Shown here: positions 1 to 64,000 of the stretch, one piece after another
How positions within the stretch are numbered: position 1 is the first letter of the stretch
Layout of the letters: each line of letters opens with the position of its first letter
From: an uncultured Gammaproteobacteria bacterium
GTDB taxonomy: Bacteria; Patescibacteriota; Microgenomatia; CAZETR01; Amesbacteraceae
Direction: 5' to 3'
Assembly: GCA_964518565.1 (NCBI GenBank)
Contig: CAZFGX010000001.1
Location: 734,568 to 798,567 of the forward strand
DNA length: 64,000 nucleotides
Notes under the pieces: model-generated
Databases searched by the model: none
Told to the model about the DNA's origin: nothing
What the model saw: the letters and a program-made list of their open reading frames with translations, nothing else
Translations under genes and position numbers: made by a program

Positions 1-3000
1 ACTTCTTGGGATGTTAGTAGCACTGGTGTAGCTAGCGGTCTCACTGGTCTCACTTCATCTGGAACTATCACTTTTTCCGGACTCAGTAGTGCTGGCCTAG
101 TCACAAACACCTCCGGTGGTGTACTTGGCACCACTACTACTATCGGCGCTGCATATATCACCGCCGATTCCTTAGACTTCACTGAATTCAAAGACTCAAT
201 GGCCCTCGACGCCGCCCTCACCATAGCGCAGGGTACTAATACTTGGACTCAGACATTCACCGGTACGACTGGTCCTGCCATATCTCTGACCGCCTCTGGC
301 AATGTTTCTTCTGGTAATGCCTCTGCTTTGTATATCAATGCTTCAAATGCCTCATCCAGTGTCTCACCTGTCATGATTAGTAATAGCTCTGCTCAACCCA
401 GTATCTGGATCAACGACGATGGTACAGATGCCGACAGTACTCCATTTGTAGTTGATGCCTCTGGCAATGTCGGAATTGGCGATTCAACACCAGACAATGC
501 CTTAGATATTGCCGGCACCACAAATGGTATCTACGGTATTGATGTCACCAACTCCAGCAACGGCTCGGGTGCCGTAACCACAGCCAGCTTCACCAACGAT
601 GCTTCAGCTCAAGTGCTAGTCGGTATGGGTGGTTCCAACGCCATCGCCAATGTATTAGGTAGCCGAGCATTTATGCAAAGCAACTCTACTTCAAACGGTA
701 TCTCTCTAGTCGCAAATGGATCAGCCGACGACATTCGCTTCTTCACCGGTGGCCAAGCCACTACCAATGAAAAACTTAGAATCTCAGATCTTCCTGCCGC
801 AGGGGCTTCCGGAGACATCATTTCCTCCACCTACACCTTAAATGCCATGGATGGCTCAGACACTGTCAATGCCATGATTCTCAGCCTTACCAACCCCAAC
901 CACACCATTGGCTCAAATGTGCTAAATGGCATAAACATTGCTGGTATTACAGGTGACGCAGATGCTACTGAAAACGCCTTCCAAGTTGGAACCGGTTGGG
1001 ACAATGTCCTCTCATACAACAACACCGCCATCATCAATGGTTCAGGCATACTACAATCAGCCGCTCTCTCAGGAACATATTCAAATGCCCTAACGCTCTC
1101 CTCAACTTCAAACGCCTTCACTGGTACCATTGGTCAATCCACAGCCCTAGCCGGATCATTCACCACTCTATCCTCAACTGGAGCCACCACCTTGGGCAAC
1201 AATTCTTCCACAGTTGCTATCGACACCACTTCTTGGGATGTCAGTTCAGCTGGCGCCATCTCCGGACTCACTGGATTCACCCAAGCATCCGGAGCCTTTT
1301 CCTCCACTCTTAGTACTACAAATACTGCCACTTTCAATTCCACCACAGCCAATTCTGACTCTATCGGTATCAAGCCCCAAACCACCACAGCTACTAATTC
1401 TTTCACTGGCACCATCACTTCAGATGATCTGACTGCTGCTCGCACCTGGACTCTTCCAGATGCCACCGGTACCATCTGTGTCTCTGGCCAATCATGTGCT
1501 TTGACCGGTACCGTCACTTCATCAGGCAGTTCTCTAAACACCCAACTCGCCTACTTTACTAGCGACTCAAATATCACCGGTAGCAGCACCTACACATTTA
1601 GTCCCAGCCCCACAACTGGTGCTGGTTTAGCACTTACTGGTTCTGGAGTGACTTCCGGATCACTCTCTCGCTTCACTGGATCTGGCGCCACCATGACTAC
1701 CGGTGGTGAACTCCTAGACTTAGTCATGGGTGCCAACACAGTTGGTGCTGGCATGACAATTACTTCTACTGGTGTATATACCGGAACTGGCGCTGCCGAT
1801 GGTCTAATAAACGTCGTCGCCAATTCTCTTACCACCGGGCTCGGATCTCAATATTCCTACACCGGTCTTACATCTGGATCTGGTGAAAGAGTTACTGGAT
1901 CTGGCGCTACCATGACTACTGGTGGTGAACTTCTAGACTTAGTACTTGGTGCCAACACTGTCGGTGCCGGCATCACCGTTACCTCTTCTGGTACCTACAC
2001 TGGCACTGGATCAGCCGATGGACTCATCAATGTAGTTGCCAACTCTCTCACCACCGGCGATGGTTCAAAGATGTCCTTCACTGGTCTGACTTCTGGCACA
2101 GGTTTAGAAATCATCGGCGGTACATCAATGACTACCAACGGTGAATTAGTAGACTTAAATATGGGTGCCGCCACAGCTGGAAATGGTCTAAACATAAATA
2201 CTTCAGGCGTCTATACAGGTACTGGCCTAGCCGTTCTTACTGCAAACGCCATGACCACAGGCCAAGCCATGAGTATCTCCACTACCGGACTCACATCTGG
2301 ATCCGCTCAAAGAATCACCGGATCCGGAGCAACAATGACTACTGGCGGCGAATTAGTAGATTTAGTTCTAGGTGCCAACACAGTTGGCGCTGGTATGACC
2401 ATCACTTCCACGGGCGCCTACACAGGTGTCGGCACTGCTGACGGTTTAATAAACTTAACTGCCAATTCACTCACCACAGGATACGCTAGTCAAATATTTA
2501 CCAACGGCCTCACCACTGGTAGATCACTAAACATCAATTCCACATCAACAGCATTAACTACTGGTAGTCTTGGATATCTCGAATGGGCTCCTGGCTCCAG
2601 TACCACCGCCACATCTGCAGATCTTTTCCGCATCAACATTGGCACAAATGGTAATCTGTCATCAGGCAATTTATTCAATGTCACAGATGCCGGCACCACC
2701 CTCTTCTCTGTCAACGAATCTCAAGTTACTTCAGCTCTTCCACACCAATTCACCGCCTCAGGAGACGTATCTATCGCCTACGATCTCAATTTCACCAATC
2801 AAACTTCCAGCTTTATCAAATCCAATTCCTCACTCACTATCCAATCAGGTGAAAGTTTCGAATCAAACAATCTGACTCTACAAACCTATGGTTCTGGCCG
2901 AGTTGTCTTTGATGTCAACGGTACAGCCAACGGCGGCATCCTACTTTCAAATGCTCCTTCTTCCCAAACTCCCAAAGGCTTATTCATGGTCTCGGGAACT

Positions 3001-4434
3001 GCCACAAACAATGCGCTGGCCATCTTCAATGAAACTGGCAGTGCTGCCATTCTTACAGCTTCAAACTCTGGCACAACCGTCATGACCCTCACAAATGGTT
3101 CTGGTGCAGATCTTATTATCGGTGCCGATGGTACCAATACTGCCGCCAACATTAGCGGCAATGGTCTACTCGCTTATGGCGCCATCTGTGCCGACGACAC
3201 TCTAGACACAGCCGACGATTGTATCGACGCTTCCCGCACAGCCGGAACAGTGTATGGAATTTCTTCCAGCTTCACCATCGATGACGTTGGCGAAAACTTC
3301 CCCACACTCGACAACAACATTCAAGCCGGTGATGTCGTCAGTACAGATTATCAAAGCATTCCCAATGAACCAGCTGCTGAAAACTACGCTTACGAAACTG
3401 AATTCGTTAAAAAAGCTACAAACGGAGATACTTCAAAAGTCTTAGGCGTAATCTCCGAAAAACCTGGCGTACTTCTCGGTGGCTGGGGTCAGAAAAAAGA
3501 TCCACGCTCAGTCAAAGACGTGGCCATTGCCCTTTCTGGTCGTATTCCAGTTAAAATCTCTCAAAACTCAGCTCCTATTCAAGCCGGAGATTATCTGACC
3601 ACCAGTTCCGAACCTGGAAAAGCCCAAAAAGCCACCAAACCAGGCCATATGATTGGAAAAGCTTTAGATGCCTGGAATCCTAATAGCGGAAAAGACACTG
3701 TCCTATTCTTTGTCCAAAATGGTTGGGCGGATCCAACCAATTTCCTTGCTTTCGATGACAGTGGAAATCTTGTAGTGCCTGGTACAGTGACTGCTTCAGA
3801 ATTTGCTGCCAAAACAACAGATATCAACAATCAAACAATTCAAATTACCAATATCAAATCAGAATTAGATGTCCTAAAAGATCAAGTTGCTTCTATCTCT
3901 GCCGAACTAGCCAATCTCCAAACAAACAACGCCTCTTCTAGTGGTCTACCAATAGATCAAAACTGGGCAATTTCTACAGATTCTGGCCGACTAGTGACCA
4001 CTCTAGCCGTTCAAGTACCTCAGCTCTCAGTTACTGGCAGACTCAATGTCGGTACACTCGTCTTTGACGACATTCTCTCAGACATCACTTCATTAACAGG
4101 CGAAATTTCTCTCAACGGTGGCGTAGTCACGATCGACGATCAGGGTAATATCACCACCACTGGCACACTAGCCGCCAAAGAAATAACCACTGAAAAAGTA
4201 AATATCCTCGGTACGGCGACAGAAAGTGCCTCACTTGGCAAAGCAGTCATCCCCACTGGTACGACAGAATTCAGTATCGACACTACAGCGGTCTCCACTA
4301 GCTCATCAGTCTTTGTTACTCCAGAAATCCCAGTTGCCATCTCCGCAAGTGCCACAGAATCTGGTAAGTTTGTAGTTCGTATCCCCCAAATTCAACCTAC
4401 TGATGTCAAATTCAGCTGGTGGGTCATTAACTAA
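1..4434 (+). CDS. Giant Thr/Ser/Gly-rich repetitive surface protein (adhesin or fibre-like), 5'-truncated by the window edge. It has a C-terminal coiled-coil followed by a globular domain.
   Basis: Frame 1 is open from nt 1 with no stop before 4432-4434, so the ORF-track start at 199 is only the first in-window ATG. Composition is dominated by T/S/G/N. There are four ~73-aa tandem repeats (TGSGATMTTGGELLDLVxGANTVGAG...). A heptad-like segment ITNIKSELDVLKDQVASISAELANLQ lies near the C-terminus. Confidence 0.7.
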   Translation, partial: TSWDVSSTGVASGLTGLTSSGTITFSGLSSAGLVTNTSGGVLGTTTTIGAAYITADSLDFTEFKDSMALDAALTIAQGTNTWTQTFTGTTGPAISLTASGNVSSGNASALYINASNASSSVSPVMISNSSAQPSIWINDDGTDADSTPFVVDASGNVGIGDSTPDNALDIAGTTNGIYGIDVTNSSNGSGAVTTASFTNDASAQVLVGMGGSNAIANVLGSRAFMQSNSTSNGISLVANGSADDIRFFTGGQATTNEKLRISDLPAAGASGDIISSTYTLNAMDGSDTVNAMILSLTNPNHTIGSNVLNGINIAGITGDADATENAFQVGTGWDNVLSYNNTAIINGSGILQSAALSGTYSNALTLSSTSNAFTGTIGQSTALAGSFTTLSSTGATTLGNNSSTVAIDTTSWDVSSAGAISGLTGFTQASGAFSSTLSTTNTATFNSTTANSDSIGIKPQTTTATNSFTGTITSDDLTAARTWTLPDATGTICVSGQSCALTGTVTSSGSSLNTQLAYFTSDSNITGSSTYTFSPSPTTGAGLALTGSGVTSGSLSRFTGSGATMTTGGELLDLVMGANTVGAGMTITSTGVYTGTGAADGLINVVANSLTTGLGSQYSYTGLTSGSGERVTGSGATMTTGGELLDLVLGANTVGAGITVTSSGTYTGTGSADGLINVVANSLTTGDGSKMSFTGLTSGTGLEIIGGTSMTTNGELVDLNMGAATAGNGLNINTSGVYTGTGLAVLTANAMTTGQAMSISTTGLTSGSAQRITGSGATMTTGGELVDLVLGANTVGAGMTITSTGAYTGVGTADGLINLTANSLTTGYASQIFTNGLTTGRSLNINSTSTALTTGSLGYLEWAPGSSTTATSADLFRINIGTNGNLSSGNLFNVTDAGTTLFSVNESQVTSALPHQFTASGDVSIAYDLNFTNQTSSFIKSNSSLTIQSGESFESNNLTLQTYGSGRVVFDVNGTANGGILLSNAPSSQTPKGLFMVSGTATNNALAIFNETGSAAILTASNSGTTVMTLTNGSGADLIIGADGTNTAANISGNGLLAYGAICADDTLDTADDCIDASRTAGTVYGISSSFTIDDVGENFPTLDNNIQAGDVVSTDYQSIPNEPAAENYAYETEFVKKATNGDTSKVLGVISEKPGVLLGGWGQKKDPRSVKDVAIALSGRIPVKISQNSAPIQAGDYLTTSSEPGKAQKATKPGHMIGKALDAWNPNSGKDTVLFFVQNGWADPTNFLAFDDSGNLVVPGTVTASEFAAKTTDINNQTIQITNIKSELDVLKDQVASISAELANLQTNNASSSGLPIDQNWAISTDSGRLVTTLAVQVPQLSVTGRLNVGTLVFDDILSDITSLTGEISLNGGVVTIDDQGNITTTGTLAAKEITTEKVNILGTATESASLGKAVIPTGTTEFSIDTTAVSTSSSVFVTPEIPVAISASATESGKFVVRIPQIQPTDVKFSWWVIN
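1672..2540 (+). repeat. Four tandem coding repeats of ~219/219/204/225 nt inside the giant surface-protein gene
   Basis: Repeat unit F/VTGSGATMTTGGEL(L/V)DLV(M/L)GANTVGAG(M/I)T(I/V)TS(T/S)G.YTGTG.ADGLIN(V/L)(V/T)ANSLTTG recurs at nt 1672, 1891, ~2110 (diverged) and ~2314 in the translated frame. Confidence 0.8.
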
Positions 4435-4435
4435 C

Positions 4436-7400
4436 ATGCGTATCAAAAAACCCAAATTCACCAAGAAAAAATTCTTTAGTTTTATCAGCAGTTTATTTCT
4501 TTTTATCGGAATTGCGGCAGTCTTTATGCGGCTTACAGCACCGGCAATCGAAGCCGCTTGGTTCGATGATACGTATGCCTATCGTGTCAAACTCATTTTT
4601 ACCCACAATGCCACTATTGGTGACCCTCGAGCCGTGACTTACAGGCTCGATACCGCCGAACTCATTTCGGCCAACATGATGCAATCAGATTGTGATGATA
4701 TTCGGTTTACAGATGTAAATGGCAAATCATTACTCTATGACCTTACAGGCACTTGCAACAACGCCACCACTGCATTTGAAATAGTTTTTCCCAACATAGT
4801 AAACGGATCAAATATTGCCTATGCGTATTACGGCAGTCCAAATGCCGTGAACGGTGAAATCGACTCTACCCAATTTACAGCTCTCACCCCATCTGGAGGC
4901 GATCCATCAGACGAAACCGCACCCACCACCAATCAAGAAGTAGGCCCCGGCCCAATTCTGTATTGGAAATTTGATGAAAAAGTCGGCACTACTGCATATG
5001 ACAGCACCTTAAACAGAAACAACGGCACGGTTGATTCTGCTTCTTATTGGAAAACTCCAGATTTATGTGCCAGTGGTCCATGTATTTATTTCACCGGTGG
5101 CAACAATCGTGTTTCCAAAAGTTACAGTTCAGATACTGAACTTGATCCTGGCAGTGGCAGTATGACTATCTCAGCCTGGACAAAACGTTCAGCCACAGCT
5201 ACTGATACAGACTATATCGTTTCCCGCGAATCTACCGGTGGATACAACTTATATATGAACAGTAGCGGCAATCTGTGTTTTGAAATCAAATCCGGCGCCA
5301 ACACAGACACTGCCTGCTCCACCACAACCTATGTAGATTCTACTTGGCACTATATCACTGGAGTAAAAAATGCCACCACATCAATAACTCTCTATATAGA
5401 TGGCAAACAAATGGGTCAAGACGCATCAATATCCGCCACCGGTTCAATCAGCGGTTCGTCCCCTACATTTTCCGTTGGTAGAAATTCCGACGGCGTCACT
5501 ACAAATGAATGGGTAGGTTTTATAGATGAAGTCAAATACTACAATTACGCCAAATCCGCCACTCAAGTACTGAATGAATTTAGCACCAAAACTCAATCAA
5601 AAGGTACCAATGCATCTTTTGGCGATAGTAGCACTACAAATCTTTCCAGCAATGGCCTGATGGGCTATTGGAAAATGGATGAGTACACCTCAAATCTCTG
5701 TTCAGGCGGCGCAAATGATAGTTGTGACTCATCTGGAAACAGTAATGATGGTCTATGGAATGGCAATGTCGCCGCCGTCTCTGCCACCAAATATTTTTAC
5801 GGCACATCCTACGACGGTACTGGAGATTATGTTGGCACTTCAAACAATAATTCAGTCAAAGGTAAATCCCAAGTTTCGGTGTCTATGTGGATCTACCCCA
5901 CAACAGTCAATTCCGTCCAACGAGACATCTATGCCGAACCCATAAATGCCGATGATTCAAATCGTTTTGAGCTAATGCTAGATTCTGACAACGCTATGTA
6001 TTTTGGTGGCCGCAGCACCGACACCAACAGTTTTGAAGATTGGGCAGATGGCACTACTACTATTAGTGCAAATAATTGGTATCACATTGTCGCTATATAC
6101 GACGGTGTAACCGGTAAACACAAACTATATGTCAACAATATTCTCCAAGACTCTTTCTCGACCACCCCAAGAGCCTTTGACAACACAAATCCATTTGCAG
6201 TCCCAAGAATTGGCGCCAACACTCTCGGAACTACTGGATTCATAGGCCGAATCGACGAAGTCAAACTTTACAGCCGAGCCCTAAGTGCCAATGAAGTCAC
6301 CAATTTATACGATGTTGGACCTGGTCCAGTCGGATATTACAAACTCGATGAAGCCGGTGGCACTACTGTGACAGACAATGCCAGCGCAAATACAGGAGTT
6401 CTCACTTCTAGTCCTGTTTGGGTCACCGGCAAATACGGACAAGGTCTAAAATTTGACGGCAGTGCTTCGTATGTCCGTGGCGACTCCCCTTCTACAAACT
6501 TAGCCTTAGTAGAAAATGTCACTGTCTCTGCCTGGGTCTATCGCCGCGTCGCCGGGGCCAATCACACCGTCGTCGAATATGCTTCAAATGGTGAAACCGA
6601 AACCACCAACGAAGCCTACAGTTTATTAATCAACTCGACAAACAATCTGGAGCTAAATTGGGAACATAGCACAGGGACAAACGATAGCACTGTTTCCACC
6701 GCCACGCTAACGACCACCTCCGGCGCCTGGATTCATGTCGCCGCAGTACGAGATATAAACAACAACACCGTCAAATTTTACGAAAATGGCGTTCAGTTAG
6801 GCACTACGGTTTCATATACAAACGATCCATCTGGTTCAGACAGCTCGTCAAATCGTATAGATATCGGTCGAGATGCCAGCAATGGTACAAACTATTTTGA
6901 CGGCACGATAGATGATGTAAGAATTTATAACTACACGCTCACCCCCAAACAATTAGCCATTGAAATGAATGCCGACCATCCCACAGTTGGCACACCCGTC
7001 GGCGCATATATCTCCTATTGGCCATTTGATGAAGGACGGGGTACTACGGCCAATGACAAATCATTAAATGCCGACAATCTCACTCTTTCCACTTCATCCT
7101 GGACCAGCACTGGAAAATTTTTCAATGCCTGGAATGGCCTTGGTACAAACTACATCTCTCGGTCAAATGACAGTGATTACGATGTCGACACCAACAGTTT
7201 TTCAATTAGTTTTTGGTTCAAGTCAGACAACAGCGGCGGCTCAGGTACCCAGTACATAGTAAACCGTGCCTCGTCCACCATCGCCGGATTTGCCGTCTAT
7301 GGAAATTCTTCTGGAAACATTGTCTTTGGCGTGGACGACGACACCAGCTGGGGGCCAGATGCCATCGTCACCTCTTCCAGCAATTTATACAATCAAGCCT

Positions 7401-9070
7401 GGCATCACATTGTCGCCGTAAAAACCGATACTTCCAGATTAGACCTGTATGTCGACGGCAAGCTAAATGCCTCAACAACTACTGGTGTTCCCACTGGCTC
7501 TCTTTCAAACGACCTTACCTTATATATAGGTGATCGCGACGGTACAGACAATGGCGATGAAGCCTTGGTGGATCTTGATGAAGTCAAAATTTATTCTGGC
7601 GCCTTGTCTCTTCAAGATGTCCAAGTCGAATACAATCACGCTTCCCAAACCCAACTCGGATCGCTCTCCACCAGTTCAGATGGTGTCACCATAGCAAACG
7701 ATACTGCACGTGGATACTGTGTCCCTGGCGATACCTCTACATGCAACACCCCAGTCTTAGAATTACAAATGGATGAAAACTCAGGCACATCAGCATTTGA
7801 CACCTCCGGAAATGGCAACACCGGCACACTCACGTTAGGCCCCACCTGGACAGCAGGCAAATTAGGCCCAGCCGTAAGTTTCGACGGCTCAGACGACTAC
7901 ATCACCGTTACAGACGCCAACAGTTTAGATCTCACCACCAGCGGTTCAGCCATGGCCTGGGTACGTCGAACCAGCACAGGTACTTACGACACGATCCTAG
8001 GCAAAGGTGCAGCAAACGCTGCAGCATCCCACAATTACGCTATGGAATTTACCGATACAAACACAATGGATGTCATTGTCGGTGGTGGTGGTGTGAGTGG
8101 CCAAACTTGCAACGACGGTTCTACGACATTTACAGACACCACCAACTGGCATCACTATGCTATGACGTGGGACAATTCAAATATACGTTTCTATTACGAC
8201 GGTAAACAAGCATTCAGTTGTACTCAAACTGTAGCAGGCACGGCAAATACAGCAGCATTATTAATAGGAATGTTTGGCGGAAGTGTGGACAATCTCGCCG
8301 GACAAATAGACTCAGTCAAAGTCTACAATTACACTCGCAGCGCATCTCAAATATCCTGGGATTACAACCAAGGCAAATCAGTCGCATATTGGAAATTTGA
8401 TGAATGTCAGGGATCTACTCTCTATGATTCATCTGGTGGCGGCTACAATGGTACTTGGAATGGCGCTTCCAGCGGCACTCAAACATCAGTCGGCTCATGC
8501 AACACTTCAAGTACTGCCTGGGGCAATGGCGCTACTGGCAAATTCAGTTCATCACTAAACTTTGACGGTACAAACGACTATGTCGAAGTCGCAAATGCCG
8601 CAGCATTAAATTATGTTTCTAGACCATTTAGTATTTCTGTATGGCTCAATAAAGGTAGTTCATTTGGCTCAACCTTTGCCCGCGTAGTAGACAAAATTAG
8701 TGCCGGCACAGGAAATGGCTATGGAATAGATATGCACGACACAACCATTCGCATCTTGGGTAGCACCAGCGTTGGCTTTACCTACTCTACCTCATCCAGC
8801 ACCTGGTACCATCTCGTAGCCACATATGACGGATCAAGTACTGGTACTTTATATATAAATGGAAACTTAGTTAGTTCTGGCTCATATGCAGCAGCCAATG
8901 CCTACACCGGCACACTTCGTATCGGTGCCGCCAGCGACGCCACCTCACCATTTACCGGTAAAATTGATGAAGTACAAATATTCCCCTATGCACTCACCGC
9001 CAGACAAGTAAAAACCATTTACAACCAAAACTCTGCCATTCGCTTTGGTCCACAAACTGGTACACCCTAG
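4436..9070 (+). CDS. Giant secreted or membrane-anchored protein with an N-terminal TM/signal anchor and at least six concanavalin-A-like/LamG (LamG_3-type) lectin domains
   Basis: N-terminal hydrophobic helix FFSFISSLFLFIGIAAVFM. Six recurring jelly-roll C-terminal strands: IDEVKYYNYAKSATQV, IDEVKLYSRALSANEV, IDDVRIYNYTLTPKQL, LDEVKIYSGALSLQDV, IDSVKVYNYTRSASQI, IDEVQIFPYALTARQV. Start placed at the ATG at 4436 immediately after the upstream stop; the track start at 4403 would overlap by 32 nt. Confidence 0.75.
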   Translation: MRIKKPKFTKKKFFSFISSLFLFIGIAAVFMRLTAPAIEAAWFDDTYAYRVKLIFTHNATIGDPRAVTYRLDTAELISANMMQSDCDDIRFTDVNGKSLLYDLTGTCNNATTAFEIVFPNIVNGSNIAYAYYGSPNAVNGEIDSTQFTALTPSGGDPSDETAPTTNQEVGPGPILYWKFDEKVGTTAYDSTLNRNNGTVDSASYWKTPDLCASGPCIYFTGGNNRVSKSYSSDTELDPGSGSMTISAWTKRSATATDTDYIVSRESTGGYNLYMNSSGNLCFEIKSGANTDTACSTTTYVDSTWHYITGVKNATTSITLYIDGKQMGQDASISATGSISGSSPTFSVGRNSDGVTTNEWVGFIDEVKYYNYAKSATQVLNEFSTKTQSKGTNASFGDSSTTNLSSNGLMGYWKMDEYTSNLCSGGANDSCDSSGNSNDGLWNGNVAAVSATKYFYGTSYDGTGDYVGTSNNNSVKGKSQVSVSMWIYPTTVNSVQRDIYAEPINADDSNRFELMLDSDNAMYFGGRSTDTNSFEDWADGTTTISANNWYHIVAIYDGVTGKHKLYVNNILQDSFSTTPRAFDNTNPFAVPRIGANTLGTTGFIGRIDEVKLYSRALSANEVTNLYDVGPGPVGYYKLDEAGGTTVTDNASANTGVLTSSPVWVTGKYGQGLKFDGSASYVRGDSPSTNLALVENVTVSAWVYRRVAGANHTVVEYASNGETETTNEAYSLLINSTNNLELNWEHSTGTNDSTVSTATLTTTSGAWIHVAAVRDINNNTVKFYENGVQLGTTVSYTNDPSGSDSSSNRIDIGRDASNGTNYFDGTIDDVRIYNYTLTPKQLAIEMNADHPTVGTPVGAYISYWPFDEGRGTTANDKSLNADNLTLSTSSWTSTGKFFNAWNGLGTNYISRSNDSDYDVDTNSFSISFWFKSDNSGGSGTQYIVNRASSTIAGFAVYGNSSGNIVFGVDDDTSWGPDAIVTSSSNLYNQAWHHIVAVKTDTSRLDLYVDGKLNASTTTGVPTGSLSNDLTLYIGDRDGTDNGDEALVDLDEVKIYSGALSLQDVQVEYNHASQTQLGSLSTSSDGVTIANDTARGYCVPGDTSTCNTPVLELQMDENSGTSAFDTSGNGNTGTLTLGPTWTAGKLGPAVSFDGSDDYITVTDANSLDLTTSGSAMAWVRRTSTGTYDTILGKGAANAAASHNYAMEFTDTNTMDVIVGGGGVSGQTCNDGSTTFTDTTNWHHYAMTWDNSNIRFYYDGKQAFSCTQTVAGTANTAALLIGMFGGSVDNLAGQIDSVKVYNYTRSASQISWDYNQGKSVAYWKFDECQGSTLYDSSGGGYNGTWNGASSGTQTSVGSCNTSSTAWGNGATGKFSSSLNFDGTNDYVEVANAAALNYVSRPFSISVWLNKGSSFGSTFARVVDKISAGTGNGYGIDMHDTTIRILGSTSVGFTYSTSSSTWYHLVATYDGSSTGTLYINGNLVSSGSYAAANAYTGTLRIGAASDATSPFTGKIDEVQIFPYALTARQVKTIYNQNSAIRFGPQTGTP

Positions 9071-9122
9071 CTAGCTTATACCCCTTGACTCAAATAGATC
9101 AAAGTAATAATCTGTACATCAG

Positions 9123-9320
9123 ATGACATCAGCAAATCTTTCCGAACTTCCAGACCTTCTCACTGTCAAAGAAGTCGCTGCTGTCTTACGAGTTTCAGTT
9201 CTTACAGTCAAACGCTGGGGCAAACGCGGTAAGCTCGTCCCTATCCGTATCAACTCCCGCGGCGATCGTCGCTACAAAAAAGAAGCCGTCCAATGGCTTC
9301 TCGGAATAACTCCTAAATAG
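9123..9320 (+). CDS. Small helix-turn-helix DNA-binding protein of the excisionase/MerR-like (HTH_17) family
   Basis: LTVKEVAAVLRVSVLTVKRWGKRGKLVPIRI matches the excisionase-family HTH signature. 65 aa. Confidence 0.6.
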   Translation: MTSANLSELPDLLTVKEVAAVLRVSVLTVKRWGKRGKLVPIRINSRGDRRYKKEAVQWLLGITPK

Positions 9321-10023
9321 CAAACTCCTGAATCTTATCTCCTACCCGCACCATATAGTTCCCCTTGGTCAAATCCAATATTTTTCCAATATATCCATTA
9401 TCTCCCACTCCTGTCATTGGTAACTGTTGCCACTCACTCGCACCAACTGATTTATATTCCACTAGATCCACCTTCTGTCGACTTACCACCGTTACCAAAA
9501 CAGAACGAGAATCTATAGGCAAAACAGAAATACTAAATATTTCAGACTTTGCCCCCACCTGGGTATTCTGAGACCGAGAAGCCAATTTCATACTTACCCA
9601 CAATCCACCCAATAGAAAAACAGCCACAAAGCTCAAAAATAATACCCGCGGCGCACTAGCAGGTTTTGATCCCGCTGCTCCATCACTAATCTTTTGTACA
9701 AACAGCCCATCTCCTCCATACCAACGTTTTCCACAGCGCACACAATATCGTACTTCAATAGTCACTGGCACATCTTCGCCCACATATCGCTGCAACATCA
9801 TTCCATCTTGAGGACACACACCAGTACCCCCCTTTAACCATAAGGAATCGATTTTTACTCGCCTCATGGCAACGAGCGCATGGGGATCGATCTCAGAAAA
9901 TGTATGCGCATCAGCCCAAAATCCCCCACAATGAAAACATCTGTACAAAAATTTTCCATCGATTTGTATATCGGACAATCGCGAACCACAATCAGGGCAT
10001 TTCATCTTGTTTAGTATACTCAA
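9313..10023 (-). CDS. Membrane protein with two N-terminal zf-TFIIB-like zinc ribbons, one TM helix and a C-terminal extracytoplasmic domain (paralog A)
   Basis: MKCPDCGSRL...YRCFHCGGFWAD and CPQDG...CVRCGKRWYGGD fit the CPxCG...CxxCGG(F/I)W(L/A)D pattern. Hydrophobic segment VLFLSFVAVFLLGGLWV. Confidence 0.55.
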   Translation of the reverse strand: MSILNKMKCPDCGSRLSDIQIDGKFLYRCFHCGGFWADAHTFSEIDPHALVAMRRVKIDSLWLKGGTGVCPQDGMMLQRYVGEDVPVTIEVRYCVRCGKRWYGGDGLFVQKISDGAAGSKPASAPRVLFLSFVAVFLLGGLWVSMKLASRSQNTQVGAKSEIFSISVLPIDSRSVLVTVVSRQKVDLVEYKSVGASEWQQLPMTGVGDNGYIGKILDLTKGNYMVRVGDKIQEFAI

Positions 10024-10744
10024 TAACTAGTGGGTATTCCCGCTCAAATATCTTATAAATATAGTTTCCTGGGGTAAGTTTTCTCAAACTCGCTCGATAC
10101 CGCCGACCATCAAATTGAACCGGAACTGTAGAATAGTTCAGTTGGCCTGCAGGACGATACAAAATATTCGACACTGGCATACTGGAAGCAAAAACAATAT
10201 CTACATCTCCCTGACCAATAAACACAATAGCAATCCCCGACGCCTCACTACTCGCAGAAATTCCCACCCGCTGTGGCAGCTGTACCAATACGATTGATGT
10301 TGCCACCGCCCCAATGACAAAAATCAAACTTAAGGCCGGCAACGCTACCTTTTTCAATCCATCCTTATTCCATTGCAAGGTATACTCACGCTTAGCTTTC
10401 ATTGCTTCATAAAAAGTGAACAATGAATTGTGCGGAAACCACCAATTTCTACACGCATCACATACACCTGCCACAAATCCCTCTGGCACTAGCTCACGAT
10501 GTGGCGAGTTTAAAATCCAGCCATCGGTAGGACACGCATTAGTCCCTCCAGCAGGACTTTCGCCAGCATGTTCTTTTACTTCCAAACTCTTTCCTTCTGC
10601 CAACGCATTGACCACCCAATTTGGCACCCAAAATCCTCCACATCGAGCACAACGAAAAGACTCATCAATTCCTATGACAGAAACAGTTTGCAGCTCCGCC
10701 GCACACCCCGGACACAACATATAAAAATAGTATAGCTTAACCAA
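9992..10744 (-). CDS. Membrane protein with two zf-TFIIB-like zinc ribbons, a TM helix and a C-terminal domain (paralog B of 9313..10023)
   Basis: CPGCAAEL...FRCARCGGFWVPNW and CPTDG...CDACRNWWFP. TM helix VALPALSLIFVIGAVATSIVLV. Same architecture and similar length as the downstream paralog, overlapping it by 32 nt. Confidence 0.55.
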   Translation of the reverse strand: MVKLYYFYMLCPGCAAELQTVSVIGIDESFRCARCGGFWVPNWVVNALAEGKSLEVKEHAGESPAGGTNACPTDGWILNSPHRELVPEGFVAGVCDACRNWWFPHNSLFTFYEAMKAKREYTLQWNKDGLKKVALPALSLIFVIGAVATSIVLVQLPQRVGISASSEASGIAIVFIGQGDVDIVFASSMPVSNILYRPAGQLNYSTVPVQFDGRRYRASLRKLTPGNYIYKIFEREYPLVIEYTKQDEMP

Positions 10745-10964
10745 AAGTTGACAACCAACCCAAAAAGGATTAATACTTAATGTATGGCATACAATGACAC
10801 ACTAGACAAAATAGACGCCGAACTAAAAAAACAAATCAAGCAACAATCTGAAGGCAATCTCTCAGGTAGTGATGAAAGACGACGTGATCGTGAAGAAGCG
10901 GCCGAAGAACGAAAGAAAAATAACCCGTCTTCAGCCGAAGGTTCTGGAATGGCCAGATAATTTT

Positions 10965-12200
10965 TTACGCTACTCTCTCCTTCAACGCTGAATAAAACTT
11001 CTCCAAATATACTTTTGCCTTTGTCCAATTATTCTCTTTCATTTCCATATTTGCCATATAAGCCAAATGTGCCGATTTCGTCGCTTGAAATTCTGAAAAC
11101 CGAAACTTTTCAGCTATCAACTGCTTCTGACCTTCTTCACTCTGGTTTTGCCACAAATTAATCTCAAAATTAGCTACAATCTCCGGCTCAAAGGCCAGGC
11201 CCACATTTCGCTTAATCAGCTCATACAATCCCACCAGGGCCTTCTTCGCCCCTTCCCATTCATCAGCCTTTCGATGGGCCAATGCACTTACCAAATGAAT
11301 ACCCGCCTCTTTTGCCAGATCTTTAGATAAGCCATATTGCTCTTTCAAATAGTTAATCGCTTCATCTTTCAAAGATCCAGCATCTCCAATTGCCAGAGCC
11401 CGTTGCCATTTTATTTCCAAATCCGCCACTACCTCAGGATTAAATCTCATATGCTCTACTGCATCATTTCCTCCAAATCTTCGTCTGCGCCGAGAATAAT
11501 CTACTACCGCCTCTACCAATTTTTCCGGAGTAAAATCCGGCAAATGATCTTGCTCCCAATAAAACTCTGCATACGCCATCTGCAAAGGCAGGAGTCCCGA
11601 TGTCCGCTGTTCTCCCGATGTCCGAATAAACAAATCTACATATGGATATGGTTGATCAGCCGTATCCAAATAGCTCTCAAATACTTTTTCATTTATGGGA
11701 GTCGTATCGGCATTAGCCAATTTTGATTCCAAAATTTTATTTGTCGCCCGCACGATTTCATCTTTGCCACCATAATCCAGCGCAATATTGAGTAAATAAT
11801 TTGTGTAGTGAGCAGATTCCGACTCCAATCGGCGAATCTCTGACACCACATCAGCTGGAAAACGATCCTTTCGCCCCAAATGCACCAATCGCATTTTTTC
11901 TTGATGCAAATCCTTTTCAATATCTTTCAAAGCCAGGCGCAAAATATGCACGATTTCATCGACCTCGGCCTGTGGCCTTTCCCAATTCTCTGTGGAAAAC
12001 GCCCAAATAGTAAATGTATGAATTCCCAGTTCGCGCACTGCATATCCCAAGCGTTTTATGGCCTGATATCCAGCCTTATGCCCTTCCCAAGGCTGCAAAC
12101 CCCGAGCCCGTGCCCAGCGCCTATTGCCATCCAAAATCATGGCAATATGGTTTGGCAAATTAGTGCCTGGAGGCAAGTTAATACGTTCTTTCTTTTTCAT
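10965..12200 (-). CDS. uppS: Undecaprenyl-diphosphate synthase (cis-prenyltransferase) with a ~170-aa C-terminal extension of unknown function
   Basis: N-terminus HIAMILDGNRRWA...FTIWAFSTENWERP is the UPPS signature. The protein is 411 aa, whereas a typical UPPS is ~240 aa. Confidence 0.8.
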   Translation of the reverse strand: MKKKERINLPPGTNLPNHIAMILDGNRRWARARGLQPWEGHKAGYQAIKRLGYAVRELGIHTFTIWAFSTENWERPQAEVDEIVHILRLALKDIEKDLHQEKMRLVHLGRKDRFPADVVSEIRRLESESAHYTNYLLNIALDYGGKDEIVRATNKILESKLANADTTPINEKVFESYLDTADQPYPYVDLFIRTSGEQRTSGLLPLQMAYAEFYWEQDHLPDFTPEKLVEAVVDYSRRRRRFGGNDAVEHMRFNPEVVADLEIKWQRALAIGDAGSLKDEAINYLKEQYGLSKDLAKEAGIHLVSALAHRKADEWEGAKKALVGLYELIKRNVGLAFEPEIVANFEINLWQNQSEEGQKQLIAEKFRFSEFQATKSAHLAYMANMEMKENNWTKAKVYLEKFYSALKERVA

Positions 12201-12220
12201 ATCTGACCATTATAGCGAAT

Positions 12221-13003
12221 GTGTCGTATTATCATACAATGCCAGATCGCCAACCATCTAGTCATAAGTTTTCCCGACGTACACTCTTCCGTTTTGCTGG
12301 AGCTGCCAGTATGGAACATTTTTTCGGCGAAATCCCCTCTGTCGCTTGGGCTGAAACCGACAAAACTCCAGAATCAGTCAGAAAATTTATTGAAACAATC
12401 GTCATCAACCCACCCTTAATTGGCACAAATCAAAATGCTGGCAAAAATCTGGACTTTGGCAAAGGCTGGGCCACATTTCATTTAGATGAAAACTCCCCCA
12501 TCATGCAAACAGTAATAAACAATCGCCTCAAAAGCATCCAAAATCACCCGACAATCTCAAAAGAAGACCAAAATATTCTCCAACTCAAAGACCACAAATT
12601 GACAGAATTCATCGTCGAAAAACAATCCCATCTCTCAATTGCAGAAGCTTTAGCCAGTAAAAAATATCTTGGCGCAGTTGCTACCCGCGGAACTCACGAC
12701 ATTGGCCAAGAATATGTCGTATTCACTCAAAAAACCTCCACTGCACCAATAGAATTTACCGGTATCGCCTTATGTGTCGACAATTCCGGCGATGCCAAAA
12801 ATTTATACAAGCCGTACAAACTAGACGGCTGGAACAAAGCTGGCTACAAAAACACTCCTCTGGAATGGATGTTAGACGCCTCCGCCAATCTAATAAAAAA
12901 TCTTCCTCTTGGCCGTGCGCCATCCTCTGACTATCTTATGAGCGGCCGACCAGGAGTAATCGTTATCAGTCGACCTGTTTACGACAATTTAGTCAGCAAT
13001 TGA
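12221..13003 (+). CDS. Hypothetical secreted protein with a twin-arginine (Tat)-like signal peptide
   Basis: SRRTLFRFAGAAS...SVAWA contains an RR-x-(L)F motif, a hydrophobic core and an AxA cleavage site. No recognisable catalytic motif. Confidence 0.45.
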   Translation: MSYYHTMPDRQPSSHKFSRRTLFRFAGAASMEHFFGEIPSVAWAETDKTPESVRKFIETIVINPPLIGTNQNAGKNLDFGKGWATFHLDENSPIMQTVINNRLKSIQNHPTISKEDQNILQLKDHKLTEFIVEKQSHLSIAEALASKKYLGAVATRGTHDIGQEYVVFTQKTSTAPIEFTGIALCVDNSGDAKNLYKPYKLDGWNKAGYKNTPLEWMLDASANLIKNLPLGRAPSSDYLMSGRPGVIVISRPVYDNLVSN

Positions 13004-14178
13004 TCCAAACTCAACCGTTCTACTTGCTCACTCAAACGCTTTTTATATTCTACATCCTCACCATTTTTTGCCGACACCACAATCCTATGTGGCATACCCA
13101 GTAGATCTGCATCAGCTAATTTTTCTCCAGCTGATCTATCAGTATCATCCCACAATACCGACACGCCTCGATCCACCAGTGTCTCATATACCACTTTTGC
13201 TCGCTCACTTGCCCGAATATCTACCAACTGAACTCGAAACGGAGCGACAGCTTCTGGCCAGATTATTCCTCGATCGTCATGAAATACTTCTACCAACGTC
13301 CCCATCAGTCGAGTAGTCCCAATACCATAGCTACCAAACCAAATCGGTTTTTTAGTTCCATCAGCATCAGTAAACAGTCCACCCATCTTTTCTGCATACA
13401 TCGTTCCAAGTGGGAAAATATTTCCGACTTCTATTGACCGAATAACTTCGTAATCTTTTTCATTTCCCTCAAACACTTCTTTGTTATAGCCCTCATGAGT
13501 TCCAGGCTTTATATAAATAGTATCTTCACCTGCTTCAGCCGCTACTTGAAATTCGTGAGTATGTTTATTAGTAAACACCCCACCAGAAGCTTCAGTCACA
13601 TAGACATGTAACCCAATACGTTCAAAAATTTTCAAATATGCTTGCTTATATTTCTCATACCACATCATCAAATCTTCTTCAGAAGTATGCATAGTGTATG
13701 CATCCTTCATCAAAAATTCTCGTCCTCGCAATATCCCCCCCTGAGATCGCAATTCATTTCGAAACTTTGTGGAAAAATGATAGACAGACAAAGGCAAGTC
13801 TTTATAAGATTGAATAAATTTTGTCATCAAGTGCATGACAATTTCTTCATGCGTAAATGACAAAGCAAACTCTTTATCTCGAGTATCTTTTAACTTATAC
13901 ATCACCTCATCTGCACTCTCCCATCTTCCAGTTTGATTCCAGATTTCTTTTGGATGCAGCAAAGGCATCAACATTTCTTGAGCCCCAATAGTATTTAATT
14001 CTTCTCGAATAATCTGCGAAATATTTTGCACCACCTTCCACCCCAACGGTAACAAAGTCCACGACCCCGCCATCAATTGATCAATAAATCCAGCCCGAAC
14101 CAACAATTTATGATTCGTCGTCATCGCATCTTTCGGTGCTTCTCGCAGTGTTTTAGGAAAAACTTGGGAATATTTCAT
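12979..14178 (-). CDS. proS: Prolyl-tRNA synthetase, minimal form lacking the INS editing domain
   Basis: N-terminus MKYSQVFPKTLREAPKDA..HKLLVRAGFI is typical of bacterial ProRS. Class II core motifs follow, then a C-terminal anticodon-binding region. Only 399 aa. Confidence 0.85.
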   Translation of the reverse strand: MKYSQVFPKTLREAPKDAMTTNHKLLVRAGFIDQLMAGSWTLLPLGWKVVQNISQIIREELNTIGAQEMLMPLLHPKEIWNQTGRWESADEVMYKLKDTRDKEFALSFTHEEIVMHLMTKFIQSYKDLPLSVYHFSTKFRNELRSQGGILRGREFLMKDAYTMHTSEEDLMMWYEKYKQAYLKIFERIGLHVYVTEASGGVFTNKHTHEFQVAAEAGEDTIYIKPGTHEGYNKEVFEGNEKDYEVIRSIEVGNIFPLGTMYAEKMGGLFTDADGTKKPIWFGSYGIGTTRLMGTLVEVFHDDRGIIWPEAVAPFRVQLVDIRASERAKVVYETLVDRGVSVLWDDTDRSAGEKLADADLLGMPHRIVVSAKNGEDVEYKKRLSEQVERLSLDQLLTKLS

Positions 14179-14264
14179 ACCTAAAAAGTATTTTACACCA
14201 TTGCCCCACTTGCAATTAAAAAAACATTAGTGTTTTAATAAATGCATACAGTCTTTTTCCTGCC

Positions 14265-15281
14265 ATGAATCCTAACAACACCAATCCCGCAAATCCAAAC
14301 GAAGGCGTCGCCTATATCCCTCAAGCCAACCCTACTCCAGTGGTCACAGAAGAAAAACCAACTGTTATTAGTAGTTCAGATTCTTCTCAACCAAAATTCT
14401 CCAAAAAAGCTCTTATCGCTGGTCTGACTGTTCTTACTCTTATTGCTGGTGCAGTCACCTCATTAGTATTAGTAAATCGCCAAGCCAGATATGTCACCTC
14501 TGCTTGGGACTGTACCAAATACACCTTCAATGTCTCAATCACCGGGAATGTGACTGCCACAAACCAATCTCAGCGCGACGAACCAGCTCAAAATGTCAGT
14601 ATCGAAATCACTCCCAACAACGGAACAAAAACCAGTCGTATCTTCAACGTCCCCCCACTTAAAAAAGGTGAAACAGCAAATTTGGGAACTGTCGCCGTTC
14701 CAAATGGTGGTGGATTTTCTTGGAACGCCGTCGGCTCAGACGATTGTAAAAACAGTGGCAATTACGGCGCCATCAACACCCCAACTCCTAGCCCAATTCC
14801 TCCTACCAACACACCTGTCCCCAGTACCAAACCTACTAGCACACCAAAGCCTACCAATACACCAAAACCCACAAACACGCCAGCTCCTACAAATACACCT
14901 CGGCCCACTACCATTCCAACTGGCTCACCAATTCCTACAAACGTTCCTAGTGCTACACCCACTCCCACCACACCTCCTATTGGCGGCGGTCCTACCAACA
15001 CACCCAATCCTACTCAGCCTCCAACGGCCAGTGAACCAAATTCCTGCAACGGCACTTGTGGCTCAGACGCAAACTGTAAATCCGGACTGACTTGCTACAC
15101 AGGCTACTGCCGAAACCCAAACAATCCATCCAGTATCAGTTGTGCCGACAAGCCAACCGCATCAAACCCCCAGCCCACCCCCATCTCCAGCTTGCCTACA
15201 TCTGGCGCAGCTGAATACACTTGGGCACTTGGCATTGGTGGTGTTCTCCTCCTCGGTCTAGGCGCCCTATTAGCTCTGTAA
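14265..15281 (+). CDS. Pro/Thr-rich cell-surface protein with an N-terminal TM anchor, a PT linker, a Cys-rich 'CRNP' module and a C-terminal LPxTG-like sorting signal (LPTSG + hydrophobic tail)
   Basis: TM helix ALIAGLTVLTLIAGAVTSLVLV. Repeats TNTPKPTNTP... Cys module CNGTCGSDANCKSGLTCYTGYCRNP. C-terminus SSLPTSGAAEYTWALGIGGVLLLGLGALLAL. Confidence 0.6.
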   Translation: MNPNNTNPANPNEGVAYIPQANPTPVVTEEKPTVISSSDSSQPKFSKKALIAGLTVLTLIAGAVTSLVLVNRQARYVTSAWDCTKYTFNVSITGNVTATNQSQRDEPAQNVSIEITPNNGTKTSRIFNVPPLKKGETANLGTVAVPNGGGFSWNAVGSDDCKNSGNYGAINTPTPSPIPPTNTPVPSTKPTSTPKPTNTPKPTNTPAPTNTPRPTTIPTGSPIPTNVPSATPTPTTPPIGGGPTNTPNPTQPPTASEPNSCNGTCGSDANCKSGLTCYTGYCRNPNNPSSISCADKPTASNPQPTPISSLPTSGAAEYTWALGIGGVLLLGLGALLAL

Positions 15282-15301
15282 AGAATGCTAAAATAATTCA
15301 G

Positions 15302-16459
15302 ATGAAAGATACGCTTATAGATAGTATTCTCAATCGTGGTGTCGCCAACATAATTCCATCAAAGGAATTACTCGAAAAGCGTCTACACAGCAACGACAAA
15401 CTAAATATATACTTTGGTGTCGACCCCACAGCCACTCATTTACATTTAGGCAATGCTACTCATCTTCGACGACTTCACAGTTTTGCCCAACTGGGACACA
15501 ATGTCACCTTCTTAATTGGTGATTTTACCGCCCTTATAGGCGACACCTCAGACAAAACTTCCGAGCGCCCTGTTCTCACCTATTCAGAAATCCAAGCCAA
15601 TTTCAAAACGTACAAATCCCAAGCGGAAAAATTATTAGACTTCTCTAAAGTAAAAATTGTCCACAACAGCGAATGGCTAAAAAAACTCACCTTCGAAGAC
15701 ATTCTAAAACTCACTCGTCATTTCTCATTAAACGATTTTATTTCTCGAGAACTAATCAAAAAACGCCTAACAGAAGGTGGCTCAGTCTCACTACCAGAAA
15801 CTCTCTACCCCATCATGCAAGGGTACGACAGTTACATGCTAGATACAGATATTCAAATTGGTGCGACAGATCAAACATTTAACATGCAAGCTGGTAGAAC
15901 CTTACAAAAAGATATACGCAACAAAGAATCTTTTGTCTTAGCTAGTGAGTTTTTAGAAGGTACTGATGGTCGAAAAATGAGCAAAAGCTGGGGAAATGCT
16001 ATTTGGTTAGACGACTCACCAAATGATATGTATGGCAAAGTAATGAGTCTTAAAGATGATCTGATTCACAGATACTTTTTACTCGCCACAAATCTCGCTG
16101 AAGCAGAAATTCCTACACAAGGTCACCCTATGGAATTAAAAAAACGCCTTGCTCATCAAATAGTTACAGAGCTCCACTCTGCTTCAGACGCCCAAAAAGC
16201 TCAACAACATTTCGAATCCGTCCACCAACAAGGTCAAACCCCAACAGACATGCTATCAATTCATCTCAAACCCAACACAATCATTACTACTATGGTCGAA
16301 TCAGGTTTGGTAAGTTCAAATTCTGAAGCACGCCGACTAATCCAACAAGGCGGCGTTATGTATGACAATCAAAAAATAACTGATATTCAAACACAAATTA
16401 ACTCGTCTGGCGTTCTCCAGATCGGTCCCCGAAAATTTATTAAAATTATCGTGGACTAG
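15302..16459 (+). CDS. tyrS: Tyrosyl-tRNA synthetase (class I, with C-terminal S4-like domain)
   Basis: HLGN ('HIGH'-type) motif in GVDPTATHLHLGNATHL. KMSKS motif in GRKMSKSWGNAIW. S4-like C-terminus RRLIQQGGVMYDNQKI. Start moved to the ATG at 15302 (MKDTLIDS...) because the track start at 15221 overlaps the upstream gene. Confidence 0.85.
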   Translation: MKDTLIDSILNRGVANIIPSKELLEKRLHSNDKLNIYFGVDPTATHLHLGNATHLRRLHSFAQLGHNVTFLIGDFTALIGDTSDKTSERPVLTYSEIQANFKTYKSQAEKLLDFSKVKIVHNSEWLKKLTFEDILKLTRHFSLNDFISRELIKKRLTEGGSVSLPETLYPIMQGYDSYMLDTDIQIGATDQTFNMQAGRTLQKDIRNKESFVLASEFLEGTDGRKMSKSWGNAIWLDDSPNDMYGKVMSLKDDLIHRYFLLATNLAEAEIPTQGHPMELKKRLAHQIVTELHSASDAQKAQQHFESVHQQGQTPTDMLSIHLKPNTIITTMVESGLVSSNSEARRLIQQGGVMYDNQKITDIQTQINSSGVLQIGPRKFIKIIVD

Positions 16460-16714
16460 GTAGTTGTGGCAACGACAATTTTGATTTTGGAAATGCTACT
16501 CGTGCCGCTTTATATACCCGACCCTGTTGTCTCTCTGAAGCTGTAAACAAATACAGACAACCTACAGAATACGGAGCATATACAACCAATCCTTCTGTTT
16601 CTCGCACAACTACTCCTTGTTCACAATACACCCCCACTCGGGCTTGATGTGATTCCCTATCCATAATTCTGATCGGAGTTTATCACAAACTACTTTGTTA
16701 AAATAAATCTTCCC

Positions 16715-17518
16715 ATGTCCAAAGATCAACTAATTCCACTTATACTAACCACAGTTGTCTGTGCTGTGGGCATTGCCTTATTACTGGCGACAGCATCCAT
16801 TCTCAATCTTCTGCCCCTGAGTCGAGAACATATTATCATTCACTTTCGATTTCCCGACATTCTCATTGGACTAACTATTTATCTCAAAACCAGCATAGAT
16901 TTTGCCATCTTCATTGGCCGTCTCATGCACGACCATCCAGGCTGGAAAAATCGAATCGCTATCGAGATTGGTACAGCATTGGGAAACATCGCCGGTACGA
17001 TAGCCATTTTGGTTATCTGGGACTTATTCCGTGAAGTAAGACCTCTCATGGCTACAATGATTGTAGTAGCCAGTTTTGTCCTACTCAAACTAGCAGAAGA
17101 TGGTTTTGATCACGCGAGTAACAAAATTTCTTTAGCCAACACTTTGCAAAAATATCTGCAAAAAATTAACCACTTCGCCTCACCAGTCTTAAACAAAATT
17201 CTCCCCCATGCTTCGATTAGCAACAGTCAAAAAACCAATTTCAAAAGTTTATTTATTCTTTCATTCAGTGTTCCATTTTTACTGGGTGCCGACGATTTTG
17301 CCGGCTATTTACCGCTATTTAATATAGTAAACGTAATTGGGTTTGCCACTGGCGTCTTTGTTGGCCATATGATTCTCAATATCGCCCTATTCATTTCTCC
17401 CAAAACCACCATTACTGCAGTCAAAAATCCTTATATCAGCTTTGTAGGGGCACTTGCATTCATCGGCCTTGCTATTTGGGGCTTCGTCGAAGCTACAAAA
17501 TTACTTCTGTATCACTAA
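16715..17518 (+). CDS. Hypothetical polytopic integral membrane protein
   Basis: Multiple hydrophobic helices throughout. No identifiable catalytic motif. Confidence 0.5.
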   Translation: MSKDQLIPLILTTVVCAVGIALLLATASILNLLPLSREHIIIHFRFPDILIGLTIYLKTSIDFAIFIGRLMHDHPGWKNRIAIEIGTALGNIAGTIAILVIWDLFREVRPLMATMIVVASFVLLKLAEDGFDHASNKISLANTLQKYLQKINHFASPVLNKILPHASISNSQKTNFKSLFILSFSVPFLLGADDFAGYLPLFNIVNVIGFATGVFVGHMILNIALFISPKTTITAVKNPYISFVGALAFIGLAIWGFVEATKLLLYH

Positions 17519-18196
17519 AAATAGATACTTCAACAATTTCAATTGTCTTCGCCAACGAAACGGTTCCTGAACAAGTCTCCACAACCACTCAAATCCCATC
17601 TGTGACACCAAGTGTGGTGGCGCCTTTAATCTACCAGTCAACACATCAAACGTCCCTCCTACGCCCATTACCAACTTCACTTTCAATTGTTTTTTATATT
17701 GGCCAATCCAATATTCTTGTTGTGGCGCACCATAAGCAACAAATAATATGTCAGGAGCAAAAGAGTTTATCTTTTTGATAATTGGATCATTGAGTTGTAC
17801 ATTTTCTCGTTCATTTAATACGTCAGCCAACCCTTCATCCCATTGTCCACCATACTTTTCCGCCATTTCTCTGGCTACACCATTCCGTCCACCTAAGAAA
17901 AATATCTTATAGTCACTTTGTAACAACTTTTCTACTAATATCCGGCCTGGAATTATTTCCTCAAATTCTCCCGCCAGTTTCAAACCATTACCATCAGCAA
18001 TATTTAGATCGGTTTGTTGTAAAACTTTACGAAAAGCATCCTCTTCTACTGCTCGAACCAGAAATTCAGGGTTAACTGTAGCCACAAAATAGGCTGAATA
18101 AACAGATTTATCCAATATTGTTTGCAAATCTTTTAGCAATTGTTTTAGGGGTTTGCTAGAAATATTGATTCCAAATACCTGTTGTTGTTGTGTCAT
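17501..18196 (-). CDS. WecB/TagA/CpsF-family glycosyltransferase (N-acetylmannosaminyltransferase-like)
   Basis: C-terminal family signature GFEWLWRLVQEPFRWRR. 231 aa. Confidence 0.8.
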   Translation of the reverse strand: MTQQQQVFGINISSKPLKQLLKDLQTILDKSVYSAYFVATVNPEFLVRAVEEDAFRKVLQQTDLNIADGNGLKLAGEFEEIIPGRILVEKLLQSDYKIFFLGGRNGVAREMAEKYGGQWDEGLADVLNERENVQLNDPIIKKINSFAPDILFVAYGAPQQEYWIGQYKKQLKVKLVMGVGGTFDVLTGRLKAPPHLVSQMGFEWLWRLVQEPFRWRRQLKLLKYLFLVIQK

Positions 18197-18323
18197 AGAT
18201 GATATTTTACTACAAGATAAGTATTAAGTAATAATCTAGATAAACATATAAAAAGTGTGCACAATTTATGGTTCAAAGATTTGTGCGTATTTGATACAGT
18301 TATACACATTTTATGCACCTTTT

Positions 18324-19430
18324 TTATCGACCTAGAGACAAAAATAACTCCAGGATATTTTTAGCAGATTTTTTCCAAGAAAATTCTTTCAATCTCTTCT
18401 CCCCCAATGGTTTCAACTTCAAGACATAAGTCTCATCAAACATTTTTCTCATCGCCTGTGCCATATCTTCAACAGAAGATGGATCAAACAGCTCCCCAGC
18501 TTGTCCAACCACTTCAGCCAATGCCCCACCAGAAGAACTTGCCACCGCCTTTCCTGCCTGCCACGCCTCGAGTATCGGCAAACCAAACCCTTCAGTAATA
18601 CTTGGTTGGATATAAAATGTTGCAAACTGTAACAAAGAATATCGTTCAGTATCAGAAATATATCCAGTAAAGACTACCTTCTTCTCTGCTCCATAGGTTT
18701 TTGGCGCTAAAGCAATTGCGTCATAAGACCAACCCCACTTTCCCGCAATCACCAATTTCACACCGTTCATGTCCAAGTTTGCAAAAGCCTCTATGAGCCG
18801 ATCCAGATTCTTTCGTGGCTGAATGGTTCCCACAAATAAAATATATTTCTGTTTTTCTAGACCAAATCGCTTTAATATACCCACATCAAGGGTGAACTGT
18901 TGGGGATCATAGCCCTCATAAATTGTTTGAATCCTGCTCGCAGCTGCACCTAGTCGTGTCACCAGCTGTGATTTAGTAAATTCACTCACTGCTACGATTT
19001 TTGTAGCCGTGGCGACAGCATATTTAGTAGAAAGCGGTAAATACCAGCGTTGTAGCGGATTTTCATATGCTGGTAACCACTCATATTCTATTCCATGAAT
19101 AGTCACCACTGTTTTTAGACCTGGTTTTCGAAAAACTGGTAAGGTATGTGCCGGCACCCACAATACATCCAAGGCTGTTGTCCAAGTTTTCCAGGCCAAA
19201 CCCACTTGAGTCCATAACCGAGGTAAGCTAATTTCTATCACTTCGACTTTCATATTGCTAAAGCTCTCAGCCTCAAATCTTACTTTTTGTCCCAACCTGA
19301 CAAAAAGCACAAATGTATGATCTTTCGCCTCAGGTAAATCCAATAGTGCCATCAGCATTTCCCTACTGTAACGTTCTGTCCCAGTTGGCTGATCAACAAA
19401 TGCTCGACTAGCATCAATTCCAATGCGCAT
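18324..19430 (-). CDS. GT4-family glycosyltransferase (Glycos_transf_1)
   Basis: EGFGLPILEAWQAGKAVASSSGGALAEVVG is the E-x7-E retaining-glycosyltransferase motif. Confidence 0.8.
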   Translation of the reverse strand: MRIGIDASRAFVDQPTGTERYSREMLMALLDLPEAKDHTFVLFVRLGQKVRFEAESFSNMKVEVIEISLPRLWTQVGLAWKTWTTALDVLWVPAHTLPVFRKPGLKTVVTIHGIEYEWLPAYENPLQRWYLPLSTKYAVATATKIVAVSEFTKSQLVTRLGAAASRIQTIYEGYDPQQFTLDVGILKRFGLEKQKYILFVGTIQPRKNLDRLIEAFANLDMNGVKLVIAGKWGWSYDAIALAPKTYGAEKKVVFTGYISDTERYSLLQFATFYIQPSITEGFGLPILEAWQAGKAVASSSGGALAEVVGQAGELFDPSSVEDMAQAMRKMFDETYVLKLKPLGEKRLKEFSWKKSAKNILELFLSLGR

Positions 19431-19469
19431 AAATATATTGTAACGTAAAACCCAGAGTATAATCCCCTC

Positions 19470-20213
19470 ATGAAAGAAACAGATATTCTCTCAGCAGCAA
19501 AATGGTTAAAAGGTCACGATATAAATCTTATAGCATTCGACGTAGACGATACTCTTCTGGATACATCCAAACACATACGTACTCATACCAATGCTTGGGT
19601 AAAAAATACTGCCGAGCAAATAGGTATTCCTGAAATAGAGCTTCATGCCCAATTTACTGAATATGGCCGTCAAGCCTTCCAAAACCCAGAGGTTCATGTC
19701 AAGCAAATTCGTTGGCAAATAATCTGTGATCAGCTAGCCAAGCATTTCGACCGTCCATCTTCCCAATTTGATCATAGGCCTATCTTAAAATTTTATGACT
19801 CCGCCCCAGACATCTATCCCGAAACCCGTTCCACTCTCGAATCACTAAGAAGTCACGGCCTCCATACCTTGGCCATTACACACTCACAGCCACATTGGCA
19901 TCAAATCAAGATGTCCCAACACAACCTCAGTCATTTGTTTGATTATCATGCCATTATTAACCCAGAACATGCCATCACAAAAACCAGTACACATTGGCGA
20001 GATGCAATAACCAGCCTGGGTAGTAAACCTGAAAAAACTTTAGCCGTAGGAGATGGCATCAAACCTGACATTCTCGCTTCATTGGCCGCAGGAGTAATTC
20101 ATGTAGTCCATATCACGCCCAAATGGGATATGTATAAACAAGGTGAAGTTCCAAAATCAGTTCATCAAATAGACGATATAGCCCAACTCATTCCCCTCCT
20201 CGCCCAACTCTAA
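19470..20213 (+). CDS. HAD-superfamily hydrolase
   Basis: Motif I LIAFDVDDTLLDT (DxDxT). Motif IV region LAVGDGIKPDI. Confidence 0.7.
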   Translation: MKETDILSAAKWLKGHDINLIAFDVDDTLLDTSKHIRTHTNAWVKNTAEQIGIPEIELHAQFTEYGRQAFQNPEVHVKQIRWQIICDQLAKHFDRPSSQFDHRPILKFYDSAPDIYPETRSTLESLRSHGLHTLAITHSQPHWHQIKMSQHNLSHLFDYHAIINPEHAITKTSTHWRDAITSLGSKPEKTLAVGDGIKPDILASLAAGVIHVVHITPKWDMYKQGEVPKSVHQIDDIAQLIPLLAQL

Positions 20214-21066
20214 TACGCCATTCTTGTCCATCTGCTATTACCTCCACGTCTCCACTTTTATCAGTTCTATATATATGCATACCTCGCTGTTGCAACAATT
20301 CAAGCGCTTCGGGTGCCGGGTGACCATATCGGTTTCCTTTTCCGCTCGAAATTATGGCAACTTTTGGCTGAAGTATATCCAACCAATCAGGCAACATTCC
20401 AGTTCGGCTCCCATGATGTGGCACTTTCAATACCTCCACTGGCACCAATTTCCCAGTTTGCATCTGCATCGGCTCCACGGGGATATCGGCATCAGCCGTT
20501 AACAACATATCAAAACTGCCGTACTGTATTCTGCCCACGACACCAAAACCATTCAAATCTGTGCCGTCACTCATCCCTTCCTTCATATGTCCTTCCACCC
20601 ACTCTCTACTCGGCCAAACGATTTCATATTTCACTCCAGCAAATTGGATCCGTTGTCCCGTAAATAAATTCACCGGCTCCAAATGCTGCTGTTGCAACAC
20701 CTGTCGCAAAGCCAAATACGCCACCGTATTATTTTTCTCTGGCCCGGCAAAAAATCTACTCACTCGATATCTATCCAGCACATGAATCAATCCAGCAAAA
20801 TGGTCAGACTGCGGATGAGTCATTACCATCATCTCAATCGTTCTATCAAAAAATGGTATATGGTCAGACAAGCAACCTAATACCCGATCATCTGGACCAC
20901 CGTCTACCAACAATTGCACAAACCCTCGACTTACCAATATCGCATCCCCTTGTCCCACATCACAAACCACTACATGTACCCGGTCATCTGGCCACACCCA
21001 CCATATACAAATCCCCAAAACCAAAATCAAACTCGCCAATATTAAAAGCGTTTTTTTATAAGCCAT
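20188..21066 (-). CDS. comEC: ComEC/Rec2 C-terminal metallo-beta-lactamase domain protein (3' half of a split comEC)
   Basis: VVCDVGQGDAILV and THPQSDH (HxHxDH) are the ComEC MBL signatures. Preceded by a single TM helix. Confidence 0.7.
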   Translation of the reverse strand: MAYKKTLLILASLILVLGICIWWVWPDDRVHVVVCDVGQGDAILVSRGFVQLLVDGGPDDRVLGCLSDHIPFFDRTIEMMVMTHPQSDHFAGLIHVLDRYRVSRFFAGPEKNNTVAYLALRQVLQQQHLEPVNLFTGQRIQFAGVKYEIVWPSREWVEGHMKEGMSDGTDLNGFGVVGRIQYGSFDMLLTADADIPVEPMQMQTGKLVPVEVLKVPHHGSRTGMLPDWLDILQPKVAIISSGKGNRYGHPAPEALELLQQRGMHIYRTDKSGDVEVIADGQEWRIRVGRGGE

Positions 21067-22238
21067 AAGACAAATACGCCTTCCAACAAGTACGCCAATA
21101 CCAGCAGCTCCAAACCAAAATTCACACCAATCGATCCAATACCCATTCTAGCCACTATTTGAACTGTCACAGTAATAATTTTAAGCAAAGGCCAAATCAA
21201 ATAACTTAATATTTGACCTATAGCCGAAAAACAAAGTCCTATAATAGTGATTATCAGTCCAAATTGCATAATAATTGGAACAATCAAACTAATAAACAGA
21301 GTCAAAAATATTGATATCCATGCAAACTGCCCAAAATAATAAGCCAAAATTGGCGCAGTCAAAAATGTGGCCCAAATTCCTACTTGTAGTTCCTGCAAAA
21401 AAATAGATTTTCCAAATCGAAATTCTCCTGCAATCAAAACTCCCAATGTTGCCAAAGCAGATAACTGAAAACTCACATCCGTACTGTAGGCTGGCCGAAA
21501 CAAAATCATTATCACAACAGCCAAATACAACACCCACACCCCCCCAGCTCTTCGACCCAAAAACTGGCCAATAAGTACAAACTCTGCCATCACTGCAGCT
21601 CGAATTATGGGCGGCACCATTCCTGCCAAAAATAGATACAATATATTACAAAATGTAACAAAGTATATCGTTTTTCTTCTTCCAAATAGCTTTTGTCCTA
21701 TTCCCGCAATCACAGCTGAAATTACCGAAAGGTTATAACCCGAGGCTGCAACAATATGCGTTAATCCCACCTGACGAAACAAATCCCGCATATTAGTCGT
21801 CATGGCTGAATTACCACCAAACAAAATCCCCGCACCTAGTCCTCCTTCGTCTGCGGGTAACCAATTTTTCCATAGTCCGATACTAGTTTGCCGAAAATCA
21901 TTCATAACTCTCCAAAACGATATTTCTGGAGAAAAAGCCTTAAAAATGTCTATATGAAGGTCAAAATAAACCTGTCCGTTAGCTATCGATCTTTCTTCTA
22001 GACTGCCAAAAATTTCTACCTCATCGCCAACATAGACATGTTTATCTGCGGGAATAACAATCTTCAACCCATCTACGCGTATAAATGCTCGAAATCTTGA
22101 ATCAGTATAAATATCTCGAACAATTGTATTTATCCGCACTCGTTGTCCAGCCTCATACTTCTGTCTCGTCTGGATTGCCCCAACAATCCTCACCGCACAG
22201 ATACTAGCTAGGAAAAAAACAATAAACCATTTCATCAC
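21042..22238 (-). CDS. comEC: ComEC/Rec2 N-terminal part (OB-fold/DUF4131 + polytopic 'Competence' channel domain)
   Basis: LTHIVAASGYNLSV competence-domain motif and many TM helices. Overlaps the downstream MBL ORF by 25 nt in a different frame. Confidence 0.7.
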   Translation of the reverse strand: MMKWFIVFFLASICAVRIVGAIQTRQKYEAGQRVRINTIVRDIYTDSRFRAFIRVDGLKIVIPADKHVYVGDEVEIFGSLEERSIANGQVYFDLHIDIFKAFSPEISFWRVMNDFRQTSIGLWKNWLPADEGGLGAGILFGGNSAMTTNMRDLFRQVGLTHIVAASGYNLSVISAVIAGIGQKLFGRRKTIYFVTFCNILYLFLAGMVPPIIRAAVMAEFVLIGQFLGRRAGGVWVLYLAVVIMILFRPAYSTDVSFQLSALATLGVLIAGEFRFGKSIFLQELQVGIWATFLTAPILAYYFGQFAWISIFLTLFISLIVPIIMQFGLIITIIGLCFSAIGQILSYLIWPLLKIITVTVQIVARMGIGSIGVNFGLELLVLAYLLEGVFVLWLIKKRF

Positions 22239-22807
22239 AAAGTATCGATCTGTTGTTTTATTTGGTCAAAAACTTTTTGTCCCAGGACTTTCTTTTCCAC
22301 CAATTCTTCAATACGCGAATATGGCCTATTTGAAATAATTTTTTCAGCAGTAGAAACACCGACTCCATTCAAATCCTCTAGCTCACTCGCAGAAGCGGAA
22401 TTAATATGCACCATTCGACTTGCTTTTTTCCCAACAGAGACTTGAGTAGCGTCAGACTTTTTTGGAATATACAACTTTATTCCATCTTTAAGTTTCTCAG
22501 TTTTGTTCAAGACTCTATCGATCCAATCTGCATCCACCTCATCAGAAAATCCACCCGCCGCTTCAATAGCATCACCCACTCTGTCCCCATAATGGAAATG
22601 GTACACACCAGGATTTTTTACTGCGCCAGATACATCCACCAAAACATTTCCAACCTCTGTATTAGTGTCGCTAGATTCCCCTAGGACTTGTATCTCAGAT
22701 TCAGCTTGTCCGCCACCTGCACCACTCCAAACTAAAAGCACTCCAACCACCAAAAACAAAATCCCTACTCCACCAATAGCATATACTGCTATTCTTCTAC
22801 GATTCAT
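22235..22807 (-). CDS. comEA: Competence protein ComEA (SLBB domain + helix-hairpin-helix DNA-binding domain)
   Basis: N-terminal TM. VDVSGAVKNPGVYHF (SLBB). INSASASELEDLNGVGVSTAEKIISNR (HhH). 4-nt overlap with the comEC start. Confidence 0.75.
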   Translation of the reverse strand: MNRRRIAVYAIGGVGILFLVVGVLLVWSGAGGGQAESEIQVLGESSDTNTEVGNVLVDVSGAVKNPGVYHFHYGDRVGDAIEAAGGFSDEVDADWIDRVLNKTEKLKDGIKLYIPKKSDATQVSVGKKASRMVHINSASASELEDLNGVGVSTAEKIISNRPYSRIEELVEKKVLGQKVFDQIKQQIDTL

Positions 22808-25197
22808 CCTGTAATAAAGTTAATCACTCTTCCTGGCACAAACACAACCCTCTGTACCTCTCCATTCAAAAATTTTGCTACATTTTCCTGTTCTCTCGCT
22901 ATTGATTCTACGAGTGATTGTTGGGCACCAGCATCAGCTTGCATGTCCAAAACCGCCCGCAATTTACCGTTCACTTGCACACTAATTTTTACTTGTTCAA
23001 CCATCTGCAGGTTTTTTGTTACCGCAGGCCAATCAGTCTTATGAATCGAATTAAAATTCCCAGACGACCCATACAAAAGACTATGCAACTCTTCAGTAAT
23101 AAACGGCGCTAACGGAGCCAATGTTTGCAAAAATACCAACACCATATCCTTGCCCACTGCTAATTTGTTCTCTGTCCAAAAGTTAACCAATTCCATCAGT
23201 GTCGACACAGCAGTGTTAAATTTCATAGCTTCAATGTCTCCTGCCACTTTTGTACTGGCCTTAAAAAATCGCGCCTGAATCAATTCCAAACTCTCGGCTT
23301 TCGCCTCCCGAGATTCACAGCTTAACAGCCAAACCCGCTTCAAAAATCGGTATACCCCCTCAAAAGATTCCCAATTCCACGCAGCAATCTGATCAAATGG
23401 TCCAATAAACATTTCGTAAAGCCTTAGAGCATCTGCTCCATATTTAGCTATTACCTCATCTGGATTTATGACATTCCCCTTACTTTTACTCATCCGTTTC
23501 CCATCTGGACCCAAGATCACTCCATGAGAGGTTCGCTTTGCATACGGTTCAGCCGTAGGCACTACACCTAAGTCATACAAAAACTTATGCCAAAACCGCG
23601 AATACAACAAATGCAAAGTCGTATGTTCCATTCCGCCGTTGTACCAATCTACAGGCAACCAATATTTCAGCTTTTCCGGTGATGCTATCGAAATGTTACA
23701 TTGTGGATCAATATATCTCAAAAAGTACCAGGAAGACCCTGCCCAATTAGGCATAGTATCAGTCTCTCTTTTGGCTAGACCTCCACATTCTGGACAAGTT
23801 GTGTTCACCCACTCAGTCATTACAGCGAGTGGCGACTCGCCAGTATCAGTCGGCTGGTACTTCTCTACTTCAGGCAATCTTACTGGCAATTGATCTTCGG
23901 GAACAGTCTGCCATTTAGCACATTTCCCACACCACACCATTGGAATCGGCTCCCCCCAGTAATGTTGTCTGGAAAAGATCCAATCTCGCAAATGATAGTG
24001 CACCATCTTCTCCCCCAATCCATCAACAACCATAGCAACCATTGCTTCTTGCCAATCCATACCAGAATATTTTCCAGAATCAACCAACACGCCCTCTTCA
24101 TTAACCACTATCTTGACTGTCAAACCATGCTTAGTGGCAAAAGCCATATCTCTATCATCATGTGCAGGCACACCCATGACCACCCCAGTCCCCACTCCTT
24201 TTAGTACATAATCTGCCACCCATACAGATATTTGCTCCCCATTTGCCGGATTCACTGCAACCAAATCAGTCCTCACACCTGTTTTTGCTTTTTCAGTTTT
24301 TTTTCTTTCTTCTTCAGAGGTATTTACGGATTTATCGACATACGTTAACACCTCTTTGTTTGGCTTCCAACCCATCTCCATCCACTCAGCTGCTACTTCA
24401 GGCGCCACAACTAAAAAGGTTACCCCATAAACTGTATCAATCCGTGTCGTAAATACTTCAGATTGCACACTAAATTGATCATTTTGTATCACAAATTGTA
24501 GTTTCGCACCATCCTTTTTTCCAATCCAGTTCGCTTGTTGTTGTTTAATATCGGATCGATAATCTACTGTATCCAAGTCTTGCAGCAATCGATCGGCATA
24601 TTCTGTAATTTTTAATAACCACTGACTTTGAGTTCTTCGTTCCACAGCTGTTCCCTCTCGTTCACATTTTCCATCAATTACTTCCTCATCCGCCAAATTT
24701 ATTTTGCAACTAGGACACCAGTTTACAGCAATTTCTTTTTTATAAGCCAAGCCCTTTTTATATAACTGTATAAAGATCCACTGAGTCCAGCGATAGTAAT
24801 CTGGATCAGTAGTATTTACTTCTCTACCCCAGTCAAATGATAACCCCCACGATTTTGCCTGAGCCTTTGCATTTTCAATATTTTTTTTAGTCGTAATGCT
24901 CGGATGTATTCCCGTCTTAATCGCATAGTTCTCAGCCGGTAGGCCAAAGGCATCCCATCCCATAGGATACATAACATTCATTCCCTTCATCCGACGCAAA
25001 CGTGCAACTGCATCCATACATGAGTAAGATCTCGCATGTCCTACATGCAAACGTTCCCCAGATGGATAAGGAAATTCTACCAACAAATAAGATTTTGGCT
25101 TCGAATCATGGTCGACTGCCTTATATAGCCCACTCTCTTCCCAAGTTGATATCCATTTACTTTCGAAACTACTAGGCACAAATTCTGGAATTGTCAT
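22804..25197 (-). CDS. leuS: Leucyl-tRNA synthetase
   Basis: HVGHARSYSCMDAVARLRRMKG...GWDAFGLPAENYAIK and KMSKSKGNVINP motifs. 797 aa. Confidence 0.9.
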   Translation of the reverse strand: MTIPEFVPSSFESKWISTWEESGLYKAVDHDSKPKSYLLVEFPYPSGERLHVGHARSYSCMDAVARLRRMKGMNVMYPMGWDAFGLPAENYAIKTGIHPSITTKKNIENAKAQAKSWGLSFDWGREVNTTDPDYYRWTQWIFIQLYKKGLAYKKEIAVNWCPSCKINLADEEVIDGKCEREGTAVERRTQSQWLLKITEYADRLLQDLDTVDYRSDIKQQQANWIGKKDGAKLQFVIQNDQFSVQSEVFTTRIDTVYGVTFLVVAPEVAAEWMEMGWKPNKEVLTYVDKSVNTSEEERKKTEKAKTGVRTDLVAVNPANGEQISVWVADYVLKGVGTGVVMGVPAHDDRDMAFATKHGLTVKIVVNEEGVLVDSGKYSGMDWQEAMVAMVVDGLGEKMVHYHLRDWIFSRQHYWGEPIPMVWCGKCAKWQTVPEDQLPVRLPEVEKYQPTDTGESPLAVMTEWVNTTCPECGGLAKRETDTMPNWAGSSWYFLRYIDPQCNISIASPEKLKYWLPVDWYNGGMEHTTLHLLYSRFWHKFLYDLGVVPTAEPYAKRTSHGVILGPDGKRMSKSKGNVINPDEVIAKYGADALRLYEMFIGPFDQIAAWNWESFEGVYRFLKRVWLLSCESREAKAESLELIQARFFKASTKVAGDIEAMKFNTAVSTLMELVNFWTENKLAVGKDMVLVFLQTLAPLAPFITEELHSLLYGSSGNFNSIHKTDWPAVTKNLQMVEQVKISVQVNGKLRAVLDMQADAGAQQSLVESIAREQENVAKFLNGEVQRVVFVPGRVINFITG

Positions 25198-25291
25198 ACC
25201 TAATTATACCCAACGAACTATATGTCGTAAACCAGATCCTGCCGTTAAAAGGCCGTACAGCGGGTCGATAATTTTTATACATTTGAACAAA

Positions 25292-25987
25292 TTATTTGTT
25301 CAAGTCATCCAAAACCACAGAATTTAACCGTTCGTCGCCTTCTATCCGACCATGATCAATGAACATTTTATACTCCTGTACGGAAAAATCGCCTAAGAAA
25401 ATATTTACCCATTTATCACCATTTATACCTATATATTGCGAATAGCTGCTATATAAATAATCATCAGGTCTAGTAGCACTCACCGTTTCTACTGGACCAA
25501 AACGACGAACTGTTCGGGACACGGGAACCAGATGGATGAATTTTGTCAAAGTCACAACCAAATCCTCGTCTACATGTCGCCCACGATACGCACTTTCAAA
25601 CAAACTTCCTCGTCGTTTGTACTTTTTATTAAAATACATGACATAAGCAGTAATCACCCGACGCATACACTTTACAATTCCATCAACACTTTCTTGCCGT
25701 AACAACAAATGAAACCTATTGGGCAATAAACAGTATGCGACGACTTGGACGTCTCCCGTCAAATTCATGGATTGTTTTTTTGCAGCCAAAGAAGGTTTCA
25801 GAGTTTTATAACCTATCGCCGTTTTATCTTCAAATCGAGTTGTATAACGTCGCAATAAACCTACAAAAAAATCATAATCTCCAGATTCCACAAAAATATC
25901 CCTACTATCGATACCCTTGTTATATATATAATAGTATGTCTGAGTCTTATAAATCTTTTTTCGAAATTTTACAGGCACAGAACTCAA
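25292..25987 (-). CDS. IS200/IS605-like Y1 (HUH) transposase-family protein, possibly a domesticated RAYT-like gene
   Basis: HUH-type motif LLPNRFHLLL and a downstream Tyr cluster YLYSSYSQY. Isolated gene in AT-rich DNA with GGTCAGACCT direct repeats upstream. Confidence 0.5.
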   Translation of the reverse strand: MSSVPVKFRKKIYKTQTYYYIYNKGIDSRDIFVESGDYDFFVGLLRRYTTRFEDKTAIGYKTLKPSLAAKKQSMNLTGDVQVVAYCLLPNRFHLLLRQESVDGIVKCMRRVITAYVMYFNKKYKRRGSLFESAYRGRHVDEDLVVTLTKFIHLVPVSRTVRRFGPVETVSATRPDDYLYSSYSQYIGINGDKWVNIFLGDFSVQEYKMFIDHGRIEGDERLNSVVLDDLNK

Positions 25988-26083
25988 AATATCACAGGTC
26001 AGACCTGGTACGCAATAGGTCAGACCTAATCCAAATTAGTGTCTTGACCTAAATATTCAAATACATATATAAATGTATGAAAC

Positions 26084-28168
26084 ATGAAATTAGCAGCAAC
26101 TACACAAAAAATAAATTACTACCTATCGCTCGTAGTAATGTTTGCCACTCCACTTCTTTTCTTACCTACAACTTCAGAATTTTACGAGATGAACAAACAG
26201 GCACTACTTATTATAGTTGCACTCGTATCATTTGTTTTATGGTCAATATCATTCATTAGTGAACGACAAGTTAAAATCGTCCGCAGCCCACTTGGACTGC
26301 CTGTCATTGGTCTAGTAGTTAGTTGGACCATATCTGCATTTCTAAAATCCCCTAACAAATTTGATGCCTTGTTTGATCCAAATCAACTGGGCACTATTGC
26401 GGGTCTTGGATTACTATTTTTTACTGCCATCAATTCATTTCGAGCCAAAAAACAAGTTGAAACAGCAGTCGGCACAATAGTCGCCTCAATTGCATTATTG
26501 GCAGCCACTACCTTGCTTTGGGCATCCAATCTTATGCCCAAAGTTCTTCCTGCCAGTTTCCTGCAAAGTCCTATCTGGACTCCTACAGGCAACTCGATTA
26601 GTACACTTGCACTACTGGTTTTATTTGCCGTCTTTATGGCTATCCTTATCATCAAAGGCCGAACTCAATTCGCAGCTGCCAAAGTCACTATGATATCAGT
26701 AGTCTTGGCTATTACTGTAGGTGCAGCTGGATTATTGACCTACCAACTCTTTTTCAATCCATCTCTAGCTCGACCAGTTTTCTTGAGCCAATCTGCCAGC
26801 TGGTCAATCGCACTCGAAGCATTAAAAACCTCTCCAATTTTCGGTACTGGTCCAGCCACGTATCTTTCAGACTTCACCAGTTTCCGCCCTATCAGCTACA
26901 ACCTAACCAACAACTGGGCCATCCGCTTTGCCTCTAGCTCAAATTATTATCTACAATTACTCTCAACCGTTGGCATACTCGGATTCGCCGCTTACGTACT
27001 CATCGCTGTTCGCACCACCAAACTCTTTAGTAAATCGTTCAAGACATCATCAGAATCACCCTTGCATGCTATTGCCATTGCATCCTCGTCTACAGCTCTG
27101 CTAGCCTTTGTTGGTCAACTCTTTATCCCAGTCAGCTTTGTATACTTGGCCACCATTTTCTTTCTATTAATCATCACCACCACCACATTTAAACAACTCG
27201 GATCTTCCTTAGTTCACGATGCCAATATCGACATCGTGGCTGCGAGTGAAACCGGAGGTAAATCACCCATCCTCCCATGGGTTAGCCTAGTCTTCTCCCT
27301 CATCCTTCTCGCACCCACCCTATACTTCGGCGGTCGACTCTATACAGCTGAAATGCTCTTCCAAAAGTCTTTGATGTCAGCCAGCACAAATGACGGCAAA
27401 GCCACTTACGACACTCTTATCAAGGCGATCAATATCTTCCCCTACAAAGACTCTTACCGCGTAGCCTATTCAAATGTAAACCTCTTATTAGCCAATTCCA
27501 TCGCTGCCAGTAAAAAAGATCTATCTGCTGATGATAAAAACACAGTTACCCAGCTCATCCAACAAGCTATCCGTGAAGCCAAAAACGCAGTTGCTCTGAA
27601 CCCCAATAAGGTAACCAATGTTGAAAACCTGGCTGGAGTCTATCGCCAGCTACTCACCCTCGCCAAGGGTGCAGATTCTTGGACAGTAGCTTCCTACCAA
27701 CGTGCCATCCAACTAGATCCTAGCAACCCAAATCTACGCATCGCCCTAGGTGGAGTTCTATACTCCCTCAAGAGTTATGACGAAGCTATCCGCATGTTCC
27801 AATCTGCCGCCGACCTAAAGCCAGACTTGGCCAACGCATACTACAATATTGCGGCTGCATACAAAGAAAAAGCCGATTACGCCCGAGCCTATGCTAACCT
27901 CCAAACTGTCGTCAGCTTGGTAAACAAAGATTCAGCCGATTACACCAAAGCCCTAGCAGAACTAGAAGAATTAAAGTCTAAAGTAAATGACAAGGCTTCC
28001 ACCTCATCAGCTCAAGAACCAGCCAAGACGAATCTCAACAAACCTGAACCTCTTCCTACATCCAAAGCTCAAATCCAGCTCCCAGCTGACCTAGGTCCAG
28101 ATACCACCATTACTCCTACTCCATCAGAAACCCCAAAAACTAGCATCACTCCAGCTCCTACTCGATAA
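26084..28168 (+). CDS. Large polytopic membrane protein (O-antigen-ligase/Wzy-like N-terminal region) with C-terminal TPR repeats and a Pro/Thr-rich tail
   Basis: About 10 or more TM helices in the first ~400 aa. TPR-like AYYNIAAAYKEKADYARAYANL. PT-rich C-terminus. Confidence 0.45.
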   Translation: MKLAATTQKINYYLSLVVMFATPLLFLPTTSEFYEMNKQALLIIVALVSFVLWSISFISERQVKIVRSPLGLPVIGLVVSWTISAFLKSPNKFDALFDPNQLGTIAGLGLLFFTAINSFRAKKQVETAVGTIVASIALLAATTLLWASNLMPKVLPASFLQSPIWTPTGNSISTLALLVLFAVFMAILIIKGRTQFAAAKVTMISVVLAITVGAAGLLTYQLFFNPSLARPVFLSQSASWSIALEALKTSPIFGTGPATYLSDFTSFRPISYNLTNNWAIRFASSSNYYLQLLSTVGILGFAAYVLIAVRTTKLFSKSFKTSSESPLHAIAIASSSTALLAFVGQLFIPVSFVYLATIFFLLIITTTTFKQLGSSLVHDANIDIVAASETGGKSPILPWVSLVFSLILLAPTLYFGGRLYTAEMLFQKSLMSASTNDGKATYDTLIKAINIFPYKDSYRVAYSNVNLLLANSIAASKKDLSADDKNTVTQLIQQAIREAKNAVALNPNKVTNVENLAGVYRQLLTLAKGADSWTVASYQRAIQLDPSNPNLRIALGGVLYSLKSYDEAIRMFQSAADLKPDLANAYYNIAAAYKEKADYARAYANLQTVVSLVNKDSADYTKALAELEELKSKVNDKASTSSAQEPAKTNLNKPEPLPTSKAQIQLPADLGPDTTITPTPSETPKTSITPAPTR

Positions 28169-28196
28169 TCTCCGGTTTGTTAAAATAATCTTAATT

Positions 28197-28267
28197 GGGC
28201 CATTAGCATAGTAGTAGTGCGCCGCATTCGCATTGCGGATACGGGGGTGCGATCCCCCCATGGTCCA
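28197..28267 (+). tRNA. tRNA-Ala (anticodon CGC)
   Basis: Hand-folded cloverleaf. Acceptor GGGCCAT/ATGGTCC with G3:U70. D-stem GCAT/GTGC. Anticodon stem CCGCA/TGCGG with loop TTCGCAT. T-arm GGGGG-TGCGATC-CCCCC. Discriminator A. CCA not encoded. Confidence 0.75.
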
Positions 28268-28336
28268 CCGAGTCTGCGAGCTGGATCATAGAGGAAATCA
28301 TAAAGATATTGATTTCCGATATGGTCCGATCAAATT

Positions 28337-28588
28337 ATGAAAAAACAAATATCTACGTCTCGACTAATTATTTTTTCCACCGGACTAACGTTTATGCTCT
28401 GGTTTACCTGGAGCTTCTTCACTCCATGTAACACCCACGCCCAATTTGGTCTAACCAAAGAATATAAATGTAAATGCTTAGGAATGGTAACTCAAAACAT
28501 AAAATATCATTACGAAGATCCAGGATTCGAAGCGTGTATAGGTCTAATCGTGTATCGATATGTAAGTTACGATCCCCATCGAAACTGA
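28337..28588 (+). CDS. Small hypothetical secreted Cys-containing protein (83 aa) lying between two tRNA-Ala genes
   Basis: N-terminal hydrophobic segment LIIFSTGLTFMLWFTWSFF. Five Cys. No homology recognised. Confidence 0.25.
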   Translation: MKKQISTSRLIIFSTGLTFMLWFTWSFFTPCNTHAQFGLTKEYKCKCLGMVTQNIKYHYEDPGFEACIGLIVYRYVSYDPHRN

Positions 28589-28605
28589 TATAATATTGCT
28601 GTCTC

Positions 28606-28676
28606 GGGCCCGTAGTTCACCGGTAGAATAACTCAATGGCATTGAGTAGAAAGGGGTTCAATTCCCCTCGGGTCCA
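28606..28676 (+). tRNA. tRNA-Ala (anticodon GGC)
   Basis: Acceptor GGGCCCG/CGGGTCC with G3:U70. D-arm GTTC-ACCGGTA-GAAT. Anticodon stem ACTCA/TGAGT with loop ATGGCAT. Canonical T-arm AGGGG-TTCAATT-CCCCT. Confidence 0.8.
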
Positions 28677-28739
28677 CATAAATTTTCCCAATACAAGCGT
28701 CTTCACGAAAACCAAATTAACAAAAAAGTGTATGAGTAG

Positions 28740-29273
28740 TTACTTCATTACTTTTGGAAGAATAATAAAACCAGCTTTTTCATATATAGGAACTGGAAAA
28801 TGTCTAGCATTTGAAGATAAAATAAACGTTTGACCGACGGATGATTTCAAATGAGCTCCCAAATAAAGATCCTCAGGTTCTGGATGGCAATTAACTTCGT
28901 GTAGCTGTCGCTGAAGATCAAGAGCCTTTTCGTTAATCATTCTTTCTTGGTGACCAACATTTACAAATTTATGCCTGTCTAAAAAACCCTGCCTTCTTAC
29001 CCGTTGAGCCAAATCACTCCCTCGAAGAATCTCTAAATAGATAGGTAAAATTAAACAAGGAATAGCCCCTAAACTTGTAATAGCGGTCATTTCTTCATCA
29101 GCCTGAAAATCCACAAAAGAATTAATAGTACACGCATCAAAAAAAATGTGACTAATTTTCAGTTTATCCAACTTGATATCGACCCATCTAATTTGAGGTT
29201 TTGGATTCATATTCAACGAGAAGTTGCTCCAATTTTTTATGGAATTCATCAGAAAAATTTCTTGTAATTTCAA
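28740..29273 (-). CDS. PIN-domain (VapC-like) ribonuclease candidate
   Basis: Acidic residues placed like PIN motifs: IFFDACTINSF, ADEEMTAI, EDLYLGAHLKS (D-x-l-I-A-A-like), FILSSNARHF (T/S-x-N/D). The true start may be an internal Met. Confidence 0.4.
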   Translation of the reverse strand: MKLQEIFLMNSIKNWSNFSLNMNPKPQIRWVDIKLDKLKISHIFFDACTINSFVDFQADEEMTAITSLGAIPCLILPIYLEILRGSDLAQRVRRQGFLDRHKFVNVGHQERMINEKALDLQRQLHEVNCHPEPEDLYLGAHLKSSVGQTFILSSNARHFPVPIYEKAGFIILPKVMK

Positions 29274-29532
29274 CTTTATGGTTCTCTTTTTGCCATTTAT
29301 TCTGCTCAGAGGCCAAAAATGTTGAAAGAATGTTAAAAAAGTTTTCTGCTGCTTTTGGATTATCAGCCATCATTTGATAACCTTGGTTTGATAAAAGAAA
29401 CTTTTGAATTTGATCTGCCAATTTACGAGGATCACTTGTAGATACTATTTGCTCAAACTTAATACGAGGAATAGAAGAATTTAATATTTGAAAAAGATCA
29501 ATCACAAAAAAAGTATACCATGCGAATCCCAT
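29188..29532 (-). CDS. Hypothetical 115-aa protein immediately upstream of and overlapping the PIN-like gene (possible partner or antitoxin)
   Basis: Start re-set to the ATG at 29532 (MGFAWYTFF...). The longer track ORF (to 29706) would read through the rho-independent terminator at 29535-29563. Confidence 0.35.
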   Translation of the reverse strand: MGFAWYTFFVIDLFQILNSSIPRIKFEQIVSTSDPRKLADQIQKFLLSNQGYQMMADNPKAAENFFNILSTFLASEQNKWQKENHKVEITRNFSDEFHKKLEQLLVEYESKTSN

Positions 29533-29534
29533 AC

Positions 29535-29563
29535 AAAAACCCCGCCTTTCAGCGGGGTTTTTT
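29535..29563. terminator. Bidirectional rho-independent terminator
   Basis: AAAAA-CCCCGC-CTTTCA-GCGGGG-TTTTTT. GC stem flanked by an A-run and a T-run, 19 nt downstream of the minus-strand gene ending at 29582. Confidence 0.8.
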
Positions 29564-29581
29564 AAAAGATACAAACAAAAC

Positions 29582-29926
29582 TTAGTTTTGTTTACTCTTT
29601 TTGAAACAGTCACCACAAAGAACTGGTCGACCTTCCTTAGGCTGAAAATTGACGGTGTCTTGTTTACCACAATTACTACACGTGATTGTGTACTGTTGAC
29701 CACCACCAGATCTCATTTCAGTCTTTTTCTTTGCCCGACAATCGGGACAACGACTTGGAGGGTTAGTAAAACCTTTTTCTTGATAGAACTGTTGTTCACC
29801 TGCGGTCCATGTGAATGTGTTTCCGCAGTCTTTACATGTGAGGGTTTGATCTTGCACGTATATCACCGCCTTCTGGCTTGAATTCCCGTTGGTCTTGTAT
29901 CTCCTGGGAATAAATGCCAGAAGCAA
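29582..29926 (-). CDS. Double zinc-ribbon protein (zf-trcl-type CxxC...CxxC repeats)
   Basis: TCKDCGNTFTWTAGEQQFYQEKGFTNPPSRCPDCR and TCSNCGKQDTVNFQPKEGRPVLCGDCF. The N-terminal ~25 aa of the track ORF may not be translated. Confidence 0.55.
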   Translation of the reverse strand: MLLAFIPRRYKTNGNSSQKAVIYVQDQTLTCKDCGNTFTWTAGEQQFYQEKGFTNPPSRCPDCRAKKKTEMRSGGGQQYTITCSNCGKQDTVNFQPKEGRPVLCGDCFKKSKQN

Positions 29927-29960
29927 AGGATACCTGGGTTATACCCTATATTATAGCACG

Positions 29961-31088
29961 TCAGTGCTTCCCAAGAAACTGCAGAGGACTTTGATGCTTC
30001 CCAGTCAGACGAATTTCAAAGTGTAAATGAGGTCCTGTAGACCGTCCAGTGGAACCTTCTAGACCTACTCTATCGCCTCGTTTCACAGTCTGACCTACCA
30101 CCACATCAATTCGTGACAAATGTGCGTACCAGGTCTGGTAACCATTACCATGATCAATCACCACCCGATTTCCATATCCAGAATTATCTGGCCAGCCAGC
30201 CACAGCCACACGTCCAGCATCAGCTGCAAGCACTGGAGTACCAATACCAGTCGCAATATCTATTCCCCGGTGATACCAAGAAAATCCTTGGGTAATCACC
30301 CCTGACATTGGCCACGCAAATGAACCAGAACCAGACACCGAACCAGCGTTTGGTGTCAACTGGGCCAAATTTCGCGTAGGTGACCACTTCACCTCATCTG
30401 GCTTTTCCCCCTCTGGGACGATCAAATCCTGACCGACGGCCAAAGCAAAAGTTTCATTATCCGCAAAAGTGTTAAAAGGAAAATCGACAATTGCCTGAGA
30501 ATTGGCCCCATATTTTTTAGCAATCGTATAAATTGTCTCTCCACGACCCACGACATGACGAATACCGGTTACCGGCAAAATTTTCAATACTTGACCAGGT
30601 TTGATCGCATGAATACTCGATAAATTATTTTCCCACCGGATAGTATCGACCGAAATATCAAACTTATCTGCAATAGTCGACAGGGTATCTCCATCTTGAA
30701 TCTTATATTCCAAAACCTTGTCTCGCACCTTGTCCGACACCACAGTTCTGGTCGTATCATCACTAACTTCCATTACCGACTCTCCCAACACGCCTCCTGG
30801 TACGACTGCCGCATCTGCACCTGGAAAGGAACTCGCCAACACTGGCGCCAATGTCACAGACAAGGCTACAATTCCACCCATAGCAGTATGCACAAAAGGC
30901 CGAGAAAACCTTCCCCGTTGTCGATATAACCCTCGAGCCAAAAACTTTTTTACCCCTTCAAAACCAGAAAACAATCGATAGCTATGTGCAAAAAGTAGCC
31001 TCCACCAAGCTTGGAAAAACAGTCGAAAATCAGCTCTCAACCCACGGAAAAACCGTTTCATGAACCCAACCATAACATACAAAAACAA
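29961..31088 (-). CDS. Membrane-anchored peptidoglycan hydrolase with two LysM domains and an M23 (LytM) metallopeptidase domain
   Basis: LysM: YKIQDGDTLSTIADKF and VVGRGETIYTIAKKYG. M23: HRGIDIA...DHGNGYQTWYAHL...GSTGRSTGPHLHFEI. Confidence 0.8.
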   Translation of the reverse strand: MFLYVMVGFMKRFFRGLRADFRLFFQAWWRLLFAHSYRLFSGFEGVKKFLARGLYRQRGRFSRPFVHTAMGGIVALSVTLAPVLASSFPGADAAVVPGGVLGESVMEVSDDTTRTVVSDKVRDKVLEYKIQDGDTLSTIADKFDISVDTIRWENNLSSIHAIKPGQVLKILPVTGIRHVVGRGETIYTIAKKYGANSQAIVDFPFNTFADNETFALAVGQDLIVPEGEKPDEVKWSPTRNLAQLTPNAGSVSGSGSFAWPMSGVITQGFSWYHRGIDIATGIGTPVLAADAGRVAVAGWPDNSGYGNRVVIDHGNGYQTWYAHLSRIDVVVGQTVKRGDRVGLEGSTGRSTGPHLHFEIRLTGKHQSPLQFLGKH

Positions 31089-32267
31089 TCAGCGCAAAAT
31101 CGCCTGCTCAAAGGCTCTTTTATCCGATCGCTCTATCTCACGCTCCCCGATACGTTGTGTTTGTTCATGTCCCATACCAGTCGCCACCACAATATCGCCC
31201 TTTTTAGCCAGTTTCACCGCTCGCAAAATCGCCACATCCCTATCATCTTCTCGTTCAATACGTGCCATGTCTACCCCTCGCGTCATGTCGGCAAAAATCT
31301 TATCCAACGGTTCATCGTATGCATCATCGCTAGTAATTATTACTTTGTCGGCCAATTTAACAGCTATCGATGTCATAACTGGTCGTTTTGCAAAATCCCG
31401 CCTACCTGTACAACCAAACACTAAAATAATCTTGCCTTTCTTTACCTCCATTCTCAAACTACCTAGCAGTTGTTCCAACGCCTGAGGCGTATGAGCAAAA
31501 TCCACAATCGTTCGTATACCTAAAGAGTTTTTTATTTCCTCTCGCCTACCTGGCACCCCCACAAATGTCTTCACAACACGCGAGATCACTTCAGAATCTA
31601 CCCCCAACAACTCCGCCACTTTGGCAGCTGCCGAAATATTGTACCGATTGTAATCTCCTCCTAATGTCTGACTTATCGCTGTTCCCACAAACGGTCCATA
31701 CTCCACAATCTTTGCCTGCAAAATTCTTGTTCGAAACCAATCAAACCACGCATCGTCTTTATTCAAAACTGCAAAACGTACACCAGCAAACAAACGTAAT
31801 TTCGCCGAAGCATATCGCTCCATTGTCTTGTGGTAATCCAAATGTTCGTGTGCCAAATTGGTCCACACACCAATCAAAAAATTACACCCCCATACCCGAT
31901 ATTGATCCAATGCATGAGATGTAGTTTCTACCACGACCACCTCTACGCCTTGATTCAACATAGTAGCCAACACTCGTTGCAAAATAGCTGCCCCTGGAGT
32001 CGTCGCATGTAATACATTTGGCAAAATGACCTCTTTACCCTTGTGCCAAAATTTAGTCTCCACAGTAGTGATCATCCCCACAGACTGCCCTGCCGCTTTT
32101 AACATTTCATAGATCAAAAACGAGGTAGTAGTTTTACCATCAGTACCTGTCACACCAATCGTTTTCAGTTTTTGAGCTGGAAATCTGTAGTACACAACCC
32201 AAAAAACTGCTTCAAAAAAATGCCAAATATTTTTTAATTGTTGCATATTCATATTAATTATACCCAT
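31089..32267 (-). CDS. murE: Mur ligase, MurE-like (UDP-MurNAc-L-Ala-D-Glu: diamino-acid ligase), lacking the usual N-terminal domain
   Basis: IGVTGTDGKTTTSFLIYEML P-loop. VVVETTSHALDQYRV...WTNLAHEHLDYHKTMERYASAKLRLF. Start set at MGIINMNMQQ after the SD GGGAGGTAATA. The track start at 32315 would translate through the 23-bp palindrome. Confidence 0.75.
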   Translation of the reverse strand: MGIINMNMQQLKNIWHFFEAVFWVVYYRFPAQKLKTIGVTGTDGKTTTSFLIYEMLKAAGQSVGMITTVETKFWHKGKEVILPNVLHATTPGAAILQRVLATMLNQGVEVVVVETTSHALDQYRVWGCNFLIGVWTNLAHEHLDYHKTMERYASAKLRLFAGVRFAVLNKDDAWFDWFRTRILQAKIVEYGPFVGTAISQTLGGDYNRYNISAAAKVAELLGVDSEVISRVVKTFVGVPGRREEIKNSLGIRTIVDFAHTPQALEQLLGSLRMEVKKGKIILVFGCTGRRDFAKRPVMTSIAVKLADKVIITSDDAYDEPLDKIFADMTRGVDMARIEREDDRDVAILRAVKLAKKGDIVVATGMGHEQTQRIGEREIERSDKRAFEQAILR

Positions 32268-32679
32268 TATTACCTCCCTGAACGTCCCTCCTTTGTAAGG
32301 AGGGACTAAACGCAATAATTTGTAGTTTTATTTCTTGAACACAATTCTGAAGGTGTATAAAAATCTGTGAGTTGGCAAACCGAAGTATCGTAATACCATA
32401 TTCATTCAATGTCCTCGTTCTATAGACATCAAAATCTTTTTGTGATAAATGAATATCGCCATCTACTTCCAAACCCAATTTAATTTCAGGACAATAAAAA
32501 TCCATAATATAAGTTCCAAAACTATATTGACGGCGAAACTTCACTCCCAATTTTTTTCTACGAATCTCCTCCCACAAAACCTGTTCTGCAGCTGTCGCAT
32601 TGTTACGCAGCTTTCGTCGAGTCTCGGTAAGAAACTGCTTATTTTTTAAATATGTCACAACAATAAATATATCTACCAT
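32254..32679 (-). CDS. DUF559 / Vsr-like (very-short-patch-repair endonuclease fold) protein
   Basis: LTETRRKLRNNATAAEQVLWEEIRRKKLGVKFRRQYSFGTYIMDFYCPEIKLGLEVDGDIH...ILRFANSQI is the DUF559 signature. Start set at MVDIF, 7 nt after the SD AAGGAGG supplied by the upstream palindrome. Confidence 0.6.
   Translation of the reverse strand: MVDIFIVVTYLKNKQFLTETRRKLRNNATAAEQVLWEEIRRKKLGVKFRRQYSFGTYIMDFYCPEIKLGLEVDGDIHLSQKDFDVYRTRTLNEYGITILRFANSQIFIHLQNCVQEIKLQIIAFSPSLQRRDVQGGNNGYN
32284..32306. repeat. Perfect 23-bp palindrome GTCCCTCCTT-TGT-AAGGAGGGAC (left inverted repeat of the DUF559 insertion)
   Basis: 10-bp arms and a 3-nt loop. Exact inverted partner at 32682-32704. Confidence 0.85.
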
Positions 32680-32681
32680 AC

Positions 32682-32704
32682 GTCCCTCCTTACAAAGGAG
32701 GGAC
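32682..32704. repeat. Perfect 23-bp palindrome GTCCCTCCTT-ACA-AAGGAGGGAC (right inverted repeat of the DUF559 insertion)
   Basis: Identical arms to 32284-32306 with the loop reverse-complemented. Contains the SD for the DUF559 gene on the minus strand. Confidence 0.85.
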
Positions 32705-32716
32705 AAATAGGGAGGT

Positions 32717-33751
32717 TTACAAAAACGCCAACCACATACCAAATACAGCCACAATTACTCCCGCCAGCCATGCTCTAGCTACAATTTTCGGCTCTTCCCA
32801 ACCAACGAGTTGCAACCAATGATGAATAGGCGCAATTGGGAAAATACGTTTCTTCATAAATTTTTTCGAAAACAACTGCAACAAACTACTTCCACCTTCC
32901 AACAAAAAAATACTTCCCACCAACAACAAAGCTACAATCTTTCCCGACAACAAGCCCACAACTGCCAATGTAGCTCCAAAAGCCAACCCTCCCATATTTC
33001 CTAACATAATTCTCGCCGGATATACATTGAAATACAAAAACGCCAGCAATGTCCCCATCCAAATCGAAATAAATACCACCAAAACACTATCTAGATTAGC
33101 CACTGATACTATCCAAAACGCCAACAAACAAATAAACAACAGTCCACACGATAATCCATCCAATCCGTCAGTAATATCAAATCCATTGGCAAACGCCACA
33201 ATTAAAAATGCCGCCAGGAAAAAATACCCCACTCCCAAATGCACCATTCCTAAAAACGGAATATGGATAAATGAGATTTGTAATACCCAAGTCAAAATAG
33301 CAGCCACGATAATCGCAATTATCCATTGCACGATTAATTTATGCCGCATTCTCAATCCAAAAAATCCCGTCTTGGCAAAACCCACAATTTTAATTACATC
33401 ATCATAAAATCCTAAAGCCGCATACCCGCCAAAAGTCAACAAAATTACCAACACCTCATGTTCAAATTTATAACCAGGCAAAAAGCTAGGATTCGTATGA
33501 GCAAACAAAAATACAACCAAGGACATGACAATCACCACCAACGCCAACAAAATACCTCCACCAGTAGGCACACCAGCTTTGACCGCGTGCATTTTTCGAA
33601 TATCATAAAACGCCTTTGTTGCGCTTGCCCGTTTTTCTTCCACTTCAGTTTTACGAGTGAATTTCAGCTTATATAGCAAGCCAATAAACGGAATCATCAG
33701 AGCCGAAGTAGTACCAAATGCCAACAGCAAGAGCCCTAAATAGAACCGCAT
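32717..33751 (-). CDS. mraY: Phospho-N-acetylmuramoyl-pentapeptide transferase
   Basis: About 10 TM helices. NVYPARIMLGNMGGLAFGATLA motif of the MraY/WecA family. Lies among Mur ligase genes. Confidence 0.85.
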   Translation of the reverse strand: MRFYLGLLLLAFGTTSALMIPFIGLLYKLKFTRKTEVEEKRASATKAFYDIRKMHAVKAGVPTGGGILLALVVIVMSLVVFLFAHTNPSFLPGYKFEHEVLVILLTFGGYAALGFYDDVIKIVGFAKTGFFGLRMRHKLIVQWIIAIIVAAILTWVLQISFIHIPFLGMVHLGVGYFFLAAFLIVAFANGFDITDGLDGLSCGLLFICLLAFWIVSVANLDSVLVVFISIWMGTLLAFLYFNVYPARIMLGNMGGLAFGATLAVVGLLSGKIVALLLVGSIFLLEGGSSLLQLFSKKFMKKRIFPIAPIHHWLQLVGWEEPKIVARAWLAGVIVAVFGMWLAFL

Positions 33752-33771
33752 AGGAGTATTATACTTAAGTC

Positions 33772-35055
33772 ATGTTACGTGTGCACTTTTTAGGTATTGG
33801 TGGCTCAGGTATGTCTGCGGTCGCTCAGATTGCCCATGCGTATGGCTATCAGGTATCAGGATGTGACAAAAACCCCGATACACCATACATCGCCAAAGTC
33901 AAAGCCGCAGGAATAAAAATCTATCCTTCTCACGACCCAAGCCATATCGAAAATATTGACCTGTTAGCTATTACCCCAGCTGCCCTATTTCAGACCAATC
34001 CAGACCCAGAGCTGGCCGCAGGCCAAAAAAAAGGCATTGTCATGAAATGGCAACAATTTTTAGGTGAACACCTCCATCAAGGCAAAAAATTGATTTGCAT
34101 TGCCGGTACTCACGGTAAATCTACTACCACTGCTCTTGCAGGCCAATTACTCATCGATGCCAAACTAGATCCCACCGTCGAAGTCGGTGCTACAGTCAAA
34201 ATCTGGGAAAACAATGTTCGCATAGGGCAAGGCGATTGGTTTATCTCTGAAGCTGACGAATATCATGACAATTTTGCCTCGTATCACCCCGACATTCTCA
34301 TTCTCAACAATATCGAAATGGATCATCCCGAATATTTTAAAACTCAAGACAATCTTCTCGCTCACTTCCAACGTTTAATTGATCGCAGTAAACAAATAAT
34401 TTTCAATACCGACTCACCACTTATTCACCAGCTCAAATTACCTGCTTCAGCCATTGCCTACAGTTCATCTGAATTCCCTACAGACATAGCGTTATCAATT
34501 CCTGGAACACACAACAAAGCCAACGCCATGGGCATTATCAAGCTCGCCTCTCTATTAAGCATTCCTTCACCAACCATAAAACAAACTCTCCAAAATTTCA
34601 ACGGCCTTCATCGCAGAATTGAACTTATAGGGGAGTCGCCGCAAGGTATTCGCGTCTATGACGATTATGCCAATCATCCAACAGCTTTTTCCGCCACTCT
34701 GTCCGGGGTCAAAGAATTAAATCCTCATAGCAAAATTTTTGCCATCATCGAACCTCACACCTTTAGCCGTCTTCGAGCTGTCTTAGCCGACCTTCCTGCT
34801 TCAATAACTCAAGCAGATGAAATTATTGTCTCAAAAATTTATGCTTCTCGAGAAACCGACCCGGGCGATTTTAGTGGCCAAGATATCGTCACCGCCATGC
34901 ATCATCCTCACGCCCAATATATTCCCGAATTTACAAATATAGTTTCTTATATAACTTCTCATGCCAAGTCTAACGACACCATACTCGTGATGGGCTCTGG
35001 CAACTCTTACAAGCTCGCCCAAGATATTCTCGCCTCACTTGCTCATCCACGCTAA
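33772..35055 (+). CDS. murC: UDP-N-acetylmuramate-L-alanine ligase
   Basis: VHFLGIGGSGMSAVAQIAHAYGYQVSGCD N-terminal signature. Mur ligase P-loop IAGTHGKSTTTAL. Confidence 0.85.
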   Translation: MLRVHFLGIGGSGMSAVAQIAHAYGYQVSGCDKNPDTPYIAKVKAAGIKIYPSHDPSHIENIDLLAITPAALFQTNPDPELAAGQKKGIVMKWQQFLGEHLHQGKKLICIAGTHGKSTTTALAGQLLIDAKLDPTVEVGATVKIWENNVRIGQGDWFISEADEYHDNFASYHPDILILNNIEMDHPEYFKTQDNLLAHFQRLIDRSKQIIFNTDSPLIHQLKLPASAIAYSSSEFPTDIALSIPGTHNKANAMGIIKLASLLSIPSPTIKQTLQNFNGLHRRIELIGESPQGIRVYDDYANHPTAFSATLSGVKELNPHSKIFAIIEPHTFSRLRAVLADLPASITQADEIIVSKIYASRETDPGDFSGQDIVTAMHHPHAQYIPEFTNIVSYITSHAKSNDTILVMGSGNSYKLAQDILASLAHPR

Positions 35056-35064
35056 AATAGATAC

Positions 35065-35874
35065 GTGCAAACACTCACCGCACCCCATCAAAATTTTGAA
35101 ATCACCAAACATATCGACGAATCAGGATTTGAATACTGGACAGCACGAGAATTGATGGAATTATTGGGCTATTCTAAATGGTCCAACTTCAAAAAAATTA
35201 TCGAAAAAGCAATCATATCCTGTAGCAAGTCTGGTCAAAAAATTTCTGATCATTTTCCCGAAACCAGCAAAAAGATAATAATCGCAACAGGTACGTCTAA
35301 ACAAACAAGTCGGGATATCCAGGACTACAAATTGTCCCGTTATGCCTGTTATCTTATAGCCCAAAACGGTGATCCAAACAAAGCCCCAATCGCCGTGGCT
35401 CAGACATATTTTGCCCTTCAAACTCGCCGCCAAGAACTCTTCCAAAGTTTAAACGAAGACGAACGCCGACTATTCATTAGAAATGAAGTCAAAAAACAAA
35501 ATAAAAAACTCTTTAGCACTGCCAAAAAAGCCGGTGTCAAAGACTTTGCCGCCTTCAATAATTTTGGCTATCTTGGTCTCTACAACCAACCCTTAGAAAA
35601 AATTAAATCTTCCAAAAACATAGGTGAAGATGACATTCTGGATCGCGCCGGGTCTACAGAACTAGCAGCCAATCTATTTCGTATCACCCAAGCTGAAGAA
35701 AAAATCAAAAACGAGCATCTACACGGACAAGGAAAGGCCAATATTGCCCATTTTGTTGTCGGTAAACAAGTGCGTAAATCTATTGAAGAAATTGGCGGCA
35801 CCATGCCAGAAAATCTGCCTCCTCAGCCCCATATCGCCAAACTCAAACCCAAATCCCAAAAACTTCTCAAATGA
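35065..35874 (+). CDS. dinD: DNA-damage-inducible protein D (DinD)-family protein with an N-terminal Bro-N/KilA-N-like domain
   Basis: FEYWTARELMELLGY...LSRYACYLIAQNGDPNKAPIAVAQTYFALQTRRQEL...GSTELAANLFRITQ matches my recollection of the DinD family signature. 269 aa. Confidence 0.65.
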   Translation: MQTLTAPHQNFEITKHIDESGFEYWTARELMELLGYSKWSNFKKIIEKAIISCSKSGQKISDHFPETSKKIIIATGTSKQTSRDIQDYKLSRYACYLIAQNGDPNKAPIAVAQTYFALQTRRQELFQSLNEDERRLFIRNEVKKQNKKLFSTAKKAGVKDFAAFNNFGYLGLYNQPLEKIKSSKNIGEDDILDRAGSTELAANLFRITQAEEKIKNEHLHGQGKANIAHFVVGKQVRKSIEEIGGTMPENLPPQPHIAKLKPKSQKLLK

Positions 35875-35963
35875 TACGACTCAAACGTATTTTTTATATA
35901 TGCATCAGCCCACTCAGAAAATTATATTGGTTTGTGTTCCGACCCCATACACGAGGTGCCAAA

Positions 35964-36383
35964 ATGCTTATTGAATACAATGGCCAACTACTTCTAGTCA
36001 GAAACACTTACGGCAAAAAACTCTGGACCTTTCCTGGCGGGGGAGTAAACAAAAATGAATCCTTTTACGCTGCTGCCATTCGCGAAGCAAGAGAAGAAGT
36101 CGGTATACACATCAAAAAAGCTGATTATATCGGCACCTACACCAACACGCTGCAATACAAAATAGATACTGTGGAATGTTTTTACACCAAAGTGAGCTCA
36201 CCAGATTTCGCCATCGACCCCGGCGAAATTCTCGAAGCCCGTTGGGTCAAGCCAGATCAAATTCCCAAGCCGGCTACAGCTCGCATGACGCTCATTTTGC
36301 CCATGCGTGAAAACTATATCAAACTACATCACCAACCTAAGGATAATACGATATTTTTAAACTGCTCTCCCCGATCTTTATAA
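35964..36383 (+). CDS. NUDIX hydrolase
   Basis: Nudix box GGGVNKNESFYAAAIREAREEVGI (G-x5-E-x7-REuxEExGu). Start placed at MLIEYNGQLL. Confidence 0.7.
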   Translation: MLIEYNGQLLLVRNTYGKKLWTFPGGGVNKNESFYAAAIREAREEVGIHIKKADYIGTYTNTLQYKIDTVECFYTKVSSPDFAIDPGEILEARWVKPDQIPKPATARMTLILPMRENYIKLHHQPKDNTIFLNCSPRSL

Positions 36384-37558
36384 TTTTTAAACATGTCAAA
36401 ACTGGCACATGCCGGCGACAAAATCACCACATCTCCAGACACTGCCACGTCCTTTGCTTGTTGCACAATTTCTGTCATTGTTTTGGCTCCTTCAATAATT
36501 TTTACCCCCTCACCTATCGATTGTTTTATTTTTTCCGCCATCAGTCCAATCAATATCACCGCTTTAATATTTTTTGTTTCAGTAATTACCCTACCCAATT
36601 CCACATAATCTGAACCTTTGTCACTTCCACCCAATATTACTATCTCTGGCTCAGAAAAAGCCTGTACAGCAGCAATTGCTGTCTCAGGCGTCGTAGAAAA
36701 TGAATCATTGTAATATGTCACCCCATCTACTACCCCCACTTCTTCCAACCGATGTTCCAACCCACGAAATTCTTTGGCCACTGCCAAAATAGTTTCTTCA
36801 TTCACTCCCACGGCTCTTGCTGCAGCTGCCGCCGCAGCCAAATTTTCTTTATTATGTGCACCTCTCAGTCTTGTCTTCCCTTTCCACAAATCTCTTTGCA
36901 CACCAACTTTCAACCCCGCTCCCATCTGGCCTATGATCACACTATTGGGATACAGTTCGTTAAATATCGACACATCTCCATTACCTTGATACTTCGTAAT
37001 ATTTGCCTTTGCCATCACATATTCGTCTGGATCCTTGTGCCAATCTTGATGTTCAGATGTTACCATCAATGTCACCGCAATCTGAGGCGAACGATGCAAG
37101 TCAATCAACTGAAAGCTCGACAACTCCAATACCACCCACGAGTCACCCGTCAATTTCGGTAAAAAATCAAATACCCCCTTACCAATATTTCCACCCAAAT
37201 ACACATCCTTTCCGCCTGACTTCAACATCTCATATATAAGCGTACTAGTCGTTCCCTTTCCCTTTGTTCCAGTCACACCAACAATCTTTGCCGGACACTC
37301 ATCAAAAAATATTTTTGTTTTTGACGTCACGGTCACTCCTGCTTTCTCTGCCGCAATCAATTCCGGCCGATATCGATAAATCCCCGGGCTACGAACCAAC
37401 ACGTCATAGGAATTTAGATTAGCGAATGCCTGCGGATTTTCTTTTTCATCCAAAATGGTTATCCATGCCCCTTGTTGTCTCAACCACGGTTCCACATCTT
37501 GGCTATCCACCCCCCACCCCAAAATCGCCACTTTTTTATTTGTAAAAGTTATTGCCAT
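36329..37558 (-). CDS. murD: UDP-N-acetylmuramoylalanine-D-glutamate ligase
   Basis: KVAILGWGVDSQ N-terminal Rossmann motif. IVGVTGTKGKGTTSTLIYEML P-loop. Confidence 0.85.
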   Translation of the reverse strand: MAITFTNKKVAILGWGVDSQDVEPWLRQQGAWITILDEKENPQAFANLNSYDVLVRSPGIYRYRPELIAAEKAGVTVTSKTKIFFDECPAKIVGVTGTKGKGTTSTLIYEMLKSGGKDVYLGGNIGKGVFDFLPKLTGDSWVVLELSSFQLIDLHRSPQIAVTLMVTSEHQDWHKDPDEYVMAKANITKYQGNGDVSIFNELYPNSVIIGQMGAGLKVGVQRDLWKGKTRLRGAHNKENLAAAAAAARAVGVNEETILAVAKEFRGLEHRLEEVGVVDGVTYYNDSFSTTPETAIAAVQAFSEPEIVILGGSDKGSDYVELGRVITETKNIKAVILIGLMAEKIKQSIGEGVKIIEGAKTMTEIVQQAKDVAVSGDVVILSPACASFDMFKNYKDRGEQFKNIVLSLGW

Positions 37559-38277
37559 GCTTTTTGTATTGTAACCCGTCGCCCCAAAATTCGCTCCGCA
37601 ATATCAATATCCCGATTATTCGTGTCACTAAAATAATATTCATCTTCACCTTCGTCATTCAATGATAATTTATTCGCCACCTCTCTCCCACAATGAATTA
37701 GCTCAGCCTCAACAAATTTTTTAATTATTGGCTCAAGCACAGGATAATGAGTGCACCCCAGTATTAGTGTATCAATCCCCTGTTCATTCACGAATGCCAA
37801 ATAACGTTTTACCAACCTTTCTATCAACTCTCCCTCACATTCACCTTCTTCCACAAACGGCACAAACAATGGACAGGCCTGTTCTACAATATCTGGAATA
37901 AATTTCTTGTACGCATGACTAGCAATAGTTCCCCGAGTTCCAATCACACCAATTCGTCCGTTTTTAGTCACCTTTTTAGCCGCTTCAGTTGCTGGCTCAA
38001 TCATGCCCCAAACAGGCACCCTAGCTACAGCCCTCACCTCAGCCAGAGCCAATGCCGACACAGTATTACAAGCAACCACTATTTCGCTCACTCCTTTTGA
38101 CAACAAAAATTTTGTATCTTCAATCGCAAACTGAGTAACCACATCTTTACCCCTGGGCCCATATGGCACCCGAGCCGTATCCCCAAAATAAATGATTTTT
38201 TTAGTCGGAAATCGCTTTTTAATCTCTGCCACGACCGTCAATCCACCCACTCCAGAATCAAACACCCCCAAAGCCAT
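37549..38277 (-). CDS. murI: Glutamate racemase
   Basis: LGVFDSGVGGLTV...IVVACNTVS...LGCTHYP motifs. Confidence 0.85.
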   Translation of the reverse strand: MALGVFDSGVGGLTVVAEIKKRFPTKKIIYFGDTARVPYGPRGKDVVTQFAIEDTKFLLSKGVSEIVVACNTVSALALAEVRAVARVPVWGMIEPATEAAKKVTKNGRIGVIGTRGTIASHAYKKFIPDIVEQACPLFVPFVEEGECEGELIERLVKRYLAFVNEQGIDTLILGCTHYPVLEPIIKKFVEAELIHCGREVANKLSLNDEGEDEYYFSDTNNRDIDIAERILGRRVTIQKAWQ

Positions 38278-38278
38278 A

Positions 38279-38989
38279 TCACACCATCATAGCAACCGCA
38301 GCAATTCTTCCCTCTGGCTCTCCAGTTATTCGCTTGCTTCGATAGTGTGAAAAATAATTCAGATCCCGAATTGTATCCACTGGACTAATATCAATTTTTT
38401 TAATACCTAAATCTTTTGCCTGTTTAACTAAATAGCCAGCCAAATCTATCCCAATCTTTCCATTCCCCTGCATATCCAAAAACTCTCCCCAACCATCCAA
38501 ACTTCTTTGGCGCACCTCTTCTACAGGAAATACATACGATTCCTTTTTTACCCCCGGACCAATTCGCATTTCAATATCCTCTGCTCGACTTCCAAACGCC
38601 ACCAATTCACCCACTACTCCCAACAACAACCCACCCACAATTCCTTGATATCCCAAATGTACCAATGCCAGTTGATTCTTGTGTGAATCAAACAATACCA
38701 CTGGAAAACAATCTCCCACCACCATAAACAAAGGCACCTGTAGTTCTCGAGTGATTAACGCATCGACATCTTCAATCATCTGCCCTTTATTTCGAGCATC
38801 AACCACAGCAAAATTTACGCCCAAATTTAATGAACCTACGACCAAATCAGTCGGAAGGACACGAAAACGTTTCAACCACAGAGCTCTATTTGTCTCAGCC
38901 TCACCATCAGTTGCCTGCCATTTTACCGACATATTGCCATCAGATTTTGTAGAAAAACCATATAACAAACCAGCCATATCATCCGCCAT
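38279..38989 (-). CDS. pgeF: YfiH/PgeF (DUF152, Cu-oxidase_4) family protein, a peptidoglycan-editing factor or purine nucleoside phosphorylase-like
   Basis: FSTKSDGNMS...VVGDCFPVVLF...ALVHLGYQGIVGG are family motifs. Confidence 0.7.
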   Translation of the reverse strand: MADDMAGLLYGFSTKSDGNMSVKWQATDGEAETNRALWLKRFRVLPTDLVVGSLNLGVNFAVVDARNKGQMIEDVDALITRELQVPLFMVVGDCFPVVLFDSHKNQLALVHLGYQGIVGGLLLGVVGELVAFGSRAEDIEMRIGPGVKKESYVFPVEEVRQRSLDGWGEFLDMQGNGKIGIDLAGYLVKQAKDLGIKKIDISPVDTIRDLNYFSHYRSKRITGEPEGRIAAVAMMV

Positions 38990-39030
38990 TATGGCACAAA
39001 ACTATACGTAACCCGTATAATAATAGAAGC

Positions 39031-40326
39031 ATGAATCTAAAAATTCAGGGTGGGGTCAAGCTCAAGGGTGAAATCACCCCTTCAGGTCGCAAAAACTCTG
39101 CCGTTGCCTTGATTCCAGCCTCAATTCTCTTCGACAAACCAGTTACATTTTCCAATGTCCCAGATATCACAGATATCGATCGTCTGGTCAAGATTTTGAC
39201 CGACATGGGCAGCAAAATCACCTGGGACAAACCCGCGAAAACTATCACTCTAGATCATAGCCAACTCAAATATGATCCCTTAGACAAATCTGACCTCCAA
39301 GGCACCAGCTCCAAAGGTATCCGCGGCACCACACTTCTCTGGGGTCCATTACTAGCCAAATTCAAAAAAGCCGAAAGTGCCGAACAACCTGCCGGTTGCA
39401 CACTAGGTGCCAGACCGATCGATGCCCACTATATAGCTTTCCAAGATTTGGGCGTAGTCATTACTGAACAAAATCATCAAATAATTCTAGACGGCACAAA
39501 TGCCAAAGCTGCCAATATTTGGCTCCTAGAAGCCAGCCCCACAGCCACTGAAAATGCCATTTGTCTAGCTGTCTCACTACCTGGAACTACCACTATTACT
39601 CATGCTGCTACTGAACCCAATGTCCAACAGCTTTGTATTTGGCTCAACTCCTGTGGCGCCGATATTACCGGTATTGGCTCAAATGTACTGACTATCAATG
39701 GTGGCAAACCCCTGACCCCTGCTCCTTGTGAAATTATCCCCGATCTCGAAGAGATTGCCACTTTCCTAGCTCTCGCAGCTGCAACCGGAGGCGAAATAAA
39801 AATTCACCACGCCGCACCCCAGTACTTCACAGGCATCAATCGTGAATTTGCCAAATTTGGTATCGGAATTATCTACGAAGGTGACACGGCCATGATCGCC
39901 GCCAATCAAAAACCGGTGATTACCAAAACCAAATCTGCCATGGTCGTCCGCGCCCAGCCTTGGCCCGGCTTACCAGTCGACATGTTGCCGTTATTTATTC
40001 CCCTCGCCTTAGCTGCACCTTCAGGTCAGGCCTTGTTTCACAATTGGATGTACGAAGCTGGTTTATTTTGGACCAGTGAATTACTCAAGCTTGGAGCCAA
40101 TATCACTATGTGCGACCCACACAGAGTCATTGTCACCGGTGGCAATCAATTAACTGGCACAGAAATGGATGCTCCCTATATCATCCGCGCCACCATATCA
40201 CTGGTCATGTCCGCCATGATCGCTTCAGGTGAATCCATCATCAAAAATGCTGACGCTGTTTTAAGAGCTCATCCAAACTTCGTCGCCAATCTCAAATCCC
40301 TCGGCGCCCAAATCGAAGAAGTGTAG
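39031..40326 (+). CDS. murA: UDP-N-acetylglucosamine 1-carboxyvinyltransferase
   Basis: MNLKIQGGVKLKGEITPSGRKNSAVALIPASIL. EPSP-synthase-fold repeats. 431 aa. Confidence 0.85.
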   Translation: MNLKIQGGVKLKGEITPSGRKNSAVALIPASILFDKPVTFSNVPDITDIDRLVKILTDMGSKITWDKPAKTITLDHSQLKYDPLDKSDLQGTSSKGIRGTTLLWGPLLAKFKKAESAEQPAGCTLGARPIDAHYIAFQDLGVVITEQNHQIILDGTNAKAANIWLLEASPTATENAICLAVSLPGTTTITHAATEPNVQQLCIWLNSCGADITGIGSNVLTINGGKPLTPAPCEIIPDLEEIATFLALAAATGGEIKIHHAAPQYFTGINREFAKFGIGIIYEGDTAMIAANQKPVITKTKSAMVVRAQPWPGLPVDMLPLFIPLALAAPSGQALFHNWMYEAGLFWTSELLKLGANITMCDPHRVIVTGGNQLTGTEMDAPYIIRATISLVMSAMIASGESIIKNADAVLRAHPNFVANLKSLGAQIEEV

Positions 40327-40327
40327 T

Positions 40328-41371
40328 ATGGATCTGTCTCAATACAACACGTTACAAGTTCCAGCTAAAACCAAAAGCTTCCTAGAAATAAACACACCTG
40401 AAGATCTAGAAAAAATCAATCTCACCGAACCATATATGTTTTTAGGTTCTGGTGCCAATGTATTATTTACCAAAGATTACCCCGGCACAGTCGCCAAAAT
40501 AAATCTCGATGGTATTACTGTCGTCGAAGAAACAGATACAGATGTCCTAATCGAAGTTCAATCAGGCCAAAACTGGCATGACTTTGTCACTTTCTGTGTC
40601 GAAAATGGCTTTTCTGGCAACGAAAATATGGCTCTCATTCCCGGCACAGTTGGCGCTGCCGCCATTGGCAATATCGCCGCATATGGTCAAGACCAAGAAG
40701 ACATCTTCGAATTTTTAATTGCTCGCGACCTCAAAACAGGTAAATCTCACAAATTCACCAAAAACGATATGGGCTTTGCCTACCGCGAAAGCGCACTCAA
40801 AAAAAATCCTCAAAATTTGTTTGTTTCATCTGTCACCTATCGCCTCTCAAAATCTCCGCAGTTTTCTCTAAATTACGACGCCAAACGCCATCAATCATTA
40901 CGTTCTAAATTGATGGAACTGCACGAAAACCAAACCTCAAAACAATTCACGAGTAAAGACATTTATGAAGCGATCATCGCCCTACGAATTGAAAAATTGC
41001 CCGATTGGCGCACTACTCCAAATGCAGGCTCATTTTTCAAAAACCCTGTCGTCACCAAAGATCATTTTCTTACCCTCCAGTCCCAAGTCCCAGATCTCCA
41101 AGCCTATCCACCAGAAAAACTCATTCAAACCTCAGACGATTCTTGGCTAGATTCAGCCATAGAAATCAAAGTGCCCGCTGGCCGTTTATTAGATCAGCTC
41201 GGTTGGCGCGGCAAACGAATTGGCAATGTCGGCACGCACCATTCTCAAGCGTTATGCGTGGTCAATTATGGCGCCACCGGAGCCGAAATTTATGCCTTCA
41301 CCGAAAGTATGCGCCAAGACATAAAATCTCATTACAATATCGATCTTGAGTACGAAGTACAAATCCGCTAA
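40328..41371 (+). CDS. murB: UDP-N-acetylenolpyruvoylglucosamine reductase
   Basis: FAD-binding FLGSGANVLF. LIPGTVGAAAIGNIAAYGQ motif. Confidence 0.8.
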   Translation: MDLSQYNTLQVPAKTKSFLEINTPEDLEKINLTEPYMFLGSGANVLFTKDYPGTVAKINLDGITVVEETDTDVLIEVQSGQNWHDFVTFCVENGFSGNENMALIPGTVGAAAIGNIAAYGQDQEDIFEFLIARDLKTGKSHKFTKNDMGFAYRESALKKNPQNLFVSSVTYRLSKSPQFSLNYDAKRHQSLRSKLMELHENQTSKQFTSKDIYEAIIALRIEKLPDWRTTPNAGSFFKNPVVTKDHFLTLQSQVPDLQAYPPEKLIQTSDDSWLDSAIEIKVPAGRLLDQLGWRGKRIGNVGTHHSQALCVVNYGATGAEIYAFTESMRQDIKSHYNIDLEYEVQIR

Positions 41372-41391
41372 CCTGTGCTATAAATATTAAT

Positions 41392-42072
41392 ATGGATCGC
41401 CAATCTGAAGTAACAGAACAACAAACAGAACTTCGTGGACTTACCCCAAAAAACCTGACTGAATATCTCTCACAGATGACAACACTGGCCATGGAAGATC
41501 TAGAGCTTGACAGTGAAAAAGCAACAGTCGAAAACGCCCTGCATGAAATAACACTCCAATCAAACAAACCTGTAACAACAGAAAAAATTTCAGACCGAGA
41601 TCGGCTATATGACACCGAAATCGGTTCAAAAGAACGCTTTCCAAATCCAGAATCTCGCCGCCCAAGTATAGGAGAGTATCCCGGATTTCATATAAGCCAA
41701 CCCAGACCAGACGGAAGTGTATTACACATATATGTCTATGGTGGATTAAGAGATTATGATGTAAATCTACGAGACGGAGTTACCTCACGCCAAAAAGGCA
41801 ACGACAGCGCTTCACAAACTGAAGATATACTTTCCCAACCCACAAACTTCCGTTTTGAGGTTACCGACGAACGTGGAAACAAGCCCACCAGCCACATGTG
41901 GATTGCAGCTACATTAATAGGCCATGAACCAGGACAATTTAAAATGGCAGAATCTGGAAACAGAGTTCTAAACAGGGACATTCTCATACCTCCACAATTT
42001 TCCGATGAGATTAGAGAGGAAACACAAATTGTCTCAAAAGTGAAACAAACCCTAAATCAGCGTCCTCGTTAA
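41392..42072 (+). CDS. Hypothetical soluble protein inserted between murB and ddl
   Basis: 226-aa ORF with no TM and no recognisable motifs. Confidence 0.4.
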   Translation: MDRQSEVTEQQTELRGLTPKNLTEYLSQMTTLAMEDLELDSEKATVENALHEITLQSNKPVTTEKISDRDRLYDTEIGSKERFPNPESRRPSIGEYPGFHISQPRPDGSVLHIYVYGGLRDYDVNLRDGVTSRQKGNDSASQTEDILSQPTNFRFEVTDERGNKPTSHMWIAATLIGHEPGQFKMAESGNRVLNRDILIPPQFSDEIREETQIVSKVKQTLNQRPR

Positions 42073-43092
42073 ATCCATTCTGCGATTATGTCGCTCAATC
42101 GCCAATTGAATTAACCTATCCAGCAATTCTGAATATTTCACTCCACTCGCTTCCCATAATTTCGGAAACATAGATACACTCGTAAACCCAGGCAACGTAT
42201 TGATCTCATTTACAAATACTTCGCCATCTTTGCGCAAAAAGAAATCGACTCTGGCCATTCCTTCTACATCTAATACTTCACAGCTCTTTATTGCCAATTT
42301 TTGTATCTTCGAAACCAAATCCTCATCCAAATCATCGGCAGGTATCTGAATCTCAGCCGCATCAACATCGATATACTTTGCCTCATAATCATAAAAATCC
42401 CCCTTCACAATCACTTCACCTACAACTGAAGCTTCATATGGTCGATTGCCTAGTACACCCACTTCCAATTCTCGCCCAGCTACCCCTGCCTCTAAAACCA
42501 CCTTCGTATCATAAGCAAACGCTCGTTTGACTGCCTTTTCCAACTCATCTAGCTGCATACAACGTGTCACTCCTACAGATGAACCCGTATTAGCCGGCTT
42601 CACAAATACTGGATACCCCGAGCTCTCCACAAATTCTTTGGCTTCATGTGTCAAGACTGGCTGATGCAAAACCAAAAAATCTGTCACGCGCACCCCTGCT
42701 GCCCGCAGCAAACGTTTTTGTACATCCTTATCCATCCCAATGGCCGATCCCAACACTCCTGCCCCCACATACGCTACTCCCATTTGCTCAAAAAGTCCCT
42801 GCAAACTTCCATCTTCCCCCGCAGTACCGTGAATGATTGGAAAAAATACATCCGTTACAACCTCTTGAGGCGTCAGAATATGTTGGACCTGATCTAACGC
42901 TTTCATTTCCGAAAACCCTGGTAACCATTTAGGCTCAATTTTTTGCCATCCTCCAAAACGATCTACGCCAATCAGAGTAATATCATATTTTTGCTTATCT
43001 AACGCTTTATAAATATTCGCCGCCGACCGCACACTCACCTCATGCTCCGCACTTCGACCTCCAAACACCAATCCCACACGAATTTTTGCCAT
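42052..43092 (-). CDS. ddl: D-alanine-D-alanine ligase
   Basis: MAKIRVGLVFGGRSAEHEVSVRSA N-terminus. ATP-grasp motifs. Confidence 0.85.
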   Translation of the reverse strand: MAKIRVGLVFGGRSAEHEVSVRSAANIYKALDKQKYDITLIGVDRFGGWQKIEPKWLPGFSEMKALDQVQHILTPQEVVTDVFFPIIHGTAGEDGSLQGLFEQMGVAYVGAGVLGSAIGMDKDVQKRLLRAAGVRVTDFLVLHQPVLTHEAKEFVESSGYPVFVKPANTGSSVGVTRCMQLDELEKAVKRAFAYDTKVVLEAGVAGRELEVGVLGNRPYEASVVGEVIVKGDFYDYEAKYIDVDAAEIQIPADDLDEDLVSKIQKLAIKSCEVLDVEGMARVDFFLRKDGEVFVNEINTLPGFTSVSMFPKLWEASGVKYSELLDRLIQLAIERHNRRMDLTRTLI

Positions 43093-43117
43093 GGAATAAG
43101 TATATAATAGCCTTGCA

Positions 43118-44293
43118 ATGGGGTTTTCCTTACTTCGTTTTTGGACTGGACCTCTTCCTCAGGAAGAGCTATTCCCTACCGACCGCCAACCAAATCCTAT
43201 ACTTCATTGGATTCTTCATCCTATCAAACGTCATATTGCTCGCCACTATCTGAAACTACTCCAGCGATTTTGTGGACTCAAGGTCATTGCCATTGCTGGC
43301 TCAAATGGCAAAACCACGACTCGCACGCTACTGGCCCACATTTTGCCCAATAATGTTGCCACCAAAGACTCCATCACCTCCACCTACAATATCCCCTCAT
43401 CAATATTGCAACTACGTCCTTGGACCAAATATTTTATCTGCGAGATGTCAGTCGAATATGTCGGGGATATGCGCTTTTATCGCTGGCTCACCACTCCAGA
43501 TATTGCCATTATGACCATGATCGAAATAGAACACACCAAATATTTTGGTTCAATTGAATCAGTAGCCAAAGAAGAAAACTATCTCCTCGAACACATGCCA
43601 AAAAACTCTATCGCAATAATCAACGGCAACAGTCCCAAAATTAGCACCAATACTCGCGCCAAAGTGTTCAAATTTGGCACCTCACCTGAATTTGACTCGT
43701 ATATCAAATCAGTAGAATTAACTCCGGATTTCCATACTAAAATTCAGATTATCGCCAAAGGTACCGAAACAACGCTTACAATTCCACTTGTTGGCAAGCA
43801 TTTTGCTCACCCCATTGCTGCCACACTCCTTATTTCAGACATACTAGATCTCAACACAGAAGAGAGTGTTCAAAATCTACTCTCAATCACTCCTCCACTA
43901 CATAGAGCCAATATAGTCACAAACCCATCTGGCTTAACAATTATCGATGACACATATAATTCCAACCCATCCTCTGCCAAAGCTTCAATTGAAACCGCAA
44001 TTGAACTAACAAAATTAACGCAAAAAAATTTAATAATAATTATTAGCCAAATGAACGAACTCGGCCAATATGACATAGCCGAACATCAACGACTCGCCGA
44101 ACAAATTAAAAAATCGGATACGAAATACGTTTTTTCAGTCGGACCTTCTGCCAAAAAAATCGGCAAAAACTTCGCCAACACCCAAGAACTAATTGACCAT
44201 CTCACAAATCAAAAACTTCCCAAAAATTCCTTAATCCTTATCAAAGGCTCTCGCAGTTGGAAACTAGAAAATCTGGTAGACTTGCTTTCCTAA
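43118..44293 (+). CDS. murF: Mur ligase, MurF-like (UDP-MurNAc-tripeptide: D-Ala-D-Ala ligase)
   Basis: VIAIAGSNGKTTTRTLLAHIL P-loop. IIDDTYNSNPSSAKASIE C-terminal domain motif. Confidence 0.7.
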   Translation: MGFSLLRFWTGPLPQEELFPTDRQPNPILHWILHPIKRHIARHYLKLLQRFCGLKVIAIAGSNGKTTTRTLLAHILPNNVATKDSITSTYNIPSSILQLRPWTKYFICEMSVEYVGDMRFYRWLTTPDIAIMTMIEIEHTKYFGSIESVAKEENYLLEHMPKNSIAIINGNSPKISTNTRAKVFKFGTSPEFDSYIKSVELTPDFHTKIQIIAKGTETTLTIPLVGKHFAHPIAATLLISDILDLNTEESVQNLLSITPPLHRANIVTNPSGLTIIDDTYNSNPSSAKASIETAIELTKLTQKNLIIIISQMNELGQYDIAEHQRLAEQIKKSDTKYVFSVGPSAKKIGKNFANTQELIDHLTNQKLPKNSLILIKGSRSWKLENLVDLLS

Positions 44294-46116
44294 TGCAAAT
44301 TCTGCTCAAGCATCCTATTTTCAAAACCATCGCATCTCTAACCAATGATGGAATTTGGATCATCAATCTTCAAGGCCAAACCTTATACGTAAACACCAAA
44401 ATGGCCAGCCTTTTAGGTTACTCTGCCGAAGAATTGATCAATATGTCAGTCTACGACTTCTTCTTTCCTGAAGATCTCAAACGCAGCAAAGGGCGCCTTC
44501 ACAACACGTTCAACGGTCTAAGTAGCTCCCATACGAGCAAATTTCGCCGTAAGGATGGTACAGCTCTAGTAGTGGTTTCACGCACAGGTCCATTACAAGA
44601 CCAAAATGGTCTTATTTATGGCGCATTAGGGATATTTACCAACATCACCCAAGAGCTCACCCACGAAGTCGGTATTGCTCAACTAGCTTCCATCGTCGAA
44701 AGTTCAGACGATGCTATATGGAGTTTTGACTTCACTGGAAAAATTAAGAGTTGGAACAAAGGAGCCGAAAATCTCTACGGATACATAGCCAAAGAAATGC
44801 TGGAGGAAAGTATCTATAAAATAATCCCAAAAAATCCTGCCATACTCAAAACGATCAAACAACTCATAAACAGGTTAAAACGCGGCGAGTCTGTCCCTAT
44901 TATTGAAAGCGTTCGTCAAACCAAATCTGGTCAAATAATTCAGGTATCATTCAACGCTTCACTTATCAAATCATCGGATGAAAATATCTATGGCATATCG
45001 ATTATCGAACGCGACATTACCCTACACAAAAAAATTGAACAAGAAAACACCGAACTCTTAGCCCAACTCAATGGCCTAGTAGAAATTGCCCCTATTGGCA
45101 TCGCCTTTGTGAACAACCAGCTCCAGTTCATAAAAACCAACGACACTTTCGCAGAAATTGCCGGCCTACCATTCATAGAACACCTCAATAAAACTCCTAA
45201 CGAACTCTTCAATCCAGCACATGCCAAACTAATAAACAAACAATTCGACTCGGTTTTGTCAAACCGCCGTCTAAAAAGTTTTGAGATAGAAAATTTACGT
45301 GACACACCACAAAAACAATTTGTTTCGGTTATCTGTTATCCAATTGAAACTACTGCCAACCACTATGGTATCGGCGTAATACTCCAAGATATCACCGAAC
45401 AAAAAATTATCGAAAGACGCAAAGACGATTTTCTCAGTATGGCTTCTCATGAACTAAAAACTCCATTAACAGCAATCAAAGCGTTCACTCAATTATTACA
45501 GCTTTCCAAACAAACCCGAGCAAAAAAAGATACAAGCCTGCTACAAAAAATTGACCAACAAATCAACCGACTTACAAAGCTTGTAAACGATTTATTGGAT
45601 ATTTCAAAAATTCGTAGTGGCAAAATAGCCATTGAACCAGAGTGGTTTGACTTCGATGCCTTGGTCAATGAAACAATTAAAACGTATCAAGCAGCAATTA
45701 CCTCTCACCATATCAGTATATTCGGCAAAACCGAATCAACTATCTTTGCCGACCGACATCGAATATCGCAAGTCATTACTAATCTTTTGAGCAATGCAAT
45801 TAAATACTCCCCCAACAGTGATCAAGTCGAGGTTGAAATGGAAAAACAAGCTGGACATATCAACTTTAGTGTTCGTGACTACGGTATCGGCATCTCACCC
45901 ATCAATCAAAAACGTATTTTTCAAAGTTTTTATCGAGTCTTTGATCCAAATGACAATCAATTTCCCGGATTAGGTATTGGTCTATACATTGCTTCAGAGA
46001 TAATTCGACTACATGGCGGTACAATAGGGGTGAAAAGTCGACTAAGCGCTGGTTCTCTCTTTTATTTCAACCTACCATATGAAACCAAAAGTTCTCATCA
46101 TCGACGACGAAAATGA
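44293..46116 (+). CDS. Sensor histidine kinase with N-terminal PAS domains, HisKA and HATPase_c
   Basis: H-box SHELKTPLTAIKAF. G-box GLGIGLYIASEIIRLHGGTIGV. Start at the ATG overlapping the murF stop (taATG). Confidence 0.8.
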   Translation: MQILLKHPIFKTIASLTNDGIWIINLQGQTLYVNTKMASLLGYSAEELINMSVYDFFFPEDLKRSKGRLHNTFNGLSSSHTSKFRRKDGTALVVVSRTGPLQDQNGLIYGALGIFTNITQELTHEVGIAQLASIVESSDDAIWSFDFTGKIKSWNKGAENLYGYIAKEMLEESIYKIIPKNPAILKTIKQLINRLKRGESVPIIESVRQTKSGQIIQVSFNASLIKSSDENIYGISIIERDITLHKKIEQENTELLAQLNGLVEIAPIGIAFVNNQLQFIKTNDTFAEIAGLPFIEHLNKTPNELFNPAHAKLINKQFDSVLSNRRLKSFEIENLRDTPQKQFVSVICYPIETTANHYGIGVILQDITEQKIIERRKDDFLSMASHELKTPLTAIKAFTQLLQLSKQTRAKKDTSLLQKIDQQINRLTKLVNDLLDISKIRSGKIAIEPEWFDFDALVNETIKTYQAAITSHHISIFGKTESTIFADRHRISQVITNLLSNAIKYSPNSDQVEVEMEKQAGHINFSVRDYGIGISPINQKRIFQSFYRVFDPNDNQFPGLGIGLYIASEIIRLHGGTIGVKSRLSAGSLFYFNLPYETKSSHHRRRK

Positions 46117-46447
46117 CATCTTAGAAGCCATTACGTTGATATTAAAAACCCAAGATTTAACCGTCAGCACGCACACATCTGCCCCGCCTATCGAATGGAT
46201 CATCAAATACCAGCCAAAGCTCATCCTGCTTGATATGCTGCTTATTGGCAAATCTGGCCACGAAATCTGCAAAGAATTAAAATCTCATCCACAAACCAAA
46301 GATATTCCTATTATTCTTTTATCCGCCAATCCCATCGCCAAATTAAAAAGTCTAAGTAAATCATGCAACGCGGACAATTATCTTCCCAAACCATTTGAAC
46401 TAACTGAGCTAATAACCATAGTCAAAAAATACATACCCTCTTTCTAA
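46079..46447 (+). CDS. Single-domain response regulator (CheY-like receiver only)
   Basis: LIIDDENDI...LILLDMLL...ILLSAN receiver motifs. Overlaps the kinase 3' end. Confidence 0.7.
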   Translation: MKPKVLIIDDENDILEAITLILKTQDLTVSTHTSAPPIEWIIKYQPKLILLDMLLIGKSGHEICKELKSHPQTKDIPIILLSANPIAKLKSLSKSCNADNYLPKPFELTELITIVKKYIPSF

Positions 46448-46527
46448 CTTCTTACACATCTCTCCCTAAATCTTCAAGCCCAGCGAGTACAGTTCAAAGT
46501 ATGACAAATAGAAAGGGGGTGAAAAAA

Positions 46528-46746
46528 ATGAATCAAGATACCAACAAAAAAAATAAATCCAACTCTGCCAAAGGCTTTGCAGGCATGGATCCCGAACAAC
46601 AACGCGAAATTGCTTCAAAAGGTGGCCAAGCTGCTCACCAATCCGGCAATGCTCACGAATGGGATAGCCAAGAGGCCAAAGACGCAGGTCGACTCGGTGG
46701 TCAAAATAGCCGAGGTTCGACAAATTCAGACCTTGAAGAAGAATAG
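46528..46746 (+). CDS. KGG-repeat general stress protein
   Basis: Repeated GGQ...HQSGNAHE and GGQNSRG KGG-type motifs. Strong SD AGAAAGGGGGTGA before the ATG at 46528. Confidence 0.6.
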   Translation: MNQDTNKKNKSNSAKGFAGMDPEQQREIASKGGQAAHQSGNAHEWDSQEAKDAGRLGGQNSRGSTNSDLEEE

Positions 46747-47240
46747 TTTTCTACTCTTCTCAAACCAATAGTAAATATGGGCGATCGAAATTGATCGCCC
46801 ATATTACAAATCTGGCGCATCAACACAATGCTTTCGCCTAATGCTTTTAAAAACAAAATCTTATCCTCCACATAAGCGTTAACATAAATTTTAAATACCC
46901 CCTCCTCTTGCTTGGGCCAATTCCAAGATGTCCGACCGCGATAGACGGCTTTTCGAGCCCCAAAGGTAATTTTTGCCTTGCACAAATATTCCAATAAAAT
47001 ATGCTCAAACAAATGACCAAACTCTGTATTTTGTACCTCTTGCTCAAATGCGAAGCCCTGATCATTAAAACACGTAGATCGCAAAATACTAGGCAAGCGC
47101 CACTGCAACAATTCTACAATTCCTGACAAACTATCTGTTCGATAAATACGAGATGTTTGTAAATACATCACCACCCCCCGTTTACCAAACGTACCTGATA
47201 TTGAAAAATTCTGGTCTTGATACCACAGTTTCTTACTCAT
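46701..47240 (-). CDS. Hypothetical protein; the 3' end overlaps the KGG gene and the palindromic hairpin
   Basis: 179-aa ORF with no recognisable motif. The 3' ~35 codons read through the 46775-46804 hairpin. Confidence 0.35.
   Translation of the reverse strand: MSKKLWYQDQNFSISGTFGKRGVVMYLQTSRIYRTDSLSGIVELLQWRLPSILRSTCFNDQGFAFEQEVQNTEFGHLFEHILLEYLCKAKITFGARKAVYRGRTSWNWPKQEEGVFKIYVNAYVEDKILFLKALGESIVLMRQICNMGDQFRSPIFTIGLRRVENYSSSRSEFVEPRLF
46775..46804. terminator. 30-nt perfect palindrome with a 12-bp stem, a candidate intrinsic terminator for the KGG gene
   Basis: ATATGGGCGATC-GAAATT-GATCGCCCATAT, 29 nt downstream of the stop at 46746. No strong T-run. Confidence 0.5.
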
Positions 47241-47256
47241 TTCTCACACTATAAAA

Positions 47257-47307
47257 ACCAAATTCTTACAATGCAAGCTGAACAATAAAATTTACCAAAT
47301 TCTTACA
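47257..47307. promoter_or_regulatory. Two exact 14-nt direct repeats ACCAAATTCTTACA in the divergent promoter region of the stress genes
   Basis: Copies at 47257-47270 and 47294-47307, between the minus-strand gene starting at 47240 and the GlsB/YeaQ gene at 47383. Confidence 0.5.
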
Positions 47308-47382
47308 TCACATTTATATCCGATTTATAACCAATATCTAATCTATATATATGAACACAAAACGAAAGGAGGTGAAACATCT

Positions 47383-47631
47383 ATGGGGATAATACTTGGA
47401 ATAATTCTCGGTGCTTTAGCTGGATGGATTGCCTCCATGATTATGAAAACTGACGCCCAACAAGGAACACTTGGAGACATCATCCTTGGTATCGTCGGAG
47501 CTGTTATCGGCGGAATAGTCATGAATTTCTTAGGCCAGCCAGGCGTAACCGGATTCAATCTATACAGTCTCATCGTCTCCGTCGTTGGCGCAATTGTCGT
47601 CATCGCTATTGGCCGTGCACTCAGTAGATAA
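47383..47631 (+). CDS. GlsB/YeaQ/YmgE-family stress-response membrane protein
   Basis: MGIILGIILGALAGWIASMIM...GIVGAVIGGIV family signature. SD AAAGGAGGTGA upstream. Confidence 0.7.
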   Translation: MGIILGIILGALAGWIASMIMKTDAQQGTLGDIILGIVGAVIGGIVMNFLGQPGVTGFNLYSLIVSVVGAIVVIAIGRALSR

Positions 47632-47667
47632 TTTTCCTAAAATACCCCACCTTGATTATCAGATGTC

Positions 47668-48102
47668 ATGGTGGGGTATAGTGCATCTATGAAACAAAAA
47701 GATATCTCCACTCTACTCCATGAAATAAACAGCCCTTTAGCTTCGATGCAGGCCATCCTCTTCACCTTACCTATAGACAAAAAAATTCAATCTCGCCTGA
47801 CCCATCACATACACCGACTTAGCCAAGCCAGCCAAGTGCTTTCAGAATATTTATCCCCACAAAACGCAACCAAAGATACACTTGAAAGACTACTTTCCAT
47901 CTACACAAAAAGCCCTCCACAAATAATCAACAATATTTATACCTGGCCAAAAAACTCCAGCACTTCTTCAACACAATTTGATCAAGTACTTTGGCAACTC
48001 ATCACCAAGATTGCAGATAGTTTAGATATCCGTCTGAAACAAGAACCAGATCTAATCTGTCTCGACCTTAAACACGTAGCCAAATCCTCGAACCGAATGT
48101 AA
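47668..48102 (+). CDS. Hypothetical protein with a stand-alone histidine-kinase H-box-like (HisKA-like) segment
   Basis: LLHEINSPLASMQAIL resembles the H-box HE(L/I)xTPL. No ATPase domain. The 3' end overlaps the convergent response-regulator gene. Confidence 0.3.
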   Translation: MVGYSASMKQKDISTLLHEINSPLASMQAILFTLPIDKKIQSRLTHHIHRLSQASQVLSEYLSPQNATKDTLERLLSIYTKSPPQIINNIYTWPKNSSTSSTQFDQVLWQLITKIADSLDIRLKQEPDLICLDLKHVAKSSNRM

Positions 48103-48732
48103 TAATTTCTCCCGATATCCAGTATCAATTTTCTTACGCAAATAGCCCATGTATACATCCACCACCCGACTTTCCACATCAAAATTGTACGCCCAGACAT
48201 GATTCAAAATCATCTCCCGGCTTAAAACTACACCCACATGACTCATCAAATATTCCAACAATTTAAACTCATGTGTTGTGAGCGAAATTATTGCCCCATC
48301 CCGTTTTACTTCAATCCGTTTCGCATCTAATTCCAATCCGTGATAACTCAGCACACCGGTGTTTGTAGTTTGCTGGCGCAAACGAGCCCGTATCCGAGCG
48401 ATTAACTCTTCTGGCACAAACGGCTTTGTGACATAGTCATCAGCACCCAAATTCAACACTTCTACCTTCTCGTGCGTTCCAGTTTTGGCCGTCAAAATAA
48501 TAATTGGCAGATTCGGATGCAATTGACGCAATTGTTTACACACACCCTCTCCGGTCAAATCTGGCAGAGTTAAATCTAAAAGCACCACATCTGGCACAGC
48601 CTTCTCAACCAACTGTATACCTTCGCTACCCTTTGCAGAGACATGTACGACATATCCCTGCTGAGTTAGCAAATCCCGTAAAAACACCTGAATATCGGCA
48701 TCATCTTCTATTACCAAAATAGTAGTCGACAT
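48052..48732 (-). CDS. OmpR/PhoB-family response regulator (receiver + winged-helix)
   Basis: ILVIEDDADI...VVLLDLTLPD...IIILTAK receiver. EFKLLEYLMSH...VRGFGYVF winged-helix. Confidence 0.8.
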   Translation of the reverse strand: MSTTILVIEDDADIQVFLRDLLTQQGYVVHVSAKGSEGIQLVEKAVPDVVLLDLTLPDLTGEGVCKQLRQLHPNLPIIILTAKTGTHEKVEVLNLGADDYVTKPFVPEELIARIRARLRQQTTNTGVLSYHGLELDAKRIEVKRDGAIISLTTHEFKLLEYLMSHVGVVLSREMILNHVWAYNFDVESRVVDVYMGYLRKKIDTGYREKLLHSVRGFGYVFKVETD

Positions 48733-48753
48733 GGCGTTCAGTATACTACAGCT

Positions 48754-49836
48754 TTAAACAGTACGTTCAACCGTATAAATGGCCACACCCTGCAAAAAAT
48801 CAATTGCTTCTCCATCCAAATCCATACTTCGCAGCGCCTCTGCCGCATCCACTGCTTTTTGCGCAAAATCTCGAGAAATCTGACGGTTATATTCCAAAGC
48901 CCCACTTTCGGATATTGCCTGCTTCGCTGCCAACACATCATCCACCGTAGCCTTCTTATTACCCCATACACGTTCAAACGCCTCTTTTTGGACTATATTA
49001 CCTAACTCCAGAGTTTTTAGTGCCAACAATGTCCGCTTACCTTGTCGCAAATCCGAATCCGCAGATTTACCTGTTTTTTCAGTGTCTCCAAACACTCCCA
49101 AAATATCATCCTGTATTTGAAATGCTAACCCTCCATACAAAGCATATGTGTGCAACATATCTCGCACGGATTGTGGCAATCGAGCAAAAATAGCTCCCAA
49201 CATTAAAGGATTCTGATAAGTATACAAACTCGTCTTTGCCGTATGTACCGCCAACACATCTTGCTCTGACCAAGATTGAGCAAACTCCATGTGCACATCA
49301 TGAGCTTGACCCATGACCGTCTGCATAATCGTCCGCTGTAAATGAGTGACTCCTTCCACCACCAGCGCCGGATCTAGACCACAACGAGACAGTGTTTCAA
49401 ATCCCAGTGCTAAAACCAAATCTCCAACACACACCGCCATACTATCACCATAATGTTGTCCATAAGTTCCAGCAAAAAAAGCCTGAGTAGTTGGCAACCC
49501 ACGTCGCAAGACATCTTCATCCATAAAGTCGTCATGCATCAAAAGTGCTGTGTGTACCAACTCGACAGCAACAGCTGCTTGCCATACGCCATCAGGTACC
49601 GATCTCCCTGTCAATTCATAAGCCACAGTCACAAACGCACTTCGTATCCGTTTCGACGGTGCCAAATTATGACCCATCGCATGCAAAATCATCTCATTTG
49701 CCAAATCCTTTTGCCCCTGACTAAACCCTGAATTCAAAGCCAACTCCTTCTCCCAAACAGCCTTCAACTTTTTGTCAATCACAGGCACAAAGGTTTTCAA
49801 TCGTTCTCGCGCTGCATCTGCAAGTGCAGTATTCAT
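48754..49836 (-). CDS. trans-Polyprenyl diphosphate synthase (IspA/GGPPS family)
   Basis: First DDxxD LLMHDDFMDED. Second DDxxD QIQDDILGVFGD. Confidence 0.8.
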   Translation of the reverse strand: MNTALADAARERLKTFVPVIDKKLKAVWEKELALNSGFSQGQKDLANEMILHAMGHNLAPSKRIRSAFVTVAYELTGRSVPDGVWQAAVAVELVHTALLMHDDFMDEDVLRRGLPTTQAFFAGTYGQHYGDSMAVCVGDLVLALGFETLSRCGLDPALVVEGVTHLQRTIMQTVMGQAHDVHMEFAQSWSEQDVLAVHTAKTSLYTYQNPLMLGAIFARLPQSVRDMLHTYALYGGLAFQIQDDILGVFGDTEKTGKSADSDLRQGKRTLLALKTLELGNIVQKEAFERVWGNKKATVDDVLAAKQAISESGALEYNRQISRDFAQKAVDAAEALRSMDLDGEAIDFLQGVAIYTVERTV

Positions 49837-49840
49837 GAAG

Positions 49841-51148
49841 TTACTTTACCGGCTTAGATAAGCTGTCCAAAAATTCTTTATTTGTGTCCACTTTTTTCAT
49901 TTTATTGATCAACAACTCTGTTCGTTCATCTTCATCCAACAAATCCAACATTCGACGCAATTGCATCACCTTATCGTATCGATCGCCCAACAATTTTTCT
50001 TCTCCTCGAGTTCCAGATCGCAACAGTTCATAAGCTGGAAAAATTCGTCTATCAGCTAATTTACGATCCAAATGCAATTCCATATTCCCAGTTCCTTTAA
50101 ATTCTTCATACACCAAATCGTCTTGGCGAGAACCAGTATCCACCAAACAAGTACCTAAAATAGTCAGACTTCCCCCTTCTTCACACTTTCGAGCTGCACC
50201 AAATGCCTTTTTTGCTGGATAAATAGCTTCGGCTGAAAATCCACCAGACATCATTCTGCCAGAATTTCCCGAGATCATGTTATAAGCTCGAGCTAACCGA
50301 GTAATAGAATCCAACAAAATAAATACATCTTTACCTAATTCGACCAATCGCTTAGCTCGTTCCAATGCCAATTCAGCAATACGCACCTGTTCCAAAGGTG
50401 GTTCATCAAAATGCGACGCAGCAACTTCACCTTTCAGATTTCGCGTCACTTCAGTTACCTCTTCTGGTCGCTCACCGATCAAAACCGCAATCAAATGTAC
50501 ATCTGGATAATTTTCGGTCAATGCTTGAGCAATATCTCTCATGAGCCATGTCTTACCAGCTTTTGGCTGGGCAACAATCAATCCACGTTGACCTTTTCCA
50601 ATTGGTGCAATCAAATCAATGATCCGCGTAGACAACACTTCTGGCTTCGTCTCCAATATCAATTGTTCATCAGGAAATACTGCAGTCATCGAATCAAATT
50701 CTGGTCTATTTGCCGCCTCTTCTGCTGGCAATTCATTTACTTTTTCTACCTTCAGCAAACCCCAATATCGTTCGTTATCTTTTGGCTCACGTGCTTGACC
50801 ACCCACCATATCCCCCGGCCGCAAATTGAATCGACGAACCTGAGAAGCTGAAATATACACATCCTTAGAAGACGGGGTCATCTTAGGTCTCAAGTAGCCA
50901 TGACCATCAGGAGTAATATCCAAAAAGCCTTCTACATACTCAGTTGGCAATCCTGCATCTGGCAAAATCCGATCATCCACTACACCATTAAAATTATCGA
51001 CTGGAGCAGCTGGTCGGTTTGTCGGACGAACTGGTGCCTGGGCTGGCCGAGGCCCAACTCGACCCACGACACGCACCACACCTGGACGCATCACAGACCG
51101 TATAGATGAAGGAGAACCATTCTCCACAGGATCAACAGTATCTGGCAT
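49841..51148 (-). CDS. rho: Transcription termination factor Rho
   Basis: [40 protein letters not shown] is the Rho Walker-A region. Confidence 0.85.
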
Positions 51149-51273
51149 ATTAAATCAAATTTGTAGGAAGTTCATTGGGAATTGAGGCTAATTCTCTGGC
51201 AACCGAAAGCTTCCCCTTCAGTATAGCATGGCCACCACTTCTGTCAAGAAGTGACAAAAAAAAGCTCCAGGGG

Positions 51274-52563
51274 TCATATGACCCGCTGGAGCTCAATAGT
51301 ATGTTTATCTGCTCGAGTCACACCCCAAGAACACATCACAATCGGCAGCTCTAGCCGATCTGAAATATCTTGCAAATATGCTCTTTGATTACCCAACTCG
51401 ACCGATTCATAAACCGGCACAGCGTCAAACAATTGCCTCGTTACTTGTTCTCGAAAAATCAGATCTCTTTGTTCACCTTCAGGTATGTTTGTCCAAGTTT
51501 GTCCATGGACACGATACCCAGAAACCATTTGCCACACCGGCAAATGACAGAGTTGATCGACATGGCTCACCACCAATCCATCAACATGACCCAATGCCGC
51601 CAATCCGTATCGCAGCATCAGCATATCCAAATAACCCACTCGAAAATGCTCTTGCCAGGGATTTGTTGGATTATGTATATCCGCCAATCGTTTTGTAAGA
51701 TCTTTGTCCTCAGACGGAAACGGTCCTGCCCCATGACGAGTAGCATACGCTCGCATCAATCCTAAAAATTGCTTTTGACCATCAAACTGCATTCGTCCTA
51801 ACAAATTCTGAGCATTATCGTATGTAATCGTACTCCAGGTGGTGTAAGGATGAAATCCTCTCCACTCATCCAAAAGCACCCCCTGAGCCCCCTCAAACAC
51901 CACTACACCATCAAGTCTACCCAACTGTAACAAATATGCTTCGTCTACCAAATTCAGCTGTTTTCCTACATGCAAGTACTCGTCCACCACATTTTCCAAA
52001 AAAACGTTTGCCTGAAATTGTGGTAATAAATACTGCTGTTTCAGTTCTCGAATTGCCAATAATTTTTGTCTCAGTATTGACCTGTTCTGCAAATCAGCTG
52101 CATACATAGTCAATTCCGGAAACTCCAAACTATCAGCGACTGTTTCACCTACACCCAATCCACAACTACCATGACGGTTTTGGCCTCGAGCTAATTCCTT
52201 TGCCATGTTAGTCATTTGTTGAAATGGTGTAATGACTCTCGCCCGCCGATCCACATATAAGCGTCCAAATGCATCAGTCACACCCACCTGCTGCAAACCT
52301 CGCTCTTCTTTAACCAAAGCCAAAGGATGCAAAATCATGTATTCAGACAAATAGGTATTAACACCGGGAATAAAAGTTCCGGCTCCAAATTGACTAAAAC
52401 GATGATGTCTCCCGTCCGGTGTTACAACATTATGTGCCGCTTGTGCTCCGCCGTTGTATCGCACTACCGTATGCACCGGCACAGTAGCAGCCAAATAGTC
52501 GACGACGCTGCCCTTACCAGCATCCCCAAACCCCAAATCTGCAATCACAATCGCCTGTTTCAT
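51274..52563 (-). CDS. Adenylosuccinate synthetase-family protein with a divergent active-site motif
   Basis: P-loop GFGDAGKGSVVD (GDEGKGK in canonical PurA). VVRYNGGAQAAHNV replaces the canonical VVRYQGGHNAGHT. ~430 aa. Start at MKQAIV. Confidence 0.65.
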   Translation of the reverse strand: MKQAIVIADLGFGDAGKGSVVDYLAATVPVHTVVRYNGGAQAAHNVVTPDGRHHRFSQFGAGTFIPGVNTYLSEYMILHPLALVKEERGLQQVGVTDAFGRLYVDRRARVITPFQQMTNMAKELARGQNRHGSCGLGVGETVADSLEFPELTMYAADLQNRSILRQKLLAIRELKQQYLLPQFQANVFLENVVDEYLHVGKQLNLVDEAYLLQLGRLDGVVVFEGAQGVLLDEWRGFHPYTTWSTITYDNAQNLLGRMQFDGQKQFLGLMRAYATRHGAGPFPSEDKDLTKRLADIHNPTNPWQEHFRVGYLDMLMLRYGLAALGHVDGLVVSHVDQLCHLPVWQMVSGYRVHGQTWTNIPEGEQRDLIFREQVTRQLFDAVPVYESVELGNQRAYLQDISDRLELPIVMCSWGVTRADKHTIELQRVI

Positions 52564-52614
52564 TTTAAACCTCAAAAAAAGGGCAGAAGGTTCCCCCTCT
52601 GCCCTAAATCACAC

Positions 52615-53655
52615 TCACAAACGCTTCGTTTTGGATTTACCACCGAAACCTGGTAGCAAATTACCGATTCCGGCGATTCCCGTCCCCGAAGGTTTGTACA
52701 ATTCCACAGCCTTACCTGCCGCGGCCACAGCACTCGCAGAAGCATGCCCAGACAACAATTGTGACTGAACATCAGCCCACCGTAATCCACTATCCAAAGC
52801 CATCACCGATAAAATCACCTCACACACCGCTTCATTATCAGTCAGCTGCAACACATGCTGACCCAACAAATTTTTCCACGTTCGCAATACTCGATCCTCA
52901 CCACTATGGTCCGCACCTGTCGGCATGATGTAAAACACTTCATATCGCTTTTTCAATTCAGACACAATGTGTTCGACCGAAATTGAGGCTTGCAACCGAT
53001 CGCCAATCAACCGCTCAACCTGAATTGGGTCTACTTGTCCATATGGCATCTCATCGCCAATCATAAACAAATAACCCTTTTGCCGGCGCTTGTTCCAACA
53101 GTCCAAATCCGTATGCCGTGCCATAAAGTACATCGCCAACTCATACGATTCTGTCATCTGACCACCACCGCCTCCTTCCAAAATTAGGTTCCGAAGCTGC
53201 TCATCCATCGCATTATCAGCCTCGAATTGTCCAATTTGCAGCGGCACCCGATCACAAGTCGCATCTCCAATTCCCCCAAACAAGATTTGTGGATGCTCCA
53301 CATACCCTCGAGTCATCAAAAGTCCCATCAGCTCCGGCAACTTTTTTTGCAACGCCATCGGAATCGAACCCATCGATCCTGTCACATCCAAAAGCACACC
53401 AACCGCCGTTGAACTGGGATGCCCAGCGGAATCTCGACTTTCACGTACAGTTACCCCATAAGGATTAAGAGTGTCGTGAACAGTATATCTTCCCGACGTA
53501 CGAGCCTTGGCGTCCCAATCAAAATCCGGCGTACCAGTAGCCTTTCGATGTCTGGCTAAGCGTTGATACTCATCAAGATCAATATTAAAATATCCCATGA
53601 TTTTTCCTCCATCTGCTAATGCGGCATCAAAAACGTATGAAACGCTCGTTTCCAA
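52615..53655 (-). CDS. Cytoplasmic von Willebrand factor A (vWA) domain protein with an intact MIDAS motif
   Basis: VLLDVTGSMGS (DxSxS-type MIDAS). No signal peptide or TM. The 5' end overlaps the upstream J-domain/kinase-like gene by 40 nt. Confidence 0.65.
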   Translation of the reverse strand: METSVSYVFDAALADGGKIMGYFNIDLDEYQRLARHRKATGTPDFDWDAKARTSGRYTVHDTLNPYGVTVRESRDSAGHPSSTAVGVLLDVTGSMGSIPMALQKKLPELMGLLMTRGYVEHPQILFGGIGDATCDRVPLQIGQFEADNAMDEQLRNLILEGGGGGQMTESYELAMYFMARHTDLDCWNKRRQKGYLFMIGDEMPYGQVDPIQVERLIGDRLQASISVEHIVSELKKRYEVFYIMPTGADHSGEDRVLRTWKNLLGQHVLQLTDNEAVCEVILSVMALDSGLRWADVQSQLLSGHASASAVAAAGKAVELYKPSGTGIAGIGNLLPGFGGKSKTKRL

Positions 53656-54638
53656 AGCGAATCTATCAAACGATTAAAATCTCTTATTAACACCACCGCA
53701 TCTTGCGGTCTTATTCGCACATTATCCAAAAGACATGCGCGAAAATAAGCATGAAACTTTTTATCTATCGTATTGGGCAAAGCTCCAGTTGAAACATCAC
53801 CTCCCAATAAATAGACCATTACCCGCGCAGCCATCGCAATATCCACCCCACAACCAGCTTCAGCTTTTGCCAAAACCTCCTTTGGATACCAGGCTTGATA
53901 TGGGCTTGATATAGCCGAAACCTTTTCTCCAACCCGAATACCATAGCACCAATCAATAAGTATCAATCCATGGCCATCAGGATGAACCAATACATGCTCA
54001 GGCAAAATTGCTCCATGGATAACATCCATTTGATGCCCTACTGCCATTGCCATCAGCAATCGTCTCCAAATCCACGCCATGTCTTTCGGATCAATTCCGT
54101 TTGGATACACATCATGAATTTGTTTCGCTGTATAAAACCCGGACATATACGACAACACATTTACTCGTCGGACAGTCCAGGTTGTTTGTTCACGAAAATC
54201 AAAGCTATTCAACAATCTCGGCACAAACATCAAAAACTTTTTATGTTCTGTTTGTGCTAAGCGTCTCAAAATCTCCGCCTCATGTTCAACCAAATCATTA
54301 TCCTGCGGATCTAAAGCAACCTTGCACACAACCTGCTCTTTATTTTGTGTTTGTGCTAGATAAATACTCGCCACATCACCTTCTGCCAGAACAGTATTTA
54401 GGGTATAGACTTCATTACCCGATGAAATTTGTCCCAGTATCTGCGGCAACCCAAAAGCTTCCCACAATTGCCCCAGTCGTTGAAAAACAGTCTCTGCATC
54501 GGTCTCATCTGCCACATCCGGATGCACAATTTTTGCCAAACCCAGATATGTTTTATGTGCGACTTTTGCATCTGAACCAAATAATTGTTCCGGTACCACC
54601 GCTGTCAATATCCGACTCTTTGCTTCGGAATAATTCAT
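53616..54638 (-). CDS. J-domain (DnaJ-like, HPD motif) fused to a protein-kinase-like domain with a degenerate catalytic loop (predicted pseudokinase)
   Basis: J-domain YLGLAKIVHPDVADETDAETVFQRLGQLWEAF. Kinase subdomains LAEGDVASIYLA (G-loop), VVCKVAL (VAIK), EHEAEILRRL (alphaC Glu), VIHGAILPEHVLV (HRDLKPEN-like with D->A, K->L, N->H), LIDWCYG (DFG-like). Confidence 0.5.
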   Translation of the reverse strand: MNYSEAKSRILTAVVPEQLFGSDAKVAHKTYLGLAKIVHPDVADETDAETVFQRLGQLWEAFGLPQILGQISSGNEVYTLNTVLAEGDVASIYLAQTQNKEQVVCKVALDPQDNDLVEHEAEILRRLAQTEHKKFLMFVPRLLNSFDFREQTTWTVRRVNVLSYMSGFYTAKQIHDVYPNGIDPKDMAWIWRRLLMAMAVGHQMDVIHGAILPEHVLVHPDGHGLILIDWCYGIRVGEKVSAISSPYQAWYPKEVLAKAEAGCGVDIAMAARVMVYLLGGDVSTGALPNTIDKKFHAYFRACLLDNVRIRPQDAVVLIRDFNRLIDSLWKRAFHTFLMPH

Positions 54639-54718
54639 TTCTCACCTTCCTTGTTAATGAGCGAGAGTTAGTGTCTAATGCACACTATACCTGAAGTTTA
54701 GTTATTGTCAAGTAAACA

Positions 54719-55468
54719 CTAATTCTCTGTTTTTATCGGTGTAGCCACCACAATCAACCGCTTCCAACTCGTCCCAGGCGGATAACATGTTTGCAATACC
54801 AACTGCTCCTTTTGATCTTGTGTTCGCAAATAGCTCAAATCTTTCGCGGCAATAATATGTCGCTCACTCATCTGATATCGATATAGTTTATCTTTATACA
54901 CAATCTGAATCTCATCCCCCAATTCCAGCCGATGTAGCAAATAAAAAATCGCATTATATCTTGCAAAATCCAAGCTAGATCCAACTGAATGAGCAAACAA
55001 ATAAGTCGTCCCCACCTGTCCAGGCACAGCCAATCCTTTTGCCGCTGCCACTCCTTGTTTCAAAGCTGCAGAGTATGCCCGAGAATCAAACGGATCTACC
55101 TCATCCACCACTCTAGACTTTGCCAAAATTTTTGGGATATAAATCGAATAATCTGAATCTGGTACACTCCAGGTTGGCTTACCCTTATCCTCTTTCGTAT
55201 ACACATGAACAATTTGATTAGGTTGGCTATTAGAAATCCGCTCCACCGCCCTACCTGCTGACGTCTGTCCAAACCCATATTTCATTTCCTCTCGCAACAC
55301 TGGCCACACCAACCACAAAACAAACAATACCCCGCCTACCACTACACCCAAACCAAATCGATCCAGAAATCGCACGACTCTTCGCAACCGGCTCAATTGC
55401 CGACCTACCGCCACTTCAGTCGTAACTTGTGGTGGAGAAGAACTCTCAAAGATTAGCCCTTCTTTCAT
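54719..55468 (-). CDS. Sortase (cysteine transpeptidase)
   Basis: N-terminal TM anchor. His motif TTYLFAHSVG. Active-site Cys in LVLQTCYPPG (TLxTC-like). Conserved Arg in RLIVVATP. Confidence 0.7.
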   Translation of the reverse strand: MKEGLIFESSSPPQVTTEVAVGRQLSRLRRVVRFLDRFGLGVVVGGVLFVLWLVWPVLREEMKYGFGQTSAGRAVERISNSQPNQIVHVYTKEDKGKPTWSVPDSDYSIYIPKILAKSRVVDEVDPFDSRAYSAALKQGVAAAKGLAVPGQVGTTYLFAHSVGSSLDFARYNAIFYLLHRLELGDEIQIVYKDKLYRYQMSERHIIAAKDLSYLRTQDQKEQLVLQTCYPPGTSWKRLIVVATPIKTEN

Positions 55469-55474
55469 AAATAT

Positions 55475-56257
55475 TTACCAAATCCTTTTTGCCAATGTCT
55501 TCACTCCAAATCCTATACCAAATACCCCTGCAGCACCCAATAATATCCAACCTTCGCCTCCAGTGTCTGGAGTAGTCTGTACCTTACCACAAAAACAACT
55601 CTTATCAGATGGACAACTTGGATTTCGACAAACTCCTTGAAAACAACCAAAACCCGCACCACAAGCCGAATCATTAGTACACATCTGGCCACAAGCACGA
55701 ATAATAGTCGGGGTTGGGGTTTTCGTTGTCACCAGTGTTGGTGTTCCAGTCGGCGGCTGACTCAAAATAGTCGTCGGAATTACAGCTACAGTTGGTGTTA
55801 CGCGCAATACTGGACGAGTTGGCAATGGGGTAATGGGTGGTGTCCCAGTTCCATCCCAACAATCACCCGAATACCACACCATGTACCCCAACAATTTACA
55901 TTCTGGATTCCATGTTCCATCTTGTCTCCGACAAGTTTTGTCATATAAAGACAATTGGATTGTCTTGCCACAAGCCGCAGTGCCAAAAGACTCAGAATTA
56001 CTCCAATATCCTTCCGATTCCAAACACTGATCCCATCTCCCAGAACAGGTATATTTCACCACCCCACCTGACTGACTCTGACATGTTCCTGTAGTTGGAT
56101 TACATCCCACATCGCAGCTGTATCGAGTCGCCGCAGTACCAGATCCACACAAATTTACATACGTCCCAGATCCATACGACAAAGCTGCGTGCGCCGTATC
56201 CGCCAACCCCGCCAAACCCAAAAGCATAAAAAGGCAAATGAAAACAAGGTATCTCAT
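55475..56257 (-). CDS. Secreted Cys-rich protein with a signal peptide, a PT-rich linker, a 'CRNP' cysteine module and a C-terminal sorting signal (candidate substrate of the adjacent sortase)
   Basis: Signal peptide MRYLVFICLFMLLGLAGLADTAHA. PT linker. CGQMCTNDSACGAGFGCFQGVCRNPSCP. C-terminus TTPDTGGEGWILLGAAGVFGIGFGVKTLAKRIW (motif + hydrophobic helix + basic tail). Confidence 0.6.
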   Translation of the reverse strand: MRYLVFICLFMLLGLAGLADTAHAALSYGSGTYVNLCGSGTAATRYSCDVGCNPTTGTCQSQSGGVVKYTCSGRWDQCLESEGYWSNSESFGTAACGKTIQLSLYDKTCRRQDGTWNPECKLLGYMVWYSGDCWDGTGTPPITPLPTRPVLRVTPTVAVIPTTILSQPPTGTPTLVTTKTPTPTIIRACGQMCTNDSACGAGFGCFQGVCRNPSCPSDKSCFCGKVQTTPDTGGEGWILLGAAGVFGIGFGVKTLAKRIW

Positions 56258-56910
56258 AAAGCCATCATAACGTACGATAACAAACGCACAGTGCGGAGAA
56301 CCCGCTGCACGGATTCATTGGCCTGCCCTACCAATGAATCACGCGTTACTCAGCAGATCCTCCGCACTAAGCGCGAATATAAATGGCTAATAAAAGTGCT
56401 ATATATCGACATTCTTTTTTATTGACAAAAAGAACTGTCAGATGTTAAGACTGTTAACAAGTGAAACCGCCGATATCTGTCCAGGCGTTTTCCGCTTAAA
56501 GGGCATTGCTATTCGTGGTCCTCAATCCTCTGTCGCAAGACAGAGGGATCCAGCGATGGCGATGCTCTTTTTTTTGGCCTACTTGCCAACAGTCATAGAT
56601 ATAAATCCTTGATTCATTTTTTGCATTTTCGATAACTGTGTACGCATCCAGATTGAACCCGCAGCATTAACTCCCCTACGTCTCGAAACGTCCTTTTTCT
56701 TCATAAAAGACAAGATCTGTTTCATTACCCGAAAGTTTACCATTCTACGTCAATTTACGCAATCCCATAGTTTATGTGTGTCAAAGTTGTCCACAGCCCA
56801 TAATATATAAACAACCCAAATAAATACATTAAAATAGCCATTTGTGGATAAACAAAATAAATCTCATATTATCTTAGGAACCAAAAAAACTATCTGTGGA
56901 TAACTCACTC
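56258..56910. other. 650-nt non-coding region with strong predicted RNA structure (candidate ncRNA and/or leader)
   Basis: No ORF longer than ~78 aa. Nested helix GTGCGGAG(56291)...CTCCGCAC(56378) encloses a 10-bp hairpin GATTCATTGG-loop-CCAATGAATC. GNRA-type hairpin CCTCTGTC-GCAA-GACAGAGG at ~56527-56546, followed 21 nt later by T8. Confidence 0.3.
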
Positions 56911-58224
56911 TTAATCGTGCAACAGTTTCTTAATCGCCGCTTCTACACTTTTTCCCGATTCAGCAGAAGCCACCTTATAACCCAATTTCTTTGCCTCTTT
57001 CACTCGTACTTCCAATCCTTGAACCCTTCGTACTTCACCCAACAGCCCCACCTCTCCAACTGCCGCAACTGTTGCCGGCAAAGACCGGTTTAAAAAAGAA
57101 CTAGCAATAGACAAACATATGGCCAAATCAATTCCCCTATCAGCCAGACGAATACCTCCAGTCACATTAACAAAAATATCCGAAGATTCTATATGCAACC
57201 CGGCCCGTTTCTGCAAAACCGCCACCAACATCTGCATACGTGCCGAGTCTACTCCGGTTGCTACTCGTCTAGGCACTGCCAACTGACTAGATACTACCAA
57301 CGCCTGAATCTCTACCATCATTGGTCGTTTTCCCTCAACCACTACCGACACCACGCTGCCAGGTACACCACTCACTCGTTCTTCGAGCAGCAATTGCGAT
57401 GGGTCAGATATTCCTACCAATCCCTGCTCTTTCATCTCAAACACCCCCACCGCATCAGTTGGACCAAAACGATTTTTGACAGCTCTCACCAGTCGTAATG
57501 TCTGCCCCCGTTCACCCTCAAACCACAATACTGTATCTACCATATGTTCCAATACTCGCGGGCCTGCCATCGTACCTTCTTTTGTCACATGCCCCACCAA
57601 AAACGCTGGTATACCCAACTGCTTACAACTCATCCCCACCCGAGACGCACATTCTCGCACCTGCCCAACAGATCCAGCTACTCCAGTCAAATCATCGGTC
57701 ACCAATGTTTGTATCGAATCGACTATGACAAGATTTGGTTTAATCTCTCCAATTTTCATAACAATCTCATCCGCATTCGTGCTCTCAAACAACAACAATT
57801 CCTGACCCACTGCAGTATTTCCTGCTATTCGCCGAACCCGTAATGCCACCTGACTAGCACTCTCTTCTCCACAAACATACAAAACCTTACCTCGACAATG
57901 CAACGCTACCTGCGTCAACAATGTGGATTTACCTATTCCAGGCTCACCAGCGATCAAGGCTACCAACCCCTGAACCATGCCACCACCCAAGACCATATCC
58001 AGTTCCAACTCTCCAGTACTCAAACGTTTCTTTTCATCGATTTGGATTTCACTCAGCGTGTAAATGGGTGACGCTCCAGAAGTATGTCTTCGTGCACCTT
58101 GTTGCACTTCAGCCACACTCTCCACTAGGCTATTCCAAGTGTCACAATTTGGACATTTTCCTGCCCATTGCGACTGGCTATATCCACAATTTTGGCATAT
58201 ATACTGACTTCTACTTTTCGCCAT
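56911..58224 (-). CDS. radA: DNA repair protein RadA/Sms
   Basis: N-terminal Zn finger YICQNCGYSQSQWAGKCPNCDTW. Walker A LIAGEPGIGKSTLL. KNRFGPTDAVGVFEM motif. Lon-like C-terminus. Start at MAKSRSQYIC. Confidence 0.85.
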   Translation of the reverse strand: MAKSRSQYICQNCGYSQSQWAGKCPNCDTWNSLVESVAEVQQGARRHTSGASPIYTLSEIQIDEKKRLSTGELELDMVLGGGMVQGLVALIAGEPGIGKSTLLTQVALHCRGKVLYVCGEESASQVALRVRRIAGNTAVGQELLLFESTNADEIVMKIGEIKPNLVIVDSIQTLVTDDLTGVAGSVGQVRECASRVGMSCKQLGIPAFLVGHVTKEGTMAGPRVLEHMVDTVLWFEGERGQTLRLVRAVKNRFGPTDAVGVFEMKEQGLVGISDPSQLLLEERVSGVPGSVVSVVVEGKRPMMVEIQALVVSSQLAVPRRVATGVDSARMQMLVAVLQKRAGLHIESSDIFVNVTGGIRLADRGIDLAICLSIASSFLNRSLPATVAAVGEVGLLGEVRRVQGLEVRVKEAKKLGYKVASAESGKSVEAAIKKLLHD

Positions 58225-58273
58225 ACCTACGTACCATAGCACAAAAAAGCCCCGATCTCTCGGGGCATAACAA

Positions 58274-58849
58274 CTAAACCTTGTGAAATCGTATCTGCAA
58301 AAAATTTGTCCACAAATATAAAAACCAAGCACCAATCAGGGTAATTACAAAGATACCCACCCAAACAGACGCCGGATCAGTAATAATATTTGTCAAGATT
58401 TGTCCATCCAAACACTTGGCCACTACTTCCACCTCTTCCGCTGGCGGCTTCTCAGGTCCAGGATCAGAAATGAACACAAACTCCCATACACCAGGCTCTA
58501 AATACGTCGTCATTGAGTACACTTTTTCCACAGCCCCAAGTTCCACTCCAGAGACCAACCGAGCTGGAATAACAGTCTGAGGTGTATTGGTATTTTGTAT
58601 CAAAAATTTCGCATGCGACCCTGCTTCAATGCCACACGTACCATCAACTACCAATCTACTTCCCTGGTCAATCCAGATCCGGGTGTTCAAATCAAATGGT
58701 TTATAGCTATACCAAGTTTGAACCAACCAAAATATAGCAAATGCCCACAAGCAAACCAATATGATCATTCCGATAATCCAAACTGGCACAGAGACACCAC
58801 GCAATGTTTTCAATTTCCCAATCATAAAACTACCTCCAAAAAAATTCAC
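58274..58849 (-). CDS. Hypothetical membrane protein with N- and C-terminal TM helices
   Basis: Hydrophobic VPVWIIGMIILVCLWAFAIFWLV and WVGIFVITLIGAWFLYLW. No motif recognised. Confidence 0.5.
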   Translation of the reverse strand: MNFFGGSFMIGKLKTLRGVSVPVWIIGMIILVCLWAFAIFWLVQTWYSYKPFDLNTRIWIDQGSRLVVDGTCGIEAGSHAKFLIQNTNTPQTVIPARLVSGVELGAVEKVYSMTTYLEPGVWEFVFISDPGPEKPPAEEVEVVAKCLDGQILTNIITDPASVWVGIFVITLIGAWFLYLWTNFLQIRFHKV

Positions 58850-58880
58850 AATCTCTCAAAGTACCAAATTACTCGTCTGT

Positions 58881-59990
58881 TTACTTGTATCCTACCGGCT
58901 TTTCGGTCAATACAACACCCAGACTCAAACGTCGCTTATCCAAATCTACTGATTCGACAAATACTTCCAACTCATCGCCTTCTTTAAATGCCGTATTAGC
59001 TGGCAATTTTGATGCATGGATCAATCCTTCGACACCCTTCTCTAGTCGCACCAATACACCGTATGGCACCACTTTGGTGACAGCTCCCTTATGCTTCGAA
59101 TCTGTTGCATAGCGTTTACCCACTTCTATCCATGGATCAGATGATAATCGCTTCAGTGACAAAGCCAGTTTTCCAGTTTCTTCATCTACTCCAATTACTT
59201 TAACTTGAACCTTGTCTCCTTCCTTCAGAATCTTATGCACCTCATCGATCTTTTCCCAAGAAATCTCTGAAATATGCACCAAACCTTCGACAGTCTGAGC
59301 CTTCTCGCCTTTTCCAACTGTCACGCTAATAAATGCTCCAAATGGTACAGTACCCACTACTGTTCCTTCATATTCACCACCCAGAGTCACCAGCTCCAAG
59401 GCTTTTTTGCGCTTGTCTAACTCTTCAGATTCAGATACTGCTCGTTCAGACAATACCAATCTGTTTTGACTTCTATCTACTTCTACGACTTTCACTGGAA
59501 AGGATTTGCCTACAAAGGATGAAGTATTTGCTTCCATATCCCGACCAAATTGTGATGTAGGAATAAACCCATACACTCCATCCACATCGACCAACATTCC
59601 ACCCTTAGTAGCTTCTTTTCCTCGAACTGAAACCACAGACTCATCAGCCATTGCTTGTTCAAATGCTTTCCAACGAGTCTCAACCGCAGCTCGTCGCAAA
59701 GACAATACTACATGTCCTGCTTCATTTTCAGACACCAATACCATTCCACTGACTTCATCACCTGGCTTTAAAGACTTAAAATAATCCTTCGCAATGGCAA
59801 ATTCTTGTTCAGATACAACCGCATCAGACTTTCCACCAATATTAATAAATACGGTCTTATTGGTTACTTCCTTAACCTTACCCTTAACAGTTGTTCCTCG
59901 ACGAAAGCCCTTAAAATCATAACCCGTAGACGCCAACAACTCCTCCATGACAGAGCCAGATATATTAGATGAAGATTTCTTTTGAGCCAC
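58881..59990 (-). CDS. rpsA: 30S ribosomal protein S1, short form with four S1 domains
   Basis: Repeated S1 OB-fold units, e.g. VKGKVKEV...VFINIGGK and KEGDKVQVKVIGVDEETGKLALSLK. Confidence 0.8.
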   Translation of the reverse strand: MAQKKSSSNISGSVMEELLASTGYDFKGFRRGTTVKGKVKEVTNKTVFINIGGKSDAVVSEQEFAIAKDYFKSLKPGDEVSGMVLVSENEAGHVVLSLRRAAVETRWKAFEQAMADESVVSVRGKEATKGGMLVDVDGVYGFIPTSQFGRDMEANTSSFVGKSFPVKVVEVDRSQNRLVLSERAVSESEELDKRKKALELVTLGGEYEGTVVGTVPFGAFISVTVGKGEKAQTVEGLVHISEISWEKIDEVHKILKEGDKVQVKVIGVDEETGKLALSLKRLSSDPWIEVGKRYATDSKHKGAVTKVVPYGVLVRLEKGVEGLIHASKLPANTAFKEGDELEVFVESVDLDKRRLSLGVVLTEKPVGYK

Positions 59991-60048
59991 GATTCATGTC
60001 CACCTTTCTTGTTTAGTTTGGGATTATTATATCAGATTACCCACCCAA

Positions 60049-61662
60049 TTACACCCACTGCCCAAAATATCGTAATGCATCCGCCGTTTTTTCAAATACT
60101 AACTTTTTCTTTTTTAGTCCCAAATACTCTTCACTCTCCTCAAGCCATCGCTCCACAAAAGGACTGACACCAGTAAGAACGATCTCTTTTTTTGCTTGAT
60201 GCGCCATATCAATAATTTCTGAAATACATTCCACACCCTCCATATCAATAAACAACAACTCACGCAAACGTATAACCACCCTCTTATACTCCGACAATCC
60301 TTTACTAAATCGCTCCAAATGCGCCTCTGCATTTAGGTGCAACAACTGCCCTTTAATAGCATAAACAACAATCTCCCCTTTCACATCAATTTCACCCAAC
60401 GTGTCGCCGTTCACTCGATGAACTATACCTTTTTTGGAGTGGTTCAAAATCAACTCAAACTGCCCACGAGACATCTTTTCAACCAACAACAACAACGAAA
60501 CCACCGTACCGACTAAAATTCCATAAATCGGATCAATATACACCATGATAACAGTCACCAAAATAGATATCCAAAAACTCTTTTTGTCCAAATACCACAT
60601 CTCTATAAATCGTTCCCGCTCCACCATTCGAAATGCGACAAACATCAAAATAGCAGCAATTACTGCAATTGGAATATATCTAAAGTACCCTAAAAATAAG
60701 AAAGAAACCACAGCAATAGCAATACAATTAATAGTCGCAGACACTTTGTGTGTCGCCCCTGTTTTAATATTTGTGGCAGTTCGTGCCAAAACTCCAGTCG
60801 CCGGCAAACCACCCATTGCTCCCGACACCAAATTAGCAATTCCAAGTCCAAACATCTCTTTTCGTTTGTTGTAATGGGTCCCAGTCATCCCATCTGCAAT
60901 CTTTGCCGACAATAGTGTCTCCAAAATAGCTACCAATGCCACAGCAATACCTGTAACAATTAGCGAAGGTTCGAATCGCAATGTTGGCATCTTAAAAAGT
61001 ACTGGTGCCAATGCAGGAAACTTCGACCCAAGTGTAGCCAGCTGAATCGGCAACGTGCCAGTGGTAGACAAATACCCTAGCAAAATACCAGGCAAGACAA
61101 GCACGATAGCTGGAGGAATTTTTGGCAGTAGTTTTAACATCACAAACATCATCATTAAAAATACCGTAAATACTAAAAACGTCGGCATAGATATTGCAGA
61201 TAAATGCAAGAAGGTTTCAACCATATTTTCAACAAATCGCTCATGAACTTGTAGTCCAGATAAACCTAAAGCAGAATTTAGCTGACCGCCCGCAATAGTT
61301 ATGGCCACTCCCAAAGTAAACCCGTGAACAACTGAAGCTGGGATAAAAACCAAATATCGTTCTAACTTAAAAACCCAAGAAATCAGAATAAATATTCCCG
61401 TAACGACTGCCAACATCGGCAACAAACTTGCTCCATATGTCAATGCAAATGCTGCCAATATGCCGGTTAATGCTCCAGCCGGTCCTACAATGTTGTAGTT
61501 ACTTCCTCCAAAAATCGAAGCCATCAACCCTGCCCAAATCGCCGTCAATATCCCTTCCACTGGTGTTGCCTGAGACGCAACTGCAAGAGATACCGACAAA
61601 GGAATAGAAACAAATGCAACTGTTAATCCAGATTTCCAATTTTCTTTAATCTTTTCAAACAT
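60049..61662 (-). CDS. SulP-family anion transporter with a C-terminal STAS domain
   Basis: GLTVAFVSIPLSVSLAVASQATPVEGILTAIWAGLMASIFGGSNYNIVGPAGALTGIL SulP signature. C-terminal STAS-like VVIRLRELLFIDMEGVECI. Confidence 0.8.
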   Translation of the reverse strand: MFEKIKENWKSGLTVAFVSIPLSVSLAVASQATPVEGILTAIWAGLMASIFGGSNYNIVGPAGALTGILAAFALTYGASLLPMLAVVTGIFILISWVFKLERYLVFIPASVVHGFTLGVAITIAGGQLNSALGLSGLQVHERFVENMVETFLHLSAISMPTFLVFTVFLMMMFVMLKLLPKIPPAIVLVLPGILLGYLSTTGTLPIQLATLGSKFPALAPVLFKMPTLRFEPSLIVTGIAVALVAILETLLSAKIADGMTGTHYNKRKEMFGLGIANLVSGAMGGLPATGVLARTATNIKTGATHKVSATINCIAIAVVSFLFLGYFRYIPIAVIAAILMFVAFRMVERERFIEMWYLDKKSFWISILVTVIMVYIDPIYGILVGTVVSLLLLVEKMSRGQFELILNHSKKGIVHRVNGDTLGEIDVKGEIVVYAIKGQLLHLNAEAHLERFSKGLSEYKRVVIRLRELLFIDMEGVECISEIIDMAHQAKKEIVLTGVSPFVERWLEESEEYLGLKKKKLVFEKTADALRYFGQWV

Positions 61663-61730
61663 ATTGATTCAAAAGAATAACAGCATATCGCCGCTGGCCA
61701 CGATTATACTCTCGGAAAATCAATTACTCA

Positions 61731-63425
61731 CTACTTCAAACACACATTCACAAAAGCAACAAAAATGGGATGCGGCGACAGTGGTCGAGATTTATATTCC
61801 GGATGAAATTGAGTTCCAACAAAAAAAGGGTGAGCTGATGTTGGCAATTCTACCGCCTCTACCAAAGTTCCATCTGGACTAGTACCACTAATAACCAGTC
61901 CAGCTTTTTCCAATTGTTCACGATATTGATTGTTAAACTCATATCTATGTCTATGCCGCTCAGATACAATACGTTCGTCGATACAATTTGGCTCTAATCC
62001 ATAACGTTTATAAGCTGTTTCCAAAATCGATCCCTCCAACACCGCACATGGCCAAGCCCCTAATCGAATTGTCCCACCATATTGATGCGCTGCTAAATAT
62101 TTTTCCTGATCAGGCATCAGATGTATAACTGGATATTTTGTTTTTGAATCCACCTCAAAAGAATTTGCACCATCTAAATGCAGAATATGCCGCGCATATT
62201 CAATCACTGCCATCTGCATTCCAAAACACAAACCCAAAAAAGGAATCTTCATTTCTCGAGCCGCTTGTACGGCAGCAATTTTTCCTTCAGTTCCTCGACT
62301 CCCCCAGCCTTGTGGCACAATTACGCCATCAAAATTTGCAAATCTTTTTTTAAGCTCTGGCAGATCTGCCTCTTCAGAATTAATCCATTCCATATCTACA
62401 CCAACGCCCAGTTTTGCCGCAGCATGCTTGATCGCCTCAATCACACAAATATACGAATCCTTCAAGACATAATTCCCTGTCGCAAAATATTTTCCCACCA
62501 TAGCAATTTTTATTTTTTTCTTTGGGGTATGTAGTTGTTTTACAAAATGGGACCAATCTGCCAAATCAATTTTTGTCACCGACAAACCCAACTTCTTAAG
62601 CGCTTTACTTGAAAATTTTTGCTTTTCCATAAAAAGCGGCACTTCATAAATATCATCTAAATCAGGGTTTGAAATAATATCCTCATCCTGCATGTTACAA
62701 AACAAGGCCAGTCGTTCACGTCGCTTATCATCAATTGGTTTTTCACTTCGAGCAATCAAAAAATCTGGCTGTATTCCCATGGAATTCAATACATGCACAG
62801 ATTGTTGCGTTGGCTTACTCTTGAGCTCTCCAATACTTTTAATTACTGGTAAATAAGATACATGTATATGCAGAACATCGTGTGGTTGTCGCAATTTCAT
62901 GATTCTATTTGCCTCGAAAAATAACCCATTTTGATATTCACCCACAGTTCCCCCCAACTCCACTATTACTATTTGAGCTTTATTTACCTCACCAGCTTTT
63001 ACAATTCGACCAATTATCTCGTCAGTTACATGCGGTATTGCTTCCACATCTTCACCATGATACCCAAATGCACGCTCACGATCGATAACAGATTTATATA
63101 CCTGACCAGTGGTCATATAATTTTGTCTATGTAGTGATCGATTTAAATATCGTTCATAGTGTCCCAGATCTTGATCTGTCTCAATACCATCATCCGTCAC
63201 AAACACCTCTCCATGCTCCTGTGGCCGAATCGTCCCCGCATCAACATTAAGATACATATCTATCTTAATATTCGTCGTCCTATACCCATGTGACTCAAGC
63301 AACAACCCTAAACTCGCTGCAGTAATTCCCTTACCCAATCCAGAGATGACTCCCCCACTAACAAAAATATACTTTGTAGTTTTTTTTCTAGCGGGCACTA
63401 AAAGATTATAGTCATCAAAAACCAA
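61731..63425 (-). CDS. pyrG: CTP synthase
   Basis: KYIFVSGGVISGLGKGITAASLG N-terminal synthetase motif. C-terminal glutamine amidotransferase GLCFGMQM. Confidence 0.9.
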   Translation of the reverse strand: MVFDDYNLLVPARKKTTKYIFVSGGVISGLGKGITAASLGLLLESHGYRTTNIKIDMYLNVDAGTIRPQEHGEVFVTDDGIETDQDLGHYERYLNRSLHRQNYMTTGQVYKSVIDRERAFGYHGEDVEAIPHVTDEIIGRIVKAGEVNKAQIVIVELGGTVGEYQNGLFFEANRIMKLRQPHDVLHIHVSYLPVIKSIGELKSKPTQQSVHVLNSMGIQPDFLIARSEKPIDDKRRERLALFCNMQDEDIISNPDLDDIYEVPLFMEKQKFSSKALKKLGLSVTKIDLADWSHFVKQLHTPKKKIKIAMVGKYFATGNYVLKDSYICVIEAIKHAAAKLGVGVDMEWINSEEADLPELKKRFANFDGVIVPQGWGSRGTEGKIAAVQAAREMKIPFLGLCFGMQMAVIEYARHILHLDGANSFEVDSKTKYPVIHLMPDQEKYLAAHQYGGTIRLGAWPCAVLEGSILETAYKRYGLEPNCIDERIVSERHRHRYEFNNQYREQLEKAGLVISGTSPDGTLVEAVELPTSAHPFFVGTQFHPEYKSRPLSPHPIFVAFVNVCLK

Positions 63426-63443
63426 ATAAAAAAGTCCTAAAAA

Positions 63444-63818
63444 TTAACTCCCCAATATTCCGACTTTCAATCTGTTCAAAATTGCCACTGCTGCTGGCGA
63501 ATGGTCAGGCTCTCTATCAGGCCGATTATGAAATAAACTTGTCGCGTCTTTTCCACATCCTTGTAAAATTTTGTCTCCTCCAGGATGTAATTTTACATAA
63601 GCAGTCACATCATATACACCGCCATCAATAGCCATCCAACAATCGTTTTGTGAATTATGACTAGAAATATCTGCCAAAGTATATGTCTTCATTTGGTCTA
63701 CTGGAACCGGTGTCGGTAACGCCGAAATCGCACTAGACAAATTTGAAGACTTAAACACCCAAAACCCCACTCCCAAAACAACCAAAACCAGCAAGGCAAT
63801 AAGTATATTTTTTTTCAT
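63444..63818 (-). CDS. Secreted or membrane-anchored cytochrome b5-like heme-binding domain protein
   Basis: N-terminal signal anchor MKKNILIALLVLVVLGVGFWVF. HNSQNDCWMAIDGGVYDVTAYVKLHPGG (cyt-b5 HPGG motif) and a second His in SLFHN. Confidence 0.6.
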   Translation of the reverse strand: MKKNILIALLVLVVLGVGFWVFKSSNLSSAISALPTPVPVDQMKTYTLADISSHNSQNDCWMAIDGGVYDVTAYVKLHPGGDKILQGCGKDATSLFHNRPDREPDHSPAAVAILNRLKVGILGS

Positions 63819-63835
63819 ATATATTTATTCTAAAC

Positions 63836-64000
63836 TCAAATTCTGACATTTTGCTGAATATCAGCAACGAGTTGCGGACCTTCAAAAATCATTCCCGTAA
63901 TTAATTGTATTTTTGTCGCACCCACAGCCAATTTTTCTTTCGCATCTCTATAATTAAATACTCCCCCACATCCTACAATTTCAAATCTATTTTTAAACTT
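63836..64000 (-). CDS. pyrD: Dihydroorotate dehydrogenase, C-terminal fragment; the gene continues beyond the window end
   Basis: Hand translation of the minus strand: ...EIVGCGGVFNYRDAKEKLAVGATKIQLITGMIFEGPQLVADIQQNVRI*, matching the DHODH C-terminal TIM-barrel strand. Confidence 0.55.
   Translation of the reverse strand, partial: KFKNRFEIVGCGGVFNYRDAKEKLAVGATKIQLITGMIFEGPQLVADIQQNVRI

Follow-up and report, generated by a model that had tools for sequence, protein, structure and literature searches.

A DUF559 nuclease gene between matching BoxC/PIT/TM-type repeats at the mraY/Mur ligase junction: a candidate selfish-type cassette

Why would a small nuclease gene with a palindrome at each end sit between mraY and a Mur ligase gene, inside a cluster of cell-wall genes? 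The question is raised by the window analyzed here, a stretch of DNA of 64,000 nucleotides (64 kb). The original prediction saw a compact insertion, either a MITE or a cassette resembling a homing endonuclease. We give a probability of roughly 0.5 to a related reading, in which the feature is a selfish-type cassette of 447 bp (32271-32717), made of a DUF559 gene ended by inverted 35-nt repeats of the BoxC/PIT/TM type. The cassette fills exactly the space from the mraY stop codon to the Mur ligase start codon. Its parts and its neighbors are as follows.

32717..33751, minus strand: mraY, 344 aa (Pfam Glycos_transf_4, E=1.7e-23)
32682..32717, plus strand: upstream three-block module, GTCCCTCCTT-ACA-AAGGAGGGAC-AAAT-AGGGAGGT(T), partner of 32272-32306
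32682..32704, minus strand: inner 23-nt palindrome of the upstream module, whose 3' arm AAGGAGG (32691..32685) is the Shine-Dalgarno sequence (SD) of the DUF559 gene
32254..32679, minus strand: DUF559 (Vsr-like PD-(D/E)XK) nuclease gene, 141 aa (Pfam PF04480, E=8e-29)
32271..32306, minus strand: downstream three-block module, on the mRNA strand GTCCCTCCTT-ACA-AAGGAGGGAC-GTTC-AGGGAGGT(A)
32272..32279, minus strand: outer purine block AGGGAGGT of the downstream module, the Mur ligase SD, with GGAGG 5 nt before the ATG at 32267
31089..32267, minus strand: Mur ligase gene (murE in the original prediction), 392 aa (Pfam Mur_ligase_M, E=1.6e-37; Mur_ligase_C, E=1.2e-24)

All three genes lie on the minus strand, with mraY first, DUF559 next, and the Mur ligase gene last, and, as had been predicted, the insertion disrupts neither neighbor. 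The cassette directly abuts the mraY stop codon TAA (32719..32717), and the last 14 nt of the DUF559 ORF lie within the start of the Mur ligase gene. Orthologs of mraY in Amesbacteria genomes are 57 to 72% identical, and the Mur ligase gene call is identical in locus L001. The DUF559 ORF has 141 codons for amino acids and not the 142 first given; an alternative GTG start at 32658 fits the N termini of relatives better in the alignment. Its assignment to DUF559 was correct: the family model scores 100.1 bits against a cut-off of 20.6 and covers residues 18 to 120. The protein also matches PDB 3HRL (E=2.7e-16), with the D..ExD..H residues aligned, and among 13 aligned DUF559 homologs E71, D73, and H77 are invariant and D60 is nearly so. 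The predicted catalytic core of the Vsr-like PD-(D/E)XK fold, D..ExD..H, is conserved in the window's protein. The GC content of the cassette core (32307-32681) is 33.6%, compared with 40 to 43% in the neighboring genes.

Within the PD-(D/E)XK superfamily, VSR, DUF559, and DUF2726 form group 58 of Steczkiewicz (PMC3424549). The window's protein shares the catalytic fold superfamily of Escherichia coli Vsr. It differs from Vsr in two respects: the Pfam scan (E<=0.01) returned only DUF559 and MTES_1575 and gave no match to the Vsr family model (PF03852), and no neighboring cytosine methyltransferase accompanies it, since none of the genes called from about 7 kb upstream to about 3.5 kb downstream (L001 gene table) encodes a methyltransferase. 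The NCBIfam scan returned only PRK09767 (YcjD type), below the cut-off of that model. The label "very-short-patch-repair endonuclease" attached to the DUF559 family is by homology only. Membership in a defense system was considered and set aside, the PADLOC match being marginal (E=1e-3).

What are the palindromes? Both had been described as exact and 23 nt long, and we recovered them with the same sequence and coordinates: on the plus strand, GTCCCTCCTT-TGT-AAGGAGGGAC lies at 32284-32306 and GTCCCTCCTT-ACA-AAGGAGGGAC at 32682-32704. The repeat itself is longer than the 23 bp first proposed, the palindrome being just the core of an inverted repeat of 35 nt (32272-32306 and 32682-32716, 89% complementary). 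Only the upstream copy flanks the gene in the strict sense; the downstream one sits within the 3' tail of the ORF (..SPSLQRRD..), where the last 20 or so codons read through it. Folded as the original prediction had suggested, each palindrome gives an RNA hairpin of -16.1 kcal/mol (z of about -4.5 to -5), and a DNA hairpin of -9.6 kcal/mol. A search of the 64-kb window with 3 mismatches allowed found these two matches only, with 0 expected from 100 shuffles, and the window has no other perfect hairpin that is C-rich, places the pyrimidines first, and has a stem of 8 or more. The possibility of a generic REP or terminator, also raised at the outset, was rejected: there are 2 copies in 64 kb, neither has a T-run, and the empty sites of relatives (see below) lack the hairpin. 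No terminator-like site was found in 31000-34000, the Rfam search gave only chance matches below threshold, and a scan of viral contigs for the palindrome returned one unrelated intergenic hairpin, without DUF559.

Each module consists, in order, of a pyrimidine arm, a loop, a purine arm, a second loop, and a mirror purine block. A triplex-motif finder reported a motif at 32683-32717 (plus strand) and another at 32271-32305 (minus strand), each having 9 perfect triads, loops of 3 and 5 nt, and stems free of mismatches, and found 0 motifs in 5 shuffled windows. The ITxF criteria define the BoxC/PIT/TM intrastrand triplex motif by three consecutive blocks with stems of 6 to 15 nt, at most 1 mismatch, and loops of 1 to 6 nt (PMC4666352), and the window's modules, as read from their sequence, fall within these bounds. 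They are like the BoxC/PIT/TM repeats, including TMECO of E. coli (Hoyne & Maher 2000; PMC4666352), in their succession of C-rich pyrimidine stem, 3- to 6-nt loop, purine stem, short loop, and mirror purine stem, and in occurring as single or inverted-pair modules in intergenic DNA without a terminator signature; PIT elements have neither promoter nor terminator activity (PMC4666352). They differ in that their stems (TCCCTCCTT / AAGGAGGGA / AGGGAGGT) miss the TMECO consensus (CCCTCNCCC-N3-6-GGGNGAGGG-N3-GGGNGAGGG) and in that the window holds two copies of the three-block motif in 64 kb, both attached to the DUF559 gene. Judging from these stems, the window's modules and TMECO share an architecture but belong to different sequence families.

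How could such an insertion be accommodated inside an operon? The upstream palindrome begins 12 nt past the mraY stop codon and, as originally proposed, provides the SD of the DUF559 gene, with GGAGG 5 nt before the ATG at 32679. With 4 extra pairs the upstream hairpin reaches -20.4 kcal/mol, and the SD and AUG of DUF559 are both paired in it. A hairpin of -16 to -20 kcal/mol would bury these signals, so that the nuclease would be made at a low level, and its translation may plausibly be coupled to that of mraY, through ribosomes that terminate at the stop codon of the latter. The downstream palindrome does lie just 5' of the Mur ligase SD, as had been noted, and we can add that this SD is the module's own outer block AGGGAGGT, which is unpaired once the local hairpin folds. 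This outward purine block would give the Mur ligase gene its SD, and transcription would continue through the cassette, since it holds no terminator. If these signals, which are read from the sequence, function as we infer, the modules would make an insertion inside the operon tolerable. The global fold also predicts a long-range 35-bp mRNA stem looping out DUF559, which we considered as an RNase III site or a coupling device. Such pairing is not required, because at two related loci (L012 and L025) each cassette end is a self-contained hairpin of about 50 nt. Purine arms resembling an SD are present everywhere, which could reflect a role at the RNA level and counts against reading the modules as DNA ends. 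Among the mismatches of imperfect stems on the sense strand, there is no excess of G.U (15, versus 21 A.C), which is the expectation for a constraint at the DNA level.

The comparison of the junction in relatives, suggested in the original prediction as a search for empty sites, was informative. In three related Amesbacteria/Microgenomates genomes, mraY ends and the Mur ligase gene begins within a single overlapping ATGA, without any hairpin. Both palindromes are thus part of the inserted DNA, because the empty sites have none. The closest DUF559 homologs, from a search of 5.8 billion proteins, all lie at the mraY/Mur ligase junction in other Amesbacteria lineages. Four such lineages (L012 among them) carry DUF559 at this junction, each with its own matching pair of hairpins; relatives with the gene at this position and no flanking repeats, which would have spoken for an ancestral resident gene, were not seen among them. 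Since four other lineages occupy the same junction, the insertion is old or site-specific and not recent. In three further cases, other small cassettes fill the junction. The tally is five lineages with DUF559 in place, against three sites that are empty (ATGA) and three filled otherwise. The reading as a compact insertion stands relative to the ancestral arrangement, represented by the empty ATGA sites; what has to be given up is that the insertion is private or recent. The occupancy of the junction is patchy, with intact empty alleles, the pattern expected of a homing endonuclease. The trees of DUF559 and of the Mur ligase are congruent, and DUF559 identities at the junction (45 to 60%) are similar to those of the Mur ligase. 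The agreement of the trees fits either a long vertical residence or site-specific re-homing, and vertical descent with losses would explain the Amesbacteria data equally well. The cassette is present in 4 of the 4 contigs of the species on record, with one SNP in 3 kb and in identical orientation, and no presence/absence polymorphism occurs among these 4 contigs. The cassette has long resided at the junction in the window's lineage and is no newcomer there.

Is the pairing of modules and nuclease particular to this junction? Pyrimidine-first hairpins adjoin DUF559 in 67 of 80 metagenome loci, at a density of 3.3 to 4.2 per kb within 150 nt of the gene versus 0 to 0.1 per kb beyond 600 nt, and no purine-first hairpin was found near DUF559 in the same 80 loci. 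Full three-block motifs occur near 56 of 77 nonredundant DUF559 loci (3.9 per kb, versus 0.05 to 0.075 further off), and the local enrichment of modules beside DUF559 is 50- to 80-fold. The modules come and go together with the DUF559 gene, an association that extends over several phyla. Those on either side of a given gene are alike, yet they differ between lineages: upstream and downstream stems agree at 7.0 of 8 positions within a locus, versus 5.9 +/- 0.17 when permuted, a value reached by 0 of 2000 permutations. The third block covaries with its stem, fitting its own stem in 74% of hairpins versus 46% (maximum 54%) after the flanks are swapped. An exact inverse loop, as seen in the window, is no rule of the family, the matched pairs being direct in 5 cases, inverted in 4, and otherwise arranged in 10. 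The DUF559 gene is co-oriented with both neighbors in 20 of 30 loci and anti-oriented to both in 1, and clusters of extra modules adjoin it in several genomes. Similar hairpins also flank a VapBC-like gene pair and some ordinary gene ends.

Cassettes of this kind are mobile elsewhere, as comparisons of loci in unrelated contexts support: their homology starts and stops at the hairpins. The L028 and L030 loci have 453 nt in common at 100% identity between unrelated flanks. The identical segment begins 2 nt outside the upstream hairpin and has terminal inverted repeats of 55 nt (93%); L028 comes from a metagenome contig of 1 kb, its right-hand junction lies inside the repeat, and assembly chimerism is possible at that end. 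L012 and L025 are homologous from hairpin to hairpin, one between mraY and the Mur ligase gene and the other between trmD and a glycosyltransferase gene, and in three further pairs of loci the homology is likewise bounded by hairpins in differing contexts. By sequence comparison, the window's cassette would thus belong to a kind that moves as hairpin-to-hairpin units. Like IS elements and MITEs, cassettes of this kind have terminal inverted repeats of 35 to 55 nt, a similar autonomous/nonautonomous logic, and a sequestered ribosome-binding site (RBS); in IS10 and IS50, the RBS is sequestered in read-through transcripts. They differ from IS elements and MITEs in their cargo, a bare nuclease. 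Of the definition of such elements (terminal inverted repeats, target-site duplication, and transposase), only the terminal inverted repeats are present: no target-site duplication was found where the cassette meets its flanks in the window, L012, L025, L028, or L030, and none of the genes called at the locus encodes a transposase. A PD-(D/E)XK nuclease alone cannot perform strand transfer, which counts against the reading as a selfish-type cassette.

The same pairing is found in cultured organisms. In E. coli the stop codon of ycjD lies within a TMECO-like copy, which is followed by two more copies, including TMECO no. 9 (Holder 2015), and in K-12 the 3' end of ycjD and its motif are partly duplicated. 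In Neisseria gonorrhoeae the homolog of PDB 3HRL has the motif on both flanks, and plasmid pAQ6 of Synechococcus PCC 7002 carries the same DUF559-motif pairing. Counting against the link, E. coli strains without ycjD retain 1 to 18 TMECO-like copies. These strains were considered as clean empty sites and are unusable as such, because a large efflux locus replaces the region.

Several other explanations have to be weighed against that of a selfish-type cassette ended by its repeats. A free-standing homing endonuclease could cut the empty ATGA allele of the mraY/Mur ligase junction, whereupon repair would copy its gene into the site; the repeats would serve only as devices for expression and insulation. 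The patchy occupation of one site with intact empty sites speaks for this, as do the grouping of DUF559 with Vsr and the group I intron endonuclease I-Bth0305I (PMC3424549), the existence of free-standing Vsr-like homing endonucleases (PMC2677866), and the burial of SD and AUG by the upstream hairpin. The resemblance to Vsr-like/EDxHD homing endonucleases (I-Bth0305I, PMC3239194; "fractured genes," PMC2677866) and to the T4 seg/mob genes is indeed considerable: a small nuclease ORF between conserved genes, one site patchily occupied, and an RBS-occluding hairpin. Yet those systems have extra DNA-binding domains and no terminal inverted repeats, whereas the window's protein is a catalytic core of about 120 aa without a separate DNA-binding domain. 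Moreover, relatives of the cassette are found in many unrelated settings, their homology ending at the hairpins, and a purely RNA-level role requires neither flanking repeats that are kept alike nor a third block that covaries. We regard this explanation as unlikely, though less so than the others. Somewhat less credible still is a long-resident host gene for a repair or defense nuclease, vertically inherited in Amesbacteria, with hairpins acting as a translational attenuator and mRNA-stability elements and with no mobility at all. It would account for the same position in at least five lineages with congruent DUF559 and Mur ligase trees, for the conserved catalytic residues, for the gene in every contig of the species (4), and for the co-orientation with both neighbors in the majority of the 30 loci. 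It would leave unexplained the clean empty ATGA sites in closer relatives, the other small cassettes at the junction (L006, L007, and L009), the 100%-identical cassette in two contexts, the clusters of extra modules, the lack of G.U bias among stem mismatches, and the low GC of the cassette core.

The two remaining explanations put the repeats in charge. Triplex-motif repeats could be recombinogenic fragile sites that capture and retain small genes, with DUF559 as a frequent passenger that has no biochemical link to them. BoxC/PIT/TM repeats have been linked to genome instability, TMECO loci of E. coli being more rearranged than control sites (PMC4666352); the hairpin-flanked VapBC-like pair (L021) and the partial duplication in K-12 point the same way. 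We nevertheless find it improbable, given an enrichment of this size around one protein family across phyla, modules that travel with the gene, and empty sites without any module. An invertible switch, in which the 35-nt inverted repeats flip the 375-bp segment and turn nuclease expression on and off, seems very improbable, even if predicted targets of programmed inversion are enriched in "DUF559 domain-containing protein" (odds ratio, 14.3; PMC9881135) and the repeat arms are highly complementary. The orientation is the same in all four assemblies, no recombinase gene is among those called nearby, flanking modules are direct as often as inverted, and a single locus of the 30 has the gene anti-oriented to both neighbors.

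How would the selfish-type cassette work? The modules may be cis-acting ends that the DUF559 nuclease recognizes. It could do so as a dimer that binds the palindromic duplex, or it could be structure-specific and act where a hairpin or triplex is extruded. The resulting breaks would engage host recombination or repair, and the cassette would be copied or retained in a homing-like manner, analogous to REP/RAYT. A functional link between nuclease and repeat is what their association would suggest. REP/RAYT systems (REPtrons, REPINs) are alike in having one enzyme gene flanked by matching, lineage-specific palindromic repeats, which in other genomes are also dispersed as singlets, inverted doublets, and clusters. 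They differ in their enzyme, RAYT being an HUH/Y1 (IS200/IS605-like) transposase and DUF559 a PD-(D/E)XK Vsr-like nuclease, and in their repeats, which are headed by GTAG/CGTC instead of forming pyrimidine/purine three-block modules; here the enzyme is a putative partner of its repeats.

The recurring pairing across bacterial phyla suggests a partner enzyme for the repeat family. The published work on BoxC/PIT/TM repeats (Hoyne & Maher 2000; Holder et al. 2015, PMC4666352) reports no gene or enzyme that goes with them, nor is DUF559 or ycjD named there, and we found the association described nowhere in the literature on DUF559/PF04480/COG2852/ycjD, Vsr-like nucleases, intrastrand triplexes, or REP-like repeats. 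We tentatively propose that DUF559 proteins could be the missing partner enzymes of these repeats, TM-DUF559-TM units being autonomous and solo motifs and doublets nonautonomous. The solo motifs and inverted TM doublets, with 23 copies in E. coli K-12 and thousands in proteobacteria and cyanobacteria, would then be nonautonomous derivatives.

To our knowledge, the small nucleases that make up the very large DUF559 family have no assigned function, and we know of no function, partner protein, or explanation of spreading for the BoxC/PIT/TM repeats, which have been known since the 1990s (30 years). The association gives both orphans a concrete hypothesis, testable in E. coli with ycjD and TMECO. 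If true, it would add a second system of the REP/RAYT kind, one based on a Vsr-like PD-(D/E)XK nuclease that possibly recognizes non-B DNA. The locus itself would illustrate how a selfish cassette can reside inside an essential cell-wall operon, with its own RBS occluded and a new one provided for the downstream gene.

The DUF559 gene between mraY and the Mur ligase gene is bracketed by two perfect 23-nt palindromes, at the positions at which the original prediction had placed them.

Features of the mraY/Mur ligase junction in the window
33751..32717, minus strand: mraY
32683-32717, plus strand: three-block motif with nine perfect triads
32682-32704: perfect 23-nt palindrome upstream of the DUF559 gene
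32679..32254, minus strand: DUF559 gene, 141 aa (Pfam E=8e-29; PDB 3HRL E=2.7e-16)
32284-32306: perfect 23-nt palindrome downstream of the DUF559 start
32271-32305, minus strand: three-block motif with nine perfect triads
32267..31089, minus strand: Mur ligase gene (Pfam)

The palindromes have a common stem (GTCCCTCCTT/AAGGAGGGAC) and 3-nt loops that are complementary to each other. A search for further copies, which the original prediction had proposed for the whole genome, returned only these two in the 64 kb even with three mismatches allowed (chance expectation, none), so the element is not a many-copy one there. Among C-rich pyrimidine-first hairpins whose stem is 8 or longer, the window has no others. 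The upstream palindrome does carry the DUF559 Shine-Dalgarno (SD), as had been proposed, with GGAGG 5 nt 5' of the ATG. The downstream one lies within the 3' tail of the DUF559 open reading frame (ORF), and this frame runs 14 nt past the start of the Mur ligase gene. The GC content of the cassette core is ~34%, against 40-43% in the neighbouring genes. The protein is a clear member of DUF559; since it matches no Vsr model and has no neighbouring methyltransferase gene, it is not a bona fide Vsr. Another interloper in this cell-wall cluster may be a gene for a 269-aa Bro-N domain protein (35065-35874), which has a murC-like ligase gene on one side and a NUDIX gene on the other; Bro-N is characteristic of DNA-binding proteins of phages and viruses.

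The inverted repeat reaches 35 nt, with 89% complementarity, and each arm is a three-block module. The downstream module, read on the mRNA strand, is GTCCCTCCTT-ACA-AAGGAGGGAC-GTTC-AGGGAGGT: a stem of pyrimidines is followed across a loop by its complementary purine stem and, across a further loop, by a purine block mirroring the second block. The upstream module has the identical structure on the opposite strand. This is the layout of the "potential intrastrand triplex" repeats, described first as BoxC in E. coli, then as PIT elements and then as TM/TMECO (Holder et al. 2015, PMC4666352). The window repeats satisfy the structural definition of BoxC/PIT/TM but do not match the TMECO consensus sequence, and they have no match in Rfam. 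A motif finder written for this analysis to the published criteria (PMC4666352) found exactly two motifs in the window and zero in five shuffled windows. The outer block of the downstream module is the Mur ligase SD and that of the upstream module directly adjoins the mraY stop codon; hence, all but three bases at most between the two genes are taken up by the cassette. No T-run follows either hairpin.

By its mraY, which is 57-72% identical to the orthologues in eight Amesbacteria/Microgenomates genomes, the organism is a Candidatus Amesbacteria-like member of the Microgenomates. Comparing the junction among relatives, another check that had been suggested, revealed empty sites. Three relatives (L004, L005 and L010) have a hairpin-free junction at which the stop codon of mraY shares the sequence ATGA with the start codon of the Mur ligase gene, which implies that both repeats are part of the inserted DNA. 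In two others the junction holds a toxin-antitoxin-like pair (95 aa and 86 aa) with additional ORFs (L006:5070-6400 and L009:5070-6520). Another relative has there a frameshifted four-helix-bundle ORF, of a type known from intervening sequences of 23S rRNA, between inverted repeats of its own of 18-20 nt (L007:5039-5451). For small cassettes of various kinds, the junction looks like a hot spot.

The closest DUF559 homologues in a database of 5.8 billion proteins are just 44-60% identical, and every one of them (L008, L012, L018 and L019) occupies this junction in an Amesbacteria lineage other than that of the window. A repeat-free DUF559 gene at the same place had been named as the case against an insertion; each of these four genes is bracketed by two hairpin copies, the same at both ends and lineage-specific (GTTTCCCCTT in L019, CCCCCTCCTA in L012), all passing the three-block criteria. 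The upstream end in L019 is compound (2590-2732): a half module (AATACCCCTTTCCATGTTTCCCCTT) after the mraY stop, ~95 nt of unrelated sequence and then the complete hairpin, which the gene caller placed inside a 156-aa ORF. Within the window species, the cassette is present on 4/4 contigs, virtually identical in sequence. The DUF559 tree, (window, L018, L019)(L012, L008), is congruent with that of the Mur ligase, and in the mraY tree occupied lineages are interspersed among empty ones. These topologies would fit either an ancient residence followed by several precise losses or repeated site-specific acquisition.

Related cassettes also occur in unrelated contexts, where homology starts and stops at the hairpins. 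The mraY-Mur ligase cassette of L012 and one between trmD and a glycosyltransferase gene (L025) align solely from TACCACC to GGTGGTA, the outer module ends, and three more pairs of loci are likewise bounded by hairpins (L037/L053, L023/L072, L055/L066). In a further pair (L028/L030), from a family with 55-nt terminal inverted repeats (93%), a 453-nt segment that is 100% identical begins two bases outside the upstream hairpin, between unrelated flanks; the left junction alone is safe evidence, because the L028 contig is short and the right-hand junction falls inside a repeat. Neither a target-site duplication nor a transposase was seen. Gene and modules make up one unit, absent from empty sites and common to several contexts.

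How general is this association? Scanning JGI metagenomes with a DUF559 alignment gave 80 loci from many environments. Perfect C-rich pyrimidine-first hairpins adjoin the gene in 67 of them, at 3.3-4.2 per kb within 150 nt versus 0-0.1 per kb beyond 600 nt, and purine-first hairpins are found nowhere in these 80 loci. Full three-block motifs stand beside the gene in 56 of the 77 non-redundant loci (3.9 per kb, versus 0.05-0.075 per kb farther off). Many homologues have C-terminal tails that are translated repeat (SPSLQRRG, PPKLGGEG) or stop within the hairpin (..PPS*). Upstream and downstream stems of a locus match at 7.0/8 positions, versus 5.9 +/- 0.17 when permuted (0/2000 permutations reach the observed value), and third blocks agree with the stem they belong to in 74% of cases versus 46% with swapped flanks. 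The modules are kept alike, and their three-block structure is maintained despite sequence change. In imperfect stems, G.U mismatches on the sense strand do not outnumber A.C ones (15 versus 21), which argues against a purely RNA-level constraint. Remote "solo" hairpins flank a second DUF559 copy in one locus (L036:4264-4704) and a VapBC-like pair in another (L021:4416-5028); the C-terminal tail of the toxin in that pair is translated hairpin (..PPLTPPLKGGAGVV).

Cultured organisms have the association too. The E. coli DUF559 gene, ycjD, has its stop codon inside a decayed TMECO-like copy, at the loop, and two further copies lie 3' of the gene, one being TMECO no. 9 of Holder's Table 1 (PMC4666352). 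In E. coli K-12 MC4100 (sapF-ycjD-fabI, L105:975-1700), a partial duplicate of the last ~70 nt of ycjD and of the motif lies downstream, and an intact TMECO comes after it. Of 5426 complete E. coli genomes, 3377 have kept the gene. Across 59 complete chromosomes, sampled with a spread of ranks, TMECO-like matches number 11-27 (median 16) in ycjD-positive and 1-18 (median 5.5) in ycjD-negative strains (Mann-Whitney p=1.5e-8). The correlation with DUF559 presence is suggestive but only partial, and it is confounded by phylogroup. The ycjD-negative strains form two groups, one with 8-18 matches, to which O157- and O145-type strains belong, and one with 1-3, to which APEC O1 belongs. In N. gonorrhoeae, motifs lie on both sides of the gene for a protein related to PDB 3HRL; downstream is a tandem array of 281-nt period, in which every unit includes two paired three-block motifs, one on either strand (L103:1696-2390). 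On plasmid pAQ6 of Synechococcus PCC 7002, clusters of C5-N4-G5 hairpins surround a DUF559 gene within a DUF499/DUF1156/helicase operon (L101:15258-30089) that looks like a defence system. PIN, HigB/HigA, XisH/XisI and VapBC genes also interrupt this operon, and C-run/G-run hairpins cluster around these small genes. A single viral contig, from IMG/VR and without DUF559, has a hairpin with the TCCCTCCTT-NNN-AAGGAGGGA core, between a portal-like and the next structural gene (L106:3281-3301).

We propose, with a probability of roughly 0.5, that the DUF559 nuclease recognises the modules as ends, that its breaks drive copying or retention and that solo motifs are derived. The modules would be cis-acting ends, breaks made by the nuclease would engage host repair so that the cassette is copied or retained, and the single motifs or inverted doublets of genomes such as that of E. 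coli may be non-autonomous derivatives. The logic would be that of REP/RAYT, with both the enzyme and the repeat different. The modules may also act on expression. The upstream hairpin, which folds at -16.1 kcal/mol (-20.4 with four extra pairs) in the folding that had been suggested, covers the nuclease SD and AUG 12 nt after the mraY stop. Read from the sequence, it would sequester both, transcription would not be terminated at the hairpins and the outward purine block would give the Mur ligase its SD.

Expression control would be the only role of the repeats if the protein were a homing endonuclease specific for this junction, which we consider unlikely; the patchy occupation of one junction among relatives speaks for it, the cassettes in unrelated contexts against it. 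Somewhat less probable still is a resident host gene with regulatory hairpins, favoured by the agreement of the DUF559 and Mur ligase trees and opposed by the empty sites. That a fragile site captured DUF559 as a passenger seems improbable, with the hairpins around a VapBC-like pair in its favour and their enrichment beside metagenomic DUF559 genes against it. An invertible switch, prompted by a study in which predicted inversion targets are enriched in DUF559 (PMC9881135), we regard as very improbable.

Published work on BoxC/PIT/TM motifs associates them with no gene class and does not mention DUF559, ycjD or an endonuclease (PMC4666352), and our full-text literature search found no paper describing the pairing of DUF559 with intrastrand triplex repeats. 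The locus is a repeat-bracketed nuclease cassette, and it matters mainly through the general association between DUF559 and these repeats that it brings to light.

Follow-up and report, generated by a model that had tools for sequence, protein, structure and literature searches.

Comparison of related loci indicates that the two genes flagged on the minus strand of the window (the whole stretch of 64,000 nucleotides that was analysed) are part of a conserved three-gene cassette, consisting of a J-domain-pseudokinase fusion (hereafter J), a cytoplasmic vWA protein (V), and a divergent PurA-superfamily protein (P), with V and P as its most tightly linked pair. The order J-V-P was found in 72/85 related loci from Actinomycetota and Chloroflexota, and V and P occur together in 85 of the 89 loci holding V. 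The original prediction had described J and V as a two-gene module flanked by a PurA-like gene on one side and a sortase/substrate pair on the other. The pairing of J with V does recur, but the unit really comprises three genes, and the PurA-like gene is a member of it rather than a bystander. As had been proposed, the module appears to be undescribed, since a literature search, which did not extend to subscription-only literature, yielded no account of a J-V-P cassette.

Gene organization and regulatory signals

Both flagged ORFs are present in the window, with J spanning 53616..54638 (-) and encoding 340 aa, and V spanning 52615..53598 (-) and encoding 327 aa; P follows on the same strand (51274..52563 (-), 429 aa) and is predicted to be GTP-dependent. 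The V start at ATG 53598 is supported by the 327-aa database gene call, the family-wide 'MG' N-terminus, and a Shine-Dalgarno GGAGG at 53606..53610 (-), 7 nt before the start codon. This leaves a 17-nt spacer between the J stop codon and V. The 40-nt overlap of J and V, on which a translational coupling of the two genes had been based, is therefore an artefact of ORF calling, and the proposed coupling was wrong. The ATG of P at 52563 is preceded by GAGG.

Upstream of J, in the 80 nt that separate it from the sortase gene, the promoter-like site TTGACA-16-TATAGT (54684..54711 (-)) agrees with 11/12 consensus positions and likely represents the start of the cassette transcript; it is a consensus match only, and shuffled sequence contains at least as many sites of this kind as the region does. 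A strong intrinsic-terminator-like hairpin was identified at 52573..52605 (-), in the gap that separates V from P, composed of an 11-bp stem with 7 G-C pairs and a subsequent U tract (folding energy -21.6 kcal/mol, z -3.4), so that J and V may be transcribed largely apart from P in the window. An Rfam scan of the window returned two tRNAs only and no riboswitch near the cassette. The cassette is surrounded by housekeeping genes, and its host belongs to the Patescibacteria, with a reduced genome of roughly 1 Mb.

Distribution of the cassette

Across four bacterial phyla as well as phages, V directly precedes P with few exceptions, and in 37/77 loci the end of V and the beginning of P share 4 nt. 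Some 200 cluster C mycobacteriophages (Bxz1, Tonenili), among them all C1 mycobacteriophages, carry the complete triad; the annotations of Bxz1-type phages read only 'kinase', 'hypothetical', and 'PurA-like'. Furthermore, a J-like protein is encoded upstream of V-P on plasmids of Rhodococcus and of the alphaproteobacterial genera Agrobacterium and Acetobacter. Overall, the cassette is distributed patchily and has apparently been transferred into a CPR genome.

V-P was also found without J, namely in Vibrio phages, Rhizobium phages, and 11 actinobacterial loci, whereas J without V was not seen among the loci examined. The position of J in the Vibrio and Rhizobium phages is occupied by an unrelated protein, for which hhalign (probability below 1%) gave no indication of a cryptic J homologue. 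Thus, V-P constitutes the core of the cassette and J an accessory component, and with J absent from about 13% of loci, any link to DnaK would not be essential to V-P.

J combines a J-domain with a non-catalytic kinase fold

The J-domain of J covers residues about 3-62 (54453..54632 (-)), with the HPD motif at residues 39-41 (54516-54524 (-)). The match of Pfam DnaJ to the copy in the window is weak (E 0.005, residues 28-61; 17.4 bits versus a gathering score of 27.8), but the CbpA J-domain from the PDB matches it with an E-value of 0.002, and 20/46 family members are matched by Pfam DnaJ at E < 0.01, the best at 5e-6. HPD is invariant in an alignment of 46 J sequences and is present in every locus-derived J protein (n=68) that covers this region (9 of these ORFs are gapped there), as well as in phage and plasmid homologues. 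In an AF2 model, H39-P40-D41 is flanked by predicted helices at residues 24-38 and 48-61. By its HPD motif, J fits the J-domain proteins (Hsp40 co-chaperone class).

The remainder of the protein (residues about 69-328, 53655..54434 (-)) adopts a bilobal protein-kinase-like fold in the AF2 model of 53616-54638 (pLDDT 93), the structure check that had been suggested for this gene. Foldseek searches with this model retrieved AAK1, Aurora, PknB, and STRADalpha at E-values of about 1e-12 and aligned the J-PKAc chimera 8fe5 over both domains. The predicted fusion of an HPD-bearing J-domain to a kinase fold was thereby corroborated.

The catalytic-loop equivalent of J, HGAILPEH (residues 208-215, 53994-54017 (-)), aligns with HRDLKVEN. 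Alanine (A210) occupies the position of the catalytic Asp in 67/68 copies and histidine (H215) that of the Asn in 66/68, no Lys is found at the Lys position, and xGDxxxxY stands where the glycine-rich loop would be. Retained in the chromosomal copies are the VAIK Lys (K106, 67/68), the alphaC Glu (E120, 68/68), and the DFG Asp (D229, 65/68), and the subdomain XI Arg (R310) is found in 63/68 copies, so that the residue pattern originally read from the single copy in the window agrees with the counts for the family. Given that relatives read HGAxLPxH instead of HRD/N, the pseudokinase pattern is a family-wide trait: J is a J-domain on a non-catalytic kinase fold and no decayed pseudogene. J does not fit an active eukaryotic-like Ser/Thr protein kinase, as the fold is present but the catalytic Asp, Lys, and Asn of HRDxKxxN are absent.

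The kinase motifs decay progressively across groups while HPD stays invariant. The catalytic loop reads HGAxxPxH in Chloroflexota and Actinomycetota, HGAITPDN in a phage copy, in which the Asn is back at its position, and HTAxxADN in Rhodococcus, and it is fully degenerate in alphaproteobacteria. Gly stands in place of the DFG Asp in the plasmid copies from Rhodococcus and alphaproteobacteria, and the alphaproteobacterial copies have in addition lost the VAIK Lys and the alphaC Glu, yet HPD and the partnership with V-P persist.

V is a highly conserved vWA protein

V shows a vWA Rossmann-like fold. Its sequence starts with an invariant Met-Gly, contains the MIDAS sequence DVTGS together with an EGGGGG loop and a GDE motif, and closes with a disordered tail whose last residues are ..KRL. 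The MIDAS residues D71-V-T73-G-S75 (53374-53388 (-)), in which Thr replaces the first Ser, and G181-D182-E183 show little or no variation; V therefore carries a complete MIDAS as its putative metal site, which upholds the description of V as a cytoplasmic vWA protein with an intact MIDAS. The Met-Gly start is invariant in phage copies too and is disordered in the structural model.

No match to V was obtained from Pfam, NCBIfam, PADLOC, or PDB sequences, the curated VWA models all missing it, and the sole matching model was PHROG 2971, which is labelled 'unknown function'. V alone accounts for 2,259 cluster representatives. Its mean column identity across phyla is 66%; such very high conservation is atypical of fast-evolving conflict systems. 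The RL-COOH tail is found in 61/73 loci with J compared to 4/11 actinobacterial loci without J (Fisher p = 0.002, uncorrected for phylogeny). Four apparent fusions of V were discarded: P0364 and P0495 result from frameshifted read-through of V into P in high-GC contigs, and P0432 and P0476 are V proteins that contain an intein.

P is neither PurA nor PurZ

P is recognized by the signatures RHGSCGxGxGE, TRHGAGP, and NPWQxxFRxGxLD. It matches Pfam Adenylsucc_synt (PF00709) with an E-value of 3.5e-65, and the family profile matches Escherichia coli PurA at the level of the fold (E 2e-56). A profile alignment with the latter (1ade) revealed that the P-loop, D13, K16, H41, Q224, D333, and S414 are kept. 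The set required for GTP binding and phosphotransfer (G12-D13-x-G-K16-G, H41, Q224, and D333, the guanine-specificity Asp) is invariant in P alignments. The aspartate site (T300, T301, R303, R305), however, is replaced throughout the clade, with GATTGRRRR changed to xxWQGxFR, and so is the IMP 5'-phosphate site (N38 to Q, T129 to C, R143 not conserved). The lost PurA sites are filled by new invariant residues.

P remains far below the NCBIfam cut-offs for PurA (179 bits versus 402 for NF002223; 148 versus 396 for TIGR00184) and PurZ (42 bits versus 300 for NF038379), although PHROG 1211, the model matching P, is labelled '2-aminooxy adenylosuccinate synthetase' and phage records call it PurA-like. 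PurZ proteins have Ser instead of Asp13 (PMC12884076), whereas Asp13 is invariant in P; this and the low score led us to reject P as a PurZ, and the replaced aspartate and IMP-phosphate residues together with the missed equivalog cut-offs led us to reject it as an ordinary PurA. Judged by its residues, P represents a distinct clade of the adenylosuccinate-synthetase superfamily.

Genomic neighbourhood

Neighbour families in the loci were counted by profile search for each family; all-against-all clustering of naive ORFs from high-GC loci merged overlapping and antisense ORFs. An NrtR-like gene (Nudix plus winged-helix type) is located upstream in 74 related loci and is divergently transcribed from the cassette in Agrobacterium; an NrtR-type regulator is absent next to the cassette in the window. 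A Nudix gene adjoins P or falls within one ORF with it; the seeming P-Nudix single ORFs of Kitasatospora-type loci stem from naive ORF calls only. Phage cassettes have a NADAR gene and NMNAT/PRTase genes nearby, and plasmid cassettes adjoin AbiEii toxin, IS6, and VgrG genes. Not all NrtR-family regulators sense ADP-ribose, so that the link of the cassette to ADP-ribose is only suggestive. PADLOC models matched neither V nor P and gave only generic weak kinase matches for J.

Comparison with known systems

MoxR AAA+ proteins and vWA proteins form chaperone-adaptor pairs that act on an enzyme client, as in CbbQ-CbbO/Rubisco, NorQ-NorD/NO reductase, and RavA-ViaA (Kaur et al. 2020, PMC7159879). 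The cassette differs in that it lacks a MoxR gene, its predicted chaperone link being a J-domain (Hsp70 recruitment) on a pseudokinase, in that the neighbouring enzyme is a PurA-family protein, and in that V matches no Pfam VWA model. A MoxR-class AAA+ gene beside V was not found in the window, in annotated and gene-called loci, or in the conserved neighbour families of 80 clustered loci. With the defining gene and models absent, membership of the cassette in this class was rejected.

A likeness to the TerY-P triad (TerY vWA, Ser/Thr kinase, and PP2C) lies in the vWA gene adjoining a kinase-fold gene within a three-gene unit. However, the kinase fold of the cassette is devoid of catalytic residues, its third gene is PurA-like, V matches no TerY/VWA model, and no PP2C gene was found in the cassette in the window or its relatives. 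Membership in the TerY-P group was thus rejected, as the original prediction had anticipated from the missing phosphatase and the lost catalytic residues. P shares with PurA and PurZ the superfamily and the residues for GTP binding and phosphotransfer, but differs from them in its replaced aspartate and IMP-phosphate contacts and in its vWA partner gene, and it keeps Asp13 unlike PurZ. J has the plan of an N-terminal HPD J-domain followed by a folded module in common with phage J-proteins that hijack DnaK and with the oncogenic DNAJB1-PKA fusion. Compared to these, it is a natural and ancient bacterial and phage fusion to a dead kinase fold that is genomically tied to V-P.

Proposed function and alternative explanations

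The cassette probably makes or handles a modified nucleotide. In the mechanism that we favor, V and P would form a stoichiometric complex, in which P would activate a 6-oxopurine-type nucleotide with GTP and transfer it to some amine that is not free aspartate. V, by way of its metal site and invariant flexible N-terminus, would be an indispensable subunit that either presents the substrate or has a regulatory part. The dead kinase scaffold of J would dock on V, possibly on its C-terminal ..TRL tail, and the J-domain would bring DnaK to the V-P complex for assembly, activation, or turnover. The role would lie in nucleotide- or ADP-ribose-linked stress or phage-host conflict and not in housekeeping AMP synthesis, as suggested by the NrtR-type Nudix regulators, Nudix hydrolases, NADAR and NAD-salvage neighbours, and the occurrence of the cassette in lytic phages. 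The originally proposed handing of a vWA-bound client to DnaK is plausible in view of the invariant HPD; the client of J, if any, is most likely the encoded PurA-like enzyme P rather than an unfamiliar protein. For the mechanism as a whole, comprising the V-P complex, the non-aspartate nucleotide chemistry, and the recruitment of DnaK by J, we see about an even chance. Counting against it are the V/P hairpin in the window, the absence of J from about 13% of loci, the very high conservation of V, and the lack of PADLOC matches to V and P.

Two alternatives would detach P from its partners. The borne-out HPD J-domain and MIDAS vWA, the hairpin separating V from P in the window, and a promoter-like site of its own for J would suit a two-gene module of J and V alone that passes a vWA-bound client to DnaK, with the PurA-like gene as an unrelated purine-biosynthesis neighbour. 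We regard this as very improbable, because P follows V in nearly all loci of four bacterial phyla and phages, often with translational coupling, V-P is known without J but J never without V among the loci examined, and P scores below all PurA equivalog cut-offs and has lost the aspartate-binding arginines. Scarcely credible is a P that acts as a plain purine-pathway enzyme, be it PurA for AMP or PurZ for 2-aminoadenine DNA, with V and J being incidental; the PF00709 match, the PHROG 1211 label, and the PurA-like phage annotations fit it, but the aspartate and IMP-phosphate residues are replaced throughout the clade, the NCBIfam cut-offs are missed widely, Asp13 is invariant, and the strict linkage to V would be left unexplained.

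Two further alternatives concern the activity of J and the setting of the cassette. Kinase-fold proteins without HRD, such as SelO and SidJ, can have other activities, and with this precedent, J could be an unconventional kinase, AMPylase, or glutamylase-type enzyme that covalently modifies V or P within a phospho- or nucleotidyl-signalling triad analogous to TerY-P. The VAIK Lys, alphaC Glu, and DFG-like Asp kept in 65-68/68 chromosomal copies, the conserved His in place of Asn, and the Asn regained in the phage copy speak for an active J. It nonetheless appears quite improbable in light of the Ala at the catalytic Asp, the altered glycine-rich loop, the stepwise loss of the DFG Asp, Lys, and Glu on plasmids where HPD and V-P persist, the cassette's lack of a PP2C or other eraser gene, and the failure of V to match TerY/VWA Pfam models. 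Unlikely, in our estimation, is a conflict module, either a phage counter-defence (for example, one that restores adenine or NAD-related nucleotides once ADP-ribose-generating or deaminating immune systems have acted) or a bacterial defence triggered by NrtR-sensed ADP-ribose. Its presence in all C1 mycobacteriophages, the NADAR and NAD-salvage genes in phages and NrtR-type repressors in bacteria, the AbiEii, IS6, and VgrG neighbours on plasmids, and the patchy distribution with apparent transfer into a CPR genome would agree with such a role, but neither V nor P is matched by PADLOC models, V is much more conserved than typical immune proteins, and the cassette of the window lies among housekeeping genes.

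Implications

A more far-reaching reading holds that P is not a small-molecule purine enzyme but a GTP-dependent ligase, with the free alpha-amine of the invariant, disordered N-terminal Gly of V, after Met removal, as the nucleophile. We consider this a long shot. If it were true, a purine nucleotide would be joined covalently to a protein via N6, which would be a post-translational modification not described so far. J would then bring in DnaK for the loading or recycling of modified V, and the product would serve phages and bacteria in a conflict centred on nucleotides or ADP-ribose. In a weaker version, V would present a non-aspartate amine, yielding a new N6-substituted adenine nucleotide.

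With V, the cassette brings to light a large, deeply conserved family that is common to phages and bacteria and has no function on record. J would provide a natural example of a pseudokinase serving as a J-domain adaptor for Hsp70. P would add to PurA and PurZ a third clade of the adenylosuccinate-synthetase superfamily. Its acceptor site is remodelled and its vWA partner would be obligatory, which suggests novel nucleotide chemistry. Metabolic reconstructions should not take 'purA' calls of this clade, including that of the copy in the window, as AMP biosynthesis.

A conserved cassette of three genes

The original prediction combined a J-domain-pseudokinase gene (J, 53616-54638, minus strand, 340 aa) and a vWA/MIDAS protein gene (V, 52615-53598, minus strand, 327 aa) into a module that hands a vWA-bound client to DnaK, with a PurA-like gene (P, 51274-52563, minus strand, 429 aa) as mere flank. 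While the J-V pair is borne out, this interpretation is only partly right and too narrow, since the conserved order J-V-P makes P part of the unit. In the window, all three genes lie on the same strand, flanked by a sortase gene and rho. The same J-V-P order was found on a Chloroflexota contig, and neighbourhoods in Pseudofrankia and Streptomyces read NrtR-J-V-P(-Nudix). Profile searches over 80 GTDB loci together with the loci found earlier yielded 72 J-V-P, 13 V-P and 3 J-V arrangements (the latter on short contigs) as well as 1 V alone; NrtR-V-P genuinely lacking J was found in 11 actinobacterial loci. Furthermore, a 4-nt overlap joins the V stop to the P start in 37 of the 77 loci, compared to a median J-V spacer of 38 nt. 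Based on this census, the J-less actinobacterial loci and these distances, V-P forms the core of the cassette, and J is an accessory that is often present.

The 40-nt overlap previously claimed for J and V did not hold: it results from longest-ORF calling, which places the V start at TTG 53655. The true start is ATG 53598, 17 nt past the J stop, as supported by the database gene call (P0121, 327 aa), the Met-Gly N-terminus that is invariant across the family, and a GGAGG 7 nt upstream. By sequence match, a near-consensus promoter-like site (TTGACA-16-TATAGT) is located just upstream of J, and a second one upstream of rho. Within the 51 nt that separate the V stop from the P start lies a strong terminator-like hairpin (52573-52605, minus strand; 11 bp, U tract, -21.6 kcal/mol, z -3.4), which suggests that P expression is attenuated or under separate control in the window genome and is evidence against a tight three-gene operon there.

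The RadA encoded in the window shares about 70% identity with Candidatus Amesbacteria and Patescibacteria proteins, which places the host among the CPR bacteria; the contig that holds the window measures 1.0 Mb. The sortase gene (54719-55468, minus strand; Pfam E 3e-20) adjoins a gene (55475-56257, minus strand) for a Cys-rich, Pro/Thr-rich secreted protein whose C-terminus consists of TPDTGG, then a hydrophobic helix and KRIW, and which is a likely sortase substrate with a non-LPXTG signal. Two adjoining, very large plus-strand ORFs, 199-4434 (1,411 aa, without Pfam match) and 4403-9070 (1,555 aa, six Laminin_G_3/concanavalin-like repeats), probably encode surface proteins of the giant kind typical of CPR bacteria. 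Rfam matches across the 64 kb are limited to two tRNA genes (28197-28267 and 28606-28676, plus strand).

Family-wide features of J and V

The window copy of J matches the Pfam models Pkinase (E 3.5e-6) and DnaJ (E 0.005) below their gathering scores, while among 46 relatives Pkinase is matched by 30 and DnaJ by 20. A search of PDB sequences returned the kinases AAK1, StkP and CK2 as well as the CbpA J-domain. In the AF2 model (pLDDT 93), HPD lies between two long helices that precede a bilobal kinase fold; with this model, Foldseek found many kinases at E ~1e-12, along with the pseudokinase STRADalpha and the DNAJB1-PKA chimera. Among 68 chromosomal homologues, HPD is kept wherever the region is covered, and K106, E120, D229, D266 and R310 (numbering of the window copy) are retained. 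The catalytic loop reads H-G-A-(V/I)-L-P-x-H, with Ala replacing the catalytic Asp in 67 of 68 copies. Thus, the homologues do not keep a canonical HRD, and the altered loop that had been noticed is a family trait rather than decay of the window copy. More distant members have lost further kinase motifs while keeping HPD: Rhodococcus J has HTAVTADN and Gly for the DFG Asp, and Agrobacterium and Acetobacter copies share the latter change and have lost the Lys and Glu too. The pattern speaks for a kinase fold that serves as a scaffold and a J-domain that is the conserved active element.

For V, no match was found among Pfam, NCBIfam and PADLOC models or PDB sequences. Clustered at 50% identity, its family has 2,259 representatives, of which almost all align from residue 1, and mean column identity across phyla is 66%. 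The predicted MIDAS is confirmed by the family alignment, which shows little or no variation in D71-x-T-G-S75 and G-D182-E183, and likewise in an EGGGGG loop. Copies from Vibrio, Rhizobium and Mycobacterium phages also keep the disordered Met-Gly at the N-terminus, which is invariant. Most copies close with a disordered tail ending in (T/A/E)RL; this tail occurs in 61 of the 73 J-containing loci against 4 of the 11 J-less actinobacterial ones (p = 0.002, loci counted irrespective of kinship).

P represents a separate lineage of the PurA superfamily

A profile of 30 P sequences can be aligned over the full length with E. coli PurA (E 2.6e-56). In E. coli numbering, P keeps the P-loop G12-D13-x-G-K16-G, H41, Q224, D333 and S414. 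However, N38 is replaced by Q, T128-T129 by S-C inside an invariant RHGSCG, V273 by H, and GATTGRRRR by x-W-Q-G-x-F-R, and R143 is not conserved. According to established structure-function work on PurA, these changes remove the residues that bind aspartate (R303, R305, T300 and T301) and the IMP 5'-phosphate (N38, T129 and R143). Scores against the NCBIfam PurA and PurZ models were far under both cut-offs. Asp13 is invariant in P, whereas PurZ enzymes have Ser at this position (PMC12884076). P is therefore neither an ordinary PurA nor a PurZ, and judged by its sequences, the clade is a separate lineage within the superfamily. The pattern of retained and replaced residues predicts a GTP-dependent, catalytically competent enzyme with a different acceptor and/or nucleophile. 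By subtraction of its counts, about 365 of the 767 sequences in a 2026 PurZ survey fall outside the PurA and PurZ clades (PMC12884076), and this unclassified set probably includes the P clade.

Cassettes on phages and plasmids

Using tblastn, V was detected in 220 phage records, 201 of which are cluster C mycobacteriophages (including Bxz1 gp248 and Tonenili gp105); the remainder include Rhizobium and Vibrio phages. Tonenili carries the row 'kinase', hypothetical, 'PurA-like', in which the 'kinase' is homologous to J (29% identity, E 3e-50) and contains HPD and HGAITPDN, and the PurA-like protein shares 39% identity with P. According to a genome announcement, the phams conserved in all C1 phages include the kinase and PurA-like genes (PMC9476963). 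In PHROGs, J, V and P correspond to phrog_3043 ('kinase'), phrog_2971 (unknown) and phrog_1211, respectively. In Vibrio phage TDDLMA and Rhizobium phage TM21B, the slot usually occupied by J, immediately upstream of V-P, holds a shared Met-rich protein (L091:4123-4842 and L092:3666-4457 in the two phage records; 39% identity), which by profile comparison is unrelated to J. J-like-V-P was also found on plasmids of Agrobacterium and Acetobacter and on megaplasmids of Rhodococcus.

Many cluster C mycobacteriophage copies of V, and one metagenomic relative, are interrupted by an intein of about 255 aa (phage record L089 and related records; proteins P0476 and P0432). Its boundaries are KGY|CNTPDAP...ASSN|C-IIGDE, just ahead of the invariant MIDAS GDE, and some phage records annotate an HNH endonuclease there.

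Neighbours and proposed function

An NrtR-type Nudix/winged-helix gene lies upstream of the cassette in 74 loci; in Agrobacterium this gene is divergently oriented, and in Rhodococcus it lies downstream. Several Streptomyces loci have a Nudix hydrolase gene directly after P, and in Kitasatospora and related loci (L036, L038 and L040, ~8000-10050), naive calls give a PurA-like ORF of ~590-670 aa that includes Nudix-homologous sequence and may represent a P-Nudix fusion. The Vibrio phage carries a nearby NADAR gene, and the Rhizobium phage NMN adenylyltransferase/Nudix and phosphoribosyltransferase genes. These recurrent neighbours point to nucleotide or ADP-ribose metabolism, without defining the reaction.

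The best-supported reading is that V and P would form an enzyme complex that makes a modified purine nucleotide or handles one, and that J would connect this complex to DnaK through its intact J-domain and dead kinase scaffold. We infer the complex, the DnaK recruitment and a non-aspartate amine each from adjacency and co-conservation; that the invariant N-terminal glycine of V is itself the nucleophile for P appears rather improbable. A classical immune system would be another explanation for such a cassette, but two observations argue against it: V is very highly conserved, and neither V nor P matches a PADLOC model. The proposed V-P complex linked to DnaK resembles MoxR-vWA adaptor systems, which likewise act on an enzyme client, with Hsp70 replacing MoxR; since the cassette has no MoxR gene, this is resemblance rather than membership.

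No description of the cassette was found in the full-text literature searched, including Kaur 2020 (PMC7159879), Iyer 2021 (PMC7824862), Iyer 2022 (PMC9503650), the 2026 PurZ survey (PMC12884076), a metagenomic dZ preprint and a mycobacteriophage annotation study. The J-pseudokinase/vWA/PurA-like cassette is undescribed and widely distributed. The P gene of the window would be auto-annotated as purA, although it lacks the aspartate-binding residues, and metabolic reconstructions would wrongly credit this reduced (~1 Mb) Patescibacteria genome with AMP synthesis from IMP.
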